A stretch of 55,869 nucleotides of DNA from Gemmatimonadota bacterium. GTDB taxonomy: Bacteria > Gemmatimonadota > Gemmatimonadetes > JACCXV01 > JAHWKZ01. Every line of letters starts with the position of its first letter. Positions within the stretch are counted from its first letter, which is position 1. Positions 1-55,869 of the stretch are shown here, piece by piece. The notes beneath the pieces are model-generated. The model searched no databases. It was not told where the DNA came from and saw nothing but the letters and a program-made list of their open reading frames with translations. The translations under genes and the position numbers were made by a program. Location of the stretch: positions 1-55,869 of the forward strand of contig DASSPT010000070.1 in NCBI GenBank assembly GCA_035699465.1, in the 5' to 3' direction.

Positions 1-42
1 TGCGACCTCACGCCGATACCACGGGCCCCCGGAGATCCATCC

Positions 43-621
43 GTGAACTATAGAGTCGTCGTCATCGACAACTACGACTCCTTCACGTGGAATCTCGTGC
101 AGGCTCTTTATGGGGAGGGTCGCGAGGTGATCGTCCGGCGCAACGACGCCGTCGACGCCGATTCGCTCGAGCGGCTGGCCCCCACGCATGTCGTGATCAG
201 CCCCGGTCCGGGGCGGCCCGAGGACGCCGGCGCGACGTGCGCGATCGTGAAGCGGTGGTCGGGGCGCGTGCCGGTGCTGGGCGTATGTCTCGGGCATCAG
301 GCGATCGCCCACGTGCTCGGGGGGCGCGTCGAGCGCGCGCCGCGGGTCGTCCACGGCCAGGCGTCGCGCGTCTACCATGACGGGCGTTCGCTCTACTCCG
401 GTGTGTCCAATCCGCTGCAGGCCGGCCGCTACCATTCGCTGATCGTGTCGGAACGCGAGCTCCCGCCCGATCTCGAGGTTTCCGCCTACACCTCCGAGGG
501 GGAGATCATGGGCCTGCGCGTGGCCGGGACCCGGACGGAGGGCGTACAATTCCACCCCGAATCGATCCTCACGGCCGACGGCCCCCGGTTGATCGCCAAC
601 TTCCTGAGAGGAACGTCGTGA
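43..621 (+). CDS. Glutamine amidotransferase subunit of anthranilate/aminodeoxychorismate synthase (TrpG/PabA type)
   Basis: 192-aa ORF with class-I GATase signatures: [12 protein letters not shown], nucleophile elbow GVCLGHQ, and [11 protein letters not shown] start at 43 with GGAG at 31-34. The frame is also open back to base 1, so a longer or fused 5' end cannot be excluded. Confidence 0.85.
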
Positions 622-998
622 GCCCCCTGCGCGGGATCCGGGGGGCGGTCCAGGCGGCCGCCGACACGCCGGACGCGATCGACGCGGCCACGCGGGATCT
701 CCTGCGGGAGATGGTGGCCCGGAACGGGGTCGCTTCGGAGAGCCTGCTGGCGATCTGGTTCACCCAGACGCCGGATCTCACGGCCGCACACGCGGCCGCT
801 TCGGCCCGGGCGCTCGGCTGGCGTCACGTGCCGCTGCTCGGCGCGCAGGAGGCGCCGGTCGCCGGACAGATGGAGCGCGTAGTGCGCGCGCTCATGATCG
901 CCGATCTCGACGTGAACCACGCGGCCGTGCGCCACGTTTACGTGGGAGTGACCCGCGAGTTGCGGGAGGACCTGAACGAGATGGGAGCCTGCGAATGA
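618..998 (+). CDS. aroH: Chorismate mutase, AroH class (monofunctional)
   Basis: 126-aa ORF. The N-terminal LRGIRGA motif and the size are typical of AroH-type chorismate mutase. GTG start overlaps the upstream TGA (GTGA). Confidence 0.8.
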
Positions 999-2020
999 TC
1001 GTCATCCTCAAGCCCGGCGTCTCGCTCAAGGCGATGGGCGAGCTGGTCAAGTTCATAGAGTCCCAGGGCCTCAAGGTGGGGCGCATCGTGCGCGGGGAGG
1101 AGCGAACGGTGATCGGGCTGATCGGAGAGGATCGGCACGTGCCAATCGACCGGATCCGCGCCTTCGAGGGCGTCGAGGACGTCGTGCCCGTGCTGAAACC
1201 CTTCAAGCTCGTGAACCGCGAGCTCCAGAAGGAGGACACCGTCGTTCGCGGCGAGGGGTTCAGCTTCGGCGGTGGGAGCTTCACCGTGATCGCCGGTCCC
1301 TGCGCGGTCGAGTCCGCTGACCAGATCATGGAGATCGCCCGCTTCCTGCGCGATCAGGGCGTCGACGTGCTTCGCGGCGGCGCGTTCAAGCCGCGCACCT
1401 CGCCATACTCGTTCCAGGGAATGGAGACCGAGGGACTGAACCTTCTCGCGCGGGCGCGCGAGGAGACGGGACTGGCGATCATCACTGAAGTCGTCTCGGC
1501 AGAGGACGTCCCCGTCGTCGCGGAGGTCGCCGACATCCTTCAGGTCGGCGCGCGGAACATGCAGAACTTCCGTCTCCTCCAGCACGTGGGGCGCACGGAC
1601 CGTCCCGTGTTCCTCAAGCGTGGCCAGAGCGCGACCCTCGAGGAGTTCCTGCTCGCGGCCGAATACGTCGTCGCAGAAGGCAACCCCAACGTGATCCTGT
1701 GCGAGCGAGGGATCCGCACGTTCGAGCGCTACACGCGGAACACCCTCGACATCGCGGCGGTGCCGCTCCTCAAGCAGCTGTCGCATCTCCCGGTCGTCGT
1801 CGATCCCTGCCATGCCACCGGCCGGCGCGACCTCGTGCCGCCGCTGGCGATCGCCGCCCTGGCGGCGGGGGCGGACGGACTCATGGTCGAGGTCCATCCG
1901 GACCCCGAGAACGCGCTGTCCGACGGCCCGCAGAGCCTCACCTTCGAAATGTTCGCTCGCATGAACGAGGATCTCGAGCGGGTCCGCTCCGCGCTCCGCC
2001 CGCACGCCGCGGTGGTATGA
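995..2020 (+). CDS. 3-deoxy-7-phosphoheptulonate (DAHP) synthase, type I-beta, with N-terminal ferredoxin-like regulatory domain
   Basis: 341 aa. Motifs [24 protein letters not shown] and CHATG. About 70 aa of ACT/FL-like N-terminal domain (MIVILKPG...). ATGA overlap with aroH. Confidence 0.9.
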
Positions 2021-3318
2021 GCGAGGTCCGGCTGGCCCCGCTGGGCCGGATCCGGGCCCGGCTGCGCGCACCCGGCGACAAATCGATCTCGCACCGCGCG
2101 CTGATCCTGAACGCGCTCGCCGAGGGAAGCGCGACCGTCACGGGCCTGGCGCCCGGGCTCGACGTGGGCTCGACGGCCGCGGCCCTGGCCGCGCTCGGCG
2201 CGGAAATCGTCCCCACGGGGAGCGGGGCGGTCACGGTGACCGGACCGTCGGTCTGGAAAGCCGAAGGCCCCGTGGATTGCGGCAACTCGGGCACGACGGC
2301 GCGCCTCCTGCTGGGTGCGCTCGCGCCGCGCGCGCTGGGCGAAGTCGTCCTGGACGGCGACGGCTCGCTCCGCCGCCGCCCGATGGACCGAGTCGCGCGG
2401 CCCCTGGCCGCCATGGGCGCCGAGATCGCCGAGCGGAACGGGCCCGGCCGGCTGCCGCTCGCGGTCCGCGGCCGGCCGCTCGCCGGCGCGACCCACCGGC
2501 TCGAGGTCGCGAGCGCCCAGGTCAAGTCCGCGCTGCTTCTGGCCGGGCTCGCCGCCGAGGGCGAGACGGCGATCGCGGAGCCCTTCCCCTCGCGCGACCA
2601 CACCGAGCGGATGCTGCGCGCGATGGGGGCGCGGCTCGTGATCGACGGGGGGATCCGCATCCAGCCGGGCCCCATCCGTGCCATGGACGTGGCCGTTCCC
2701 GGGGATCTGTCGTCGGCGGCCTACTTCCTGGGGCTGGCTGCGGCCGCCGGCGGCGAAGCGGTCGTCGAGGGTGTGGGGCTCAATCCCGGCCGCACCGGAT
2801 TCCTGTCGGTCCTCGAGCGACTCGGCGCGGAGGTGGTCGTCCACACGGAGGAGGAAGGGATCGAGCCTGTCGGGATGGTCATGGTCCGGGCCCACGGGCT
2901 GCGCGCGATCGACGTCGGACCCGAAGAGGTCCCCGGCACGATCGATGAGCTGCCGCTTCTCGCGGTCCTCGCCACGCAGGCCTCCGGCCAGACGCGCGTG
3001 ACCGGCGCGCGCGAACTCCGCGTCAAGGAGAGCGACCGGATCGCGGCGATCGTGGCGGGACTCTCGTCCATGGGGGCGGACATCGAGGCCCTTCCCGACG
3101 GGTTCGTCGTGCAAGGCCCCACGCGACTGGCGGGTGCCGGGCTCGACGCGCACGGCGATCATCGGATCGGGATGGCGCTCGCGATCGCGGCGTCCGTGGC
3201 TGAAGGCGAATCGAGCCTGGCGGGCGCCGATTGGGTGGACGTCTCGTACCCCGGCTTCTTCGAGGCGCTCGCTGGCTGCTCCGATTCGAAGTCGATCCTC
3301 TCCTGGCGCTCGGCGTGA
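2017..3318 (+). CDS. aroA: 3-phosphoshikimate 1-carboxyvinyltransferase (EPSP synthase)
   Basis: This is the internal ATG of track ORF 1699..3318. MSEVRL...[14 protein letters not shown] is the classic EPSPS N-terminus. ATGA overlap with the DAHPS stop. Confidence 0.92.
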
Positions 3319-4151
3319 CCGGCGGCGCCCTCCACATGGCGCTCGTCGGGTGGCCCGTGGGCCACAGCCTGAGCCCGCTTCTCTGGGAAGGAGTCGGGAA
3401 GCGCCGGGGGGTCATGATCGAGTACGCCCGCTATCCGGTCGACCCGGAGGACGCGACGTCGTGGGACGCGCTCTGGGCCTCGGATCTCCACGGCTTCAAC
3501 GTCACAGCCCCCTACAAGGAGAGGGCGGCCGCGCGTTGCGACCGGCTCTCGCCCGCGGCCGCCGAGATCCGCTCGGTGAACACCGTGATCCGCGATGCGG
3601 GAGGCTGGACGGGGCACTCGACGGACGGCTACGGATTCGTGCGCGCCATGCTCGCCGCCGACGAGCCGCTGCGGGGACGCACGATGGCGGTGCTCGGCAC
3701 GGGTGGCGCGGGCCGCTCGGTCGCGCGGGCAGCCGCGGAAGCCGGGGCAGAGGTGACGATGGTCAGCCGTTCCCCGGAACGCGTCCCGCCGGGATGTGAC
3801 CGCTTCCCGCGGATCGGCTGGGACGTCCTCGCCGAGCGCGATCCGTTCGACGTGGTGGTGAACGCGACGCCGGTCGGTCGCGGGCGGAGCTCGAGCGAGC
3901 CGGCTCTGTCCTGCGGTCGCGCCTGCACGAACGCGCTGGCGCTCGATCTCAACTACGTCCCGCCGGTCACATCCTTCCTTCGCGCCGCGCGCGCGGCCGG
4001 CGGCCGAACCCTGAACGGGCTCTCCACGCTCGTCTATCAGGCCTGTCTCGGCGCGGCCCTCCTTCTCGATCGCGATGCCGCCGCCGCCGAATCGTACGAA
4101 GACGACTTCCGCGCCGTGGCGCGGGAGGTCGCGCCTCAGGTGTCGAAATGA
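3315..4151 (+). CDS. aroE: Shikimate dehydrogenase
   Basis: Motifs VGWPVGHSLSPLLW, NVTAPYKE and GTGGAGRSV (NADP site). GTG at 3315 overlaps the aroA TGA. The alternative ATG at 3336 is equally possible. Confidence 0.85.
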   Translation: MTGGALHMALVGWPVGHSLSPLLWEGVGKRRGVMIEYARYPVDPEDATSWDALWASDLHGFNVTAPYKERAAARCDRLSPAAAEIRSVNTVIRDAGGWTGHSTDGYGFVRAMLAADEPLRGRTMAVLGTGGAGRSVARAAAEAGAEVTMVSRSPERVPPGCDRFPRIGWDVLAERDPFDVVVNATPVGRGRSSSEPALSCGRACTNALALDLNYVPPVTSFLRAARAAGGRTLNGLSTLVYQACLGAALLLDRDAAAAESYEDDFRAVAREVAPQVSK

Positions 4152-5359
4152 TCGGCCGCCGGTTGCGCCTGCTCACGGCCGGCGAGTCCCACGGCGCGCG
4201 CCTCCTCGGCATCCTCGACGGCGTCCCGGCGGGCGTTCCGCTCTCGGCCGCCGCCGTCGACGGCTATCTGTGGCGCCGGCAGGGGGGCGTGGGCCGTGGC
4301 GCGCGGATGAAGATCGAGCGCGACCACGCGGAGGTGGTGGCCGGAGTCTGGAAGGGCGAGACGTCGGGCGCACCGGTCGCCATGACGATCGAGAACAGGA
4401 GCGTGATCTCCGAGGATCGACAGCCTGTTCGCACGGTTCCCCGGCCGGGCCACGCCGATCTGACCGGGATGCTCAAGCACGCGCTCGCCGACGCGAACCC
4501 CGCGATCGAGCGCTCGAGCGCGCGCGAGACCGCGATGCGAGTCGCGCTCGGCGCCGTGGCGCACGCGCTCCTGCGGGAGCTCGGGATGGGAGTCTTCGGC
4601 CATGTCGTGTCGATCGGTGGGGTGGAAGCGAGCCCGGACCGCGGCGATTGGGGCGCGCTCGTCCACGCGCGCGACCGGAGTCCTCTGTATTGCGCGGATC
4701 CCGGTGTCGAGGAGGCGATGCTCGCGCGGATCGAAGAGGCGAGGGAGCGGCAGGAGACGTTGGGCGGCGTGGCGGAGGTCGTCGCGCTGGGCGTGCCGCC
4801 GGGCGTGGGTTCCTACTCCCAGTGGGACACGCGGCTCGAGGCGTCGCTCGCGGCGGCGCTCCTCTCGATCCAGTCCGTGAAGGCGGCCGCGATCGGCGAC
4901 GGCGTGGCGACGGCGGGGGAGCTCGGCCGCGCGGCGCAGGACGAGATCTTCTGGGACGAGGGGATCGTCAGGCGAACGAACCGCGCGGGCGGGATCGAGG
5001 GGGGCATCACGAACGGCGAGCCGGTCGTCGCGCGCGCCTGGTTCAAGCCGATCTCGACCCAGCGGCGACCGCTTCGGTCCGTCGACGTGGCGACCGGCGA
5101 GGAGACGGATTGCAGGTACATCCGCTCCGACACTCTGATCGTGCCCGCGGGCAGCGTGGTGGCCGAGGCGATGGTCGCGATCGCGCTGGCGGACGCGGTG
5201 CTGGAGAAGCTCGGCGGCGACCACCTGAACGACACCCGCGCGTCGCTGGACGCGCTTCTCGCGCGACTCCCCTGGCGAAGGCCGGGGCTGCCGTCCGTGC
5301 TGACCGCGGCTCCCGCGCCGCCGCCCGAGCCGGCCGAGGAGGCGGCGGAGGAAACGTGA
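4148..5359 (+). CDS. aroC: Chorismate synthase
   Basis: 403 aa. LLTAGESHG N-terminal signature and a GGISNG-like GGIEGGITNG. ATGA overlap with aroE. Confidence 0.92.
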   Translation: MIGRRLRLLTAGESHGARLLGILDGVPAGVPLSAAAVDGYLWRRQGGVGRGARMKIERDHAEVVAGVWKGETSGAPVAMTIENRSVISEDRQPVRTVPRPGHADLTGMLKHALADANPAIERSSARETAMRVALGAVAHALLRELGMGVFGHVVSIGGVEASPDRGDWGALVHARDRSPLYCADPGVEEAMLARIEEARERQETLGGVAEVVALGVPPGVGSYSQWDTRLEASLAAALLSIQSVKAAAIGDGVATAGELGRAAQDEIFWDEGIVRRTNRAGGIEGGITNGEPVVARAWFKPISTQRRPLRSVDVATGEETDCRYIRSDTLIVPAGSVVAEAMVAIALADAVLEKLGGDHLNDTRASLDALLARLPWRRPGLPSVLTAAPAPPPEPAEEAAEET

Positions 5360-6993
5360 GCGGCCCGAGAATCTATCTGGCCGGGCTGTCGGGCGCGGGG
5401 AAGTCGACCGTCGCCGCGCTGGCGGGGCGCTGGCTCGGCATCCCGGCCGTGGATGTGGACGCCGAAGTCGAGCGCGTGGCGGGACGGAGCGTGGCCGCGC
5501 TATGGGCCGAGGGCGGCGAAGCGGCCTTTCGCGCGGGCGAGCGGCGCGCCGTCGAGGAGACCGTCGCGCGGCCGGGTCCGGCCGTCGTCGCGCTGGGCGG
5601 CGGCACGCTGGAGGACCCCGAAACCCGCGAGCGGCTCGCCCGCTGGGGCGAAGGCGTCTGGCTGGACGCGCCGGCGGAAGCGCTCGCCGAGCGGATCGGG
5701 GATGGGGCGGCCGAGCGGCCGCTCCTGGCCGGCCGCGACCCCGCGCGGATGCTCCGCGAGCTGGCGGCCGCGCGCGGACCGCGGTACGCGGCGCTTCCGC
5801 ACCGCGTCCGCGCCCACGGTCGCCCGGCCGACGCGGTGGCGGCGGCCGCGCTTCGCGCGGTCTCGCGCACCGATCCGGCCGATCTCGGCGACGGCGTTCG
5901 GCTGGGCCGGGGCGCGCTCGCCCGCGCGGCCGAGCTCCTCGCCGAGGCGTGTCCCACGGTCCTGGGGAGCGTGCTCCCCGTCGTGACCGACTCGCGGATC
6001 TGGACCCTGCACGGCACCGAGCTCGCCGACGCGCTCGTCACGCGGGGTTGGACCGCGAGCCCGATCGCGCTTCGCGAGGGCGAGGCCGCCAAGGCGCCCG
6101 ACGGGCTCGTGGCGATCTGGCAGGGGATCGCGGCGCTCGGCGCCGAGCCGGGCACCCCCCTCCTCGTCCTCGGCGGCGGCGCGCCGGGGGACGTCGGCGG
6201 ACTGGCCGCGGCGACCTTCAAGCGGGGGATGGCGCTCGCCCTCTTCCCGACGACCCTGCTCGCGCAAGTGGACGCCGCGATCGGGGGCAAGAACGCCATC
6301 GACCTCGGCGGAATCAAGAACGTCGTCGGCACGTTCCACGACCCCGTTCTGATCGCGATCGATCCGCTCTGCCCGCTGACGCAGACCGAGCGCGACTGGC
6401 GCTCGGGGTGGGCCGAGATCGTGAAATCCGGCCTGATCGGAGACCCCGACCTGTTCGCGCTCTGCGAGCGGGAGCCGGAGGCGATCGCGGAGCGGCGGCT
6501 GGAGGTGGTCGAGGAGGCGATCCTGCGAGCCGCGCGCGTCAAGCTGCGGATCGTTCGCGAGGACCCGCGCGAGGCGGGGCCCCGGCGGGCGCTCAACCTC
6601 GGTCACACGGTCGGACACGCGCTGGAGGCCGCCGCGGACGGCGGGCTGACCCACGGCGAGGCGGTCGCGATCGGCCTGGTGTCCGCGGCGCGACTGTCCG
6701 CCGGCCTGGGTGTGTCCGACCCGGGGCTCGTCGAGCGCATCGCGTCCGCGCTCGCGGCGCTCGGGCTTCCCACGGCTCCGCCTCCGGCGCTCGATCCCGC
6801 CCGCGTCCTGGCGCTCGCGCGGCAGGACAAGAAGCGGCGCGGCGGCGCGCTCCACGCCGTTCTGCCCGTGCGCCCCGGCGAGACGACGATCCGCTCCCTC
6901 GATGAAGCCCGGCTAGAGCGCTGGATCGAGGAGTCGCTCGGCCCGCGTGCCGCGTCGAGACCGCGCGCGGCCGGCGCGAGAGGCACGGCGTGA
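5356..6993 (+). CDS. aroKB: Bifunctional shikimate kinase / 3-dehydroquinate synthase (fusion)
   Basis: Only the C-terminal 545 codons of track ORF 4075..6993 look real. GTG at 5356 overlaps the aroC TGA. The N-terminal P-loop is IYLAGLSGAGKST (shikimate kinase). The C-terminal region has LGGGAPGDVGG, VDAAIGGKNAI and NLGHTVGHALE (DHQ synthase metal/NAD motifs). Confidence 0.88.
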   Translation: MSGPRIYLAGLSGAGKSTVAALAGRWLGIPAVDVDAEVERVAGRSVAALWAEGGEAAFRAGERRAVEETVARPGPAVVALGGGTLEDPETRERLARWGEGVWLDAPAEALAERIGDGAAERPLLAGRDPARMLRELAAARGPRYAALPHRVRAHGRPADAVAAAALRAVSRTDPADLGDGVRLGRGALARAAELLAEACPTVLGSVLPVVTDSRIWTLHGTELADALVTRGWTASPIALREGEAAKAPDGLVAIWQGIAALGAEPGTPLLVLGGGAPGDVGGLAAATFKRGMALALFPTTLLAQVDAAIGGKNAIDLGGIKNVVGTFHDPVLIAIDPLCPLTQTERDWRSGWAEIVKSGLIGDPDLFALCEREPEAIAERRLEVVEEAILRAARVKLRIVREDPREAGPRRALNLGHTVGHALEAAADGGLTHGEAVAIGLVSAARLSAGLGVSDPGLVERIASALAALGLPTAPPPALDPARVLALARQDKKRRGGALHAVLPVRPGETTIRSLDEARLERWIEESLGPRAASRPRAAGARGTA

Positions 6994-7433
6994 AGGTCCT
7001 CGTTCTCAACGGCCCCAACCTCGGCATCCTCGGAACCCGGGAGCCGGCGATCTACGGATCGGAGACCCTCGCCGAGATCGAGGCGGCGCTCGCGCCGGCG
7101 GCCGCCGACCTGGGGATCGAGACCGAGTGGATCCAATCCAACCACGAGGGCGACCTGATCGAGGCGCTCCAGAGCGGCGCGGCGAGCGCCGCCGGCGCGC
7201 TCCTGAACGCGGGTGCGCTCACCCACTACGGGTTCGCGCTCGCCGACGCGGTGCGCGCGTTCCCGCATCCCGTCGTCGAGGTGCACCTCTCCAACGTGCA
7301 CGCTCGCGAGCCGTGGCGGCGTCGGTCGGTGCTCGCGGCGGCCTGCGCGGGCGGGGTGTTCGGGTTCGGCGCGGACAGCTATCGCCTGGCTCTCCTGGCG
7401 CTCGCGCGCCTCGTCGAGGCCGATCGCCGATGA
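6990..7433 (+). CDS. aroQ: 3-dehydroquinate dehydratase, type II
   Basis: 147 aa. Motifs VLVLNGPNLGILGTREPAIYG and HLSNVHAREPWR. GTGA overlap with aroKB. Confidence 0.93.
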   Translation: MKVLVLNGPNLGILGTREPAIYGSETLAEIEAALAPAAADLGIETEWIQSNHEGDLIEALQSGAASAAGALLNAGALTHYGFALADAVRAFPHPVVEVHLSNVHAREPWRRRSVLAAACAGGVFGFGADSYRLALLALARLVEADRR

Positions 7434-8818
7434 GCGCCCGCGGCGCGGTCCAGGGTCCGTCCGGAACCGCGCTCCCGCGAATCGTAGTCCCGCCGCCCGG
7501 CCCCAGGAGCCGCGAGCTGGCGGCGCAGAATGGCGCGCGCGAGACCGCGCCCGCGGTCGGCGTACTGAACGGCTCGGCGCCCATCGGCTGGGCCGCCGCG
7601 CGGGGCGCCAACGTCGTCGACGTCGACGGGAACGTATACGTGGATCTGACGGGTGGGTTCGGCGCCGCTCTGGTCGGGCACCGCAACCCGCGCGTCGTGC
7701 GCGCGATCGAGCGGCAGTCGCGCCGGCTCGTGCACGCGCTCGGCGACGCGGCGCCGCACCCGGAGCGGGCGGCGCTGGCGGCGGAGCTGTCGGCCAGAGG
7801 GCCGATCCGCGGTGGACGCGTGTACTTCGCGGGCTCGGGCGCCGAAGCCGTCGACCTCGCGCTCAAGACCGCGCACCTCACCACCGGAAGGCCGGGCGTC
7901 GTCGCCTTCGAGGGGGGCTACCACGGGACCTCGCTGGGCGCGCTGCGCGCGACCTCGCGCGCGGCGTTCCGCCTCCCGTTCGAGGACGCGCTCGCGCCCG
8001 CGACCCTGCGGGTGCCGTTCCCGGACGCGTATCGCCCGGCCTTCCGAGTCTCCGGGCGGAGCGTGGGCCGCGTGTTCCTCGATGCGGCGCTCGCGCGGAT
8101 CGACGCCTGGATCGGCGATCTCTCGAAGCCCCGGCTCGGCGCCGTCCTCGTCGAGCCCGTTCAGGGACGCGAGGGCGTGGTCGTCCCCCCGCGGGGCTGG
8201 CTCGCCGCTCTCGGCCGCGCGGCGCGGGAGCGCCGGCTCCTCGTCGTCGCCGACGAGATCCTTACCGGGGGCGGACGCACCGGGCGGATGTGGGCGAGCG
8301 GCCCGCTCGAGCCCGACCTCGTCCTCGTCGGGAAGGGGGTTGCCGGCGGGATGCCGCTGGCGGCGCTCGTCGGCCGGCGCGAGGTGATGGCGGCGTGGGA
8401 GGGCGAGGGCGAGGCGCGCCACACGACGACCTTTCTCGCGCACCCCCTGGCCGTGGCCGCCGCCCGCGCCGCGCTGGCCGAGATCCGCGCGCGGGACCTT
8501 CCGCGTCGCGCGCGGGCGATCGGGCGGCTCCTCGGGGCCGGGCTCGGGCGCATCCGGCGCGTGCACCCTCCGGTCGGAGACGTGCGGGGCGCCGGTGGGC
8601 TGTGGGGAGTCGACTTCGTCGTCGATCCGGAGTCCCGCGAGCCCGACCCTGTGCTCGCCAAGGCCGTCGCCCGGGACCTCGCCGCGCGGGGGTACCTGGC
8701 CCTCGCCGGCGGCGAGGCCGGAAACGTGATCGCGCTCACGCCTCCGCTCACGATCACCGACCGGCAGATCGCGGGGTTCCTCGCCGCGCTCGAGGCCGCG
8801 CTGTCCGACCACGCATGA
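7430..8818 (+). CDS. Class-III (omega) pyridoxal-phosphate aminotransferase
   Basis: This is the internal ATG of track ORF 6947..8818 (ATGA overlap with aroQ). Motifs GGFGAALVGHRNP, GSGAEAVDLALK, FEGGYHGTSLGAL, and DEILTGGGRTGRMWA preceding the PLP-lysine region. Substrate not assignable. Confidence 0.85.
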   Translation: MSARGAVQGPSGTALPRIVVPPPGPRSRELAAQNGARETAPAVGVLNGSAPIGWAAARGANVVDVDGNVYVDLTGGFGAALVGHRNPRVVRAIERQSRRLVHALGDAAPHPERAALAAELSARGPIRGGRVYFAGSGAEAVDLALKTAHLTTGRPGVVAFEGGYHGTSLGALRATSRAAFRLPFEDALAPATLRVPFPDAYRPAFRVSGRSVGRVFLDAALARIDAWIGDLSKPRLGAVLVEPVQGREGVVVPPRGWLAALGRAARERRLLVVADEILTGGGRTGRMWASGPLEPDLVLVGKGVAGGMPLAALVGRREVMAAWEGEGEARHTTTFLAHPLAVAAARAALAEIRARDLPRRARAIGRLLGAGLGRIRRVHPPVGDVRGAGGLWGVDFVVDPESREPDPVLAKAVARDLAARGYLALAGGEAGNVIALTPPLTITDRQIAGFLAALEAALSDHA

Positions 8819-8826
8819 GGTTTCGC

Positions 8827-8853
8827 AACCCCGGACCGGCCTGCGGGGTTTCA
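8827..8853 (+). terminator. Putative intrinsic terminator after the aro operon
   Basis: 7-bp stem AACCCCG (8827-8833) / CGGGGTT (8844-8850) with a 10-nt loop. It runs into a short TTT tract directly after the aminotransferase stop. Confidence 0.45.
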
Positions 8854-8858
8854 AGGGA

Positions 8859-10280
8859 ATGACGACACCGAAACTCCCGCTGTTCGGCGTTCTCTGGCTC
8901 GGCGTCCTCGCGCTCGCCTGCGACGGCGGTGGCCCCGCCGCGCCGGGCGATCCCGACGACGGGAATCCTTCCGGGGTGCTCGCGATCGTCTGGGACGGCC
9001 GCACCGTCGACTGGGGGGCGAGCGAGGTCCTGAGAGCCGAGATCGACGGCGAGCCCGCAGAAGTCGAATGGCGATCGCTGAGCGACCAGTACCTGGGGCA
9101 GCCGGTCGAACTCGGCCGCGGCGCCGAGACGACGACCGCGCCGCTGAGGCCGGGCACGACCATCGTCGAGGCCCGCGTCGTCTCCGGGGGCGTTGTAGCC
9201 GCGCGCGACACCGCTCAGGTGACGGTGCGCTACCGCGAGTCCTGGAACATGGTCCTCGAGGGGATGGTGTCCTATGCCGAGGAATCGGTCGGCGACGTAT
9301 GGGTGTCGAACGGACACGCGTTCGTCGCACGGCGGCATGCGGGCGGCATCTCGATCGTCGACCTGGACGGCGGGGTTCGCGAGGTCGGCCGCTTCACCGC
9401 CCCCGACATGTTCACGCAGGATCTCGTCGTCGATGACGGTGTGGCGTACATCACGAACGAGACCAGCACCTACCCCTTCTCGGTCACCGCGCTGGACGTG
9501 ACCGACCCCAGCGACCCCCGCGTGCTGGGCGGCGTGCCGACGGCCGAGACCGGCGTCGCGCACACGGTGTGGCTCGACGGCTCGCTCCTCGCGCTCGCCT
9601 CTCAGGTGACCGACGCCATCCATCTCTACGACGTTTCGGACCCGTCGGGTCCGGTCGCGCTGTCGACCATCCGTGCCCGGAACGCCACCGCGCACGACAT
9701 CCACGTCCGCGACGGGTTCCTGTTCGGCTCGTACATGGGGCTTCACGGCGATCAGGAGGCGGAGCTGGTCGTGGCCGGGGTCGCCGATCCCGCGCATCCG
9801 GCCGTCCTGGCGCGCGTCCACTATCCCGACGCTGTCCTCACCCACTCGTCCTGGCTGACGGGCGACGGCAGGATCCTCTACGTCACCGACGAGATCGTGA
9901 ACGCGCCGATCCGGATATTCGACGTATCCGACGTCTCGCGGCCCGTTCTCGTAGGCACCTACCAGCCGCGCCTGGGGACGATCCCGCACCACTTCCACGT
10001 GCGCGACGGGCGCTTCGCCTATCTGTCCCATTACAAGCACGGGGTCGAGGTCGTCGACGTATCCGATCCGCTGCGCCCGCGGCTGCTCGGCTTCTACGAC
10101 ACGCATCCCGGCGCCGCGGCCGACGTCGAGGCGTCGTGGCCGGGGTCGCTGGCGCCGTCCCACGAGAAGGGAGGGTTCCTGTACGAAGGCGTGTGGGGGG
10201 TGGACTGGACGGCCGACGGCCGGATCGTCGCCAGCGACATGAATCGCGGCCTGTTCGTCTTCCGCTACACGGGTTCGTGA
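8859..10280 (+). CDS. LVIVD-repeat beta-propeller lipoprotein (secreted, function unknown)
   Basis: 473 aa. Signal peptide ending LALAC (lipobox-like). Repeated motifs ISIVDLDG, HLYDVSDPSGP, IRIFDVSDVSRP and VEVVDVSDPLRP are typical of LVIVD repeats. Confidence 0.75.
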   Translation: MTTPKLPLFGVLWLGVLALACDGGGPAAPGDPDDGNPSGVLAIVWDGRTVDWGASEVLRAEIDGEPAEVEWRSLSDQYLGQPVELGRGAETTTAPLRPGTTIVEARVVSGGVVAARDTAQVTVRYRESWNMVLEGMVSYAEESVGDVWVSNGHAFVARRHAGGISIVDLDGGVREVGRFTAPDMFTQDLVVDDGVAYITNETSTYPFSVTALDVTDPSDPRVLGGVPTAETGVAHTVWLDGSLLALASQVTDAIHLYDVSDPSGPVALSTIRARNATAHDIHVRDGFLFGSYMGLHGDQEAELVVAGVADPAHPAVLARVHYPDAVLTHSSWLTGDGRILYVTDEIVNAPIRIFDVSDVSRPVLVGTYQPRLGTIPHHFHVRDGRFAYLSHYKHGVEVVDVSDPLRPRLLGFYDTHPGAAADVEASWPGSLAPSHEKGGFLYEGVWGVDWTADGRIVASDMNRGLFVFRYTGS

Positions 10281-10305
10281 GGGCCGAAAAGCGGCGCGGT
10301 TCGGC

Positions 10306-10833
10306 TCACCCAGGTTCCTGCAGGATCCGCACGATCGAACGAACGGTGGACCAGCTGCGCGTGGTGGCCGGCCCGCCGAAGATCTCGTCGATCCGTCCGA
10401 GGTAGCCGATCGTCATCATGTGACGCCGGTACTCTCCGAAGACGAACCGGCCCCGCCTGGCGATCACCCGCACGAACCACTCCTCGCCCGACGGGATCTC
10501 GATCGGAACGCGAGGCCGCGCGCGGCCGGGCTTCGACAGGATGCTCAGGAACCGCACGCGATCGGGGGGAGCGGGCTTCGTCCCGAACGGATTCTCCGTC
10601 TCCAGGCGGACGATGTCGCGACCCTCGCAGATCACGACCTCCGCCTCGAACGGCAGCCTGCGGAGCAATTCGGCACGAAACGCCGATCGCGGTCCGGGCT
10701 TCCGAACGACGAATGTGCCGGCGGCCCCCACGTTGACCACGTCATGATCGGCGAGGTCCTTCGCCAGAACGCTGGGGCGAAGCCTCCTGCGCCCGCCGAC
10801 GTTGACACCGCGCAGGAACACGACGAGAGGCAT
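10306..10833 (-). CDS. DUF1697 domain protein
   Basis: 175 aa. The N-terminus MPLVVFLRGVNVGG is characteristic of the DUF1697 family. Confidence 0.7.
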   Translation of the reverse strand: MPLVVFLRGVNVGGRRRLRPSVLAKDLADHDVVNVGAAGTFVVRKPGPRSAFRAELLRRLPFEAEVVICEGRDIVRLETENPFGTKPAPPDRVRFLSILSKPGRARPRVPIEIPSGEEWFVRVIARRGRFVFGEYRRHMMTIGYLGRIDEIFGGPATTRSWSTVRSIVRILQEPG

Positions 10834-10852
10834 TCCGGGGAGGGGCGCTGCG

Positions 10853-12202
10853 CTAGTCCGCGGTGTCGGCGGTGGGTGCCGGCTGCTCCAGCCCGATGCG
10901 GAGCCGACTGACGCGCATGCCGTCGAGCGCCTCGACGACCAGCCGGCATCCCTGTGCCTCGATTACGTCTCCGACCTCGGGCCGCCGGCCGAGGGCGCCG
11001 AATACGTAACCGCCGATCGTGTGGTACTCCTCCTCGTCCAGCTCCAGCCTGAACTCCTCGTTCACGTCCTGGATGAGCAGCAGCCCGTCGATCAGCGCTT
11101 CGCGGTCGGAGATCCGCTCGATGTCGGGCCAGCCTGGATCCTTCTCGCTCCGCACGTCTCCCACGATCCGCTCCAGCACGTCGCGCAGAGTGACGATCCC
11201 GGCCGTGCCGCCGAATTCGTCGATCAGCACGACCACGTGACGCTTCTGGGCCTGCATGGCCGCGAGCAACTGGAACACGCGGACCGACTCCGGCAGTACG
11301 ACCGGATTCTGCATGGCGTGGCGTAGGTCGAAGGCCTGCCGCCCGTCGAGCATGGACAGGAGCTCCTTCACGTTCACGATCCCGACGATCGAGTCGAGCG
11401 AGCCGTCGTAGACCGGGTATCGCGTGAACCCGTGCTGGCGAAGCGTCGCCTCGATATCATCGCGCGGCGCCGACAGCCGAAGGCCGACGATCTCGGTGCG
11501 CGGGATCATCACCTGATTGGCCGTCAGGTCCGCGAGCTCGAAGATGTTGTGGATCATTTCCTCTTCTTCTGGCGCCAGGACCCCGGCGGCGGTGCTGGCG
11601 CTGACGATCATCTTCAGCTCTTCCTCGGTGTGTGGCACGTGGTGGCTGGCGGTCGTTCCGGCGAACCCGAAGGCCCGGACGACCATCAACGAGGCCGTGT
11701 TGAGCACCCAGATGAACGGCTTGAACAGCGTCAGGAACCATTTCGTAGGCAGCGCGACGAACAGCGCGGCCCGCTCTGAACGCTGAATCGCCATAGTCTT
11801 CGGAGCCTGCTCACCCAGGACGATATGAAGCGCGGTGATGATCGTGAATGCGATGATGATCGAGATCGTGTGCGCGCTGATCGTTGCCAGGGAGTCGCCG
11901 GGAAGCCATCCCAGGAGCGGTTCGATGAGGGCAGCCAGAGCGGGCTCCCCGATCCAACCGAGGCCGAGTGAGGCCATCGTGATGCCGAGCTGTGCCGCCG
12001 CGATATAGGCGTCGATGTCTTCGAGTGCGCGCTTGACGGCCTTGGCCAGCGTGTGGCCTTGCTGGACGAGCTCGTCGATCCGGGTTCGGCGGACCGTCAC
12101 GAGCGCGAACTCGCTGGCCACGAAGAAGCCGTTCGCGGCCACGAGAAGGAGGACGGCCAGGAGCCGGAACAGAATGTCTAGGCCGGAATGGTCGGACTCC
12201 AT
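10853..12202 (-). CDS. CNNM/CorC-HlyC family transporter (DUF21 - CBS pair - CorC_HlyC)
   Basis: This is the internal ATG (MESDHSGLDILFRLLAV...) of track ORF 10853..12406. It has a DUF21 membrane domain, CBS pair (PRTEIVGL..., VVLIDEFGGTAGIVTLRDVLE) and a C-terminal CorC domain. Confidence 0.88.
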   Translation of the reverse strand: MESDHSGLDILFRLLAVLLLVAANGFFVASEFALVTVRRTRIDELVQQGHTLAKAVKRALEDIDAYIAAAQLGITMASLGLGWIGEPALAALIEPLLGWLPGDSLATISAHTISIIIAFTIITALHIVLGEQAPKTMAIQRSERAALFVALPTKWFLTLFKPFIWVLNTASLMVVRAFGFAGTTASHHVPHTEEELKMIVSASTAAGVLAPEEEEMIHNIFELADLTANQVMIPRTEIVGLRLSAPRDDIEATLRQHGFTRYPVYDGSLDSIVGIVNVKELLSMLDGRQAFDLRHAMQNPVVLPESVRVFQLLAAMQAQKRHVVVLIDEFGGTAGIVTLRDVLERIVGDVRSEKDPGWPDIERISDREALIDGLLLIQDVNEEFRLELDEEEYHTIGGYVFGALGRRPEVGDVIEAQGCRLVVEALDGMRVSRLRIGLEQPAPTADTAD

Positions 12203-12228
12203 CGATGCCAAACCTAGCGGCCGCTCGG

Positions 12229-12257
12229 TTGACGCGCCCGCGCGGGACGCGTAGCGT
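12229..12257 (+). promoter_or_regulatory. Putative sigma70-type promoter of the MerR-like/SelW-like operon, with a palindrome in the spacer
   Basis: TTGACG (12229-12234), 17-nt spacer, TAGCGT (12252-12257). The spacer contains the perfect 10-bp palindrome CCCGCGCGGG. The -10 element ends 8 nt before the GTG at 12266, implying a near-leaderless transcript. Confidence 0.4.
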
Positions 12258-12265
12258 CGAACCGA

Positions 12266-12517
12266 GTGCGCACAGACGAGCTGATCCGCCGCGTCACAGG
12301 CCTGAGCGTCGAGGTTCTGGACGCGATCGAGAGCGCGGGCTACGTGAGCCCGGACCGGCTCTCGGGGGGCAGCGATCCCCGGTGGTGGAGCGAGAACGAT
12401 CTCCACAAGGTGCGCGACATCCTGCGTTTTCGACGGCGCGGTGCGGATCTCGAGGAGGCATACCGCCGGGCGCGGGAGGACCGGTTCTTCGGGCTCTGCC
12501 CGTGCGACTGGAGATGA
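12266..12517 (+). CDS. Small MerR-like helix-turn-helix regulator
   Basis: 83 aa. The ELIRRVTGLSVEVLDAIESAGYVSP...WWSENDLHKVRDILRFRRRGADLEEA pattern matches the MerR HTH plus wing. High GC3. C-terminal CPC motif. Its TGA overlaps the ATG of the next gene. Confidence 0.6.
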   Translation: MRTDELIRRVTGLSVEVLDAIESAGYVSPDRLSGGSDPRWWSENDLHKVRDILRFRRRGADLEEAYRRAREDRFFGLCPCDWR

Positions 12518-12747
12518 AGCGTATGAAAGTCACGATCGAATACTGCACGGTTTGAAACTACGAACCGAAGGCGGCCGGTCTGGCCGCCGAGCTGGAAGCG
12601 AAGCTGGACGGCGTCGAGATCGAGATGATCCCGAGCGGCGGCGGCGTATTCGAGGTCGTCGTGGATGGCCAGCTGATCCATTCGAAGAAGAGGAGCGGCA
12701 GATTCCCGGAACAAGGGGAGATCGTGGCCGCGCTGCGCGCGCGCTGA
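12514..12747 (+). CDS. SelW/SelT/SelH (Rdx) family selenoprotein with in-frame UGA (Sec) at 12553-12555
   Basis: The track truncates this frame at TGA 12553. Read-through gives M(KRM)KVTIEYCTV-U-NYEPKAAGLAAELEAKLDGVEIEMIPSGGGVFEVVVDGQLIHSKKRSGRFPEQGEIVAALRAR, ending at TGA 12745-12747. It shows the Rdx-fold signatures CxxU, GGxFEV and SKxxxGRFPE. The start is ATG 12514, or ATG 12523 (GGAG lies 9 nt upstream of the latter). Confidence 0.75.
12570..12588 (+). promoter_or_regulatory. Candidate bacterial SECIS hairpin
   Basis: Perfect 7-bp stem GGCGGCC / GGCCGCC with apical loop GGUCU (contains GU). It starts 15 nt after the in-frame UGA. Confidence 0.55.
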
Positions 12748-12766
12748 GCCCCGCGCGGGCGCGGGG

Positions 12767-13984
12767 GTGAACGGTGCCGATTACCTGATCCTGGGCGCGG
12801 GCCCGGCGGGATGCCGCGCCGCCCAGACGATCCGCCGTCGCGATCGGCAGGGGCGCGTGATCCTCCTCACCGATGAGCGGGTTCCCTTCACCAACCGGAT
12901 CCTGCTATCCAAGGAGTTCCTGACGTCCGACGATCTCCCGCCCGAGAGGGCGGTGGTCCTTCCGCCCGGCTCCTTCCACGCGCAGTCCATCGAGCTGAGA
13001 ACCCAGGAGCGGATCGAGCGGCTCGATCCCGAAGCGCGATCGGTCGAGCTGGCGAGTGGGGAGAAGATCGCGTACGGAAAGTGCCTGATCGCGACCGGGT
13101 CGCGTCCGCTCGAGCTCCCGGTGCCGGGATTCGACCTGCCGGGGGTCCACACGCTGCGCACGATCGAGGACGCGGTCGCGCTGCGCGAACACGCCCGCGG
13201 GGCGGATCGCGCGGTCGTGATCGGCGGCGGCCTGATCGGCGCCGAGATCGCGTGCGCCCTGTCCCTCCGCGGCCTTCCCGTGACGCTCGTCGCGCGGGAA
13301 CGGTGGCTGTGGGGGCACATCGCGCCGGAGTCCGTGGGGCGCGCCGTGGGCGAGGCGCTCCGGGCCCGTGGCGTGGAGCTACGGCTGGGGGGGATCGTCG
13401 TCGCGATCCAGGCCGCGGGGAGTCAGCTGGTGGTCGAGTGTGGCGACGGAGAGCTCCTTCGGGCGCCGCTCGTCGCGGCGGGCGTGGGCGTTCGCTACAA
13501 CGTCGAGTTCCTCGCCGACACGAACCTGCTGGAGCCCGGCCGTGGGGTGCGGGTGGATCGGTGGCTCGAGACCGAAGCGCCGGGACTGTGGGCCGCCGGC
13601 GACGTCGGGGCCTTCGACGACCCCGTGTTCGGTTGTCGGCACCACGTCGAGCACTGGCTCCATGCCCAGCACCAGGGGCGCACGGCTGGGGAGAACATGA
13701 CCGGAGAGCGGAAGGTCTACCGGCGTGCGTCCAGGTACGACACGCGGCTGTTCGATCTCGCCGTCACGGTCGTGGGAGCGCCGGAGCTGGCCGAGCGATG
13801 GACGGAAGAGGAACCGATCGCCGCCGGCACGGGAACGGCGCTCGGCTGGAGCCGGGAGCGGCTGGTCGCCGCCTATCGCCTGGGAGCGGGGGGCGCGATC
13901 GAGGCCATCGCCCGGCGGATCGGGGGCGAGGCCGAAGCCGTCGTGTCGGAGCTCACTCCGCCTCGATCCCCAGGAAGTCCCTGA
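12767..13984 (+). CDS. FAD/NAD(P)H-dependent pyridine nucleotide-disulfide oxidoreductase family reductase (ferredoxin-reductase-like)
   Basis: 405 aa. DYLILGAGPAGCRAA (FAD GxGxxG), AVVIGGGLIGAEIA (NAD site) and WAAGDV. No CxxxxC redox disulfide. Confidence 0.82.
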   Translation: MNGADYLILGAGPAGCRAAQTIRRRDRQGRVILLTDERVPFTNRILLSKEFLTSDDLPPERAVVLPPGSFHAQSIELRTQERIERLDPEARSVELASGEKIAYGKCLIATGSRPLELPVPGFDLPGVHTLRTIEDAVALREHARGADRAVVIGGGLIGAEIACALSLRGLPVTLVARERWLWGHIAPESVGRAVGEALRARGVELRLGGIVVAIQAAGSQLVVECGDGELLRAPLVAAGVGVRYNVEFLADTNLLEPGRGVRVDRWLETEAPGLWAAGDVGAFDDPVFGCRHHVEHWLHAQHQGRTAGENMTGERKVYRRASRYDTRLFDLAVTVVGAPELAERWTEEEPIAAGTGTALGWSRERLVAAYRLGAGGAIEAIARRIGGEAEAVVSELTPPRSPGSP

Positions 13985-14189
13985 TCGACTTCTCCAGGAT
14001 CTCCTGCGCGCGGGTGTCGGAGAGGTCGAGCCGATACTCGTTGATCACCATGACCTGCATCCGTTTGCACTCCTCCCAGCAGTTCGCGCAGACCTTCTCG
14101 GCGATCTCGCGTCCCATCGCGTCCGGATACGGAGGCCGATCCAGGCCAGCGCGGGTCTGCCCGCAGCGGATGCACGTCACGTCGGTCAT
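13953..14189 (-). CDS. yggX: Fe(2+)-trafficking / oxidative-damage protection protein YggX family
   Basis: 78 aa. GLDRPPYPDAMGREI...W...MQVMVINEYRLDL matches the YggX consensus (RPPYPG..G..I...W..W...Q..LINE..L). Its 3' end overlaps the convergent reductase gene by 32 nt. Confidence 0.75.
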   Translation of the reverse strand: MTDVTCIRCGQTRAGLDRPPYPDAMGREIAEKVCANCWEECKRMQVMVINEYRLDLSDTRAQEILEKSIRDFLGIEAE

Positions 14190-14677
14190 CAGGATCCCTT
14201 CTCGTAAGTCAGTGTCTCGCCGTGCAGGGTGACGATCTCGAGAACCATGTAGGAACGTTTCCCGCCCGGCGCCTGAAGGTTCACCTTCTGTCCCGGCCGC
14301 GCGCCGAGCAGAGCGCGCCCGAGGGGTGAGGCTATGGAGATCATCTCGTCGTCGAGCTCGACGAACTCGGGGAACACGATCCGCAGCGTCATCTTCCCAC
14401 CGTCATCGTCGGCCAGAGCGACCCGGGAGCCGAACCCCACCACGTCGCGCGGGACATCCCGCAGGTTGATGCCGGATAGCTCGCTCTGACGGCGGGTCAG
14501 CTGGGACAAGCGGGCGCGAACGAACTCCTGGCGCTCCAGTGCGGTCGTGTACTCTGCGTTCTCGCGCAAATCGCCCATCGCCACCGCGGTCGCGATCCGC
14601 TTGGGGAGCTCGACCCGCAGCTCGCGATCGAACTCCTCTATCTGGGATTGAAGCCGGGATCGCAACTCTTCGAGCAT
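14189..14677 (-). CDS. greA: Transcription elongation factor GreA
   Basis: This is the internal ATG (MLEELRSRLQ...) of track ORF 14189..14989. GDLRENAEY motif and a C-terminal FKBP-like domain. The stop overlaps the yggX ATG by 1 nt. Confidence 0.9.
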   Translation of the reverse strand: MLEELRSRLQSQIEEFDRELRVELPKRIATAVAMGDLRENAEYTTALERQEFVRARLSQLTRRQSELSGINLRDVPRDVVGFGSRVALADDDGGKMTLRIVFPEFVELDDEMISIASPLGRALLGARPGQKVNLQAPGGKRSYMVLEIVTLHGETLTYEKGS

Positions 14678-14690
14678 CTTCTTCCCCGTA

Positions 14691-14721
14691 CGAAAACGAA
14701 ACGCGCGGCACGAGCCGCGCG
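14691..14721 (-). terminator. Intrinsic terminator/attenuator in the greA 5' leader
   Basis: The minus strand reads CGCGCGGC-UCGU-GCCGCGCG (8-bp GC stem, tetraloop) followed directly by UUUCGUUUUCG. It ends 13 nt before the greA ATG. Confidence 0.6.
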
Positions 14722-14786
14722 ACCGAAGATCAAACCGCGGGCGAAGATAGCCGGTTGCCCGCCGCGATGCACGGACGGAGACTGAG

Positions 14787-16433
14787 GTGATGACGGCCGT
14801 AGCGCGCACGAAGGCCTGGGACCGCTCCGCCGCTGTCGAGCGCCTCCGCGACGAGACGTTCGACGTGTTGGTCGTGGGTGGCGGAATCACGGGCGCCGGC
14901 GTCGCGCGGGACGCGGCGCTGCGAGGGCTGACCGTAGCTGTGGTGGATGCGGGCGACTGGGCCGCCGGCACCTCCTCGCGCACCACCAAGCTCGCGCACG
15001 GCGGGCTGCGGTATCTGGAACAGATGGACTTCGGTCTGGTGCGAACGGCGCTCGCCGAGCGCGCGGTGCTGCTCGCGATCGCTCCGCACCTGACCCGCGC
15101 CGCGCAGTTTCTCCTGCCTGTGTACGCCGGCCGCTCGAGACCGTCGTGGGAGCTCGGAGCCGGCCTCTGGCTCTACGACGCGCTCGCCGGGACGCGCCGC
15201 CTCGGTCGGCATCGCGTCCTGGGCGCCGAAGCGACGCTCGAGCGCGAGCCGGAGTTGTCGCCCAGTGGCTTGCGGGGCGCGGGCCTGTACTGGGACGCGC
15301 GCGTTCTCGATGCGCGGCTCGTGATCGAGACCGTCGCGGACGCGCGCCGGGCGGGGGCCGTCGCGGCCAGCTACTGCTCTGTCGAGGATCTCGAGGGCTG
15401 GCGCTGCGGGTGGGCCGCGGAGGTCCATGACCGCCGTTCGGGGGAGGCGTTCACGCTCCGTGCGCGGTCCTGCGTGGCCGCCGTCGGCCCCTGGACCGAT
15501 CGCCTGCGGCGCCGCGTCGCGCCAATGCGCGAGCCGCTCCTCTCGCCGACCCGCGGAGTCCACTGCGTCGTGCGCCGCAGCCGGCTGCCGCTGCGCGATC
15601 CGACCGCCCTCTTCGCGCGGGATGGCCGCCTCTACTTCGCGGTTCCGGAGGGCGACTGGACGTACATCGGCACCACGGACAACGACGTGGGAGGAGACGT
15701 GAGCGATCTGTCGGCCCCGGACCGGGACGTCAGTTACCTGGTCGAGGCGACCGCGGACGCGCTCGCGCGCCCCATCGACGCGGGCGACGTCGTGGGAGCA
15801 TGGGCCGGATGGAGGCCGCTCGTCCGCGCGAGCCGGCGAAAGGATCTGGGCGCCATCTCCCGCGACGACGTCATCGAGCGGACCGCGCCGCGCCTGGTCA
15901 CGGTGGCGGGGGGGAAGCTGACGACCTACCGCGCCATGGCCGAGGAGGCCGTCGACCGGCTCGTCGAGGACGCGGGCTTCGACTGCGGTCCCTGCGTCAC
16001 CGCCCGCCTTCCCCTCGTCCCGGCCGGGATCGGCGGTGAGGGGCCCGCGCCGGGAAGCGATCCGGAAGCGGTCGCGCGCGCGCGGACCCTGTTCGGGCCC
16101 GACGCCAACGAGGTGTTCGCCCGCTGGCGCGACGACCCCACGAGCGCCCAGCCGCTCGGCGAGGACTTTCCGTATACCCCGTCGGAGGTCGAGCGCGCGG
16201 CCCGCGAGATGGTGGAAACCCTCGACGATCTGGTGGACCGCCGGCTACTCGCCCTTCCGGGAGGTGTCCCGATCGCTCCCGACACCCTGAGCCGCATCGT
16301 CGACGCCGCCGCGCCACAGCTCCGCTGGAGTCCGGGACGGCAATCGATGGAGATCGCCGGCTTCCGCGAAGGCGCCGGCCGCTGGCCCGCGCGCGCGGAT
16401 ACGGGCCGGTCCCGCACGCAGGCGGGCGTTTGA
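14787..16433 (+). CDS. glpD: FAD-dependent glycerol-3-phosphate dehydrogenase
   Basis: 548 aa. DVLVVGGGITGAGVARDAALRG, TSSRTTKLAHGGLRYLE, and a C-terminal GlpD alpha-helical domain. The start is GTG 14787 or ATG 14790. Confidence 0.88.
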   Translation: MMTAVARTKAWDRSAAVERLRDETFDVLVVGGGITGAGVARDAALRGLTVAVVDAGDWAAGTSSRTTKLAHGGLRYLEQMDFGLVRTALAERAVLLAIAPHLTRAAQFLLPVYAGRSRPSWELGAGLWLYDALAGTRRLGRHRVLGAEATLEREPELSPSGLRGAGLYWDARVLDARLVIETVADARRAGAVAASYCSVEDLEGWRCGWAAEVHDRRSGEAFTLRARSCVAAVGPWTDRLRRRVAPMREPLLSPTRGVHCVVRRSRLPLRDPTALFARDGRLYFAVPEGDWTYIGTTDNDVGGDVSDLSAPDRDVSYLVEATADALARPIDAGDVVGAWAGWRPLVRASRRKDLGAISRDDVIERTAPRLVTVAGGKLTTYRAMAEEAVDRLVEDAGFDCGPCVTARLPLVPAGIGGEGPAPGSDPEAVARARTLFGPDANEVFARWRDDPTSAQPLGEDFPYTPSEVERAAREMVETLDDLVDRRLLALPGGVPIAPDTLSRIVDAAAPQLRWSPGRQSMEIAGFREGAGRWPARADTGRSRTQAGV

Positions 16434-16468
16434 CGCGGCGATCCGGCGAGCGACAGATTGCCGCGTCC

Positions 16469-17455
16469 ATGTTCACGATCGGAACCCTCACACTCGACCG
16501 GCCCCTTCTTCTGGCGCCGATGGAGGACGTCTCGGACCAGTCGTTCCGGCTCATGTGCCGGAGGCTGGGAGCCGACGTCGTCTACACCGAGTTCATCTCT
16601 TCCGAGGGGCTGATCCGTGACGTCAGGGTCTGTCTGGAGAAGCTGCGTCTCGCGGAGGGGGAGCGGCCGGTCGGGATCCAGATCTACGGCTCCCAGGTCG
16701 ACGTGATGGTCGAGGCCGCGCGGATCGCCGCGCAGGCCGGGCCGGATCTGATCGACATCAACATCGGGTGCCCGACCAAAAGCGTCGCCTCGTGCAGCGG
16801 GGCGGGAGCCGGCCTTCTGCGGGACCCGGACAAGATGGCGGCCATCGTGGCGGGCATCGTCGAGGCCGTGGAGCTGCCGGTGACGGTGAAGACCAGGCTC
16901 GGCTGGGACCAGGACTCGATCCGGATCGTCGAGAACGCGCGGCTCTTCGAGCGTCTCGGCGCGAGGGCGCTGACGGTGCACGGGCGAACCAGGGCGCAGC
17001 AGCGGAAGGGCGAAGCGGACTGGCGCTGGATCCGCCGCGCGAAGGAGGCCGTGTCGATCCCGGTCTTCGGCAACGGAGACGTCAAGGACCCCGTGACCGC
17101 GATCCGGATGTTCGAGGAGTATGCCGTCGACGGCGTGATGATCGGCAGGGGCGCGATGGCCAACCCCTGGATCTTCCGGCAGGCCAAGGCGTACCGCGAC
17201 ACCGGCCGGGTCCCGGAGGTCGAGCCCGAGGAGAAGCTGGCGGCGTGCATCCAGCACCTGCACCTCTCGATCGAGCTCAAGGGTCTGCCGCGCGGGGTGA
17301 TCGAGTTCCGCAAGCACTACAAGGGCTACCTCAGGGAGTTGCCGCTGGCGAGCGCCGTGCGGGCGGATCTGATGCAGATGACCGAGCCCGCGCAAGTGTT
17401 CGATCGGCTCGACGCCTTCGCGTCGGAGATCGGCGTGCTGGCCGCGAGCTGCTGA
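16469..17455 (+). CDS. dus: tRNA-dihydrouridine synthase
   Basis: LAPMEDVSDQSFRLMCR, DINIGCP and HGRTRAQ motifs. ATG 16469 is chosen; the track ORF begins at TTG 16430, overlapping the glpD stop. Confidence 0.88.
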   Translation: MFTIGTLTLDRPLLLAPMEDVSDQSFRLMCRRLGADVVYTEFISSEGLIRDVRVCLEKLRLAEGERPVGIQIYGSQVDVMVEAARIAAQAGPDLIDINIGCPTKSVASCSGAGAGLLRDPDKMAAIVAGIVEAVELPVTVKTRLGWDQDSIRIVENARLFERLGARALTVHGRTRAQQRKGEADWRWIRRAKEAVSIPVFGNGDVKDPVTAIRMFEEYAVDGVMIGRGAMANPWIFRQAKAYRDTGRVPEVEPEEKLAACIQHLHLSIELKGLPRGVIEFRKHYKGYLRELPLASAVRADLMQMTEPAQVFDRLDAFASEIGVLAASC

Positions 17456-17480
17456 CCATCCACGAAAGGATCGCAATCCG

Positions 17481-18260
17481 ATGGCCCAAGGCAAACGTCC
17501 CACCGCCCCGCCTCCTTCGCCCTGGAGTCGCTGGGTGATCATCCTGGGTGTCCTCGTCGCCGTGGCGCTCGTCGCCTGGCTAGTCGCTCGCTCGTCCGGC
17601 GAGAACGGCGCGGAGGTGGACACGGCGGCGGACGCCGACGGTCCCCAGCCACTGGCCGCCGAAGGCCCGACTGTGGAAGCGGCAGCCACGCTGGAGAACG
17701 TCCCGCCGGACAGCCTCGCCTCCGCCGGGCCCGACGAGCCGAGCGGGGTCAACATCTCCAACGATCCACGGAGAGGAAGCGCGGACGCCGTGGTGACGAT
17801 CGTCGAGTTCAGCGATTTCCAGTGCCCGCACTGCAAGACGTTCCACGAGCAGATCTTCCCGGCGTTGACGAGCCTGTACGGCGACCAGGTGCGGTGGGTC
17901 TTCGTCAACCGCTTCTTTCCGGCTGGACACCCGCAGGCGGAGGAGGCGGCAATCGGCGGGGAGTGCGCCCTGCGGCAGGGGAAGTTCTGGGAGTACGCCG
18001 ACTACGTGTTCGCCAATCAGGAGCGGTTGCCGGACGGGATCGTCGCGGACGCGGCCTCCGAGATCGGTCTGGACGAAGCGAGCTACTCGCAGTGTCTCGC
18101 GAACCGGGAAACCGCCAGCGAGGTGGCCGCCGATCAGGCCGAAGGGGCCCGCGTCGGGGTCGGTGGAACCCCGTACTTCCTGGTGAACGGGAACGAGGTC
18201 CTGGGCGCGCAGCCTGTAGGAGTCTTCAACGAGGTGCTGGCGCCGTACTTCGAGCGCTAG
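17481..18260 (+). CDS. Membrane-anchored DsbA-family thiol:disulfide oxidoreductase
   Basis: 259 aa. N-terminal TM helix (WVIILGVLVAVALVAWLV), a thioredoxin-fold active site FSDFQCPHCK, and GVGGTPYFLVNG. Confidence 0.82.
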   Translation: MAQGKRPTAPPPSPWSRWVIILGVLVAVALVAWLVARSSGENGAEVDTAADADGPQPLAAEGPTVEAAATLENVPPDSLASAGPDEPSGVNISNDPRRGSADAVVTIVEFSDFQCPHCKTFHEQIFPALTSLYGDQVRWVFVNRFFPAGHPQAEEAAIGGECALRQGKFWEYADYVFANQERLPDGIVADAASEIGLDEASYSQCLANRETASEVAADQAEGARVGVGGTPYFLVNGNEVLGAQPVGVFNEVLAPYFER

Positions 18261-18284
18261 GGGCGGCAGGGAACACGCCGCCCC
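18260..18284. terminator. GC hairpin between convergent genes (possible bidirectional terminator)
   Basis: 8-bp stem GGGGCGGC (18260-18267) / GCCGCCCC (18277-18284) with a 9-nt loop. No clear U tract. Confidence 0.35.
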
Positions 18285-18330
18285 GCACGCGATCTTCGTC
18301 AACCCGCAGAGCGGTAGCTAGCCAGCGAAT

Positions 18331-18795
18331 TCAGCGACCGCCGGCGGCTGTCTCCGCTTCGTCCATATCGGTGCTCGGGCCCATGGTGTAGAAGCCGTCG
18401 CGGTGATGCGGACAATAGTCCCCCATGGCCGAGGGAGCATTCTCCCCATTCAGCGCGGTCAAGCGATCATCGGCTTCGGCGCTGGCATCCACGATCGCCT
18501 GGATCGTCGGAGCGATCGTGTAGATGCCCACGTTCCACTCGTCCGCCCACCAGTGGAAGAAGTATCCGTACGACTCGATCATCCCTTCGTCGACCAGCGC
18601 GTTCCATACCGGCAGGTCACGTTCCATCTCCTGCTCGATCGCGTCGCCGTTGTCGCCGCTCAGGTTGCACATGAAGAAGGACAGACGGAGCACGGGGGGA
18701 TCCGGCTCCTCCGCCTCCTGGGCCAGCGCCGCGCCGGGAAACGCGAGCGCCGCAAGGGCAATCAAGGCACAGAACATCGTGTGGAGTCTGGACAC
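18331..18795 (-). CDS. Secreted hypothetical protein
   Basis: GTG 18795 lies 5 nt after AGGAGG and gives MSRLHTMFCALIALAALAFPGAALAQ, a signal peptide. The alternative start is ATG 18777. I recognise no family. Confidence 0.6.
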   Translation of the reverse strand: MSRLHTMFCALIALAALAFPGAALAQEAEEPDPPVLRLSFFMCNLSGDNGDAIEQEMERDLPVWNALVDEGMIESYGYFFHWWADEWNVGIYTIAPTIQAIVDASAEADDRLTALNGENAPSAMGDYCPHHRDGFYTMGPSTDMDEAETAAGGR

Positions 18796-18883
18796 GCAGT
18801 CCTCCTGCGTTGGGGGGGTCCGGCGCAACGGCGTGACCCCGCCGCGGAACCGGTCTGGTTTCGGGAATCGGGTGAAAAGAAAC

Positions 18884-18913
18884 AGCATACCCTGACAGCA
18901 GTCGTTCTTGCAA
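18884..18913 (-). promoter_or_regulatory. Putative sigma70-type promoter for the secreted hypothetical gene
   Basis: The minus strand reads TTGCAA (18913-18908), 18-nt spacer, TATGCT (18889-18884). Confidence 0.4.
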
Positions 18914-18946
18914 GGTTCGCCCCGGGGAACACAGCTTCAGCCGATC

Positions 18947-19348
18947 TCACGGCTCCTGGAAGCCGATCAGCCGCACGGACGGCGGATCGCCGACCGGCCC
19001 GACCGCGTAGAAGCGTCGGAGCTCGCCCCCGGCGAGGAAGTCGATGATCGTGCGCGTGACGATGGGCTCCGCACCCGCCACCTCGAATCTCGTTTCGACC
19101 CCGATTGCGGCAGCCGTTCGGCCGCCCGCGTTGCGCACGTCGATCGGCACGTAGGCCGAGGACCCCTCCGTCCAACCCTCCTCGGCGACGATCTCGAACG
19201 TGATGACGGCCGGCGACCCGTCCCGGAAGGCCTCCAGCGTGAGATAGCCCACCAGCAGGGCGATGACGATCGCGCTCGCGAACGCGACGTTCCGGCTGAG
19301 ATGGGAGGGCCGCTCTCTCTTTGCTTTCTCCGGTGTGGAAGGGGTCAT
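18947..19348 (-). CDS. Single-pass membrane protein, TIGR02588-like
   Basis: 133 aa. One N-terminal TM helix (VAFASAIVIALLVGYL) followed by a beta-rich ectodomain. It lies immediately downstream of a TIGR02587-like polytopic membrane protein. The family call is from memory of that pairing. Confidence 0.5.
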   Translation of the reverse strand: MTPSTPEKAKRERPSHLSRNVAFASAIVIALLVGYLTLEAFRDGSPAVITFEIVAEEGWTEGSSAYVPIDVRNAGGRTAAAIGVETRFEVAGAEPIVTRTIIDFLAGGELRRFYAVGPVGDPPSVRLIGFQEP

Positions 19349-19364
19349 CGGGGGTCTTCCATTT

Positions 19365-20219
19365 TCATCCCGCCACCAGAACCCGGCCCGCGGATCCGCC
19401 GATCGTCGTCACGTAGCCCAGCATCACGGTAGTGGTGATCTGCGTGTAGAAGGGCGTCTCCGGGGTCAGGTGTCCGAACCCCGCCAGGAACCCGTAGGAA
19501 ACTCCGAGTGAGAGGACGTAACTGACCAGCGTTTCGGCGAACGGGTTTCCGAGGGTGCCCGTCGTGTACCCCTTCGGCCGCTCCGCGAAATCAGCCTCGA
19601 ATACGATGACGTACGACACGAGCAGCGAGAACAGGACGATCAACGGGAAATGAACGGGCTCGGCTTCCATGGCCATCAGGCGCGGCTCGTCGGTGGGCGC
19701 CACGTTGAAGGCGAAGAACACCGCGCCGACGACTGTCGCCAGGACCTTCTGCCGGTCCTGGGAGAGCCGGCCGATGCGCCGGTCCACGTTCTTGGTGTCG
19801 CCGTCTCGGGGACGGAACTGCGTCATCGCGAGCGCCGCGCCGATCGCGCAGGGAATGGCTTCCAGCGCGACCATCCGAGCGGCGGCACTCAGCGGCACCT
19901 GGCCGGGATGGATCCGTCCGACGACCACGAGGGTGACCGCGGAGATCGTGATCCCGATTCCGAAGACGATCAACGTATCGATTCCGAGATTGGTCTCGCG
20001 GCCGCGCCGGAATCCGCCGAACAGAATGGACAGGACGACGACGACGCCGGCGACCGCCAGCAACCCCAGAACCGTCGTTTCGGATACCGCCCGCCCGTAC
20101 CACCACATCTCCATCGTATAGAGCAGAGGTAGCGCGCCGAGCAAGGCTCCGGCGCAGGCGCGAAGGATGGGATCGAGGTCTCCGCTACTGTTGGTGGGAA
20201 TAGCGCGCGGGGCGGCCAT
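19365..20219 (-). CDS. Polytopic integral membrane protein, TIGR02587-like
   Basis: About 284 aa with multiple TM helices and the motif LPLLYTMEMWW. ATG 20219 is chosen; the track uses TTG 20228. Confidence 0.5.
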   Translation of the reverse strand: MAAPRAIPTNSSGDLDPILRACAGALLGALPLLYTMEMWWYGRAVSETTVLGLLAVAGVVVVLSILFGGFRRGRETNLGIDTLIVFGIGITISAVTLVVVGRIHPGQVPLSAAARMVALEAIPCAIGAALAMTQFRPRDGDTKNVDRRIGRLSQDRQKVLATVVGAVFFAFNVAPTDEPRLMAMEAEPVHFPLIVLFSLLVSYVIVFEADFAERPKGYTTGTLGNPFAETLVSYVLSLGVSYGFLAGFGHLTPETPFYTQITTTVMLGYVTTIGGSAGRVLVAG

Positions 20220-20237
20220 GCGGGTCAAGATACGCGA

Positions 20238-20266
20238 TTGACGATCCCCTCGGGGGCGTCTAATTT
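20238..20266 (+). promoter_or_regulatory. sigma70-type promoter for the tRNA pair
   Basis: TTGACG (20238-20243), 17-nt spacer, TAATTT (20261-20266). The tRNA 5' end is at 20278. Confidence 0.6.
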
Positions 20267-20277
20267 TCGCGTTCTTC

Positions 20278-20353
20278 GCCTGGGTAGCTCAGATGGTAGA
20301 GCAGGGGACTGAAAATCCCCGTGTCGGCGGTTCGATTCCGTCCCCAGGCACCA
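20278..20353 (+). tRNA. tRNA-Phe (anticodon GAA)
   Basis: Manual cloverleaf. Acceptor GCCTGGG/CCCAGGC, D arm GCTC..GAGC, anticodon stem GGGGA/TCCCC with loop CTGAAAA, T arm GGCGG-TTCGATT-CCGTC, and an encoded CCA. Confidence 0.92.
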
Positions 20354-20379
20354 CGCCTTGGCTCCGCAGGCCTCTGAGA

Positions 20380-20455
20380 GCCACCGTAGCTCAGCTGGTA
20401 GAGCAGCTCACTCGTAATGAGCAGGTCAGCGGTTCGAATCCGCTCGGTGGCTCCA
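20380..20455 (+). tRNA. tRNA-Thr (anticodon CGT)
   Basis: Manual cloverleaf. Acceptor GCCACCG/CGGTGGC, anticodon stem GCTCA/TGAGC with loop CTCGTAA, T arm AGCGG-TTCGAAT-CCGCT, and an encoded CCA. Confidence 0.92.
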
Positions 20456-20629
20456 CCGCAGCGTGCGCGCGCTTAGGCGGGGATCGTCCGGAGGAACAAG
20501 CCCACCGCTAGCCCGCGAAGGCACCGACGGCCATTATAGGGCGACCCGCGCCGTCCGCCATCGAGCAATGCAAACGCAGGAGGGCCCGCCGATGACCTCG
20601 TTGGGAGCCTGGGACAGGAGCCCGAGAGC

Positions 20630-21856
20630 ATGAGATCCGTAGCCGAAGCCCCGCTGATGAATGCGCCGGCTCATCTCGCCGAGCGGATCACCCGTCGCGA
20701 TCCGGTCGAAGCCGTCAGGCTGCTGGAATCGCAGCCCGTCGAAGTGGTTGCGGAAGCCCTGGAGCAGGTCAACCCCAGCGTTCGTTGGGGCGTGCTCAAC
20801 GCCACGCCGGACGCACGCCGCGCCGAGGTGCTCGATGCTGCGCACTCCGACCTGAGGGACCAGTGGCGCCGGAACCTGGAGTATCCCGAGAACACGATCG
20901 GGAGCCTAATGGATCCGCCACTCGGCGTCCTCCACCCCGATTCGACGATCGGCGAAGCGGTGGACGAGCTGCGCAAGCTCGTGAAGCGCCACTTCATCAC
21001 GTATGTCTACGTTACGAATCACCTCGGCCGGCTCGTGGGCGTAGTGGTGATGCGGGAGATGCTCCTCGGCGATCGGTCGCAACGGCTCGAGGAGATCATG
21101 CTGCGCGACCCGTTCTTCCTGACCCCGGACATGAAGCTCACCGACGCCATGCGCTCGGTGCTGAACCGCCATTTCCCGGTGTATCCCGTTTGCGAGCCCG
21201 ACGGCCGTCTGGTGGGACTCGTTCGCGGCCAGACCCTGTTCGAAGCCCAGGCGATCGAGATCAGCGCTCAGGCCGGTAGCATGGTCGGCGTCGAGAAGGA
21301 AGAGCGGCTATCGACTCCGTGGCCGCGGAGCTTGAAGTTCCGGCATCCGTGGCTCCAGCTGAATCTACTGACCGCGTTCGTCGCCGCGGCGGTCGTCGGC
21401 GTCTTTCAGGACACGATCGATCAGATCGTCGTGCTCGCGGTCTTCCTCCCGGTTCTCGCCGGGCAGTCGGGCAACACGGGATGCCAGGCGCTGGCAGTGA
21501 CGTTGCGCGGGATGACGCTTGGGGAGCTGCGGTCGGGCCGCGAGAGGATGCTCGTGGCCAAGGAAGCGCTGCTGGGCTTCCTGAACGGCAGCCTGGTGGG
21601 AGTGACGGCGGGAGCGGGCATGTACTTCTTCGCGCGCTCGCAAGGAAACCCGGACGCCCTGGTGCTCGGAGCGATCGTCGCCATCGCGATGACGTGCAGC
21701 TGCATAATCAGCGGCCTGTCCGGGGCGTTGATCCCGATGACCCTGAAGCGGCTCGGCGCCGACCCGGCCACCGCGTCCAGCATCTTCCTGACCACGGCCA
21801 CCGACGTGGCCAGCATGGGGATCTTCCTGGGCCTGGCGACGGCCCTGATCGGCTAG
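20630..21856 (+). CDS. mgtE: Magnesium transporter MgtE
   Basis: 408 aa with an MgtE N domain, a CBS pair and a TM domain carrying VLAGQSGNTGCQA and TTATDVASM. Confidence 0.9.
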   Translation: MRSVAEAPLMNAPAHLAERITRRDPVEAVRLLESQPVEVVAEALEQVNPSVRWGVLNATPDARRAEVLDAAHSDLRDQWRRNLEYPENTIGSLMDPPLGVLHPDSTIGEAVDELRKLVKRHFITYVYVTNHLGRLVGVVVMREMLLGDRSQRLEEIMLRDPFFLTPDMKLTDAMRSVLNRHFPVYPVCEPDGRLVGLVRGQTLFEAQAIEISAQAGSMVGVEKEERLSTPWPRSLKFRHPWLQLNLLTAFVAAAVVGVFQDTIDQIVVLAVFLPVLAGQSGNTGCQALAVTLRGMTLGELRSGRERMLVAKEALLGFLNGSLVGVTAGAGMYFFARSQGNPDALVLGAIVAIAMTCSCIISGLSGALIPMTLKRLGADPATASSIFLTTATDVASMGIFLGLATALIG

Positions 21857-21892
21857 ATCCAGCCATTGCTCGAGCGGGCGAGCGTCGCCGAC

Positions 21893-23686
21893 CTAGTGGT
21901 ATGGTGCCGCCTGCAAGCGGAAAAGCGACGCGTACTTGCCGCCTTGCAGCATGAGCTCTTCGTGCGAGCCGCTCTCCAGGATCTTCCCCTCATCGATCAC
22001 GTAGATCCGATCGGCCATCCGCACGGTCGAGAAACGATGGCTGATCAGTACCGTGGACCGCCCCTGGACGAGGTCCCGCAGCTTCTCGAACAGCTCCGCC
22101 TCGGCGAGCGCGTCCAGCGCGCTCGTCGGCTCGTCGACGACGAGGAGCTGCGCGTCGCGGAAGAAGGCCCGGGCGGTCGCCACCTTCTGCCATTGTCCGA
22201 TGCTCAGCTCCTCGCCCTCGCTGAACAGGGGACCGAGCACGGTGTCGTAGCCGTAGCGCATCTCGCGCAGGAATGAATCCGCGCCCGAGGTACCGGCCGC
22301 GTCCACGACGCCATCGCCTTCCCGCGGCAGGCGGACGTCCCCGAACCAGATGTTGTCGCGCGCGGGCAGGAAGAAGTGCACGAAGTCCTGGAAGACGACC
22401 GAGATCTCTCTGCGGAGCTCGACCGGATCGAACCGCCGCAGGTCGATCCCGTCCACGGTGATCCGTCCCGCATCCGGATCGTACAGCCTGCACAGGAGCT
22501 TGACGATCGTCGTCTTTCCGGCGCCGTTCGCCCCCACCAGGGCGATGACCTCGCCCGGCCGGACCTCGAGGTCGATTCCCGCCAGCAGCGGTCGTGAGCT
22601 CCCGGGGTAATGGAAGGAAACGTCTTCGAACACGATCCCCTGGCGGATGGGATCGGGAACCGGCTCGGGGTCGGGCGGAGCGGTGATCTCGGGCTCGACC
22701 GCCATGAACTCTTCCAGCGTCGTCAGGAACAGGTTGTCCTCGTAGAGTCCGGCCAGGGCCGAGAACAGGCCTTGGGCGGCGCTCTGTCCACGCTGGACGG
22801 CGCCGAAGTACATCACCAGATCGCCGATGCTGAGATCGCCCTGGTATGTCCGCCAGGCGATGTACACGAAGGCCCCGAACACGACCACGGCGGCCACGGT
22901 CTGCGCGATCGCGTCGCCCCCTCCCCGCGTCTTCGACAGGTCGAAGCTCTCGCGGCGCAGGCGCCTAAGAAGTTCCTGATACCGGTCCGCCAGCACCTCA
23001 CCCAGTCCAAAGAGTCGCACTTCCTTGGCCGTCGGAGGCTGGAGCAGGAGATAGCTCAGGTAACCGACCTGGCGGTCGAGCTGGGACGTCCGCTTTTGCC
23101 ACTTGTAGTAGCGATCGGCATGTCGAACCCGGACCAGGACGGAGGGGAGGACCGCCAGGAACAGGAAGACCGCGAGCAGCCAGTGGATGGTCACGAGCAG
23201 ACCCACGATGCCGACGATCAACAGACCCGCCTGGGTCAGCCGCAGCATGTTGTTGAGCACCGCCGTGGGGCGGTAGGGCGCGTCGCGCTGAGCGCGATGG
23301 AGCGAGTCGTGGAATGTGGCGTCCTCGTAGTACCTCAAGTCCATTTCCACGGACTTGCGGTTCAGCGTCGTCAGCACGCGATCGGTCACGCGGTTCGAGT
23401 GGTCTTCCGCCACGAGGCCCGAGATCACGCCGAGGAGGCTCCCGAGCAGGCCGGCGCCCGCGGCGAGTCCGAGGAGCATGAGTATGTGCGAGAACGCGAT
23501 GTCCCCGCCCTGCGCGACGGCGTAGAGCGCGTCGATGACGAGCTTGGTCAGATACAGGACCGCGAGCGGGAGGAGAGCCTGGAGCAGGACGAGCAGGAAG
23601 CTGACGACGGTCAGGACCCGCGAGCCCTCCCACACCAGCCGCAGCGCGCGTGTGAGGCGCAGCGAACCCGCCAACCGCTGTCGCAT
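21893..23686 (-). CDS. ABC exporter, fused permease/ATPase (MsbA-like type I exporter)
   Basis: This is the internal ATG (MRQRLAGSLRL...) of track ORF 21893..23863. It has six-TM-type N-terminal half, Walker A GANGAGKTT, signature LSIGQWQ and Walker B LLVVDEPTS. Confidence 0.88.
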   Translation of the reverse strand: MRQRLAGSLRLTRALRLVWEGSRVLTVVSFLLVLLQALLPLAVLYLTKLVIDALYAVAQGGDIAFSHILMLLGLAAGAGLLGSLLGVISGLVAEDHSNRVTDRVLTTLNRKSVEMDLRYYEDATFHDSLHRAQRDAPYRPTAVLNNMLRLTQAGLLIVGIVGLLVTIHWLLAVFLFLAVLPSVLVRVRHADRYYKWQKRTSQLDRQVGYLSYLLLQPPTAKEVRLFGLGEVLADRYQELLRRLRRESFDLSKTRGGGDAIAQTVAAVVVFGAFVYIAWRTYQGDLSIGDLVMYFGAVQRGQSAAQGLFSALAGLYEDNLFLTTLEEFMAVEPEITAPPDPEPVPDPIRQGIVFEDVSFHYPGSSRPLLAGIDLEVRPGEVIALVGANGAGKTTIVKLLCRLYDPDAGRITVDGIDLRRFDPVELRREISVVFQDFVHFFLPARDNIWFGDVRLPREGDGVVDAAGTSGADSFLREMRYGYDTVLGPLFSEGEELSIGQWQKVATARAFFRDAQLLVVDEPTSALDALAEAELFEKLRDLVQGRSTVLISHRFSTVRMADRIYVIDEGKILESGSHEELMLQGGKYASLFRLQAAPYH

Positions 23687-23846
23687 CGTCCGTCTCACGG
23701 AAACGTTCGCCCCCCATCTGAGGAGAGGCGACACGCGACGTCCGCGACCGAATCCGGGGGCGGAGCGCGACGTGGCAGCGAGGGGCGGGAGGAGGTATCC
23801 ATGGCGGCCTCGAAGATCGCCTTCTCGGATTTCCCGCGCACGAGGT

Positions 23847-24908
23847 ATGGCCGAGTCGACCAATTCCTCCGGGCTGGATGCAGCGCAGGCGGCACGTGCC
23901 GCGGGCCTGCGCTACGTGCTCGACGACAGTCCGGGCATCGCCCGCAAGCGGCGCGGCAAGGGTTGGAGCTACTACGACCCGCGCGGCCGGCGCATCGAGG
24001 ACCCCGGGGAACGCGATCGGCTGAACCGGCTCGCGATTCCTCCCGCCTGGACCGATGTGTGGATCAGCCCGTGGCCGGATTCCCACTTGCTGGCGACCGG
24101 GCGGGACTCCGAGGGCCGTAAGCAGTATCGCTACCACCCCGACTGGCGGGCGATCCGCGACGAGGCCAAGTACGCGCGCCTGGTCCCGTTCGGACGGTCG
24201 CTGTCGCGCATCCGCGCACGCGTGGACGAGCACCTGGGTCTCGACGAGCTGCCCCGCGAGAAGGTGCTGGCCACGGTCGTGCGGCTCCTCGAGCTGTCGC
24301 TCATCCGGGTCGGCAACCCGGAATACGCGCGAGACAACGAGTCGTACGGGCTGACCACGATGCGTGACCGGCACGTGGAGATCGTCGGACCGACGATCCG
24401 CTTCGAATTCCGCGGGAAGGGCGGCAAGCTCCACGTGGTGGACGTACGGGATCGCCGGCTCGCGCGGATCGTCCGGCAGTGCCGGGACGTGCCAGGCTAC
24501 GAGCTCTTCCAGTACTACGACGAAGGGGGCGACAAGCGGGCGGTCGACTCGGGAGAGGTGAACGACTACCTGAGGGAGATCAGCGGCGAGGAGTTCACGG
24601 CCAAGGACTTCCGCACGTGGGCGGGTACCCTGCACGCCGTGGCGGCGCTGCTCGACTGCGAGCCCTGCGCGGACGATCGCGAGGGTCGGGCGCGGATCAA
24701 CGAGTGCGCCGCGATCGTGGCCGAGCGGCTGGGGAACACGCCCGCCATCTGCAAGGCGTGCTACATCCACCCGGAGGTATTCGAGCGCTACCTGGACGGC
24801 ACGCTCGTCGAGCTCGTGGAAGGTCCGGCCGCAGCGGACGGCGCCGAGCTGGATGGGCTGAGCGAGGAAGAGCTGGTGCTGCTCGCGTTCCTGGAGCGAG
24901 TCGCGTAG
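23847..24908 (+). CDS. DNA topoisomerase IB (bacterial, poxvirus-like)
   Basis: This is the internal ATG of track ORF 23535..24908, giving 353 aa. Motifs IPPAWTDVWI, GRDSEGRKQYRYH, FEFRGKGGK, FTAKDFRTWAGT and ICKACYIHP (catalytic Tyr region). Confidence 0.85.
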   Translation: MAESTNSSGLDAAQAARAAGLRYVLDDSPGIARKRRGKGWSYYDPRGRRIEDPGERDRLNRLAIPPAWTDVWISPWPDSHLLATGRDSEGRKQYRYHPDWRAIRDEAKYARLVPFGRSLSRIRARVDEHLGLDELPREKVLATVVRLLELSLIRVGNPEYARDNESYGLTTMRDRHVEIVGPTIRFEFRGKGGKLHVVDVRDRRLARIVRQCRDVPGYELFQYYDEGGDKRAVDSGEVNDYLREISGEEFTAKDFRTWAGTLHAVAALLDCEPCADDREGRARINECAAIVAERLGNTPAICKACYIHPEVFERYLDGTLVELVEGPAAADGAELDGLSEEELVLLAFLERVA

Positions 24909-24947
24909 CGCCACGCAGGCCTCGGGGCGGCCGACGGGGCCGACAGG

Positions 24948-25601
24948 TCAGCGCTTCGCTTCCAGAACCCGCTTGAGCGCCGGGCGCGCGTTCTCGACGA
25001 GGGCCTCGCCGTGGCCGGGGAGGACGCGCTCGAGGGGAAGGTCGAGGAGCGGGCCGAGCGAGAGGGCGAGGTCGCGTCCGGTCACGCCGTCCGGCAGCCA
25101 GCTGTCCGGACACATCTCTATGCCGTGCTCGCCCTGGCCGAGGAGGACGTCGCCGACGATCAGGGACCGCGAGCCGGGGTCCCAGAGCACGACCTCGTCC
25201 GGTCGCGCAGTGGCGTGGGCCACGAGCCCGCCGGGGAGCGAATCGCCCGCCCGGAAGGGGTGGGTCACCGTCGCCTCCACGTTGTCGACGCCGGTCTCCT
25301 CCACCCACAGGGTCGTGCCCGGAATGCGGGCCATGATGGCGCTGGCGCTCCGCTGGTGGTAGAAGACCGTCAGGACGATCGCCGGGGGCTCGCCGCGGGC
25401 CTCGAGCCCGCGAATCGCGGCCGTGCCCTTGGGTCCGGAGGGAAGGAGCGGATCCACGAGGACGAACCCCGCGCGGGAATCGATCACGGCGCACGCCACG
25501 TCCTGCTCCCACTCCGGATGGTACGCGACCCAGCGCCAGATGCCCGGCGCCATCCGCCGGCCGCCGATCCCGTCGAGACCCTCCCAGGCCATGGTTCCCA
25601 A
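24948..25601 (-). CDS. MBL-fold-like protein with degenerate metal-binding motif
   Basis: 217 aa. The overall pattern resembles the metallo-beta-lactamase fold (VLVDP..., LIVGDVLL, LPGHGE), but the HxHxDH motif is replaced by FYHQRS. Confidence 0.45.
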   Translation of the reverse strand: MGTMAWEGLDGIGGRRMAPGIWRWVAYHPEWEQDVACAVIDSRAGFVLVDPLLPSGPKGTAAIRGLEARGEPPAIVLTVFYHQRSASAIMARIPGTTLWVEETGVDNVEATVTHPFRAGDSLPGGLVAHATARPDEVVLWDPGSRSLIVGDVLLGQGEHGIEMCPDSWLPDGVTGRDLALSLGPLLDLPLERVLPGHGEALVENARPALKRVLEAKR

Positions 25602-25675
25602 AGTGTGCCCGCCGATGGCGCGGGGAAAGGCCGCCGCCGGGTGCGGCCTTCCGGGATCGCATAGATTCGCGCCCG

Positions 25676-27043
25676 ATGAGCGGTCTCGTCATCAGCGTCT
25701 CGGGAATTCGCGGGATCGTGGGGGAGTCGCTCACGCCCGAAGTCGTGGCGACGTATGCGGCGGCGCACGGGGCTGCAGCCGCCGCCCGCACGGGACGCCG
25801 CACCATGGTGCTCGGACGCGACGCGCGCGTCAGCGGGCCCTTCCTCTCGGCCGCCGCCGAGGCGGGGCTCAGGAGCGTCGGCTGCGACGTCCTCGACGTC
25901 GGTATGGCGTGCACACCGACGATCCTGCTGGCCGTGGAGGACGAGCGCGCCGCCGGCGGGATCGCGCTGACGGCGAGCCACAATCCGGCGCCATGGAACG
26001 CGCTCAAGCTGGCGTCCCATCGGGGCATGTTCCTGACCCCCGACGAAGGGGCCGACGTGCTGTCGATGGTCGCCGAGGCCCGGATCCCGCGCGCGGCATG
26101 GGACGGCGCCGGCGGCCGGGACGCGCGCGAGGACGCCACCGCCCGGCACGTCCAGCGGATCCTCGACGACCCGCTCGTCCAGGTCGACGCGATCCGGGCG
26201 CGGGGCTTCCGGGTCGTCCTCGACACCTGCGCGGGCGCGGGGGCGATCCCCACCGCGCCGCTCCTCTCGGCGCTCGGCGTCGAGTTCGACGGGCTCCACC
26301 TCGAACCGACGGGCCGCTTTCCCCGCGATCCGGAGCCCACCGCGGCCAACCTCTCCGAGCTCTGCGGCCGCGTCCGGGAGTCCGGGGCGGACCTCGGCTT
26401 CGCCATCGACCCCGACGGCGACCGGCTGGCGCTGGTCGACGACCGCGGCGAGGCGCTCGGCGAGGACCTCACGCTGGCACTCGTCGCCGACTACGTACTG
26501 GGCCTCAGGCCCGGGACCCTGGTCACGAACCTGTCCACGAGCCAGGTGGTCGACCGGGTGGCCGAGCGCCACGGCGTGTCCGTCAAGCGGACGAAGGTCG
26601 GCGAGGTCAACGTCGCGCTGGGAATGCTGGAGGTCGACAGCCCGATCGGTGGGGAGGGGAATGGCGGCGTCATCCATCCCGGCATCCACCACACGCGGGA
26701 CGCGCCGGCCGGCGTCGCGCTCCTTCTATCCTACCTTGCGCGCGGGGGGCGCTCGCTCTCCGAGTCGGCGGCGGCGCTGCCGTCCTACGTCATCGTGAAA
26801 GCCAAGGTGCCCCTCGAGCGGATCGACGGCGACGGTCTGATCGCCCGCGCCGAGGAGGCGCTGGCGGCCCCCGAGGTCGATCGGACGGACGGCCTGAAGC
26901 TCCTTTGGCCGGCCCGTCAGGAGTGGCTCCACCTGCGGAAGTCCGGCACCGAGCCGATCGTGCGCCTCATCGCCGAGGCGCCCGACGCCGAGGCGGCGGA
27001 GCGGCTGATCGCACGCGCGCGGCAGCTGGCCACCGAGGTCTGA
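25676..27043 (+). CDS. Phosphohexomutase (phosphoglucosamine mutase / phosphomannomutase family)
   Basis: 455 aa. Active-site loop LTASHNPAPWNALK, metal loop FAIDPDGDR and GGEGNGG. Adjacency to glmS favours a GlmM role, but specificity is not determinable. Confidence 0.85.
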   Translation: MSGLVISVSGIRGIVGESLTPEVVATYAAAHGAAAAARTGRRTMVLGRDARVSGPFLSAAAEAGLRSVGCDVLDVGMACTPTILLAVEDERAAGGIALTASHNPAPWNALKLASHRGMFLTPDEGADVLSMVAEARIPRAAWDGAGGRDAREDATARHVQRILDDPLVQVDAIRARGFRVVLDTCAGAGAIPTAPLLSALGVEFDGLHLEPTGRFPRDPEPTAANLSELCGRVRESGADLGFAIDPDGDRLALVDDRGEALGEDLTLALVADYVLGLRPGTLVTNLSTSQVVDRVAERHGVSVKRTKVGEVNVALGMLEVDSPIGGEGNGGVIHPGIHHTRDAPAGVALLLSYLARGGRSLSESAAALPSYVIVKAKVPLERIDGDGLIARAEEALAAPEVDRTDGLKLLWPARQEWLHLRKSGTEPIVRLIAEAPDAEAAERLIARARQLATEV

Positions 27044-27137
27044 AGAGGGCTCTCCACCTTCCTTTCCGGCCCGATTCCTGCTAGCATCGAACGCAAGTGA
27101 CCATTCATAGCATCCGATCGTGTCGGGGGACATAACC

Positions 27138-28967
<1,830 letters not shown>

Positions 28968-29009
28968 CGCCGACCGCGGCCCTACCCGTCTGACTCGGGA
29001 GGGAGCGAC

Positions 29010-29477
29010 TTGCGGGTCTGTCTGCAGCGCGTCAGGGAGGCATGGGTGACGGTCGTAGAGCCCGAGGGGCGGGCTCACGAGCGGCGCGAGGCGGGAAGGA
29101 TCGGCGCGGGTCTCCTCGCGCTCGTCGGGTTCGCGGCGTCCGACGATCGTGAAGCCCTGGCCTGGATGGCCGCCAAGATCGCCGACCTGCGGGTCTTCGA
29201 GGGGGACGGGACGAGCGGGTTCGACCGCTCGCTTCGGGAGACGGACGGTGAGCTCCTGGTCGTCAGCCAGTTCACGCTCTACGGTGACGCCCGCAAGGGC
29301 CGGCGCCCGGATTTCACGGCGGCCGCCCCGTTCGCGGAGGCGGAGTCCCTGTACCGCGAGTTCTGCTCGCTGTGCGAAGCGGAGCTTTCCGGCAGGGTGG
29401 AGACAGGCGAGTTCGGCGCGCGCATGGAAGTCGGGCTCGTGAACGAGGGACCGGTGACGCTGTGGCTCGAGCGATGA
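29010..29477 (+). CDS. dtd: D-aminoacyl-tRNA deacylase
   Basis: 155 aa. (M)RVCLQRV, SQFTLYGD and NEGPVT motifs. Apparent TTG start. Confidence 0.88.
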   Translation: MRVCLQRVREAWVTVVEPEGRAHERREAGRIGAGLLALVGFAASDDREALAWMAAKIADLRVFEGDGTSGFDRSLRETDGELLVVSQFTLYGDARKGRRPDFTAAAPFAEAESLYREFCSLCEAELSGRVETGEFGARMEVGLVNEGPVTLWLER

Positions 29478-29490
29478 GCGGTGCCGGTTC

Positions 29491-30117
29491 GTGAACGGCG
29501 CCGCCCCGCCACCCCTGGTGCTCGCTTCCGGCAGCCCGCGCCGGCGCGAGCTGATGGAGCGGCTCGGTCTCGCGTTCGAGGTCGCTCCCCCGCCGGAGGG
29601 TCTCGAGCCACCGTGGGAGGGTACGGTGCCGCCGCTCGAATTCGCGGCCGACCTGGCGGGCCGGAAGGCGAGCGCGGTATCGGCGAAACGGCCGGATGCG
29701 GTCGTCCTGGGAGCCGACACGATCGTCGTCCTGGACGGCGCGGTGCTCGGCAAGCCGAGCGACGAGCGCGACGCGCGCGCTATGCTCTTGCGGCTCGCCG
29801 GCCGCGAGCACCTCGTTCACACCGCCGTGGCGATCCACGGGCCGGGAGGCGAGCGTCGCCCGATGGCGTCGGGGATCGAGACCACCAGCGTTCGGTTCCG
29901 TCCGCTCGAGGTGGACGAGATCGCGGCCTACGTCGCGACCGGCGAGCCACTCGACAAGGCCGGCGCCTACGGCATCCAGGGGTACGGCGCCGCGCTGGTG
30001 GAATCGGTGCGCGGCTGCTTCTTCAACGTCATGGGGCTTCCCGTGACCCGCGTCCTCGCGTTGCTCGACGGTCTCGGCTGGCGCTACGAGTTCCCCGGAC
30101 GGCTGGCGCCACGCTGA
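29491..30117 (+). CDS. maf: Maf-like nucleoside triphosphate pyrophosphatase
   Basis: 208 aa. LASGSPRRRELM, KAGAYGIQG and NVMGLP motifs. Confidence 0.9.
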   Translation: MNGAAPPPLVLASGSPRRRELMERLGLAFEVAPPPEGLEPPWEGTVPPLEFAADLAGRKASAVSAKRPDAVVLGADTIVVLDGAVLGKPSDERDARAMLLRLAGREHLVHTAVAIHGPGGERRPMASGIETTSVRFRPLEVDEIAAYVATGEPLDKAGAYGIQGYGAALVESVRGCFFNVMGLPVTRVLALLDGLGWRYEFPGRLAPR

Positions 30118-30141
30118 CGCACCGCGGAGTTTGAGGCCCCC

Positions 30142-31188
30142 GTGGCCATCGACACCATCTCCTGGCAGGGCGACCACGTCCGCATGATCGACCAGACGCG
30201 ACTGCCCAACGAGCGCGTGGACATCGAGATCCGCACGGTCCCCGAGATGGTCGAGGCGATCAAGATGCTGCGGATCCGCGGCGCGCCCGCCATCGGGATC
30301 GCGGCCGCGATGGGGCTCGTCGCCGCGCTTCGCCCGCATCTGGACGACGAGGATGGGTTCCGCGAGCGGCTCGGGGAGTATGCGGGAGAGCTGGCCGCGG
30401 CCCGCCCCACGGCGGTCAACCTGTCGTGGGCGGTCGAGCGCATGAAGGAGGTCGCGCGGCGGCACGCCGATATGGCGGCGGCGGCTCTCTGGGAGCGTCT
30501 GGAGCAGGAGGCGCTCGCGATCTTCGACGAGGACCGCCGGATGTGTCGCCGGATCGGGGAGGCGGCCCGCAGCGTGATCCGCGACCGGGCTGGGATCCTC
30601 ACTCACTGCAACGCCGGCGGGCTCGCAACCTCGGGCTACGGAACCGCGCTCGCCTGCGCCTACGTTGCGCACGAGGACGGCAAGCGGGTGCGAGTGTTCG
30701 CCGACGAGACACGCCCGCTCATGCAGGGGAGCCGCCTGACGGCCTGGGAGCTCATGGAGAGCGGCGTCGACGTCACGCTGATCTGCGACGACATGACCGC
30801 GGCCACGATGGCCAAGGGCGAGATCGACCTGGTGATCGTAGGCGCCGACCGGATCGCGGCCAACGGCGATACCGCCAACAAGATCGGCACCTACGGAGTG
30901 GCCATCCTCGCGCGGGAGCACGGGATCCCGTTCTACGTGGCCGCCCCCCGCACTACCTTCGACTTCTCGCTCCCCGACGGGAGCGGGATTCCGATCGAGG
31001 AACGCGATCCCGCCGAGGTCACGCACGGCTTCGGCGCCGCCACCGCCCCCGCCGGGGTCAAGGTCTACAGTCCCGCCTTCGACGTGACGCCGGCCCGCTA
31101 CATCACCGGATTCGTGACGGACGCCGGCCTCCTCGAGCCTCCGTATGCGGACTCGCTCCGGATCCTTCGTGAACCACCCCGGGCTTGA
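30142..31188 (+). CDS. mtnA: S-methyl-5-thioribose-1-phosphate isomerase (eIF-2B alpha/beta/delta-like)
   Basis: 348 aa. MIDQTRLP, IRGAPAIGIAAA, THCNAG, and GADRIAANGDTANKIGTY. Confidence 0.88.
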   Translation: MAIDTISWQGDHVRMIDQTRLPNERVDIEIRTVPEMVEAIKMLRIRGAPAIGIAAAMGLVAALRPHLDDEDGFRERLGEYAGELAAARPTAVNLSWAVERMKEVARRHADMAAAALWERLEQEALAIFDEDRRMCRRIGEAARSVIRDRAGILTHCNAGGLATSGYGTALACAYVAHEDGKRVRVFADETRPLMQGSRLTAWELMESGVDVTLICDDMTAATMAKGEIDLVIVGADRIAANGDTANKIGTYGVAILAREHGIPFYVAAPRTTFDFSLPDGSGIPIEERDPAEVTHGFGAATAPAGVKVYSPAFDVTPARYITGFVTDAGLLEPPYADSLRILREPPRA

Positions 31189-31299
31189 CGGGTGGGTCGA
31201 GACCGATCGTCCCGGCGGCGCGACTGGCGCCTAGATCGGGAGTGGGGGAGTGTAAACTGACCCACACAGAGTTCCGGACAGGTACCGCAGAAGGTCCAA

Positions 31300-32595
31300 A
31301 TGTCCAACGACAGCACGAATAGCCGGCTACCGGCAGAGGAAGCGGCGGACGCGCTGCGGTGCCACGTGCTTCAGCCTCTTCTGCCGCGGTGCGTCGATGA
31401 GACGTACGGCGGCTTCCTGGTCGATTTCGATGAGCGGTGGCAACCTGTCGGACCGCACGACAAGAGTCTGGAGCACGCGACCCGCACGACCATTTCCTTT
31501 GCGCTCCTCGACCGTGCGATGCCGGGGGAGGGATGCGACCGGCTCGTGCGGCACGGCTGTGCATTCCTGAAAGATGTGATGTGGGATCGCGAGTACGGCG
31601 GCTTCTACGCGCGTGTCGACCGGAGCGGCAGGCCCTTATGGGAGGGCTTGAAGCATCCCCACGCCACGAACTACGCGGCCCGTGCTTTTCAACTGAGCGA
31701 GCCATACCTCCCTTCGGGTGAAGGCGAGGCATGGGCGCAACGTGCGCTGACCTGGCTCGACGAGGTGGCCTGGGATGAGAGCCATGGTGGCTATTGGGGA
31801 AGCTATCGCCGTAACAATGAGCGCTACCCCGCTGGGTCGCGCCTGCCGACTCCAGACGGACGAGACATTTTTGGGCTGCCAGCCGGATTCAAGGAAGTCA
31901 ACACACTGGGCGACGCAATCGAGATGTTGACGTGGTTGGTAGACCGAGGCTCCGGCTCACAATCCGCCGATCGCCTGACATGGATGGTGGATTTGGTTTG
32001 CGAACGGCTCATCGACCCAGCCGGTTTGTTGCCGTATTCCTATCACCGCGACTGGCGACCGGCTCCGGATCTCATTCGCGTCGGCTACCAATTCATGATG
32101 GCCCGGCATCTCGCGATGGTCCCGAGCAGCAGTCGGCCAATCGAGCGGCTTATCGTGAAGTGTTGTCAACTCGTCGACTTCTGTCTCACATCGGCCCGCC
32201 ACCCACGCGGCGGTTTCTGCTTCGCAGTGAGTGCCCACGGCCGTTCCTGGCCGGCGACTGGTTCTTCGACGGACGTTCGGCAGTGGTGGGTTCAATTCGA
32301 GTCGGCCTATACACTGCACTTCCTCAGTAAGCACCCATCCGTTGACCCGGGAAGACGCACCCGATACCGGGTCGCCTTCGACGAGCAATGGACCTTTCTG
32401 CGCACGCACTTTTTCGATGCCCGCTATGGAGGAGTGCGAGAGGAGCCGGTCGAGCCGAGAGCGCCGCGCCGATTTGCAGTGCCGAGGCGCTGGCGTGCCC
32501 GGAAAGCGGAGGGATCGACCCCGCTGAAGTCCCATCCCTGGAAAGACGTGTCACATGAAGTCGGCACGTTGCTCGAAATCGCAGGAATCCCGTAA
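31300..32595 (+). CDS. AGE-family (N-acylglucosamine 2-epimerase-like) epimerase/isomerase
   Basis: 431 aa. Repeated (alpha/alpha)6-barrel motifs: DETYGGF, DREYGGFY, DESHGGYW and ARYGGV. GC is visibly lower than in the flanks. Confidence 0.7.
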   Translation: MSNDSTNSRLPAEEAADALRCHVLQPLLPRCVDETYGGFLVDFDERWQPVGPHDKSLEHATRTTISFALLDRAMPGEGCDRLVRHGCAFLKDVMWDREYGGFYARVDRSGRPLWEGLKHPHATNYAARAFQLSEPYLPSGEGEAWAQRALTWLDEVAWDESHGGYWGSYRRNNERYPAGSRLPTPDGRDIFGLPAGFKEVNTLGDAIEMLTWLVDRGSGSQSADRLTWMVDLVCERLIDPAGLLPYSYHRDWRPAPDLIRVGYQFMMARHLAMVPSSSRPIERLIVKCCQLVDFCLTSARHPRGGFCFAVSAHGRSWPATGSSTDVRQWWVQFESAYTLHFLSKHPSVDPGRRTRYRVAFDEQWTFLRTHFFDARYGGVREEPVEPRAPRRFAVPRRWRARKAEGSTPLKSHPWKDVSHEVGTLLEIAGIP

Positions 32596-32659
32596 CCGCA
32601 GGCGCGTGCAAACGTTCGATTTCGTGATCGTCGGGGCTGGGCACCCCTGAGTCCGCGGC

Positions 32660-32689
32660 TTGACCATCTGGACAGAGGGCGGGTATCTT
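32660..32689 (+). promoter_or_regulatory. Putative sigma70-type promoter upstream of rplM-rpsI
   Basis: TTGACC (32660-32665), 18-nt spacer, TATCTT (32684-32689). Confidence 0.45.
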
Positions 32690-32762
32690 TCTTTGCTGTA
32701 TCCATGACACATTCGGGCCGATCTGCATCTCAGCCGGCCCTCGATCCACGAGGAGACATGCG

Positions 32763-33245
32763 ATGAAGACCCATCAGGTGACCCCGGACCAGATCGTCCG
32801 GCGCTGGTACCTGGTCGATGCCGAGGACCAGACCCTCGGCCGGCTGGCCAGCCGCGTCGCCCAGATCCTGCGGGGCAAGCACAAGCCCATTTATACCCCG
32901 TATCTGGACACGGGCGATCACGTCCTGGTGGTCAACGCCGAGAAGGTCCGCCTGACGGGCCGGAAGATCGATCAGAAGCGGTACTACCGGCACTCGGGGT
33001 ATCCGGGGGGTCTCAAAGAGACCTCGGTTCGGCGGATGCTGGACACTCACCCGGAGCGCGTCGTGGAGCTCGCCGTCAGGGGGATGATGCCCAAGGGGAA
33101 GCTCGGCCGGGCGATGATCCGCAAGCTTCGCGTGTACGCCGGCCCTGAGCACCCCCATCGGGCGCAGCAGCCGGTTTCGATCGACCTCTCGGTGTGGCCG
33201 CCCCAGATCCAGGTGGCGGAACCGGCCGAGACCGTGACCACGTAA
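32763..33245 (+). CDS. rplM: 50S ribosomal protein L13
   Basis: 160 aa. [18 protein letters not shown] and HSGYPGGLK motifs. Confidence 0.95.
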
Positions 33246-33265
33246 TCGAAGAGAGAGGATTCAGA

Positions 33266-33655
33266 ATGGCCAAGCAGTTCAACGGCGTGGGGCGGCGGAA
33301 GACCTCGGTCGCGCGAGTGTACCTGCGGCCGGGCAAGGGCGCCTGGGAGATCAACGGCCGCCCGCTGGTCGAGTACTTCCCGCGGCTCCTCCACGCGCAG
33401 CAGTGCCAGAAGCCGTTCGAGGTCACGCGCACAGACAACCAGTACGACGTCAACGTGAACGTGAACGGCGGCGGTCCGACGGGTCAGGCGGGCGCGATCC
33501 AGCTGGCGATCGCGCGCGCGCTGGTGACGGCCGACGACGCATACCGTGCCGCGCTGAAGTCCGAAGGACTGCTGACGCGGGACCCGCGGATGGTCGAGCG
33601 CAAGAAGTACGGCCGGCCGAAGGCGCGGAAGCGCTTCCAGTTCTCCAAGCGGTAG
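33266..33655 (+). CDS. rpsI: 30S ribosomal protein S9
   Basis: This is the internal ATG of track ORF 33194..33655. GRRKTSVARV, GGGPTGQAGA and a C-terminal KKYGRPKARKRFQFSKR. Confidence 0.95.
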   Translation: MAKQFNGVGRRKTSVARVYLRPGKGAWEINGRPLVEYFPRLLHAQQCQKPFEVTRTDNQYDVNVNVNGGGPTGQAGAIQLAIARALVTADDAYRAALKSEGLLTRDPRMVERKKYGRPKARKRFQFSKR

Positions 33656-33782
33656 TCTGATCGGCCGCCGCAGGGCGGCGAAATTCACACATCGGTGGAG
33701 GGTCCGCGCGGTGTCCGTCCACGGACGGATTCGCGGATCCGACGAAGCCGGTGGAGGCTAAACGTCGGAAGGAGACAGACCC

Positions 33783-34604
33783 ATGGCGGTACCCGCCCAA
33801 TTGCGCGCTCTGTTGGAAGCGGGGGTCCACTTCGGGCATCAGACCCGTCGCTGGAACCCCAAGATGCGCAAGTTCATCTTCGCCGAGCGCAACGGCATCT
33901 ACATCATCGACCTCAACAAGACCCTGCGTCAGCTCGAGCGCGCGAAGGAACTCGTCGCGGAGCTGGTTGGACAGGGGAAGAAGGTGCTGTTCGTCTGCAC
34001 CAAGCGTCAGCTCAAGGAAGTCGTTCGGGAAGAGGCCGAGCGCAGCGAGCAGTTCTACGTGACGAATCGGTGGCTGGGGGGGACGCTGACGAATTTCCGC
34101 ACGATCAAGCGGGGCCTCAAGCGCCTCAAGGAGATCGAGCGGATGCGGGAGGACGGGACGTTCGACCTCCTTCCCAAGAAGGAGGTCATCGAGATCGAGC
34201 GCGAGTACGACAAGCTGCAGCGCAATCTCGGCGGCATCGCCGACATGGAAGAGCTCCCCGGCGCTGTCTTCGTCGTGGATGCCAAGAAGGAGCGCATCGC
34301 CGTCAACGAGGCGAACAAACTGGGCATCCCGCTGATCGCTATCGTCGATACGAACGCCGATCCCGAGCTCATCACCGTTCCGATCGCGGGCAATGACGAT
34401 GCGATCAAGTCCGTGCGCCTGATAACGAGCCAGGTGGCCGACGCGATCGTCGACGCGCGCGCGAGGATCGTAAAGGAAGAGGCAGCCAGCAAGGCGGAAC
34501 AGCAGGAAGCCGAAGACGAAAAGCCCGTCCGTAGGGAGAAGCCCAAGCGGAAGATCCGCGCGCGGCTCCCCGACCAGGACGAGGAAGAAGGGGAAGAGGA
34601 ATAA
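33783..34604 (+). CDS. rpsB: 30S ribosomal protein S2
   Basis: 273 aa. [25 protein letters not shown] lies 8 nt upstream. Acidic C-terminal tail. Confidence 0.95.
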
Positions 34605-34607
34605 GGC

Positions 34608-35204
34608 ATGGCTACGATAACGGCATCACAGGTTCAGGAGCTGCGCCAGCGGACCGGCGTGGGAATGATGGAATGCAAGAAAGCCCTCGAGGAGACGGCC
34701 GGCGACCTCGAGGCCGCCATCGACCTCCTCCGCACACGGGGACAGGCGAAGGCGGCCAAGAAGGCCGGCCGCGAGACCGGCGAGGGACGCGTGGAGGCCT
34801 ATATCCACCTCGGGGGGAAAATCGGCGTGCTGATAGAGGTGGACTGCGAGACCGATTTCGTCGCCAAGACGGACGCCTTCCGGGACCTCGCGCGCTCGCT
34901 CGCGATGCAGGTCGCGGCGGCGGCTCCGCTGGCGGTCGATCGGCAGGGGCTCGATCCCGAGGTGGTCGAACGGGAGATGGGGATTTACCGTCAGCAGGCG
35001 GAGGAATCGGGCAAGCCGGCGGAGATCGTCGAGAAGATCGCCTCCGGGAAGCTCGAGAAGTGGTATCAGGAGGTCTGCCTCCTCGATCAGGCCTACATCA
35101 AGGACCCCGACCGAAAGGTGTCGGATGTCGTCAACGAGGCCGTCCAGCGACTCGGCGAGAACATCCTCGTCCGCCGATTCACCCGCTTCGAGGTCGGAGA
35201 GTAG
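34608..35204 (+). CDS. tsf: Translation elongation factor Ts (short form)
   Basis: 198 aa. [26 protein letters not shown] (UBA-like N domain). Confidence 0.93.
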
Positions 35205-35229
35205 AACTCCACTGAGGTACCAACGAATC

Positions 35230-35925
35230 GTGCTGAAGCTCTCCGGCGAGGCCCTCGCCGGAGGGCGCGGCTTCGGCATCGATCCGCCCGTCGTCGACGA
35301 GCTCACCAGCGAGATCGTCTCCATTCAAGAAACCGGCGTTCAGCTGGGGCTCGTCATCGGTGGCGGCAACATCGTCCGGGGCACCACCGCCAGCGAAAGC
35401 GGGATGGATCGCGTGTCCGCGGATTACATGGGCATGCTCTCGACCGTCATCAACGCGCTCGCCATGCAGGACCTGCTCGAGCGCAAAGGCCTAGAGACGC
35501 GAGTCCTGTCCGCGATCCGCATGGACGCCGTAGCCGAGCCTTACATACGGCGGCGCGCCGTGCGGCACCTGGAGAAAGGCCGCGTCGTCCTGTTCGCGGC
35601 AGGTACGGGCAACCCGTACTTCTCCACCGACACCGCCGCGGTACTGCGCGCGATCGAAATCGACGCAGACGCCATCCTCAAGGCGACGCAGGTAGATGGA
35701 ATCTACAGCGCGGACCCGCGCCTCGATCCCGACGCGAAGTTCATCGAGAAGATCAGCTACATGGACATCCTGAAACGCGACCTCCGCGTGATGGACGCCA
35801 CGGCTGTTTCCATGTGCAAGGAGAACGACCTGCCGATCGTCGTGTTCGACATTCGTCGTCAGGGCGCGGTGCGCGCGATACTGGCCGGCGAAGCGATCGG
35901 CTCCCTGGTCAGCGATGCAGGATGA
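35230..35925 (+). CDS. pyrH: UMP kinase
   Basis: [16 protein letters not shown], and [16 protein letters not shown]. The start is uncertain. GTG 35230 is the first canonical start not overlapping tsf. CTG 35212 would give (M)[12 protein letters not shown], which fits the family better. The track ATG 35125 overlaps tsf by 80 nt. Confidence 0.85.
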
Positions 35926-35947
35926 TGAATGCAGGATGATGAATGCG
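35915..35947 (+). repeat. Perfect 14-nt tandem duplication spanning the pyrH stop codon
   Basis: ATGCAGGATGATGA at 35915-35928 and again at 35929-35942, followed by a partial third copy ATGC (35943-35946). Confidence 0.9.
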
Positions 35948-35962
35948 ATCCAAGGAAACCGT

Positions 35963-36084
35963 AGGACGTTCAAAAAGCTCCAGATGCGAGGCGCGCGACG
36001 AGGGACGACTGATGCGCACCGTAAGGTGCGCCGCAGGGAGGCACGAGGAGCGGAACGAAGCAGATGGGGCTTTTTCAACGTCCT
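35963..36084 (+). ncRNA. Structured intergenic element between pyrH and frr (16-nt inverted repeat enclosing a GNRA hairpin); function unknown
   Basis: AGGACGTTCAAAAAGC (35963-35978) pairs with GCTTTTTCAACGTCCT (36069-36084) at 15 of 16 positions. Inside is the hairpin GCGCACC-GTAA-GGTGCGC (36014-36031). Strand and RNA versus DNA role are unresolved. Confidence 0.35.
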
Positions 36085-36100
36085 GTCATAGGGGAGGGGT

Positions 36101-36649
36101 ATGGAGCTGAAGGAAATCAGCGCTCACATGGACAAGTCGGTCGATGCGATCCGCAACGAGTTCGCCACCGTGCGGACGGGGAAGGCCTCCCCCGCGCTTC
36201 TCGACCTGATCAAGGTGGACGCCTACGGGCAGCAGATGCCGCTCAACCAGATGGCCACGATCGGCGCACCCGAGCCGCGGCTGATCGTCGTCCAGCCGTA
36301 CGATCCGAGCCAGCTAGCGGCCATCGAGAAGGCGATCATGTCCAGCGACCTGGGACTGGTCCCGAACAACGACGGAAAGATCGTCCGCATTCCCATCCCG
36401 CCCCTCACCGAGGAGCGACGCAAGGAGCTCGTCCGGCTGACCCACAAGATCGCCGAGGAGGGTCGGGTGGCGATCCGCAACATCCGGCACGAGGCCAACA
36501 AGCGTGTCCATCAGCAACAGAAGGACGGAGCCGTAAGCGAAGACGACATGCATCGCCTGCTCAAAGAGATCCAGGATCTCACCGACAAGCACATCGCGGT
36601 GATCGATCAGATGCTGGAGCGCAAGGAGCAGGAGGTGATGGAGGTCTGA
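36101..36649 (+). CDS. frr: Ribosome recycling factor
   Basis: 182 aa. Typical RRF sequence (FATVRTGKASPALLD, IPIPPLTEERRKEL). GGGGAGGGG lies upstream. Confidence 0.95.
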   Translation: MELKEISAHMDKSVDAIRNEFATVRTGKASPALLDLIKVDAYGQQMPLNQMATIGAPEPRLIVVQPYDPSQLAAIEKAIMSSDLGLVPNNDGKIVRIPIPPLTEERRKELVRLTHKIAEEGRVAIRNIRHEANKRVHQQQKDGAVSEDDMHRLLKEIQDLTDKHIAVIDQMLERKEQEVMEV

Positions 36650-36683
36650 GGCCTCCTGCGCCGATCATGAGCCCGCCGGACCG

Positions 36684-37430
36684 ATGAATCCGTTGGAGGA
36701 GAGGGCGCGAGCGATACAGGCGCACGGCAACCTTCCGCGCCATGTGGCCGTGATCATGGACGGCAACGGCCGCTGGGCCGAGCGGCGGGGACAGCCCAGG
36801 ATCTTCGGGCATCGGGCGGGGATGAAGTCGGTGCGCGCCGTGATCGAGGCGGCCGGCGATCTGGGAATCGGGGCGCTGACGCTGTACGCGTTCTCGAAGG
36901 AGAACTGGAAGCGGCCGCTGGCGGAGGTGGAGGCGCTCATGGGCCTGCTTCGCCGATACATGAAATCGGAGCGCGAAGAGCTGATCGAGCGGGGCGCTCG
37001 GATCGAGGCGATCGGCGACCTCGATCAGCTGGAAGGGGCTGCGCGATCGGAGCTCGACCGGCTGATCGAGGCCACCGCGCACTGCGACAGGCTGCGGGTG
37101 ACGCTCGCGCTGTCCTACGGCGGGCGAGCCGAGATCGTAGAGGCCGCAAGGCGAATCGCGCGCGCGGCGGTCGCGGGGAGCCTCGACCCGCAATGCCTCG
37201 ACGAGCCTGCGTTCGCCCGCTTTCTCTATAGCCCCGATCTGCCGGATCCCGATCTCCTAGTTCGAACCAGCGGCGAGATGCGGATCTCGAACTTCCTGCT
37301 GTGGCAGATCGCTTACGCGGAGCTCTACGTCACCGAGACACTGTGGCCGGACTTCGGACGCGAGGCGTTCTTCGAGGCGATCGAGGACTACCAGTCGCGC
37401 GAGCGGCGCTTCGGGCGGGTGATGGCGTGA
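36684..37430 (+). CDS. uppS: Undecaprenyl-diphosphate synthase (cis-isoprenyl transferase)
   Basis: 248 aa. HVAVIMDGNGRWA, FSKENWKRP, and RTSGEMRISNFLLWQ. Confidence 0.95.
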   Translation: MNPLEERARAIQAHGNLPRHVAVIMDGNGRWAERRGQPRIFGHRAGMKSVRAVIEAAGDLGIGALTLYAFSKENWKRPLAEVEALMGLLRRYMKSEREELIERGARIEAIGDLDQLEGAARSELDRLIEATAHCDRLRVTLALSYGGRAEIVEAARRIARAAVAGSLDPQCLDEPAFARFLYSPDLPDPDLLVRTSGEMRISNFLLWQIAYAELYVTETLWPDFGREAFFEAIEDYQSRERRFGRVMA

Positions 37431-38305
37431 GCGTCGGGGCGGGGCTCGCGCCGAGCCCCGGCCGCCAGGATCTCCGAAAGCGGCTCGTGACGGCGATCGT
37501 GCTGGGCCCACTGTTTCTGGGGGCCGTCGCGATCGGCGGAGTGGTCTTCCTGGCGGCGATCCTGGCTCTGGTCGGCGTCGGATCCTGGGAGTTTTTTCGC
37601 CTGGCTTCCCGGAAACGCCCTCGTCCCCGGAGCGTTCCCGGGGTCGGCATCGCGCTCCTTTTTCCCCTCCTTTTCTATCTGGCGCCCGCGAGTCCGATCA
37701 CCATTCCGGGCCTCGTCGTTCTGGCGGTAATCGGCGTGGCGCTCGCGCAGCTCCTGGACGGGGAGGCGGACGAGGCGATGGGAAGCGTGGCGATCACCGT
37801 CTACGGCGCGGCGTACGTGGGACTGCTCTTCGGACATTTCGTTCTGATCCGCGAGATCGGCCGCGTCGTTCCAGGAATGCCGTACTGGTGGGGGGGCGTG
37901 CTCGTCGGCATGACGGTCCTTCTGGCTTGGCTCAACGACTCCGCGGCGTACTTCATCGGCCACCGCTGGGGCAGGCACAAGCTGATTCCCAGGATCAGTC
38001 CTGGAAAGACGATCGAGGGCGCAGCGGGCGCTCTGATCGTGACGATGCTCGTCGCGGTGGGCGTGGTGCTGGCGGCCGGGAGCCGGATGCCGCTGCTCGC
38101 GCCCGCGGACGCGCTGGCGATCGGCGCGCTGGTCGCGGTAACGGGACCGATCGGCGACCTCGTCGAGTCGGCCTTCAAGCGCGATGCCGGGGTGAAGGAC
38201 GCGAGCGATCTCGTTCCCGGGCACGGAGGCATCCTCGACCGGTTCGACAGTCTGATGGCGGTCGTCCCCGCGGTCTGGTACTACCTGCGGATCGTGGTCC
38301 TGTGA
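37427..38305 (+). CDS. cdsA: Phosphatidate cytidylyltransferase
   Basis: GTG 37427 overlaps the uppS TGA. Signature SAFKRDAGVKDASDLVPGHGGILDRFDS. Confidence 0.9.
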   Translation: MSVGAGLAPSPGRQDLRKRLVTAIVLGPLFLGAVAIGGVVFLAAILALVGVGSWEFFRLASRKRPRPRSVPGVGIALLFPLLFYLAPASPITIPGLVVLAVIGVALAQLLDGEADEAMGSVAITVYGAAYVGLLFGHFVLIREIGRVVPGMPYWWGGVLVGMTVLLAWLNDSAAYFIGHRWGRHKLIPRISPGKTIEGAAGALIVTMLVAVGVVLAAGSRMPLLAPADALAIGALVAVTGPIGDLVESAFKRDAGVKDASDLVPGHGGILDRFDSLMAVVPAVWYYLRIVVL

Positions 38306-39489
38306 CGGTCCCGCGCGACCGGCTCGTGGTTCTGGGAGCGACGGGGTCGATCGGCGCCAGCGCGCTGGAGGTGGCGGCCGAGCTCGGCGACCGCATCGCG
38401 GTGGAGGGGCTCTCCTGCCACCGGGGATGGCGCGAGCTGGCGGCCCTCGTCGCCCGCTGGCGGCCGCGCGCGGTCGCGATCGCGGACGAGGACGCGTGGC
38501 GCGAGGCCAGGGCGGCGGCCGCGTTCCCGTCCGGGCTCGCGGTCCTGGGCGGGGCCACGGGGCTCTGCGAGCTGGCCGCAATGGACGGCGTCGACGTGGT
38601 CCTGAACGGGATCGTGGGGGCCGCCGGCCTGGAGGCGACGCTCGCCGCACTGAGCGCGGGCAAGCGGGTGGCGCTGGCCAACAAGGAGTCGCTGGTCGTG
38701 GGCGGCGATCTCGTGCGGGCCGCGGTCGGTGGCGACATGCTGGCCAGCGGGCGCGTCCTGCCGGTGGACAGCGAGCACAACGCCATCTGGCAGCTCCTCG
38801 CCGGGCGGCGGGGCGACGAAGTGCGCCGGATCGTGCTGACGGCGAGCGGCGGCCCCTTCCGGCGGACTCCGGCGGACCGGCTGGCGGCCGTGACCGCGGC
38901 GGAGGCGCTGGCGCATCCGACCTGGGACATGGGCCCCAAGATCTCCATCGACTCGGCCACGCTCGCCAACAAGGGTCTCGAGGTCATCGAGGCACACCAC
39001 CTGTTCGGGCTGCCATACGAGCGCATTGACGTGACGGTCCATCCGCAGTCGATCGTGCACGGTCTGGTCGAGTGGAAGGACGGGACTCTGTTCGCCGAGC
39101 TCGGCAAGCCGGACATGAAGCTCCCCATCCGTTCCGCGCTCGCCTGGCCGGATCGCGCGGAGGGCCCGGCGGCCGATCTCGCCGAGCTCGGCGGGCTGAC
39201 GTTCGAGCCTCCGGACTTCGAACGCTTTCCGGCGCTGGCGATCGCCCGCTCGGCGGGCGAAGCCGGAGGCACGGCCCCGGCCGTGTTCAACGCGGTGAAC
39301 GAGGTCGCGGTGGCACTGTTCCTGGACGGCAGGATCGGCTTCCTCGACATCCCCGCCCTCTGCGCCCGAGTTCTCGATGCACACGAGCCGCGCGCCGTCG
39401 ACTCCCTGGCGATGCTCATGGAAGTCGACCGCTGGGCGCGCGCGGAGGCGCTGGCCGTGCGGCCGGCGTCCTCGACGACGTACCTGTAA
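38302..39489 (+). CDS. dxr: 1-deoxy-D-xylulose-5-phosphate reductoisomerase
   Basis: GTG 38302 overlaps the cdsA TGA. VLGATGSIG, LANKESLV, and PVDSEHNAIWQ. Confidence 0.93.
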   Translation: MTVPRDRLVVLGATGSIGASALEVAAELGDRIAVEGLSCHRGWRELAALVARWRPRAVAIADEDAWREARAAAAFPSGLAVLGGATGLCELAAMDGVDVVLNGIVGAAGLEATLAALSAGKRVALANKESLVVGGDLVRAAVGGDMLASGRVLPVDSEHNAIWQLLAGRRGDEVRRIVLTASGGPFRRTPADRLAAVTAAEALAHPTWDMGPKISIDSATLANKGLEVIEAHHLFGLPYERIDVTVHPQSIVHGLVEWKDGTLFAELGKPDMKLPIRSALAWPDRAEGPAADLAELGGLTFEPPDFERFPALAIARSAGEAGGTAPAVFNAVNEVAVALFLDGRIGFLDIPALCARVLDAHEPRAVDSLAMLMEVDRWARAEALAVRPASSTTYL

Positions 39490-39596
39490 CGAGCGGGCAG
39501 GGGGAGGACGGTGCGGATATATTCCGCCTCCAGAAGATCCCCGCAGAGCCATGGCAACGGACCCGAACCGGGAACGCGGTGTAGACGGAATCTCAG

Positions 39597-40955
39597 ATGC
39601 AGACGTTGATCCTGACCATCATCGTGCTCGGCGTTCTCGTGTTCGTCCACGAGCTGGGTCACTTCGTGACGGCGAAGTGGGCGGGCGTGGGGGTTCCGCG
39701 CTTCTCGATCGGCCTCGGCCCCCGGCTCGTGGGAGTGCAGATCGGCGAGACCGACTACTGCATATCGGCCATCCCCTTCGGCGGCTACGTGAAGATGACG
39801 GGCATGGAGGGGGAGGAGGCCTTCGAGGGCCTGGAGGGCGGTGCGTCGGAGAGCGGGGAAGCCTCGGCGCCAGAGAAGCGGTTCGAGAACAAGAGCCTGG
39901 CCTGGCGGCTGGCGATTCTCTCGGCGGGCGTCGCCATGAACTTCCTCCTCGGATGGGTGATCTACGTCTCGCTCGCCTGGCACGACGGCATCCCGACGGT
40001 CAACGGGACCGCCGTTGCGCGCGTCGACTCGACGATCGCCGCGGCGCACCCCGAACTGGCCGCCGTCGCGGGCGAGACCATCCGGATGGTCGAGGGTCGC
40101 GGCGTGGCGAACTGGCACCAGCTGACCGAAACGATCCTCGAGGCGGAGGACGGCGCGTTGGAGATCGAGCTGGCGTCGGGCCAGTCGGTAACGCTACCGA
40201 TGACCGACGCGGGAGATCGCGAAGAGGTGGCCTACGCCCTGGTTCCGCTCGTCCCGTCGGTGATCGACGAGGTCCAGGACGGAAGCCCCGCCGCCCGCGG
40301 GGGAATCAAGCCCGGGGACAGGATCGTATCGATCGACGGGATCGAAACGCGGTCGTTCGATCGGGTCACCGAGGTGGTCCAGGCACGTCCCGACCAGATC
40401 CTGCCCGTCGTCGTGGAGCGCACCGTGGACGGGGCGACCCGCGAGCTTACCCTGACCATCGAGACCGGGGTCGATAAGGCGCCGCGGCCGACCGATGGCA
40501 AGTTCGTCGACGTGGGAATGCTGGGCGTGGCGCGGGAGAATGAGCGCATCCGTCTGAGCCCCATGGAATCCCTCGTAACCGGAACCACAGCCGCGGGCCG
40601 CGCGTCGATGCTCATCCTGAGCGGCCTTCGGGACATCGCGACGGGTGGCGTGAGCCTGAAGGCTGTCGGCGGTCCGGTGGCGATCGGTCAGCTCACCGGC
40701 CACTTCGCGCGCCAGGGAATGAGCAGCCTGCTCGGGTGGGTGGCTCTGTTCTCGATCAACCTCGCGATCCTCAACCTGCTGCCGATTCCGGTCCTGGACG
40801 GCGGTCACATCATGTTCCTCGGCATCGAGGCGCTCCGTCGGCGGCCGCTGTCGGCGACTCAGAAGCTCCGCCTTTCCCAGGTGGGTCTCGCGTTCCTGGT
40901 GCTGCTGATGGCCTGGGCCTTCACCGCGGACATCCTGCGCCTCGTCGGGTTCTAG
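39597..40955 (+). CDS. rseP: RIP site-2 metalloprotease RseP
   Basis: 452 aa. HELGHF zinc motif, PDZ domain (GIKPGDRIVSIDG), and NLLPIPVLDGGH. Confidence 0.93.
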   Translation: MQTLILTIIVLGVLVFVHELGHFVTAKWAGVGVPRFSIGLGPRLVGVQIGETDYCISAIPFGGYVKMTGMEGEEAFEGLEGGASESGEASAPEKRFENKSLAWRLAILSAGVAMNFLLGWVIYVSLAWHDGIPTVNGTAVARVDSTIAAAHPELAAVAGETIRMVEGRGVANWHQLTETILEAEDGALEIELASGQSVTLPMTDAGDREEVAYALVPLVPSVIDEVQDGSPAARGGIKPGDRIVSIDGIETRSFDRVTEVVQARPDQILPVVVERTVDGATRELTLTIETGVDKAPRPTDGKFVDVGMLGVARENERIRLSPMESLVTGTTAAGRASMLILSGLRDIATGGVSLKAVGGPVAIGQLTGHFARQGMSSLLGWVALFSINLAILNLLPIPVLDGGHIMFLGIEALRRRPLSATQKLRLSQVGLAFLVLLMAWAFTADILRLVGF

Positions 40956-40999
40956 TGCCGGGCCCGTCCGGTCCGGGACGCTAGCGCCAGGAAATCGCC

Positions 41000-42016
41000 A
41001 TTCCGCATCCGATCCTCCTCACCCTGACGACGGATCGCTCGGGCACCACGCTGCTGACGACCAGCTTTCGCTCGGGTTGGGGCGACCGCGCGCGGGTCGA
41101 GCACGAGCCGCTCGTCCACGCGGCGCGGCCGCGCCACCTGTTCCGCTGCTTCGACGCCGAGCGCCAGGATGCGGCGCTGAGGGATCCCGCGATCGGCGGG
41201 TTCGTGCGCGACGTCGCCCGCGTGTCCGACCGCAAGCCGGTCCTCATCTTCGGAAACACGATCTCCCATCTGGCGCCGGTCTTCCACCGTGTGCTCGGTA
41301 CGCGGATCCGTTTCCTGCACCTGCACCGGGATCCGGTCGTCACCGCGGCTTCGATGTACGTCAGGATAAAGCCCGAGTGGTGGCGCCGGCCGGCCTATGA
41401 GGATGATCCGAACGGCATGCGGATCACGCCCTTCGATCCGCACGCGAGGTTCGTCGAATACAGGGATCGATGGGCCGATCTCTCGCTGTTCGAGAGGATC
41501 CTCTACGAATGGGCCGAACGGCACGCCGCCGCGCTGGAGACGCACGAGCGACTGCCCGCCGCGCCGTTTCTCTCCGTGCTCTCGGAGGACCTGTTCGCGG
41601 CCCCTATCGCGGTAATCGAGAGGCTGGCGGCGTTCATGGGTCTCGAGCACCCGGAGCGAATCGCCGAAGTTGCCGCTCGACGCAACGCGACCTGGGACCG
41701 GTCCCGCGAGCAGCGCCCCCTCGGCGACGCCTGGCGCGCGTACGAGTCGCACCCCGCCGTCCTCACGCTCGCGGCGCGGCTCGGCCACCCGATCGACCCG
41801 GCGAGGCTCGAGCGTCAGATGGAGCGCTACCAGCTGCCGCCTGGCCTCCTGCCCTGGATCCGCCACACGACGAGGTATTGGGAGCTGCGCGGGCGCGCGG
41901 CGGGCTGGCTCAGAGAGCGGGGAATCGTCCCGGCCCCCTCCGACGCCATGCGTGGCTTGCCGCCTCGCCGACTCACGGGAGCGCTCCGCGAAGCGCTCCT
42001 TCGACGGAGAGGCTAG
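41000..42016 (+). CDS. Sulfotransferase 1 (PAPS-dependent family); start codon non-canonical or gene 5'-damaged
   Basis: The frame is open from 40985. It encodes ILLTLTTDRSGTTLLTTSF (5'-PSB loop) at 41012-41068, but the first ATG/GTG/TTG is GTG 41204, downstream of that loop. ATT 41000 follows AGGAAA (40989-40994). Confidence 0.6.
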   Translation: MPHPILLTLTTDRSGTTLLTTSFRSGWGDRARVEHEPLVHAARPRHLFRCFDAERQDAALRDPAIGGFVRDVARVSDRKPVLIFGNTISHLAPVFHRVLGTRIRFLHLHRDPVVTAASMYVRIKPEWWRRPAYEDDPNGMRITPFDPHARFVEYRDRWADLSLFERILYEWAERHAAALETHERLPAAPFLSVLSEDLFAAPIAVIERLAAFMGLEHPERIAEVAARRNATWDRSREQRPLGDAWRAYESHPAVLTLAARLGHPIDPARLERQMERYQLPPGLLPWIRHTTRYWELRGRAAGWLRERGIVPAPSDAMRGLPPRRLTGALREALLRRRG

Positions 42017-43021
42017 ATGGCGGACCGGCCCACTGGCGGAGGAGGCCGGAGCGGCTCCGGCGGCAAGGGGCGGGGCGGCAAGGGCCGCGGAGCCGGGGGC
42101 AAGGGCCGCGGACCCGGGGGCAAGGGCCGCGGCGGCGGCAAGGGCCGCGGACCCGGAGGCAAGGACCGCGGCGGCGGCAAGGGCCGCGGACCGGCAGGGA
42201 AAGGGCGCCCGGGAGGGAAGCGAGGTCACCCCGGCAAGCCGCGCGGTGCGGCAGTCGCGAACCGCGGCCGGGCGACGAGCCGGCCGCCCGTGCGGCAGCG
42301 GGGGCCGCGGCCGGAGGTCGTGATCTTCGCCAAGGCCCCCCTCCCGGGAACCGTGAAGACCCGGCTCACCCCTGCGCTCGGTGCCGACGAGGCGGCCGAT
42401 CTGTACCGGGCGCTCCTCGTCGATACGATCGAGGTCGCCGAATCCGCGGACGCGCGCCTGACGGTCGCTTTCACGCCGGCTACAAGCCGCCGCCACCTCG
42501 AGCGCCTCCTCGGGCCCCGGCGCCGGCTCCTCATCCAGCCGCCCGGAGATCTCGGCGAGCGCATCGAGGCGGTCGTGGGGCAGGTCCAGCGAAGCAAGGG
42601 GGCGCGCGTCATCGTCGTGGGAAGCGACTGCCCGGGGTTGACGACCGCGCGGATCGAAGAAGCGTGGAGCGCCCTGGCGGAGGTTCCGATCGTCCTCGGT
42701 CCGGCGGCCGACGGCGGCGCCTACCTGATCGGATTCGCGCGGCCGGCAGCCGGACTCCTGCGTGACGTTCCTTGGAGTACGGGCCGCGAACTCGGGGCGA
42801 TACGCGGCCGTCTCGCGGAACGAGGGATCGCACATCGCGAGCTCGCGCCTGAACGGGACCTCGACACGCCGCGCGATCTGTTCGAATGGTTCGTCGCGGC
42901 GCGCCAGGCGGGCCTAGAGTCGTCCTATCCGCGGACCTGGAAGACCCTTCACTCGCTGATGACTCCACGCCGGTCCGCGGAGATCGAAACGCAGTTGAGC
43001 GAATCCCGCCCTGCGACTTGA
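42017..43021 (+). CDS. DUF2064 (TIGR04282-like, CofC/MobA-fold) transferase-like protein with about 100-aa polycationic Gly/Lys/Arg repeat N-terminus
   Basis: 334 aa. The core begins VVIFAKAPLPGTVKTRL, with VGSDCPGL and AADGGAYLIG. The ATG directly abuts the upstream TAG. The alternative GTG 42320 would remove the repeat tail, but GGAGG lies only 2 nt from it. Confidence 0.75.
   Translation: MADRPTGGGGRSGSGGKGRGGKGRGAGGKGRGPGGKGRGGGKGRGPGGKDRGGGKGRGPAGKGRPGGKRGHPGKPRGAAVANRGRATSRPPVRQRGPRPEVVIFAKAPLPGTVKTRLTPALGADEAADLYRALLVDTIEVAESADARLTVAFTPATSRRHLERLLGPRRRLLIQPPGDLGERIEAVVGQVQRSKGARVIVVGSDCPGLTTARIEEAWSALAEVPIVLGPAADGGAYLIGFARPAAGLLRDVPWSTGRELGAIRGRLAERGIAHRELAPERDLDTPRDLFEWFVAARQAGLESSYPRTWKTLHSLMTPRRSAEIETQLSESRPAT
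42062..42250 (+). repeat. In-frame degenerate 15/18/21-nt tandem repeat encoding about 10 copies of GKGRG(x)(G)
   Basis: Units GGCAAGGGCCGCGGA(CCCGGG / GCCGGG / CGGC) repeat head to tail. The translation is GKGRGGKGRGAGGKGRGPGGKGRGGGKGRGPGGKDRGGGKGRGPAGKGRPGGKRGHPGKPRGA. Confidence 0.9.
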
Positions 43022-43100
43022 CTTGCGGCCATTACCGGGGGATCTTTCGCGCGAAGTCCGGGTCGACTTCGGGACCTTTACGCCGTACGAAGGAGACTGC

Positions 43101-43817
43101 GTGACACCATCGCCATCTGCGGCGCCAGTCCCGGCCACGACCACCGCAAGCCCTCTCTCGGTCGTGACAGGGGCCGCCGGTGAAGACCCCATCCCCCTTG
43201 AAAGCGAGTCCCTGCCGAAGCGGGCGTTGGACCTCGCCTTCGGGGGGTTTCTGCTGCTGGCGACCGCACCCGCCTGGCCGCTGATCGCCCTGGCGGTCAA
43301 GCTTGAGGACGGGGGCCCGGTTTTCTATCGTCAGCGCAGATGGGGGCAGGGCGGCAAGCTGTTCGAGCTGTTCAAGTTCCGCACAATGGTCCCGGACTCG
43401 GACGAGAAGCACGGAGTGGTCGAGGCTTGCGACGAGGACGATCGCGTCACGCGAGTGGGCGCCGTGCTGCGCAGCTTCGGCATCGACGAGCTGCCGCAGG
43501 TGCTCAATATCATGAAGGGGGAGATGAGCTTCGTCGGTCCGCGGCCGCTCGCGGTCGGAGAGGTGGTGCATGACGACGACGGGAACCCCACCGTTTGGGA
43601 CCGTTTGCCGGAGTTCCGGCGCCGGATGAGTGTCCGCCCGGGGCTGACCAGCCTGGCTACCCTGTATCTGCCCAAGGACGTGGAGCGCAGGAGGAAGTTC
43701 CGCTACGATCTGCTCTACATTCGGAAGCGGTCCCTGTGGCTCGACGTTCGTCTCATCGCACTGTCCCTGTGGGTCAGCGTTTCCGGTCGCTGGGAGACCC
43801 GCCAAGAGAAGATCTGA
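43101..43817 (+). CDS. Initiating phosphoglycosyl transferase (bacterial sugar transferase family, small monotopic type)
   Basis: GTG 43101 lies 5 nt after AGGAG. KRALDLAFGG, FELFKFRTM, and DELPQVLNIMKGEMSFVGPRP. Confidence 0.88.
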   Translation: MTPSPSAAPVPATTTASPLSVVTGAAGEDPIPLESESLPKRALDLAFGGFLLLATAPAWPLIALAVKLEDGGPVFYRQRRWGQGGKLFELFKFRTMVPDSDEKHGVVEACDEDDRVTRVGAVLRSFGIDELPQVLNIMKGEMSFVGPRPLAVGEVVHDDDGNPTVWDRLPEFRRRMSVRPGLTSLATLYLPKDVERRRKFRYDLLYIRKRSLWLDVRLIALSLWVSVSGRWETRQEKI

Positions 43818-43830
43818 CTCGAGGTCCGGC

Positions 43831-45980
<2,150 letters not shown>

Positions 45981-46082
45981 TCCTATCTCGCGGCATGACC
46001 GCCCGCCGTCGGGTCCGCGGCGAAGCCCTCCACATCGACCCAGGCTACGCCGATCACCAACCTAAATGAGGGAACGAGACCG

Positions 46083-46955
46083 ATGAGCGCGCAAGGCGGA
46101 CTCGATCGTACCGCGGATGACCGTTGGGTCACGGTACTGAGTCCGGAGACAAGATGGCTCGATTTCCGGCTCGGGGAGCTGTGGCGGTATCGGGACCTCG
46201 TCGCGCTGTTCGTCCGGCGTGACTTCCTGGCTCAGTACAAGCAGACTGTCCTGGGGCCCGCCTGGCACGTGATCCAGCCGATCCTGACGACCGTAACGTT
46301 CACGATCGTGTTCGGGCGCATCGCTCGCATCCCGACCGACAGCCTGCCACCCTTCCTGTTCTATTTCGCGGGCTACGTGATCTGGAGCTATTTCGCCACG
46401 ACGCTGGCCAAGATCTCGAACACGTTCATCGCGAATGCGAACATGTTCGGCAAGGTCTACTTCCCGCGCATGGCGATTCCGGTATCCATCTCCATATCCA
46501 GCATGATCTCCTTCGGAATCCAGTTCGCGCTCTTCCTCGGCTTCCTGGCGTATTTCCAGATGCGGGGAGCCCCGGTGGATCCCAACGCCTGGCTGCTGGC
46601 GTCCCCGCTGCTGGTCGTCCTGATGGGAGCGCTGGGGCTGGGCTTCGGCATCATCGTGTCGTCCTTGACTACGCGCTATCGCGACATGACCAATCTGGTG
46701 GCTTTCGGAGTCCAGCTCCTCATGTATGCGACGCCGATCGTATACCCATTGTCAGCGGTGCCGGAAAGGTATCGACTGGTCGTCCTCGTGAACCCGATGT
46801 CGGCGCTGGTGGAGGCTTTCCGGTTCGGCTTCCTGGGCGCCGGGACCGTGAGCGTCGGCCATCTGGCCTACAGCGTGGTGTTCACCGTCGCGATCCTGAT
46901 GTGCGGGGTCCTGCTGTTCAATCGAGTAGAACGCAATTTCATGGACACGGTCTAG
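46083..46955 (+). CDS. wzm: ABC-2 type polysaccharide export permease
   Basis: 290 aa. RDFLAQYKQTVLGPAWHVIQP N-terminal signature and six TM helices. Confidence 0.88.
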   Translation: MSAQGGLDRTADDRWVTVLSPETRWLDFRLGELWRYRDLVALFVRRDFLAQYKQTVLGPAWHVIQPILTTVTFTIVFGRIARIPTDSLPPFLFYFAGYVIWSYFATTLAKISNTFIANANMFGKVYFPRMAIPVSISISSMISFGIQFALFLGFLAYFQMRGAPVDPNAWLLASPLLVVLMGALGLGFGIIVSSLTTRYRDMTNLVAFGVQLLMYATPIVYPLSAVPERYRLVVLVNPMSALVEAFRFGFLGAGTVSVGHLAYSVVFTVAILMCGVLLFNRVERNFMDTV

Positions 46956-46971
46956 AGGTGAGAGGGCAGGC

Positions 46972-48252
46972 ATGAGCGTGATTCGCGTCGACAACGTATC
47001 CAAGCAGTATCGCCTGGGTATGATCGGCGCCAGCACCCTGAGGGAAGACCTGCAGCGCTGGTGGCATCGCACCAGGAACGACGAAGAACCTTGGAAGGTC
47101 GGCGAGAAAATCCCGCCCGGAGGCGGCAACGGGGACCGCATCTGGGCGCTCCGTGGCGTCGACTTCGGCATCGACGCGGGTGAGGTCGTCGGACTGGTGG
47201 GCGAGAACGGAGCCGGCAAGAGCACACTGTTGAAGATCCTCTCCCGGATCACCGTCCCCACGACGGGCAGGATCGAGCTGCACGGCCGCGTGGGCAGCCT
47301 GCTCGAAGTCGGCACGGGCTTCCACCCCGAGCTCACCGGACGCGAGAACGTGTTCCTGAACGGCGCGATCCTCGGCATGACGAAGGCGGAGATCCAGCGG
47401 AAGTTCGACGCGATAGTCGAATTCTCCGGCGTGGAGAGGTTCATGGACACACCGGTGAAACGGTACTCCTCGGGTATGCGGGTGCGGCTCGCGTTCGCGA
47501 TCGCCGCTCATCTGGAACCGGAGATCCTGCTGGTCGACGAGGTCCTCGCCGTGGGCGACGCTGCCTTCCAGAAGCGGTGCCTCGGCAAGCTCGACGAAGT
47601 GTCCAAAGAGGGCCGGACGGTGATCTTCGTCAGCCATCACATGTCCGCGATCGCTTCTCTCTGTAAGCGCGCGATCCTGTTGAAGGATGGGCAGGTACTG
47701 ATGGACGGCCCCGCGGCCGAGACCATCGACCGCTACCTCTCTTCGAATCCGAGCAGCGGTCCCCGGTACGGGGAAGTTCGATTCTCGAGCGAGGGGAAGG
47801 CGGGTCCCTTTCAGCTCCTGGCTGTCAGGACGTGTTCCATGGACGGCGAGATCCGTTCCGATTTCAAGAGCCAGGAGCCCGTGGTCGTGGAAATGGAGTT
47901 CAACCTCCTGCAACCTTTGCCCTTCCTGAAGATAGGCTTCGAGCTGCACGCGCTGACCGGGGGCCTCGTGTTCCAGACATTCCACAACGATCGAGAAGAG
48001 CTTCTGACCGGGTCAAGTCGGGACGCGGCGCAGATCCTTCAGGCCATCATTCCCGCCGACCTCCTGAACGGCGGCATCTACCATGTATACCCCTGTGTCA
48101 CGATCCACGGCCGCGAGTGGCTGGTGAAGGACGTCGAAGGCCCCGCCATAAACGTCGTTTACGACGTGCCGAACCCGGACTACGTGGTGCTCGGACGGCC
48201 GGGGGAGATCGCGCCCCTGCTGACCTGGCAAGTCGTGCCTGCGCGCGCGTGA
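46972..48252 (+). CDS. wzt: Polysaccharide ABC exporter ATPase with about 170-aa C-terminal extension
   Basis: 426 aa. Walker A GENGAGKST, signature YSSGMRVRL and Walker B LLVDEVLA. The extra C-terminal beta-rich domain resembles the Wzt glycan-cap-binding domain in its placement. Confidence 0.88.
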   Translation: MSVIRVDNVSKQYRLGMIGASTLREDLQRWWHRTRNDEEPWKVGEKIPPGGGNGDRIWALRGVDFGIDAGEVVGLVGENGAGKSTLLKILSRITVPTTGRIELHGRVGSLLEVGTGFHPELTGRENVFLNGAILGMTKAEIQRKFDAIVEFSGVERFMDTPVKRYSSGMRVRLAFAIAAHLEPEILLVDEVLAVGDAAFQKRCLGKLDEVSKEGRTVIFVSHHMSAIASLCKRAILLKDGQVLMDGPAAETIDRYLSSNPSSGPRYGEVRFSSEGKAGPFQLLAVRTCSMDGEIRSDFKSQEPVVVEMEFNLLQPLPFLKIGFELHALTGGLVFQTFHNDREELLTGSSRDAAQILQAIIPADLLNGGIYHVYPCVTIHGREWLVKDVEGPAINVVYDVPNPDYVVLGRPGEIAPLLTWQVVPARA

Positions 48253-48261
48253 GCGGGACAC

Positions 48262-49188
48262 ATGGCCAGCCCCGTTTCCGTCATCATCCCCGTCCATAAT
48301 CGCCCCGAGTTTCTCCTGGGAGCCGTCGACTCGCTGATCGCGACCCGCTACCCGGCACTCGAGATCGTGATCGTCGATGACGGGTCGAGCGACGACACCC
48401 TGATCCGGGCGCGGCAGCTCGAGGAGCGCTTTCCGCGGCTGATCCGGGTGTTCCAGCACCACGACCGCGGGAACCACGGGCCCGGGACATCGCGGAACGT
48501 GGGAGTGCGGATGTCGTCGGGCGAGTACGTATGCTTCCTGGACTCGGACGACGTGGTGCTGCCGAACCGGTTCCATGTCGCCGTGCCCCTGCTGGACGGG
48601 GATCCCGCCATCGATGGAGTCGCCGAGCGCTTCCTGGTCCAGGAAGGGCAGACTGGACCGCCCATGGAAGAGCCTGGAAGGGCGGTGCCGCTGGAGGGGG
48701 TGCCGGGCCCGCGCATTCGGTGGCATACGAACTCGATTCTTCTCAGGCGGCGGTGCTTCCTGGAGGCCGGGGGCTTCAGCGAGCGCCTGAGGACGTGTGA
48801 GGATCTCGCCCTTTGGCTGAAGCTCCTTCTCTCGGCACGCATCGTTCCAGGGGGGCCGGATCCCGTGGTCGTCAACCGGCGCCACGAAGGGAACCTGGAC
48901 GTGATCCTCGAGAACAGCCTTCTCGCCTACCTGGAGGCGCTGGCGTGGACGCGCGGCCGCGGCCTCCAGCCAGAGCGGATCGCCGCTCTGCGGGAGGTGA
49001 TCTGGGGGAAGACGCTGTTCGTCTGCGACCGGTTGATGCGCCGGGGGGACTTCCGCCTGGCGATCCGCATGCTGCGTTCCTCGGCCAGGGCGAACCCCGC
49101 GTTTCTGCTGCGCACGCGCTACTGGAGGAACATGCTGCGGGCCCTTCTGTCGACGAGAGCCAGGGGTGCCGAAGCGGTGGGCCCCTGA
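48262..49188 (+). CDS. Glycosyltransferase family 2
   Basis: 308 aa. VSVIIPVHNRPEFL, VDDGSSDDT, and FLDSDD. Confidence 0.88.
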   Translation: MASPVSVIIPVHNRPEFLLGAVDSLIATRYPALEIVIVDDGSSDDTLIRARQLEERFPRLIRVFQHHDRGNHGPGTSRNVGVRMSSGEYVCFLDSDDVVLPNRFHVAVPLLDGDPAIDGVAERFLVQEGQTGPPMEEPGRAVPLEGVPGPRIRWHTNSILLRRRCFLEAGGFSERLRTCEDLALWLKLLLSARIVPGGPDPVVVNRRHEGNLDVILENSLLAYLEALAWTRGRGLQPERIAALREVIWGKTLFVCDRLMRRGDFRLAIRMLRSSARANPAFLLRTRYWRNMLRALLSTRARGAEAVGP

Positions 49189-50174
49189 TGTCCGCTCCCA
49201 CGATCACGATCGTCACTCCCAGCCTCAATCAGGGTCAGTTCCTGGAGGAAACACTGCGCTCGGTTCTGGACCAGAAGCTGCCCGGCCTCGAGTACATCGT
49301 CATCGACGGCGGGAGCAGCGACGGGACAGTGGACATCCTGCGACGCTACGAGGGGCGGCTCGCCCGTTGGGTGAGCGAGCCCGATCTCGGCCAGGCCGAC
49401 GCGATCAACAAGGGGTTTTCGCTGGGTACCGGGGAGATCTTCGGATACCTGAATAGCGACGATATGCACGCCCCCGGATGCCTGACCCGCGTGGTGACGG
49501 ATTTCCGGTCCGGACCCGCTCGGGCGTGGCACGCGTATCCGGTGGAGACCTTCTCGGCCGACCGCGTCATCGCAGTCGAGTCGCCTCCGACGCTCGGTCG
49601 AAGGCTGGCGGAGACCCTTTCCGAAGATGAGGCACCACCCACGAACGATCTCCTCCAGTGGGTACTCGGGCAGGTCAGCCTTCACCAGCCAGGCGTCTTC
49701 TGGCGTCGGGAACAGTGGGCCGCGGTCGGGGGCTTCGATACCCGATACCATTACGCGTTCGATCGGCATTTCTTCATGAAGCTCATCGCGGCGGGCTACC
49801 CGCTCGTCTGTCACGGCGGGCTCCCGGTCGCGCGGTTCCGCCTTCACGAACAGTCCAAGACGGGGATGCATCTCGGCGGCGCGGACAATCGCTTCGTCCG
49901 GGAACGAATGCGGATCTGTGACGAGCTCGAACGGGCGCTGCCTCCGGGGGAACGAAAACTCGCCCGGCGCGTGAGAACCGACGACGCGATCTCGACGAGC
50001 TGGAGGATGTTCCGCGAAGGGGCATCGCGGCGCAGCTGCTGCCTGTGGCTCGGCCGCCTGGCACTGTCGCGCCGCGAGGCCCTGCGGAGTCGATACTTCT
50101 GGGGGAGCGCCGCGCGGTTCCTGATGCGGCCCCGGCCGCCGGACCGGCGGATCGGGGAGCGTCGATCCCCATGA
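49188..50174 (+). CDS. Glycosyltransferase family 2
   Basis: ATG 49188 overlaps the upstream TGA by 1 nt. ITIVTPSLNQGQFL, IDGGSSDGT, and YLNSDD. Confidence 0.85.
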   Translation: MSAPTITIVTPSLNQGQFLEETLRSVLDQKLPGLEYIVIDGGSSDGTVDILRRYEGRLARWVSEPDLGQADAINKGFSLGTGEIFGYLNSDDMHAPGCLTRVVTDFRSGPARAWHAYPVETFSADRVIAVESPPTLGRRLAETLSEDEAPPTNDLLQWVLGQVSLHQPGVFWRREQWAAVGGFDTRYHYAFDRHFFMKLIAAGYPLVCHGGLPVARFRLHEQSKTGMHLGGADNRFVRERMRICDELERALPPGERKLARRVRTDDAISTSWRMFREGASRRSCCLWLGRLALSRREALRSRYFWGSAARFLMRPRPPDRRIGERRSP

Positions 50175-51520
50175 GCCGTCCCTCCCGCCCGGGATCCCGG
50201 CGCCTGCTGTTCGTGGCCGGCTCCGCCCACCTTCTCGGCGGGCTGGCGAGCTGGCTCGACTACGTCCTCCCCGGCCTGGCCGGACGGGGCTGGGATCCGG
50301 TGCTGGGGCTGGTCGAGGGGCCGCGTCATCACCGGCCGGAGCGCTTGATCGCGGCGCATCCCCACGAGCGCTGGATCCGGATCCCGAGCCCGACGGGAAC
50401 GCCGGAGGGGCGCTGCCGCGCGCTGGCCGAAGCGCTCATCGACCAGCGGCCGTCCGTCGCGCTCTCCGTGAACATCCCGGACCTCTTCCCGGCCCTCCAC
50501 CGGGTCCGAGGCGCGGGGAACGCCGTGCGCGGCGTCATGACGGTGCACGGGATCGAGCCCGAGCTCTACGCCGACGCCTTCCGGTTCCGGGAGGTCATGG
50601 ATGGAGCGGTGGCCACGAACCGCCTTGCCTGCCGGCTTCTCGAAGCGATCGGAGGCATCGTCTCGGAACGGGTCTTCTATGCGCCGTACGGCGTGGAGAC
50701 GCAGGTGTACGGTGTCCGCGAGAGGGGCAACGGATCGCCCCTGTGCATCGGATACTCCGGAAGGCTGGAGCAATCCCAGAAGCGGGTCGGCGATCTGCCG
50801 CTCGTCGCGCAAGCACTCGATGCCATGGAGGTACGCCACGCATGGGCGATCGCGGGTGACGGCCCCGAGGAGGGCAGTCTGCGTCGCGACATGCCGGCAG
50901 GCCGGACGACCTTTCTCGGGCCGCTGGCGGTGGGCGAGATCGGCCGGCTCCTGTACGCGCGGATCGACGCCCTGGTCGTACCCTCGGCATGGGAGACGGG
51001 GCCGCTCGTCGCCTGGGAGGCGATGGCCGCCGACGTTCCGGTGGTCGCATCGCGCTACCTGGGATCCGGACTCGAGGCCGCGCTGCGACACGAGGAGAAC
51101 GCGCTCCTGTTCGACCCGGGCGACGCCGAGGCCGCGGCGCGTCAGCTGGCCCGGATCGCGCGGGAGCCAGGGCTCTCCGACCGATTGGCCGCCGGGGGGC
51201 GGGAGCTCCTGCGGCAGCGGTACAGCCGGGAGCGCTCCGTCGAGGCGTGGGAACGGGCGATCGAAGCGGTCCTCGCGCTGCCGTCCCTGCCGCCGGCCGG
51301 CCCGCCGCGGGTCCCGCCGGCCAGCGGGCGCCTCGAGCGGTGGGTGGGAGCGGGCCGGGCCGAAACCATCCGCCGCCTGCTGGGCCGGACCGGCCCGGAT
51401 GCCGGCTCGGGGGGCGAGTGGCCTCACGCGTACGGAGCGGGGCTCGAGCGGGGCGCGTTCTTTCGCCGCGCGGCGGAGCTGGACCGGGTCGAGTCCGGGC
51501 ACGCGTGCTCGCGCCCGTGA
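50171..51520 (+). CDS. Glycosyltransferase family 4 (GT-B fold)
   Basis: ATGA overlap at 50171. C-terminal VVPSAWETGPLVAWEAMAADVPVV (EX7E region). Confidence 0.82.
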   Translation: MSRPSRPGSRRLLFVAGSAHLLGGLASWLDYVLPGLAGRGWDPVLGLVEGPRHHRPERLIAAHPHERWIRIPSPTGTPEGRCRALAEALIDQRPSVALSVNIPDLFPALHRVRGAGNAVRGVMTVHGIEPELYADAFRFREVMDGAVATNRLACRLLEAIGGIVSERVFYAPYGVETQVYGVRERGNGSPLCIGYSGRLEQSQKRVGDLPLVAQALDAMEVRHAWAIAGDGPEEGSLRRDMPAGRTTFLGPLAVGEIGRLLYARIDALVVPSAWETGPLVAWEAMAADVPVVASRYLGSGLEAALRHEENALLFDPGDAEAAARQLARIAREPGLSDRLAAGGRELLRQRYSRERSVEAWERAIEAVLALPSLPPAGPPRVPPASGRLERWVGAGRAETIRRLLGRTGPDAGSGGEWPHAYGAGLERGAFFRRAAELDRVESGHACSRP

Positions 51521-52488
51521 AGCTCGCCGCAGGGCAGGCGTGGTCCGCGTGGCGGGGGTATCCAGCCATGCGGCGCGCGCTCCTCGCCGCCCGGCCCGGA
51601 CCGCCCATTCTGGTCACCGGCGTATACCGCTCGGGAACCACCTGGGCCGGCGCCATGCTCGCGCCGGCGGGCCTGTGGCACCTCCACGAGCCCTTCAACC
51701 CGAACCGCGGGCTATGGCAGGACGAGCTGGCCTATGCCGAAGCAGGGACGGCCCAGCCGGAGATCGACCGTCTCGTGGCGGAGCTCCTGGGCGGCGGGCA
51801 CCGCGCGACACTCCGTCTGCCGAGGTCGGGCCGCTGGTTCACGCCTCTGCGACTCCTGCCGATCAAGCCGCGACGCGTCCTGATCAAAGACCCCTCGGCG
51901 GCGCTGCTCTCCGAGTACCTCGTTCGCCGGCACGGAATGCGGACCTTGATCCTGTTCCGTCATCCCGCGGCCGTTGTCGGCAGCTTCCTGCGTCTCGGAT
52001 GGCCGACCGGATCGCTCGTTGGAAGGCTGCTCGCGAGCGCCCCGCTCATGGATGGGCCGCTGGCGGGCATGGGTGAGGCGATGGAGGAGGCGGCCGGCCG
52101 CGATGGCGCGTTCCCGGGGAGCGTGCTCTGCGCATGCCTCGCGCGTGCGCTGTGGGATTTCTCGGAGCGAAACCCCGACTCGATGATCCGCGCGTCCTTC
52201 GAGGAGCTCTGCCGCGACCCGATCGGCGGATTCCGCGCGCTGTTCGAGCGCCTCGATCTCGCCTACGACGATCGGGTGCGGGAGGAGCACTTCCGGCTGA
52301 CGGCCGGGGGGGAGAATGGCGAGGACGGCGAGCACGGAGTGGTTCGTGCGAGCGTAGAGCTCGCGGAGCGGTGGCGGAGCCGGGTTCAGGAGGCCGATCT
52401 GAAGGTGATCCGGAGCACCTGGGAGCGCCTCGGCCCCCCGCTCTATCGCGAGCCCGTCGACTGGCCGCCGGAAGGGGAGCGCGCATGA
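51517..52488 (+). CDS. Sulfotransferase 2
   Basis: GTGA overlap at 51517 (alternative ATG 51568). PAPS 5'-PSB loop ILVTGVYRSGTTW, and a RHP region FRHPAAVV (3'-PB-like). Confidence 0.8.
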   Translation: MKLAAGQAWSAWRGYPAMRRALLAARPGPPILVTGVYRSGTTWAGAMLAPAGLWHLHEPFNPNRGLWQDELAYAEAGTAQPEIDRLVAELLGGGHRATLRLPRSGRWFTPLRLLPIKPRRVLIKDPSAALLSEYLVRRHGMRTLILFRHPAAVVGSFLRLGWPTGSLVGRLLASAPLMDGPLAGMGEAMEEAAGRDGAFPGSVLCACLARALWDFSERNPDSMIRASFEELCRDPIGGFRALFERLDLAYDDRVREEHFRLTAGGENGEDGEHGVVRASVELAERWRSRVQEADLKVIRSTWERLGPPLYREPVDWPPEGERA

Positions 52489-53585
52489 ACAGCTCCGGGG
52501 ACGCAGGCAGCAGGAAGGCCGGAGTCCGGACGAAGCTCGGCGCGATCCTCCTCGATTGGCCGACTTACGAATGGAACCTCCACGGCGCGAACGGCTCTCC
52601 AGGCAGGCACTGGACGCGGATCGGCAATCGCCGCGATCACATTCGGCACGGTCCGGAGGGCCGGGGCGCGTGGCCGGAAGGCCGCTGGACGAGCCGACTA
52701 CACGCCTGCGAGGTCTTTCCCTCGCTGGGCGGCCGCCTCATGGCGCGCGCGCTCCGGGAATGGCCGCTCGCGTTCGCGGATCGGCCGTCGTCGGGCCACG
52801 GGGACGCCGAGCCCGACGTGACGTTCGTGATCGGCCACCGGGGGATCGAGCGCCTGCCCCATCTGTCGCGGGTCCTCGCCACGATCGCGGCGCAGGCCGG
52901 CGCGACGGTCGAATGCGTGCTCGTCGAGCAATCCGCGCGGCAGGAGATCGCCGGACGCCTGCCGGATTGGGTGCGGTACCTTCATACGCCGATCACGGAC
53001 GGGATGCCCTACTCGCGCGCGTGGGCGTTCAACGTCGGCGCCCGCGCGGCGCGGGGCGGCGTGCTCGTCTTCCACGACAACGACATGCTGGCGCCGCGAG
53101 GCTACGCCGCCGAGGCGCTGTCCGTGCGTGCCAGAGGGTTCGAGGTCATGAACTTGAAGCGCTTCGTCTTCTACCTGGGCGCGCGCGAGAGCGGCCGCGT
53201 CCTGGCGGGCGCGCCGGTCGAAGGCCGTCCGGAGCGGGTCGTGCAGAACCTCGAGGGAGGCGGGAGCGTGGCGGTCGATCGAGCGGCCTTCTTCGCTGTC
53301 GGCGGCTTCGACGAAGCGTTCGTCGGATGGGGCGGCGAGGACAACGAGTTCTGGGAGCGCTGCGCGGCGCGCAGGGTATGGCCCTGGGGCTATCTCCCGC
53401 TGGTACACCTCCACCACGACGAGCAGCCCGGCAAGGGCCGGCGGGACCGCGCCACCGCGCGGCTGCTGGACGAGCGCTCGCGTCTGCCGGCGGAGGCGCG
53501 CGTGCGCGAGCTGTCGGCCCGCGCCTTCGGGCGGATCGAGGGTCCGGATCCGGCGTACAGGGAGTCCCCCGAGGGAGCCGCATGA
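52485..53585 (+). CDS. Glycosyltransferase, GT-A fold with galactosyltransferase-like C-terminal motif
   Basis: ATGA overlap at 52485. VTFVIGHRG, FHDNDM (DxD), and GWGGEDNEFWER. Confidence 0.75.
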   Translation: MNSSGDAGSRKAGVRTKLGAILLDWPTYEWNLHGANGSPGRHWTRIGNRRDHIRHGPEGRGAWPEGRWTSRLHACEVFPSLGGRLMARALREWPLAFADRPSSGHGDAEPDVTFVIGHRGIERLPHLSRVLATIAAQAGATVECVLVEQSARQEIAGRLPDWVRYLHTPITDGMPYSRAWAFNVGARAARGGVLVFHDNDMLAPRGYAAEALSVRARGFEVMNLKRFVFYLGARESGRVLAGAPVEGRPERVVQNLEGGGSVAVDRAAFFAVGGFDEAFVGWGGEDNEFWERCAARRVWPWGYLPLVHLHHDEQPGKGRRDRATARLLDERSRLPAEARVRELSARAFGRIEGPDPAYRESPEGAA

Positions 53586-54565
53586 TCGAGCCCGGTCTCG
53601 TATCGACCATCGTTCCCGTGCATGACCGGTCGGCGATGCTGCTCGACGCCGTCGAGAGCGTGCTCGCCCAGTCGTACCGGCCCCTGGAGATCCTCATCGT
53701 CGACGACGGATCGACCGACGACACGCCGGCGGTGGCGGACGCGCTGGCAGCCGATCATCCCGAAGTGCAGGCGATCCACGTCCCGAACGGCGGCCCGGGC
53801 GTCGCCCGGGAGGCCGGCCGCCGGCGGGCGCGCGGGGAGTTCGTCCAGTACCTCGACAGCGACGACGTGCTGCTGTCCGGCAAGTTCCAGAGCCAGGTGC
53901 GCGCCCTGAGCGCGGATCCCGAGTGCGGCGTGTGCTATGGGATGACCCGCTACATCGACGCGGCCGGCGAGGGCGCCGACCGCGCCTGGCGACGCACCGG
54001 AGAACGGATCGAGCGCATGTTCCCGTCGTTTCTCGTCGATCGCTGGTGGGGCACGTCGACGCCGCTCTACCGCCGCAGCGTCACGGACGCGGCCGGCCCC
54101 TGGACGGCGCTCCGGAACGAGGAGGACTGGGAGTACGATTGCCGCGTGGCGGCGCTCGGGCGCCCCCTGGCGTACGTGTCCGAGTTCGTGTCCGAGCAGC
54201 GCGGGCACGCCGCCGATCGCCTGAGTCGCGACGGCTCGAGCGACCCGGCCAAGCTGCGCGACCGGGCGGCGGCCCATGCGCTCATCCTGAAACATGCCGA
54301 GCGGGCGGGGATCGGACCGCAGCAAGAGGAAATGCGCCATTTCGTCCGCGAGCTCTTTCTACTCTCCCGGCAATGCGGCGCCGCCGGTCTCGGCTTCGAG
54401 GCGCGCCACCTCCATGCGCTGGCAGTCCGGTCGGCGAAAGGCGGCGAGGACGGCAGGATCGACCTGCGGATCTACGGGGCACTGGCCTCGGTCCTGGGAT
54501 GGGATCGCATGGGGAGCCTGACGTGCGCGCTCGATCGCCGGCGCGCGCGGCGCGGGAAGCCGTGA
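53582..54565 (+). CDS. Glycosyltransferase family 2
   Basis: ATGA overlap at 53582. VSTIVPVHDRSAML, VDDGSTDDT, and YLDSDD. Confidence 0.88.
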   Translation: MIEPGLVSTIVPVHDRSAMLLDAVESVLAQSYRPLEILIVDDGSTDDTPAVADALAADHPEVQAIHVPNGGPGVAREAGRRRARGEFVQYLDSDDVLLSGKFQSQVRALSADPECGVCYGMTRYIDAAGEGADRAWRRTGERIERMFPSFLVDRWWGTSTPLYRRSVTDAAGPWTALRNEEDWEYDCRVAALGRPLAYVSEFVSEQRGHAADRLSRDGSSDPAKLRDRAAAHALILKHAERAGIGPQQEEMRHFVRELFLLSRQCGAAGLGFEARHLHALAVRSAKGGEDGRIDLRIYGALASVLGWDRMGSLTCALDRRRARRGKP

Positions 54566-55416
54566 GGAGCGGCGACGTCTTCGTGCACGGGGTGCTCCCC
54601 CGGTCGGGGACCAACTACCTCGCGCGGGCGCTCCAGTGCCACCCCGACCTCCGCGCGAGTCCCCGGAGCGTGTGGGAGTTCCCACACCTGCCCAATTCCG
54701 ATCCGCTGGTCACGTATGCCCGCTCGATGGCACGCGCGCCGAACCTCCCCGAACTGGACGAGGACGATGTCCTGGAACTCGTTGGCGACGCGTGGCTGGA
54801 GTGGGCGTCCGCCGGGCTCCCGGCGGGCCGCCGCCTGGTGCTCAAAGAACCGTCCGTCCGGAACCTGGACCGCTTCCTTCGATTCTTCCCCCGGTCCTTT
54901 CTCGTGATCCTCATGCGGGACGGCCGCGACATCGCGTGCTCGTCGCTGCGCACCTCGTTCGCGGCGCCCCCCTGCTTCCGTGTCTTTCATCCCGGCACCT
55001 ATCGCCGGGCATTCCGCAGTCCCCTCGGGGAGCTGGCGCGCAGGTGGCGCGATGCGAGCCGGACCGTGGGCGCGTTTCTGGAGACGCCCGAAGGGCGTGA
55101 GCGGGCGCGCGTCGTGCGTTTCGAGGATCTCGTCCGGGAGCCGGAATCGCAGCTGCGCGGGATGCTCGAGTTCCTGGAGCTGCCGGCGGAGGACTTCGCG
55201 TGGGACTCCTTCCGGGCGCTGGGGGTACGGGGCTCCTCGTTCGTCGGCGAGTCGGGACAGAAGCTCGACTGGAGCGGCCGGCAGCCGACCCCGGAGGACT
55301 TCGATCCGGTGGGCCGCTGGCGGTCGTGGACCGAACGCGAGGTTCGCCGTTTCGAGGCGGTCGCCGGGGAGGAGCTCGCGCGCTGGGGGTATGCGGACGC
55401 CGTGGATTCCGGGTGA
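54562..55416 (+). CDS. Sulfotransferase 3
   Basis: GTGA overlap at 54562. The 5'-PSB loop is VFVHGVLPRSGTNYL, and LMRDGRD is the 3'-PB-like region. Confidence 0.8.
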   Translation: MRSGDVFVHGVLPRSGTNYLARALQCHPDLRASPRSVWEFPHLPNSDPLVTYARSMARAPNLPELDEDDVLELVGDAWLEWASAGLPAGRRLVLKEPSVRNLDRFLRFFPRSFLVILMRDGRDIACSSLRTSFAAPPCFRVFHPGTYRRAFRSPLGELARRWRDASRTVGAFLETPEGRERARVVRFEDLVREPESQLRGMLEFLELPAEDFAWDSFRALGVRGSSFVGESGQKLDWSGRQPTPEDFDPVGRWRSWTEREVRRFEAVAGEELARWGYADAVDSG

Positions 55417-55869
55417 GCGAGCCGCGCGCGTTCCTCGTCGCGGGCCACCCGCGATCGGGTACTACCGTGCTGACCCGGCTGCTGAACACGCATCCCGAGG
55501 TCGAGGCCACGTTCGAGCTGGGCGCGTTCGCGCGACTGGACGCGCCGTATCCGGAGTATCGGCGCGCCTTGCGCCTGAGCTATCGCGATCGCCCCGTGCG
55601 TGGCGTAGGAGCCGGGTCTCCCCGGGCGAGGACCTGGGCCAGCCGGCGCTTCTTGGCCGAGTTCCGCTATCGCCTGTGGAGGAGGCGTCGCGGCGTGATC
55701 GGGCTGGATACCGTCGCCGACCTCCTCTCCCGGACGCTCCGCCGCTCGTGGGTCGGCGACAAGCTGCCGAGCTACGTGTTCGAGCTCGACGACCTGGCTC
55801 CACGGGAAGGGCTGGACCGCATCGTCATCCTCCGCGACTGCCGCGCGGTCACGGCTTCGACCCTGGCGC
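55413..55869 (+). CDS. Sulfotransferase 4 (5' partial; runs off the window end; absent from the ORF track)
   Basis: GTG 55413 overlaps the upstream TGA. The translation VSEPRAFLVAGHPRSGTTVLTRLLNTHPEV... stays open to the last base. It includes VILRDCR (3'-PB-like). Confidence 0.7.
   Translation, partial: MSEPRAFLVAGHPRSGTTVLTRLLNTHPEVEATFELGAFARLDAPYPEYRRALRLSYRDRPVRGVGAGSPRARTWASRRFLAEFRYRLWRRRRGVIGLDTVADLLSRTLRRSWVGDKLPSYVFELDDLAPREGLDRIVILRDCRAVTASTLA

What the first reader, a model, noticed from the sequence alone, without database searches (positions are those of the whole stretch)
12514..12747. Selenoprotein gene split by the ORF track: SelW/Rdx-like protein with UGA at the CxxU position and a SECIS-like hairpin
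The track ORF ends ...MKVTIEYCTV at TGA 12553-12555. The same frame stays open for 64 more codons to TGA 12745-12747. Those codons encode NYEPKAAGLAAELEAKLDGVEIEMIPSGGGVFEVVVDGQLIHSKKRSGRFPEQGEIVAALRAR.

The joined 74-77 aa product has the Rdx (SelW/SelT/SelH) layout. This is a beta strand, then C-x-x-U, then a helix, then GGxFEV and SKxxxGRFPE. The UGA falls exactly where family members carry Sec or Cys.

Fifteen nt after the UGA is a perfect 7-bp hairpin, GGCGGCC-GGUCU-GGCCGCC (12570-12588), with GU in the apical loop. That placement is compatible with a bacterial SECIS. TGA is an ordinary stop for many neighbouring genes, so this would be local recoding.
Basis: partly seen in the sequence, partly recalled or inferred. 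Interest (0 to 1): 0.75.

Follow-up and report, generated by a model that had tools for sequence, protein, structure and literature searches.

The report
SelW-like selenoprotein gene with SECIS hairpin
This is a real 74-codon gene for a small SelW-like redox protein in a soil Gemmatimonadota bacterium whose eleventh codon, UGA, very likely encodes selenocysteine, but it belongs to a selenoprotein family that has been known since 2005.

Summary
One reading frame runs from ATG 12523 through TGA 12553-12555 to TGA 12745-12747. With Cys in place of the TGA, the 74-aa product passes Pfam Rdx (E 3.8e-23) and the NCBIfam equivalog "SelT/SelW/SelH family (seleno)protein" (103.6 bits, cut-off 88).

All 84 orthologous sequences examined carry TGA at this exact position. 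They are the window, 3 metagenome contigs and 80 genomes from about ten or more named lineages. Both flanks stay in frame and vary synonymously. True CxxC homologues place Cys at this position.

The 7-bp hairpin at 12570-12588 is conserved at a fixed distance from the UGA. It shows compensatory base changes and a conserved G(U) in the loop. The loop hexamer GGUCUG also occurs in the E. coli fdhF SECIS.

TGA ends 25 of 36 Pfam-supported genes in the window, so the recoding is local.

No selA, selB, selD or tRNA-Sec lies in the 56 kb. The rest of the genome could not be reached.

Verdict: this is a genuine SelW-like selenoprotein gene that ORF callers split. It is a new member of a well-known family, so interest is low. 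The one mildly new point is a clade-specific cassette: a MerR-like gene, the selW-like gene and a ferredoxin-reductase-like flavoprotein gene.

The parts
12523..12747 (+). selW-like (Rdx family) selenoprotein gene: 74 codons plus the TGA stop, with Sec at codon 11
   Evidence: Translation. Pfam PF10262 at E 3.8e-23. NF041051 at 103.6 bits against a cut-off of 88, and TIGR02174 at 74.5 bits. The start codon is set by the orthologues.
12544..12555 (+). CxxU redox motif (TGC ACG GTT TGA = Cys-Thr-Val-Sec)
   Evidence: Cys codon: TGC in 67 and TGT in 17 sequences, always Cys. TGA in 84 of 84. CxxC in Cys homologues and in PDB relatives aligns here.
12553..12555 (+). In-frame UGA, inferred to be a selenocysteine codon
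   Evidence: TGA in all 84 orthologous sequences. TGA is otherwise the normal stop in the window, ending 25 of 36 genes.
12570..12588 (+). SECIS-like hairpin inside the coding sequence: 7-bp stem with loop GGUCU (12577-12581). G12578 is invariant and U12579 is kept in 73 of 84 sequences.
   Evidence: MFE structure. 89% of cells are paired. Covariation score is 0.358 against 0.119 for shuffles (0 of 500 reach it) and at most 0.128 when slid. The loop Gly codon is GGT in 42 of 45 cases, against 9% GGT usage in window genes. The covariance-model hit is at 12553-12592, E 3.4e-13. The GGUCUG loop is shared with the E. coli fdhF SECIS.
12508..12511 (+). GGAG Shine-Dalgarno-like sequence, 11 nt upstream of ATG 12523, lying inside the last codons (D-W-R-stop) of the upstream gene
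   Evidence: Read directly from the sequence. The same GGAG is present in L001, L002 and L003. Its function is inferred.
12266..12517 (+). Upstream 83-aa gene: a stand-alone MerR-like winged-helix protein with an invariant C-terminal RFFGLCPCDWR. It ends 5 nt before the selW-like start.
   Evidence: Alignment of 20 orthologues. The profile gives only weak hits, all to MerR-family DNA-binding domains (2JML at 0.006, MtaN, TipAN, GlnR). CarH N-terminus at E 4.8e-4. It lies directly upstream of the selW-like gene in 29 of the 33 related loci tabulated. L011 lacks it and L034, L064 and L074 show no synteny.
12767..13984 (+). Downstream 405-aa FAD/NAD(P)H flavoprotein of the ferredoxin/rubredoxin-reductase/AIF type, starting 19 nt after the selW-like stop
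   Evidence: Pfam Pyr_redox_2 at 2e-56. NCBIfam HcaD and AndAa below their cut-offs. PDB 3LXD, 3FG2 and AIF. It follows the selW-like gene in most of the clade but is missing in L011, L014, L030 and L048.
12229..12257 (+). Promoter-like TTGACG-N17-TAGCGT, 8 nt upstream of the GTG start of the 83-aa gene. It is the probable promoter of the three-gene unit, and the transcript may be leaderless.
   Evidence: GTTGACG and TAGC(G/C)T blocks are conserved across 17 loci while the spacer varies. The consensus scan did not call it. Its function is inferred.

Best explanation
Window 12523-12747 (+) is one gene for a 74-residue SelW-like (Rdx family) thioredoxin-fold protein with the active-site motif Cys8-Thr-Val-Sec11.

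The UGA at 12553-12555 is not a stop here. The hairpin at 12570-12588, 14 nt downstream and inside the coding sequence, acts as a bacterial SECIS element. It would recruit SelB-GTP-Sec-tRNA(Sec) to the ribosome so that selenocysteine is inserted and translation continues to the real stop, TGA 12745-12747.

The mature protein would cycle between a selenol/thiol form and a selenenylsulfide form, as a small redox protein.

The gene is the second of a probable three-gene unit: a MerR-like 83-aa protein, the selW-like gene and a ferredoxin-reductase-like flavoprotein.

Shown here: the frame, the family, the fold, conservation of the TGA, Cys/UGA alignment, hairpin conservation and covariation, and local rather than genome-wide reading of TGA.

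Inferred: actual Sec insertion, SelB binding, the redox function and co-transcription.
For: Family and fold:
- Pfam Rdx at E 3.8e-23 over 73 of 74 profile positions.
- NCBIfam equivalog NF041051 'SelT/SelW/SelH family (seleno)protein' at 103.6 bits against a cut-off of 88, and TIGR02174 at 74.5 against 34.2.
- PDB sequence matches to MIEN1 (2LJK, 6e-12), Atu0228 (2FA8, 6.5e-12) and mouse SelW (2NPB, 2.8e-6). The second Cys of their CxxC aligns on the UGA.
- A model of the 60%-identical orthologue P0002 has pLDDT 92.9, with topology beta1, loop, alpha1, beta2-4, alpha2. It matches 2FA8 at TM 0.91.

Conservation of the UGA:
- TGA is at the same codon in 84 of 84 sequences from Gemmatimonadota, Fibrobacterota, Marinimicrobia, Krumholzibacteriota, Planctomycetota, Acidobacteriota, Desulfobacterota and others, always in frame.
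- Codons on both sides vary synonymously. Cys is TGC in 67 and TGT in 17. The Tyr after the UGA is TAC in 65 and TAT in 19.
- Among the 150 best library representatives, the aligned residue is W in 80. For P0001, which equals the L083 gene, the DNA codon is TGA, so there the W is a gene caller reading TGA as Trp. For the other W entries this is inferred.
- The same position is C in 30 of those representatives, which are true CxxC homologues.

Hairpin:
- 89% of cells are paired. Pair 33-45 is GC 34, CG 29, UA 12, UG 6. Pair 34-44 is GC 47, UA 14.
- The covariation score is 0.358. Shuffles average 0.119, with 0 of 500 as high, and slid registers give at most 0.128. The result holds for the 38 non-Gemmatimonadota sequences alone.
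- G38 of the loop is invariant.
- The loop codon is the rare GGT or AGT in 73 of 84 sequences. GGT is only 9% of Gly codons in window genes.
- The loop hexamer GGUCUG is identical to that of the E. coli fdhF SECIS, verified in 5419 genomes.
- A covariance model trained without any Gemmatimonadota sequence hits only 12553-12592 in the window, at 53.9 bits and E 3.4e-13.

Other points:
- TGA terminates 25 of 36 Pfam-supported genes in the window.
- Literature: SelW-like is an established bacterial selenoprotein family with CxxU and few Cys forms (PMC1088965, PMC1794560).
Against: - No selA, selB, selD or tRNA-Sec is present in the 56-kb window or in any of the 83 related loci.
- I found no paper in the library that documents the Sec trait in Gemmatimonadota.
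- In the single sequence the hairpin is not statistically unusual (z -1.54).
- RNAalifold with default settings returns no consensus structure for the 84-sequence alignment. It finds the hairpin only with RIBOSUM scoring.
- 21 sequences have an A.C or U.C mismatch at pair 34-44.
- The stem lacks the bulged U of the E. coli fdhF SECIS, and the loop GU lies 3 nt further from the UGA (+26/+27 against +23/+24).
- No selenium incorporation has been measured.
Confidence: 0.93

Rival explanations
1. UGA at this site is read through as another amino acid, such as Cys, Trp or Gly. This would occur by near-cognate or suppressor decoding without the Sec machinery. The hairpin would serve only as a read-through stimulator or would be a by-product of the AAGLAA peptide.
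For: - Sec machinery was not found in the window or the related loci.
- Public gene callers emit W or G at this position.
- The hairpin encodes a conserved peptide, so part of its conservation is protein-level.
Against: - The W in P0001 corresponds to a TGA codon in the DNA of L083, so it is a calling artefact.
- TGA is the main stop codon in the window, ending 25 of 36 genes.
- The position is the catalytic one, where family members carry Sec or Cys (PMC1088965).
- Rare GGT and AGT codons are kept in the loop, and compensatory changes also alter the peptide, for example AAGLAA against ASSLEA. This points to RNA-level selection with a SECIS-type loop.
Confidence: 0.03
2. The UGA is a true stop, and the locus yields separate products as public gene calls have it. 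These would be a 10-residue peptide and an internally initiated 40-47-aa C-terminal fragment.
For: Gene callers annotate only the 47-51-aa C-terminal fragments in related contigs. An ATG exists at 12625.
Against: - The fragment would lack beta1, the CxxU loop and alpha1 of a single compact domain.
- The internal start is not conserved. Callers use different ATG, TTG and GTG codons in different contigs.
- The 10 codons upstream and the 23 codons between the UGA and ATG 12625 are under protein-level selection in the same frame in 84 sequences.
- The joined sequence gains 25 bits against Pfam Rdx.
Confidence: 0.02
3. The gene is a pseudogene: a Cys-form Rdx gene inactivated by a TGC/TGT to TGA nonsense mutation.
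For: TGA is one mutation away from TGC or TGT, and CxxC homologues exist.
Against: The same TGA is present in all 84 orthologues across many phyla. The downstream frame is intact, there are no frameshifts, and substitution is synonymous-biased. Synteny is also conserved.
Confidence: 0.01

Closest known systems
Bacterial SelW-like selenoproteins (Rdx family; Pfam PF10262, TIGR02174, NCBIfam NF041051), as described in the Sargasso Sea and bacterial selenoproteome surveys (PMC1088965, PMC1794560)
   Same: - Size of about 75 aa.
- CxxU motif directly after beta1.
- GGGxFEV and SKKxxGRFP motifs.
- In-frame UGA followed by an in-ORF stem-loop with G in a small apical loop.
- Few Cys forms.
- Scores above the curated cut-offs.
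   Different: Nothing in the gene itself differs. The host is a soil Gemmatimonadota bacterium, a phylum I could not find mentioned for Sec use in the papers searched. The conserved neighbours are a MerR-like gene and a flavoprotein gene.
E. coli fdhF SECIS element (SelB-binding hairpin)
   Same: - Lies in the ORF directly 3' of the UGA.
- Has a GC-rich upper stem.
- Has the apical sequence GGUCUG, read as the in-frame codons GGU CUG.
   Different: - The loop G-U is at +26/+27 from the U of UGA, against +23/+24 in fdhF.
- The spacer before the stem is 14 nt, against about 11 nt in fdhF.
- There is no bulged U. The stem is a perfect 7 bp here, and in 21 relatives it has an internal A.C or U.C mismatch instead.
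- SelB binding was not tested.
Solved Cys-form bacterial SelW-related proteins (Atu0228 2FA8, 2OBK, 2OKA, 2P0G, 2OJL, SAV_2001 3DEX) and eukaryotic SelW (2NPB) and MIEN1 (2LJK)
   Same: They share the fold, with TM 0.86-0.94 and rmsd 0.8-1.3 A for the bacterial structures. They also share the position of the redox motif.
   Different: The solved bacterial proteins are about 100-108 aa CxxC forms with an extended C-terminus. This one is a minimal 74-aa domain with Sec. Eukaryotic SelW uses a 3'-UTR SECIS.

Membership tests
Rdx / SelW-like (SelT/SelW/SelH) protein family | Scores above the curated cut-offs of the family profiles | tested here: met
   PF10262 at 81.9 bits (cut-off 22.6). NF041051 equivalog at 103.6 bits (cut-off 88) and TIGR02174 at 74.5 bits (cut-off 34.2). 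The UGA was replaced by Cys for scoring.
Rdx / SelW-like (SelT/SelW/SelH) protein family | CxxC/CxxU redox motif right after the first beta strand, with Sec or Cys at the second position | tested here: met
   The motif is C8-T-V-UGA11. The aligned residue is Cys in PDB relatives and in 30 of 150 library representatives. It is TGA in 84 of 84 orthologues.
Rdx / SelW-like (SelT/SelW/SelH) protein family | Thioredoxin-like fold (beta1-alpha1-beta2-beta3-beta4-alpha2) | tested here: met
   Tested on the 60%-identical orthologue P0002, because the joined window protein was not accepted by the tool. The model has pLDDT 92.9 and elements E2-8, H14-27, E32-38, E43-47, E50-54, H64-73. Foldseek gives 2FA8 at TM 0.91 and rmsd 1.1 A, with thioredoxins at TM about 0.6.
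Rdx / SelW-like (SelT/SelW/SelH) protein family | Selenium actually present in the protein | not testable with these tools
   Needs 75Se labelling or mass spectrometry.
Bacterial SelB-dependent Sec recoding (UGA plus in-ORF SECIS) | [quoted passage not shown] | tested here: met
   A 7-bp stem lies at 12570-12588, 14 nt after the UGA. 75 of 84 orthologues form at least 5 of the 7 pairs in their own MFE fold.
Bacterial SelB-dependent Sec recoding (UGA plus in-ORF SECIS) | Small apical loop containing a conserved G (PMC1088965), which is GU in E. coli fdhF | tested here: met
   The loop is GGUCU. G12578 is invariant in 84 sequences and U12579 is kept in 73 of 84 through the rare codons GGT and AGT. 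The GGUCUG sequence is shared with fdhF.
Bacterial SelB-dependent Sec recoding (UGA plus in-ORF SECIS) | Structure maintained by compensatory changes | tested here: met
   Covariation score is 0.358 against 0.119 for shuffles (0 of 500 as high). Five of the 7 pairs show double changes, and the result holds in the non-Gemmatimonadota subset. Caveat: default RNAalifold gave no consensus. RIBOSUM scoring gave the hairpin at -21.1 kcal/mol.
Bacterial SelB-dependent Sec recoding (UGA plus in-ORF SECIS) | selA, selB, selD and tRNA-Sec (selC) present in the same genome | not testable with these tools
   They are absent from the 56-kb window, by ARAGORN, Rfam and Pfam scans of about 40 ORFs. They are also absent from the 83 related loci. 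The rest of the genome is not available. The window's reductase is not on record in the assembly index.
Bacterial SelB-dependent Sec recoding (UGA plus in-ORF SECIS) | UGA otherwise used as a stop (local, not genome-wide, recoding) | tested here: met
   25 of 36 Pfam-supported ORFs in the window end in TGA, including this gene and both of its neighbours.
MerR-family transcription regulators (for the upstream 83-aa protein) | N-terminal winged helix-turn-helix matching MerR profiles above threshold | tested here: inconclusive
   There is no Pfam hit at 1e-4. The CarH N-terminus hits at E 4.8e-4, far below its cut-off. A profile of 20 orthologues gives only weak hits (E 0.006-1), nearly all of them to MerR-type DNA-binding domains.

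The most novel reading that the evidence does not exclude
In one clade of soil Gemmatimonadota, the selW-like selenoprotein gene sits in a conserved cassette that may be leaderless. The cassette consists of three genes:
- an 83-aa MerR-like protein with an invariant C-terminal CPC motif;
- the SelW-like selenoprotein;
- an AIF/ferredoxin-reductase-type flavoprotein.

The most novel reading not excluded is that this is a self-contained, redox-regulated electron-transfer module. NAD(P)H would reduce the flavoprotein, which would reduce the SelW selenenylsulfide. That would name a physiological reductant and a regulator for bacterial SelW-like proteins, whose function is still unknown.
Probability: 0.15. 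Interest if true: 0.45.

Novelty: new member of a known kind. Interest (0 to 1): 0.2.

Why it matters
Practically, this is another case where standard ORF calling splits or truncates a selenoprotein gene. Public protein sets hold this family mostly in two wrong forms: 47-63-aa fragments, or versions with W or G at the position aligned with the TGA. The one W entry that could be checked, P0001, has a TGA codon there.

It also implies that a widespread group of soil (farmland) Gemmatimonadota decodes UGA as selenocysteine. I did not find this documented in the papers searched.

Biologically the gene adds nothing new to the family. The conserved neighbours, a MerR-like CPC protein and a ferredoxin-reductase-like flavoprotein, offer a testable lead to the unknown function of bacterial SelW-like proteins.

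Tried and rejected
- Sec machinery in the window. ARAGORN and Rfam found only tRNA-Phe and tRNA-Thr. Pfam scans of about 40 ORFs found no SelA, SelB or SelD.
- Sec machinery next to orthologues. ARAGORN on all 83 loci found no tRNA-Sec.
- Finding the source assembly to walk outward. The 405-aa reductase is not on record. The 78-aa Iron_traffic protein is found only on farmland-soil contigs of 2.2 kb or less.
- Other selenoprotein genes in the window. A GC3-based scan for TGA-split coding frames returned only adjacent genes that share a frame. The scan is crude and missed this gene too, because its N-terminal part is short.
- A universal gene neighbour across phyla. Clustering of flanking ORFs showed only clade-specific contexts and heavy noise from spurious high-GC ORFs.
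- Literature on Sec use in Gemmatimonadota. Nothing relevant was found.
- RNAalifold with default parameters gave no consensus structure.
A profile of W-containing orthologues was used instead, which biases the ranking towards W entries.
- Simple promoter and terminator consensus scans of 12000-14400 found nothing.
Full report
**1. What is in the sequence**

The frame of 12514-12747 (+) reads MKRMKVTIEYCTV*NYEPKAAGLAAELEAKLDGVEIEMIPSGGGVFEVVVDGQLIHSKKRSGRFPEQGEIVAALRAR*. The internal stop is TGA 12553-12555 and the final stop is TGA 12745-12747.

It lists a 116-aa ORF at 12205-12555, whose first 100 codons are an alternate-frame reading of the neighbouring gene. It also lists a 40-aa ORF at 12625-12747.

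The hairpin GGCGGCC-GGUCU-GGCCGCC lies at 12570-12588. It is the minimum-free-energy structure of the 60 nt after the UGA. By itself it is not exceptional (z -1.54; 12 of 200 shuffles fold as well). Long open frames are also commonplace in this 69% G+C DNA. The coordinates and features are therefore exactly as reported, but significance has to come from comparison.

**2. Family**

With Cys in place of the UGA, the protein hits Pfam Rdx (PF10262) at E 3.8e-23 over positions 1-73 of 74. The part after the UGA alone gives 3.6e-15.

It also passes the NCBIfam equivalog NF041051 'SelT/SelW/SelH family (seleno)protein' (103.6 bits, cut-off 88) and TIGR02174.

By sequence it matches solved Rdx structures:
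- MIEN1 (2LJK), 6e-12
- Atu0228 (2FA8), 6.5e-12
- SAV_2001 (3DEX)
- 2OBK
- mouse SelW (2NPB), 2.8e-6

In each, the second Cys of CxxC lies on the UGA.

I therefore modelled the 60%-identical orthologue P0002. The model has pLDDT 92.9 and elements beta 2-8, helix 14-27, three strands, and helix 64-73. It superposes on bacterial SelW-related crystal structures (2FA8, TM 0.91, rmsd 1.1 A) and more distantly on thioredoxins.

**3. Is the UGA conserved?**

A word-based protein search returned two kinds of hit:
- 47-63-aa fragments that begin after the UGA;
- 'full-length' proteins with W at the position (CTQW, CSHW, CMQW).

Contigs that encode the fragments (L001-L003) show the same gene order, the same in-frame TGA and the identical hairpin.

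A scan of one genome per species found 414 relatives. The best 80 loci were kept. Most are Gemmatimonadota MAGs. Others are Fibrobacteraceae, Marinimicrobia, Krumholzibacteriota, Planctomycetota, Acidobacteriota, Desulfobulbaceae, Vulcanimicrobiota and more.

In every one of the 84 sequences the codon is TGA. The N-terminal (M)KVTIEYCxx segment and the NYEPxA...GGGVFEV...SKK...FP segment are in one frame.

The query carried Cys at that position, so Cys forms were not disfavoured in the ranking.

Codons on either side vary synonymously while the residue is fixed:
- Cys: TGC 67, TGT 17
- Tyr: TAC 65, TAT 19

This shows protein-level selection on both sides of the UGA. It rules out a pseudogene.

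P0001 is the product of the L083 gene, where the DNA has TGA. In that checked case the W comes from a gene caller using an alternative code, and I infer the same for the other W entries.

An exhaustive profile search of 1.84 billion representatives gave 1911 family members. Among the best 150, the aligned residue is:
- W in 80
- C in 30 (true CxxC homologues)
- G in 11
- S in 4
- A in 4
- 20 are N-terminally truncated

The profile had W at that column, which favours W entries. Cys homologues therefore exist, and their Cys aligns with the UGA. This is the classical signature of a Sec codon.

**4. The hairpin**

The 84 sequences were aligned without gaps.

Pairing and covariation:
- The 7 pairs are formed in 89% of cells.
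- Pair 33-45 is GC 34, CG 29, UA 12, UG 6.
- Pair 34-44 is GC 47, UA 14.
- The covariation score is 0.358. Shuffles average 0.119 (0 of 500 as high), and registers slid by 1-3 nt give at most 0.128.

The result holds in the 38 non-Gemmatimonadota sequences alone.

Loop and codon usage:
- The second loop base (G12578) is invariant.
- The next base is U in 73 of 84 sequences, through the codons GGT (42 of 45 Gly) and AGT (31 of 31 Ser).
- GGT makes up only 9% of Gly codons in window genes. That is selection on the RNA, not on the peptide.

Some compensatory changes alter the peptide, for example AAGLAA against ASSLEA.

Caveats:
- 21 sequences have an A.C or U.C mismatch at pair 34-44.
- RNAalifold with default settings reports no consensus. 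With RIBOSUM scoring it returns an 8-bp stem with a 3-nt loop at the same place (-21.1 kcal/mol).
- 75 of 84 single-sequence folds contain at least 5 of the 7 pairs.

A covariance model built only from the 38 sequences of other phyla finds a single hit in the window, at 12553-12592 (53.9 bits, E 3.4e-13). The next hit scores 7.7 bits.

I checked the E. coli fdhF SECIS against 5426 E. coli genomes. My recalled 46-mer is 100% identical within fdhF. Its apical sequence GGUCUG is the same hexamer as here, in the same codon phase (GGU CUG). Here it lies one codon further from the UGA (G/U at +26/+27 rather than +23/+24), and there is no bulged U.

[quoted passage not shown] The hairpin meets it.

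**5. Local or global recoding, and the machinery**

TGA ends 25 of 36 Pfam-supported ORFs in the window, including this gene and both neighbours. The UGA reading is therefore local.

The window holds no tRNA-Sec and no SelA, SelB or SelD among about 40 ORFs scanned. It is an ordinary chromosomal region. Genes identified include:
- aro (aromatic biosynthesis) genes
- a CNNM transporter
- greA
- a GlpD-like gene
- dus
- glmS
- dtd
- rpsB
- pyrH
- cdsA
- dxr
- rseP
- glycosyltransferases

None of the 83 related loci carries tRNA-Sec or a sel gene within 10 kb. I could not reach the rest of the genome.

The conservation of UGA plus hairpin in more than 40 independent Gemmatimonadota MAGs is itself hard to explain unless the UGA is productively decoded.

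**6. Surroundings**

The gene order is:
- a CNNM/CBS/CorC transporter (-)
- an 83-aa gene (+, 12266-12517)
- the selW-like gene (+)
- a 405-aa Pyr_redox_2 flavoprotein (+, 12767-13984)
- an Iron_traffic gene (-)
- greA (-)
- a GlpD-like gene (+)

This order recurs in about 30 Gemmatimonadota loci. The flavoprotein is missing in four of them. Other clades have unrelated neighbours.

The 83-aa protein has an invariant C-terminus RFFGLCPCDWR. It gives only weak hits, consistently to MerR-type DNA-binding domains. Its last codons contain the GGAG that precedes the selW-like start.

A conserved TTGACG-N17-TAGC(G/C)T lies 8 nt before its GTG start.

The flavoprotein belongs to the ferredoxin/rubredoxin-reductase/AIF group.

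The gaps between the three genes are 5 nt and 19 nt, and no terminator-like site was found. Co-transcription is inferred, not shown.

**7. Comparison with what is known, and verdict**

SelW-like proteins with CxxU and an in-ORF SECIS are an established bacterial selenoprotein family. They were the most abundant family in the Sargasso Sea data, with few Cys forms (PMC1088965, PMC1794560). NCBI has an equivalog model that this protein passes.

The finding is therefore correct and well supported (confidence 0.93). It is a new member of a known kind.

Two points are mildly new. First, the host is a soil Gemmatimonadota bacterium, and identical neighbouring proteins occur on farmland-soil contigs. 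Second, the gene sits in a clade-specific MerR-like / SelW-like / reductase cassette. This is a lead to function, not a result.

Interest is 0.2.

Noticed in passing
window 12266-12517 (+): An 83-aa protein lies directly upstream. It has an absolutely invariant C-terminal motif EDRFFGLCPCDWR in 20 orthologues and only weak similarity to MerR-type winged-helix domains. Its last codons (GAC TGG AGA TGA) carry the GGAG ribosome-binding site of the selW-like gene. That stretch is therefore under dual constraint.
   Followed up: partly
window 12229-12257 (+): TTGACG-N17-TAGCGT is conserved in 17 related loci while the spacer varies. It lies only 8 nt upstream of the GTG start at 12266, which suggests a leaderless or near-leaderless transcript. 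The simple promoter scan did not call it.
   Followed up: partly
window 12767-13984 (+) and 13953-14189 (-): A ferredoxin/rubredoxin-reductase/AIF-type flavoprotein gene starts 19 nt after the selW-like stop. Its 3' end overlaps the convergent Iron_traffic (YggX-like) gene by 32 nt. The flavoprotein is absent from the same position in L011, L014, L030 and L048.
   Followed up: partly
public protein sets (P0001-P0164): This family is mostly stored in wrong forms: as 47-63-aa fragments starting after the UGA, or with W (80 of the top 150) or G (11 of 150) at the Sec position. The likely cause is gene callers applying genetic codes 4 or 25. Only P0001 (equal to the L083 gene) was checked against DNA. 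The G, S and A entries were not checked.
   Followed up: partly
alignment A2 columns 34 and 44 (window 12574 and 12584): In 21 of 83 distinct sequences, mostly one Gemmatimonadota subgroup (GCGACC...GGCCGCC and GCGTCC...GGCCGCC), the middle of the stem has an A.C or U.C mismatch. The window's stem is perfect. Whether this mimics the bulge of the E. coli SECIS is unknown.
   Followed up: no
window 20278-20455 (+): A tRNA-Phe(GAA) and tRNA-Thr(CGT) pair lies about 7.7 kb downstream. The same pair is found at a similar distance in many syntenic Gemmatimonadota loci, including L005, L008, L013, L018, L033, L035, L036, L040 and L049.
   Followed up: no
window 5500-8730: The 470-aa ORF at 5503-6912 (-) has a coding-like GC3 of 0.83 but no Pfam family at 1e-5. 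The stretch 6906-8730 was not scanned and had no ORF passing my composition filter between 7433 and 8730. Content is unknown.
   Followed up: no
window 17382-18257 (+): A DsbA/Thioredoxin_4-like protein is encoded about 4.6 kb downstream. It is another thiol-redox gene in the neighbourhood. It has no in-frame TGA, and no link to the selW-like gene was examined.
   Followed up: no

Follow-up and report, generated by a model that had tools for sequence, protein, structure and literature searches.

A run of overlapping genes in an uncultured soil Gemmatimonadota bacterium, in which sulfotransferases alternate with glycosyltransferases, raises the question of what glycan is made there, in which compartment it is sulfated, and whether such a pathway has been described before. 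The operon lies at the end of the window (the whole stretch of DNA that was analysed, 55,869 nucleotides long), and is both real and conserved.

Organisation and conservation of the locus

Gene families were assigned using Pfam and NCBIfam profiles with their respective cut-offs, which gave the following features.

39597..40955, + strand: rseP, M50 protease with PDZ (Pfam Peptidase_M50, 213 bits)
41000..42016 (alternative left end 40988), + strand: ST1, conserved head sulfotransferase (PF13469, 32 bits)
42017..43021, + strand: DUF2064/TIGR04282 GT-A-like (CofC-like) transferase (Pfam DUF2064, 97 bits)
43023..43817 (exact start uncertain), + strand: small monotopic phosphoglycosyl transferase (Pfam Bac_transf, 184 bits)
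43831..45003, + strand: FAD-dependent reductase of the geranylgeranyl-reductase family, 390 aa (FAD_binding_3)
45000..45980, + strand: Fcl-type GDP-4-keto-6-deoxymannose epimerase/reductase, GDP-L-fucose synthase-like (Pfam Epimerase/GDP_Man_Dehyd)
46083..46955, + strand: Wzm, ABC-2 permease (Pfam ABC2_membrane, 66 bits)
46972..48252, + strand: Wzt, ATPase (ABC_tran, 83 bits)
48262..49188, + strand: GT2 glycosyltransferase (a) (Pfam PF00535, 97.5 bits)
49188..50174, + strand: GT2 glycosyltransferase (b) (Pfam PF00535, 81 bits; TGATG junction with GT2 (a))
50171..51520, + strand: GT4 glycosyltransferase (Pfam Glycos_transf_1 and Glyco_trans_1_4; ATGA overlap)
51517..52488, + strand: ST2 sulfotransferase (PF13469, 31 bits)
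52485..53585, + strand: GT-A glycosyltransferase with beta4GalT-like C-terminal motif GWGGEDNEF (Pfam Glyco_transf_7C, 44.5 bits)
53582..54565, + strand: GT2 glycosyltransferase (c) (Pfam PF00535, 102 bits)
54562..55416, + strand: ST3 sulfotransferase (PF13469, 74 bits)
55413..55869, + strand: ST4 sulfotransferase, truncated at the end of the window (PF13469, 40 bits)

Fifteen genes were counted from 41000 to the window end, most of them overlapping, and a GC3 frame plot places all genes between 36101 and 55869 on the + strand, in agreement with the roughly fifteen co-directional genes reported in a first-pass annotation. There are seven 4-nt or 1-nt overlaps, and the single intergenic gap of more than 20 nt (102 nt) lies upstream of wzm. 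The ATGA/GTGA overlaps read earlier are present at 50171, 52485 and 53582 (ATGA) and at 51517, 54562 and 55413 (GTGA), whereas the one placed at 49188 is a TGATG junction with 1 nt of overlap; an additional GTGA was found at 45000, between the FAD reductase gene and fcl. Pfam recovered all the families that had been listed, but the reductase gene had been omitted from the inventory.

The left boundary is formed by rseP, the last housekeeping gene. The locus sits directly downstream of frr-uppS-cdsA-dxr-rseP, a site kept in related assemblies, and the junction between rseP and ST1 also occurs in five of these (L009, L010, L011, L016 and L018). Three Gemmatimonadota MAGs (L002, L003 and L004) share the gene order of the window. 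The series rseP-ST1-DUF2064-phosphoglycosyl transferase-reductase-Fcl...Wzm-Wzt is retained in L009, L010 and L011, with identities of 60-96% for the head, on a par with the 76-96% of frr, uppS and rseP. That the locus continues beyond the window is borne out by related assemblies, in which it extends about 18 kb further: in L012, L013 and L014 the order is ST5, two GT2 genes, a Wzy_C-family (O-antigen-ligase-family) protein, three GT4 genes, GT2, a carbamoyltransferase, GT4 and EamA, after which come unrelated asparaginase_II and 4HBT genes. We consider it likely that a chromosomal surface-glycan locus about 33 kb long begins here, the window carrying its first 15 kb, and that it belongs to a clade of soil Gemmatimonadota.

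The head (ST1, DUF2064 protein, phosphoglycosyl transferase, reductase, Fcl and Wzm/Wzt) and the tail are conserved, while the middle differs by lineage and the number of sulfotransferases varies with it from one to five. Compared with the window, L014 and L002 carry two extra genes, a Sulfotransfer_2-type sulfotransferase that follows wzt and a GT2 that follows ST2; L010 has a GT61, an unknown gene and a sulfotransferase ahead of wzm; and L013 has five GT2 genes and only one faint sulfotransferase. Such a variable glycosyltransferase/sulfotransferase block is reminiscent of serotype loci, and would by analogy give rise to serotype-like variants that differ in their degree of sulfation.

The low GC content noted earlier for positions 46441-46500, within wzm (about 53%; measured 0.533), had been taken as a hint of mosaic origin. 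This origin is not supported. The GC3 of wzm (0.83) matches that of the cluster (0.81-0.89; housekeeping neighbours 0.85-0.92), the drop is confined to GC1 and GC2, as is expected since the gene encodes a membrane protein, and between genomes the head genes show much the same conservation as frr and rseP.

The sulfotransferases and their probable acceptors

All four sulfotransferases exceed the Pfam Sulfotransfer_3 (PF13469) cut-off of 27 bits, and the PAPS loops DRSGTT, YRSGTT, PRSGTN and PRSGTT were all found across them. They were correctly described as mutually divergent: outside the PAPS loop they cannot be aligned with one another (best BLASTP E 9e-4 over 21 aa), and their acceptor-binding regions are mutually unrelated. 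The 5'-PSB loop is retained in 4/4, and so is the 3'-PB motif R-x7-S. No membrane or signal segments were predicted in any of the soluble enzymes of the locus (sulfotransferases and glycosyltransferases).

ST1 (PAPS loop DRSGTT, 3'-PB RDPVVTAAS) ends in a conserved basic extension of about 110 aa, and 266 of 1.84 billion cluster representatives belong to its family. ATG, GTG and TTG are absent ahead of its PAPS loop and the codon at 41000 is ATT, which is the probable start. Its AlphaFold (AF2) model has a pLDDT of 75, and nearly all the PDB matches listed by Foldseek, including the top ones, are PAPS sulfotransferases. ST2 (YRSGTT, a HEP motif and 3'-PB RHPAAVVGS) was modelled with a pLDDT of 92.5, and here 50/50 listed matches are PAPS sulfotransferases; 85 homologues were found, and R38, E58-P59, R148 and S156 are invariant across the 43 aligned members. 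ST3 (PRSGTN, 3'-PB RDGRDIACS) is 92%, 79% and 68% identical to its counterparts in L002, L003 and L004. The window includes residues 1-152 of ST4, which has about 261 aa when complete; this fragment shares 93% identity with the N-terminal part of the 261-aa full-length gene in L002, and the full-length copy in L003 scores 74 bits.

Could these enzymes act on some other substrate (peptide tyrosines as in TPST, a lipid or a small molecule), and merely be co-located with glycan genes? The closest PDB sequences of ST3 are tyrosylprotein sulfotransferases (E 7e-10), the top Foldseek matches of ST1 and ST2 include TPSTs and CurM/olefin-synthase sulfotransferase domains, and acceptor specificity is not readable from sequence. 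Nevertheless, we regard this as very improbable. ST2, ST3 and ST4 are joined to flanking glycosyltransferase genes by start/stop overlaps, the two classes remain interleaved, at 68-94% identity, in L002, L003, L004 and L014, and sulfotransferase content co-varies with glycosyltransferase content between lineages. Peptide-precursor and lipid-synthesis genes are absent from the locus. In addition, the sole named NCBIfam family matched by ST3 and ST4, very weakly (28 bits against a cut-off of 500), is NoeE, which we take to be a Nod-factor fucose sulfotransferase.

Proposed assembly and export of the glycan

The product is probably an O-antigen-like lipid-linked glycan, multiply sulfated in the cytoplasm and then exported by the ABC transporter. 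Judging from its family, the small phosphoglycosyl transferase would prime polyprenyl phosphate on the cytoplasmic side of the inner membrane. It can be aligned with WcaJ/WbaP/EPS sugar transferases over their C-terminal catalytic domain and has a single hydrophobic segment (residues 71-92), in keeping with its earlier annotation as an initiating enzyme. The chain may then be extended by the single-domain GT2, GT4 and GT-A enzymes, for which Pfam and motif reading agree with the five glycosyltransferases first recognised (three GT2, one GT4 and one GT-A); all fall below every NCBIfam equivalog cut-off. Perhaps the DUF2064 protein contributes as well. Its assignment is upheld by TIGR04282 (166.8 bits, above the cut-off of 134); it matches PDB 3CGX, a putative nucleotide-diphospho-sugar transferase (E 1e-18), and has an N-terminal tail, about 95 aa long, of Gly/Lys/Arg repeats. 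The FAD reductase, 83-94% conserved in L009, L010 and L011, scores 154 bits with TIGR02032, under the cut-off of 158.8, and its closest PDB entry is the digeranylgeranylglycerophospholipid reductase 3OZ2 (E 9e-9).

One donor would be GDP-L-fucose or a related GDP-6-deoxyhexose, supplied via Fcl. The earlier naming of this enzyme as GDP-L-fucose synthase stands in part: its best 18 PDB matches are all such synthases (top E 3e-70), and its Cys, Tyr-x3-Lys and His align with the E. coli catalytic positions, presumably C109, Y136/K140 and H179, but it reaches 281 bits with NF047922 against an equivalog cut-off of 500. As had been observed, profile searches detected no gmd, cysDN/cysC or ligase gene anywhere in the window; nor did cysDN/cysC/cysQ or gmd/manC turn up there or across some 45 kb of related loci. 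These results bear on the proposal that the polymer is fucoidan-like, a sulfated fucan, or heparinoid-like, a sulfated glycosaminoglycan. The Fcl-type gene conserved in the head, the four to six sulfotransferases and the weak resemblance of ST3 and ST4 to NoeE fit such a product, which we find hardly credible: a lone fcl without gmd implies at most one residue type that is possibly a 6-deoxyhexose, at least eight different glycosyltransferases argue for a heteroglycan and not a fucan, and ugd (UDP-glucose dehydrogenase), a heparosan/chondroitin-type bifunctional synthase, N-deacetylase/N-sulfotransferase and C5-epimerase were found neither in the window nor in its relatives.

Each of the four to six soluble PAPS-dependent sulfotransferases would modify a different position of the growing glycan; the enzyme class is evident from the profiles, and operon coupling points to the acceptors. 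Sulfation would take place while the chain is still cytoplasmic, because PAPS and the sulfotransferases exist only there. The idea of sulfation on the lipid carrier before ABC export thus fits the motifs, folds, soluble enzymes and glycosyltransferase-coupled genes seen in silico.

The finished glycan would be exported by Wzm/Wzt, whose earlier identification is supported by both Pfam profiles. Wzm has hydrophobic segments, and its hits to the NCBIfam models of galactan Wzm and of KpsM are both below cut-off. Wzt, conserved in length (424-426 aa) in L010, L013 and L014, is extended at its C-terminus by about 165 aa with weak likeness to Wzt_C (19 bits, where the cut-off is 30.4), and its C-terminal 166 aa gave no PDB sequence match. 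In relatives, the O-antigen-ligase-family protein encoded about 8 kb beyond the window end may transfer the glycan to lipid A-core or another acceptor. It has 469 aa with many hydrophobic segments and scores 20 bits, under the Pfam cut-off of 31.7; in one source a homologue carries the name "O-antigen ligase family protein". None of the loci examined showed Wzx, a Wzy-polymerase context, Wzc/Wza or KpsE/D/S/C.

ABC-dependent O-antigens are classically primed by WecA and not by a Bac_transf enzyme, so initiation here counts against an O-antigen. The same assembly and export might yield an O-glycan of a protein or S-layer, in which case the Wzy_C-family protein would be an O-oligosaccharyltransferase, or a free or lipid-anchored capsule/EPS. 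Indeed, the Wzm/Wzt S-layer glycan pathway of Geobacillus is primed by the Bac_transf enzyme WsaP. Wzy_C is common to WaaL ligases and PglL/WsaB-type O-oligosaccharyltransferases, the match is weak, NCBIfam gives no ligase equivalog for this protein, and the numerous single-domain glycosyltransferases could mean a defined oligosaccharide and not a polymer. We still judge a non-LPS product unlikely: going by the typical sizes of WaaL, PglL and WsaB, the ligase-family protein of relatives is nearer to WaaL in length and hydrophobic segments than to the larger O-oligosaccharyltransferases, the capsule export parts KpsE/D and Wza/Wzc occur in none of the loci, and the conserved GT4 tail beside the ligase-family gene resembles core-oligosaccharide clusters.

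Further observations against the O-antigen-like reading are the lack of PAPS genes in cis, unlike published sulfated-capsule loci, the non-canonical start of ST1, the weakly Wzt_C-like end of Wzt, and a ligase-family gene that is sub-cut-off and outside the window.

Relation to known systems

The Wzm/Wzt O-antigen pathways of E. coli O9a and of Klebsiella O-polysaccharides share with this locus a Wzm ABC-2 permease, a Wzt ATPase extended at its C-terminus, assembly on a polyprenyl carrier that is completed in the cytoplasm, the absence of Wzx, Wzy and Wzz, a ligase-family gene within one super-locus (for Gemmatimonadota, in relatives), and a variable glycosyltransferase block between conserved flanks. 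In contrast to them, the Gemmatimonadota locus is primed by a Bac_transf enzyme in place of WecA, has many single-domain glycosyltransferases where they have few multidomain polymerases, shows no recognisable WbdD-type terminator, includes four to six sulfotransferases, has a geranylgeranyl-reductase-family enzyme and DUF2064 in its head, and encodes a Wzt whose C-terminal domain is only weakly Wzt_C-like.

The pathway had been called undescribed. This is only partly right, because ABC-transporter loci with sulfotransferases, whose capsule sulfation is chemically proven, have been published for Cobetia marina KMM 1449 (PMC11766843) and Vibrio sp. KMM 8419 (PMC11641403); our literature search found no sulfated-glycan locus of this kind from Gemmatimonadota. 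In those two, as here, a single locus combines glycosyltransferases with PAPS-type sulfotransferase(s) and an ABC exporter, and sulfation would take place in the cytoplasm, ahead of export. They differ in using Kps group 2/3 capsule machinery (KpsMTED and KpsSC), of which the Gemmatimonadota locus has no parts, in carrying cysDN/cysC/cysQ in cis (PMC11766843, PMC11641403), and in having one to three sulfotransferases, fewer than here. They are gammaproteobacterial with solved product structures, whereas the Gemmatimonadota locus is known from its genes alone. ABC-type sulfotransferase clusters have also been noted in cyanobacteria (PMC8205485). The kind of pathway is known from a few bacteria, and what is new here is the phylum and the number of sulfotransferases.

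The synechan (xss) locus of Synechocystis PCC 6803 is likewise dedicated to a sulfated heteropolysaccharide, with eight glycosyltransferases and sulfotransferases of distinct subfamilies (PMC8205485). It is, however, Wzx/Wzy/PCP-dependent and plasmid-borne, has two sulfotransferases and is controlled by the regulators XssS/R/Q (PMC8205485), whereas the Gemmatimonadota locus is Wzm/Wzt-type, chromosomal and beside rseP, has four sulfotransferases in the window, and showed no regulator gene. In rhizobia, LpsS and NoeE resemble the present system in using PAPS to sulfate a surface or secreted glycan. LpsS, which sulfates the LPS of Sinorhizobium meliloti (cited in PMC12445080), is a single Stf0-family enzyme encoded away from the glycan genes, while the Gemmatimonadota sulfotransferases lie within the locus. 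Two Nod-factor enzyme models find matches here, both far below cut-off: ST3 and ST4 match NoeE, and the downstream carbamoyltransferase of relatives matches NodU (134 bits against an NCBIfam cut-off of 1000).

Gene layout and the start of the first sulfotransferase gene

The first-pass annotation read the genes at 41000-55869 as specifying a multiply sulfated, ABC-exported glycan, and this core reading has good support, as a prediction, from sequence, structure prediction and comparative context. Since the window DNA is about 70% G+C, raw ORF lists were of no use (73 ORFs of at least 100 aa in 20 kb), and genes were delimited using a GC3 frame plot together with a position-specific GC gene caller. 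All genes from 36101 to 55869 were found on the + strand, and the boundaries matched those proposed earlier almost exactly.

Genes from 36101 to the window end, with their Pfam assignments (ST, sulfotransferase; GT, glycosyltransferase)
36101-36649, +, frr
36684-37430, +, uppS
37427-38305, +, cdsA
38302-39489, +, dxr
39597-40955, +, rseP
41000-42016, +, ST1
42017-43021, +, DUF2064 protein
43023-43817, +, Bac_transf phosphoglycosyl transferase (PGT)
43831-45003, +, FAD_binding_3 protein, absent from the first-pass list
45000-45980, +, Epimerase/GDP_Man_Dehyd protein (Fcl)
46083-46955, +, Wzm
46972-48252, +, Wzt
48262-49188, +, GT2
49188-50174, +, GT2
50171-51520, +, GT4
51517-52488, +, ST2
52485-53585, +, GT-A enzyme with Glyco_transf_7C
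53582-54565, +, GT2
54562-55416, +, ST3
55413 to window end, +, ST4, cut by the window end

The overlapping junctions described previously were recovered as ATGA at 50171, 52485 and 53582 and as GTGA at 51517, 54562 and 55413, whereas that at 49188 is a one-base TGATG overlap and not ATGA. An additional GTGA overlap at 45000 couples the flavoprotein gene translationally to fcl. Only one intergenic gap within the locus exceeds 20 nt, and this gap of 102 nt lies 5' of wzm. Direct reading of the sequence confirmed the GWGGEDNEF motif, all four PAPS loops and, for 46441-46500, a GC content of 53%, as claimed. The mosaic origin of wzm read from that last value was not upheld, as its GC3 of 0.83 is like that of its neighbours; only GC1 and GC2 are low, which is attributable to hydrophobic amino acids. 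A promoter scan of 39500-55869 found none, and terminator-like sites in the same interval were at chance level (6 vs 5.2), making that scan uninformative.

No ATG, GTG or TTG occurs between the in-frame stop at 40985-40987 and the PAPS loop of ST1. The ATT at 41000 is kept in six relatives (as ATC in the related locus L018), a 2-nt indel just upstream of it shifts the frame there in L015-L017, and the changes 3' of it seem to fall mostly at third codon positions when the alignment is judged by eye. Distant ST1 homologues have a normal Met start at the same alignment position (for example MTHPVLLT... and MNPLLVT...). On these grounds it is likely that ATT is the start codon of ST1. Public gene calls give this protein as 270-308 aa, because the gene appears to begin with ATT, and the PAPS loop is thereby deleted, so that ST1 is an annotation trap. 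With 266 cluster representatives among 1.84 billion, the family of ST1 is a small one; it conserves a basic C-terminal extension.

Sulfotransferases and accessory enzymes

All four sulfotransferases score above the PF13469 gathering cut-off of 27 bits (ST1 32.2, ST2 30.9, ST3 74.3 and the partial ST4 40.3), the weakest profile evidence being that for ST2. Each carries a 5'-PSB loop (DRSGTT, YRSGTT, PRSGTN and PRSGTT in ST1 to ST4) and an R-x7-S 3'-PB motif (RDPVVTAAS, RHPAAVVGS, RDGRDIACS and RDCRAVTAS, respectively). A Glu 21-25 residues past the PAPS loop is likewise present in 4/4 (EHEP, HEP, WEFP, FEL); it corresponds to the invariant E58 of the ST2 family, and we take it to be the equivalent of the catalytic base of TPST or Stf0. 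Alignment of 43 ST2-family sequences (22-90% identity) revealed G35, R38, E58-P59, D125-P126, R148, P150 and S156 to be invariant. When catalytic residues were checked by alignment, as the first-pass annotation had proposed, the PAPS-binding motifs were thus found to be kept in all four enzymes and to be invariant across the ST2 family.

The AlphaFold model of ST2 (pLDDT 92.5, pTM 0.91) matched PAPS sulfotransferases in 50/50 of the Foldseek PDB matches listed, with a probability of 1.00; these include the CurM sulfotransferase domain, TPST1/2 and mycobacterial Stf1 and Stf9. The model of ST1 was weaker (pLDDT 75), and its best 20 Foldseek PDB matches are sulfotransferases. By sequence, the best solved relatives of ST3 are tyrosylprotein sulfotransferases (E 7e-10), a likeness which reflects the family and need not extend to the substrate. 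Among named NCBIfam models, ST3 and ST4 touch only NoeE, a Nod-factor fucose sulfotransferase, at 28 bits against a cut-off of 500. BLASTP paired only the PAPS loop among the four (best E 9e-4 over 21 residues), in keeping with the mutual divergence reported before, and ST1-ST4 are not recent paralogues. No hydrophobic segments were found in the soluble enzymes of the locus.

The naming of Fcl as a GDP-L-fucose synthase stands as regards its nearest relatives and catalytic residues: GDP-L-fucose synthases account for all of its 18 best PDB matches (E 3e-70 to 1e-35), and the alignment shows the catalytic Cys, Tyr-x3-Lys and His in place. It falls short of the NCBIfam equivalog cut-off (281 vs 500). 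As noted earlier, the 55.9-kb window holds neither gmd nor a PAPS-synthesis gene; gmd, the expected partner of fcl, was also not found in the related loci.

The DUF2064 protein passes the TIGR04282 cut-off (166.8 bits vs 134). The name of that model, "arsenosugar biosynthesis glycosyltransferase", derives from its context, a radical-SAM/selenodomain (ArsS-type) gene and a TIGR04283 partner. The locus lacks any radical-SAM gene, and its GT2 genes reach just 24-55 bits against the TIGR04283 cut-off of 182; an arsenosugar pathway was rejected, since the naming context is missing. We found no literature on DUF2064. The N-terminus of this protein (42017-42310) is a polybasic Gly/Lys/Arg repeat of about 95 aa, in which GGKGRG occurs about eight times, and the underlying tandem repeat (42057-42196) has DNA periods of 21/39/60. 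Repeat number differs in L015, L018 and L010, with frame and basic charge kept. The repeat could bind the membrane or a polyanionic product.

The flavoprotein belongs to the geranylgeranyl-reductase family, scoring 154 bits against the TIGR02032 cut-off of 158.8, with an archaeal digeranylgeranylglycerophospholipid reductase as its closest match in the PDB. Its gene adjoins that of the PGT in all relatives. In the archaeon Haloferax, an enzyme of this family saturates dolichol phosphate (PMC10821996). By analogy, the flavoprotein may modify or saturate the polyprenol carrier, a testable guess; saturation of this lipid would be uncommon among bacteria.

Export, priming and related loci

The permease and ATPase genes adjoin, 16 nt apart, and their products match ABC2_membrane (65.6 bits) and ABC_tran (82.7 bits). 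Within NCBIfam, the pair comes closest to galactan Wzm/Wzt, TagH and KpsM, in each case below the equivalog cut-off (Wzm scores 48.8 bits with KpsM, cut-off 300). Wzt carries a conserved C-terminal extension of about 165 aa with a weak Wzt_C match (19 bits vs 30.4), for which a PDB sequence search gave no match; a chain-terminating enzyme was not identified in the locus. The initiating transferase scores 184 bits with Bac_transf and has one hydrophobic segment. No Wzx-type or polymerase-context genes were found in the window or among the related loci L002-L004 and L009-L014, and Wzc/Wza, KpsE/KpsD, KpsS/KpsC and other Kps accessory genes are missing from the window and every related locus. By gene content, this would not be a group 2/3 (Kps) capsule locus. 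A ligase gene is absent from the window, as stated in the first-pass annotation. In the relatives, a protein of 469 aa with numerous hydrophobic segments scores 20 bits with Wzy_C (cut-off 31.7), and one of its homologues is named "O-antigen ligase family protein" at NCBI.

An exact-protein look-up of ST3 returned only a 1.5-kb Logan contig. A scan of species-representative genomes with the same protein identified three Gemmatimonadota MAGs, L002, L003 and L004, at 92%, 79% and 68% identity. From wzt to ST4, their genes follow the order seen in the window, with protein identities of 74-94% in L002 and L003 and 45-79% in L004. The whole architecture was obtained from L009-L014, contigs with homologues of ST1, ST2 and the downstream membrane protein. 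Upstream lie rpsB, tsf, pyrH, frr, uppS, cdsA, dxr and rseP. A conserved head follows (ST1, DUF2064, PGT, reductase, Fcl, a variable slot, Wzm and Wzt), then a variable block of sulfotransferase and GT2 genes, and finally a conserved tail consisting of GT2, the 469-aa Wzy_C-family membrane protein, three successive GT4 genes, GT2, a carbamoyltransferase (581 aa, NodU-like at 134 bits), GT4 and EamA. Past the tail are unrelated genes (asparaginase_II and a 4HBT thioesterase). The locus had been expected to continue beyond the window, and on this architecture the window covers its first 15 kb, out of a total of about 33 kb. The end of the tail (L012 6042-10679, L013 14883-19529) holds a 256-aa GT2, the NodU-like carbamoyltransferase, GT4 and the EamA-family transporter, which may form a module that carbamoylates the same glycan or modifies it in the periplasm.

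Head genes of L010 are about as conserved relative to the window (PGT 85%, reductase 83%, Fcl 74%) as the adjoining housekeeping genes (frr 85%, rseP 76%), which makes the site an old and vertically inherited one and not an island. The middle of the locus is variable. Two genes of L014, L002 and L003 are missing from the window cleanly at gene boundaries (48252-48262 and 52485-52488, compared with L014 5966-6754 and 10981-11982): a Sulfotransfer_2/Gal-3-O-sulfotransferase-like gene that follows wzt and an additional GT2 that follows ST2. This is a serotype-like difference in gene content. GT61, an unknown gene and a sulfotransferase are inserted before wzm in L010 and L011, and the middle of L013 consists of five GT2 genes and one faint sulfotransferase. 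Close relatives encode six sulfotransferases (ST1-ST4, a further one termed ST5 and the Sulfotransfer_2 type) against four seen in the window, and ST5 very probably lies just past the window end. In L004 (3-2788), Wzm and Wzt are 35% and 45% identical to those at 46083-48252, compared with 52-79% for the adjacent sulfotransferase and glycosyltransferase genes, which hints that the exporter may have been exchanged by recombination inside the locus. For the distant ST3 relatives L005-L008 (Phycisphaerae, Acidobacteriaceae, Bradymonadaceae), tblastn found no Wzm/Wzt or comparable cluster, a result uninformative on wider distribution.

The predicted glycan, known systems and the rest of the window

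The PGT, the single-domain GT2, GT4 and GT-A enzymes, Fcl and Wzm/Wzt would together form an ABC-transporter-dependent, polyprenol-linked glycan pathway. Since PAPS and the soluble sulfotransferases are cytoplasmic, sulfation would precede export, and since ST2, ST3 and ST4 are start/stop-coupled to glycosyltransferase genes, we infer that the growing glycan is their natural acceptor. The product may be a protein or S-layer O-glycan, or a capsule. An O-antigen-like product fits best, because the relatives encode the downstream Wzy_C-family protein with its adjoining run of GT4 genes, the flanks are conserved around a variable middle, and the neighbouring genes serve envelope biogenesis. The suggestion of a fucoidan-like or heparinoid-like product did not hold, having had a single fcl gene as its basis; no gmd, ugd, GAG-type synthase or epimerase, or N-sulfotransferase is present in the window or the related loci. 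Typing of the glycosyltransferases with NCBIfam, another proposed check, yielded no equivalog-level match and does not give sugar specificities.

Few bacterial pathways to sulfated polysaccharides have been defined genetically (synechan, some marine capsules and rhizobial LPS/KPS), and there is demand for such polymers as heparin-like or carrageenan-like materials of non-animal origin. Our literature search on sulfotransferases in Gemmatimonadota/Gemmatimonadetes found nothing relevant. The description of the locus as undescribed needs to be narrowed, since ABC-exported sulfated capsules with sulfotransferase genes have been published, with structure and genomics, for Cobetia marina (PMC11766843) and Vibrio sp. 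KMM 8419 (PMC11641403). ABC-type sulfotransferase clusters have been noted in cyanobacteria beside the Wzx/Wzy-type synechan locus (PMC8205485), and LPS of S. meliloti is known to be sulfated by LpsS (PMC12445080). Novelty appears to lie in the phylum, in an export context of Wzm/Wzt and not Kps type, in how many and how diverse the sulfotransferases are, and in the conserved head module. As the kind of pathway is already known, we would regard the locus as a solid lead rather than a surprise.

As a compact source of candidate carbohydrate sulfotransferases, the locus supplies five to six that are unrelated to one another, each paired with a glycosyltransferase, and the predicted Wzm/Wzt pathway would tolerate sulfated cargo. 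It also predicts a strongly anionic cell surface in an abundant, poorly studied soil phylum which, if true, bears on desiccation tolerance, metal binding and phage recognition. Gemmatimonadota are common in dry soils, and a partly saturated polyprenol is otherwise typical of archaeal and eukaryotic dolichol. A joint reading, which we put forward as an improbable one, is that a widespread soil clade of this phylum makes an O-antigen-like outer-membrane glycan with up to six distinct sulfate esters per unit and heparin-class charge density, varied in a serotype-like manner mainly by gain and loss of sulfotransferase genes. It would be assembled on a polyprenol partly saturated by the locus's own reductase homologue, export would be licensed when the divergent C-terminal domain of Wzt recognises a sulfate or carbamoyl cap, and the hygroscopic polyanion could help explain the abundance of the phylum in dry soil.

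The rest of the window is housekeeping, and includes a shikimate operon, glmM, glmS and ribosomal protein genes, among others. The shikimate/chorismate operon (43-7433) is compact, with overlapping genes for a glutamine amidotransferase, chorismate mutase, DAHP synthase, aroA, aroE, aroC, a fused aroK-aroB and aroQ. Between mtnA and rplM lies an ORF (31300-32595, 431 aa) that Pfam places in the GlcNAc 2-epimerase family at 53.5 bits; the GC3-based gene caller missed it, which suggests that it is of lower GC3. The same slot in L010 holds a PIN toxin/antitoxin pair; given this difference in content, it may be a small variable islet. Two adjacent tRNA genes at 20278-20452 are the only Rfam matches in the window.
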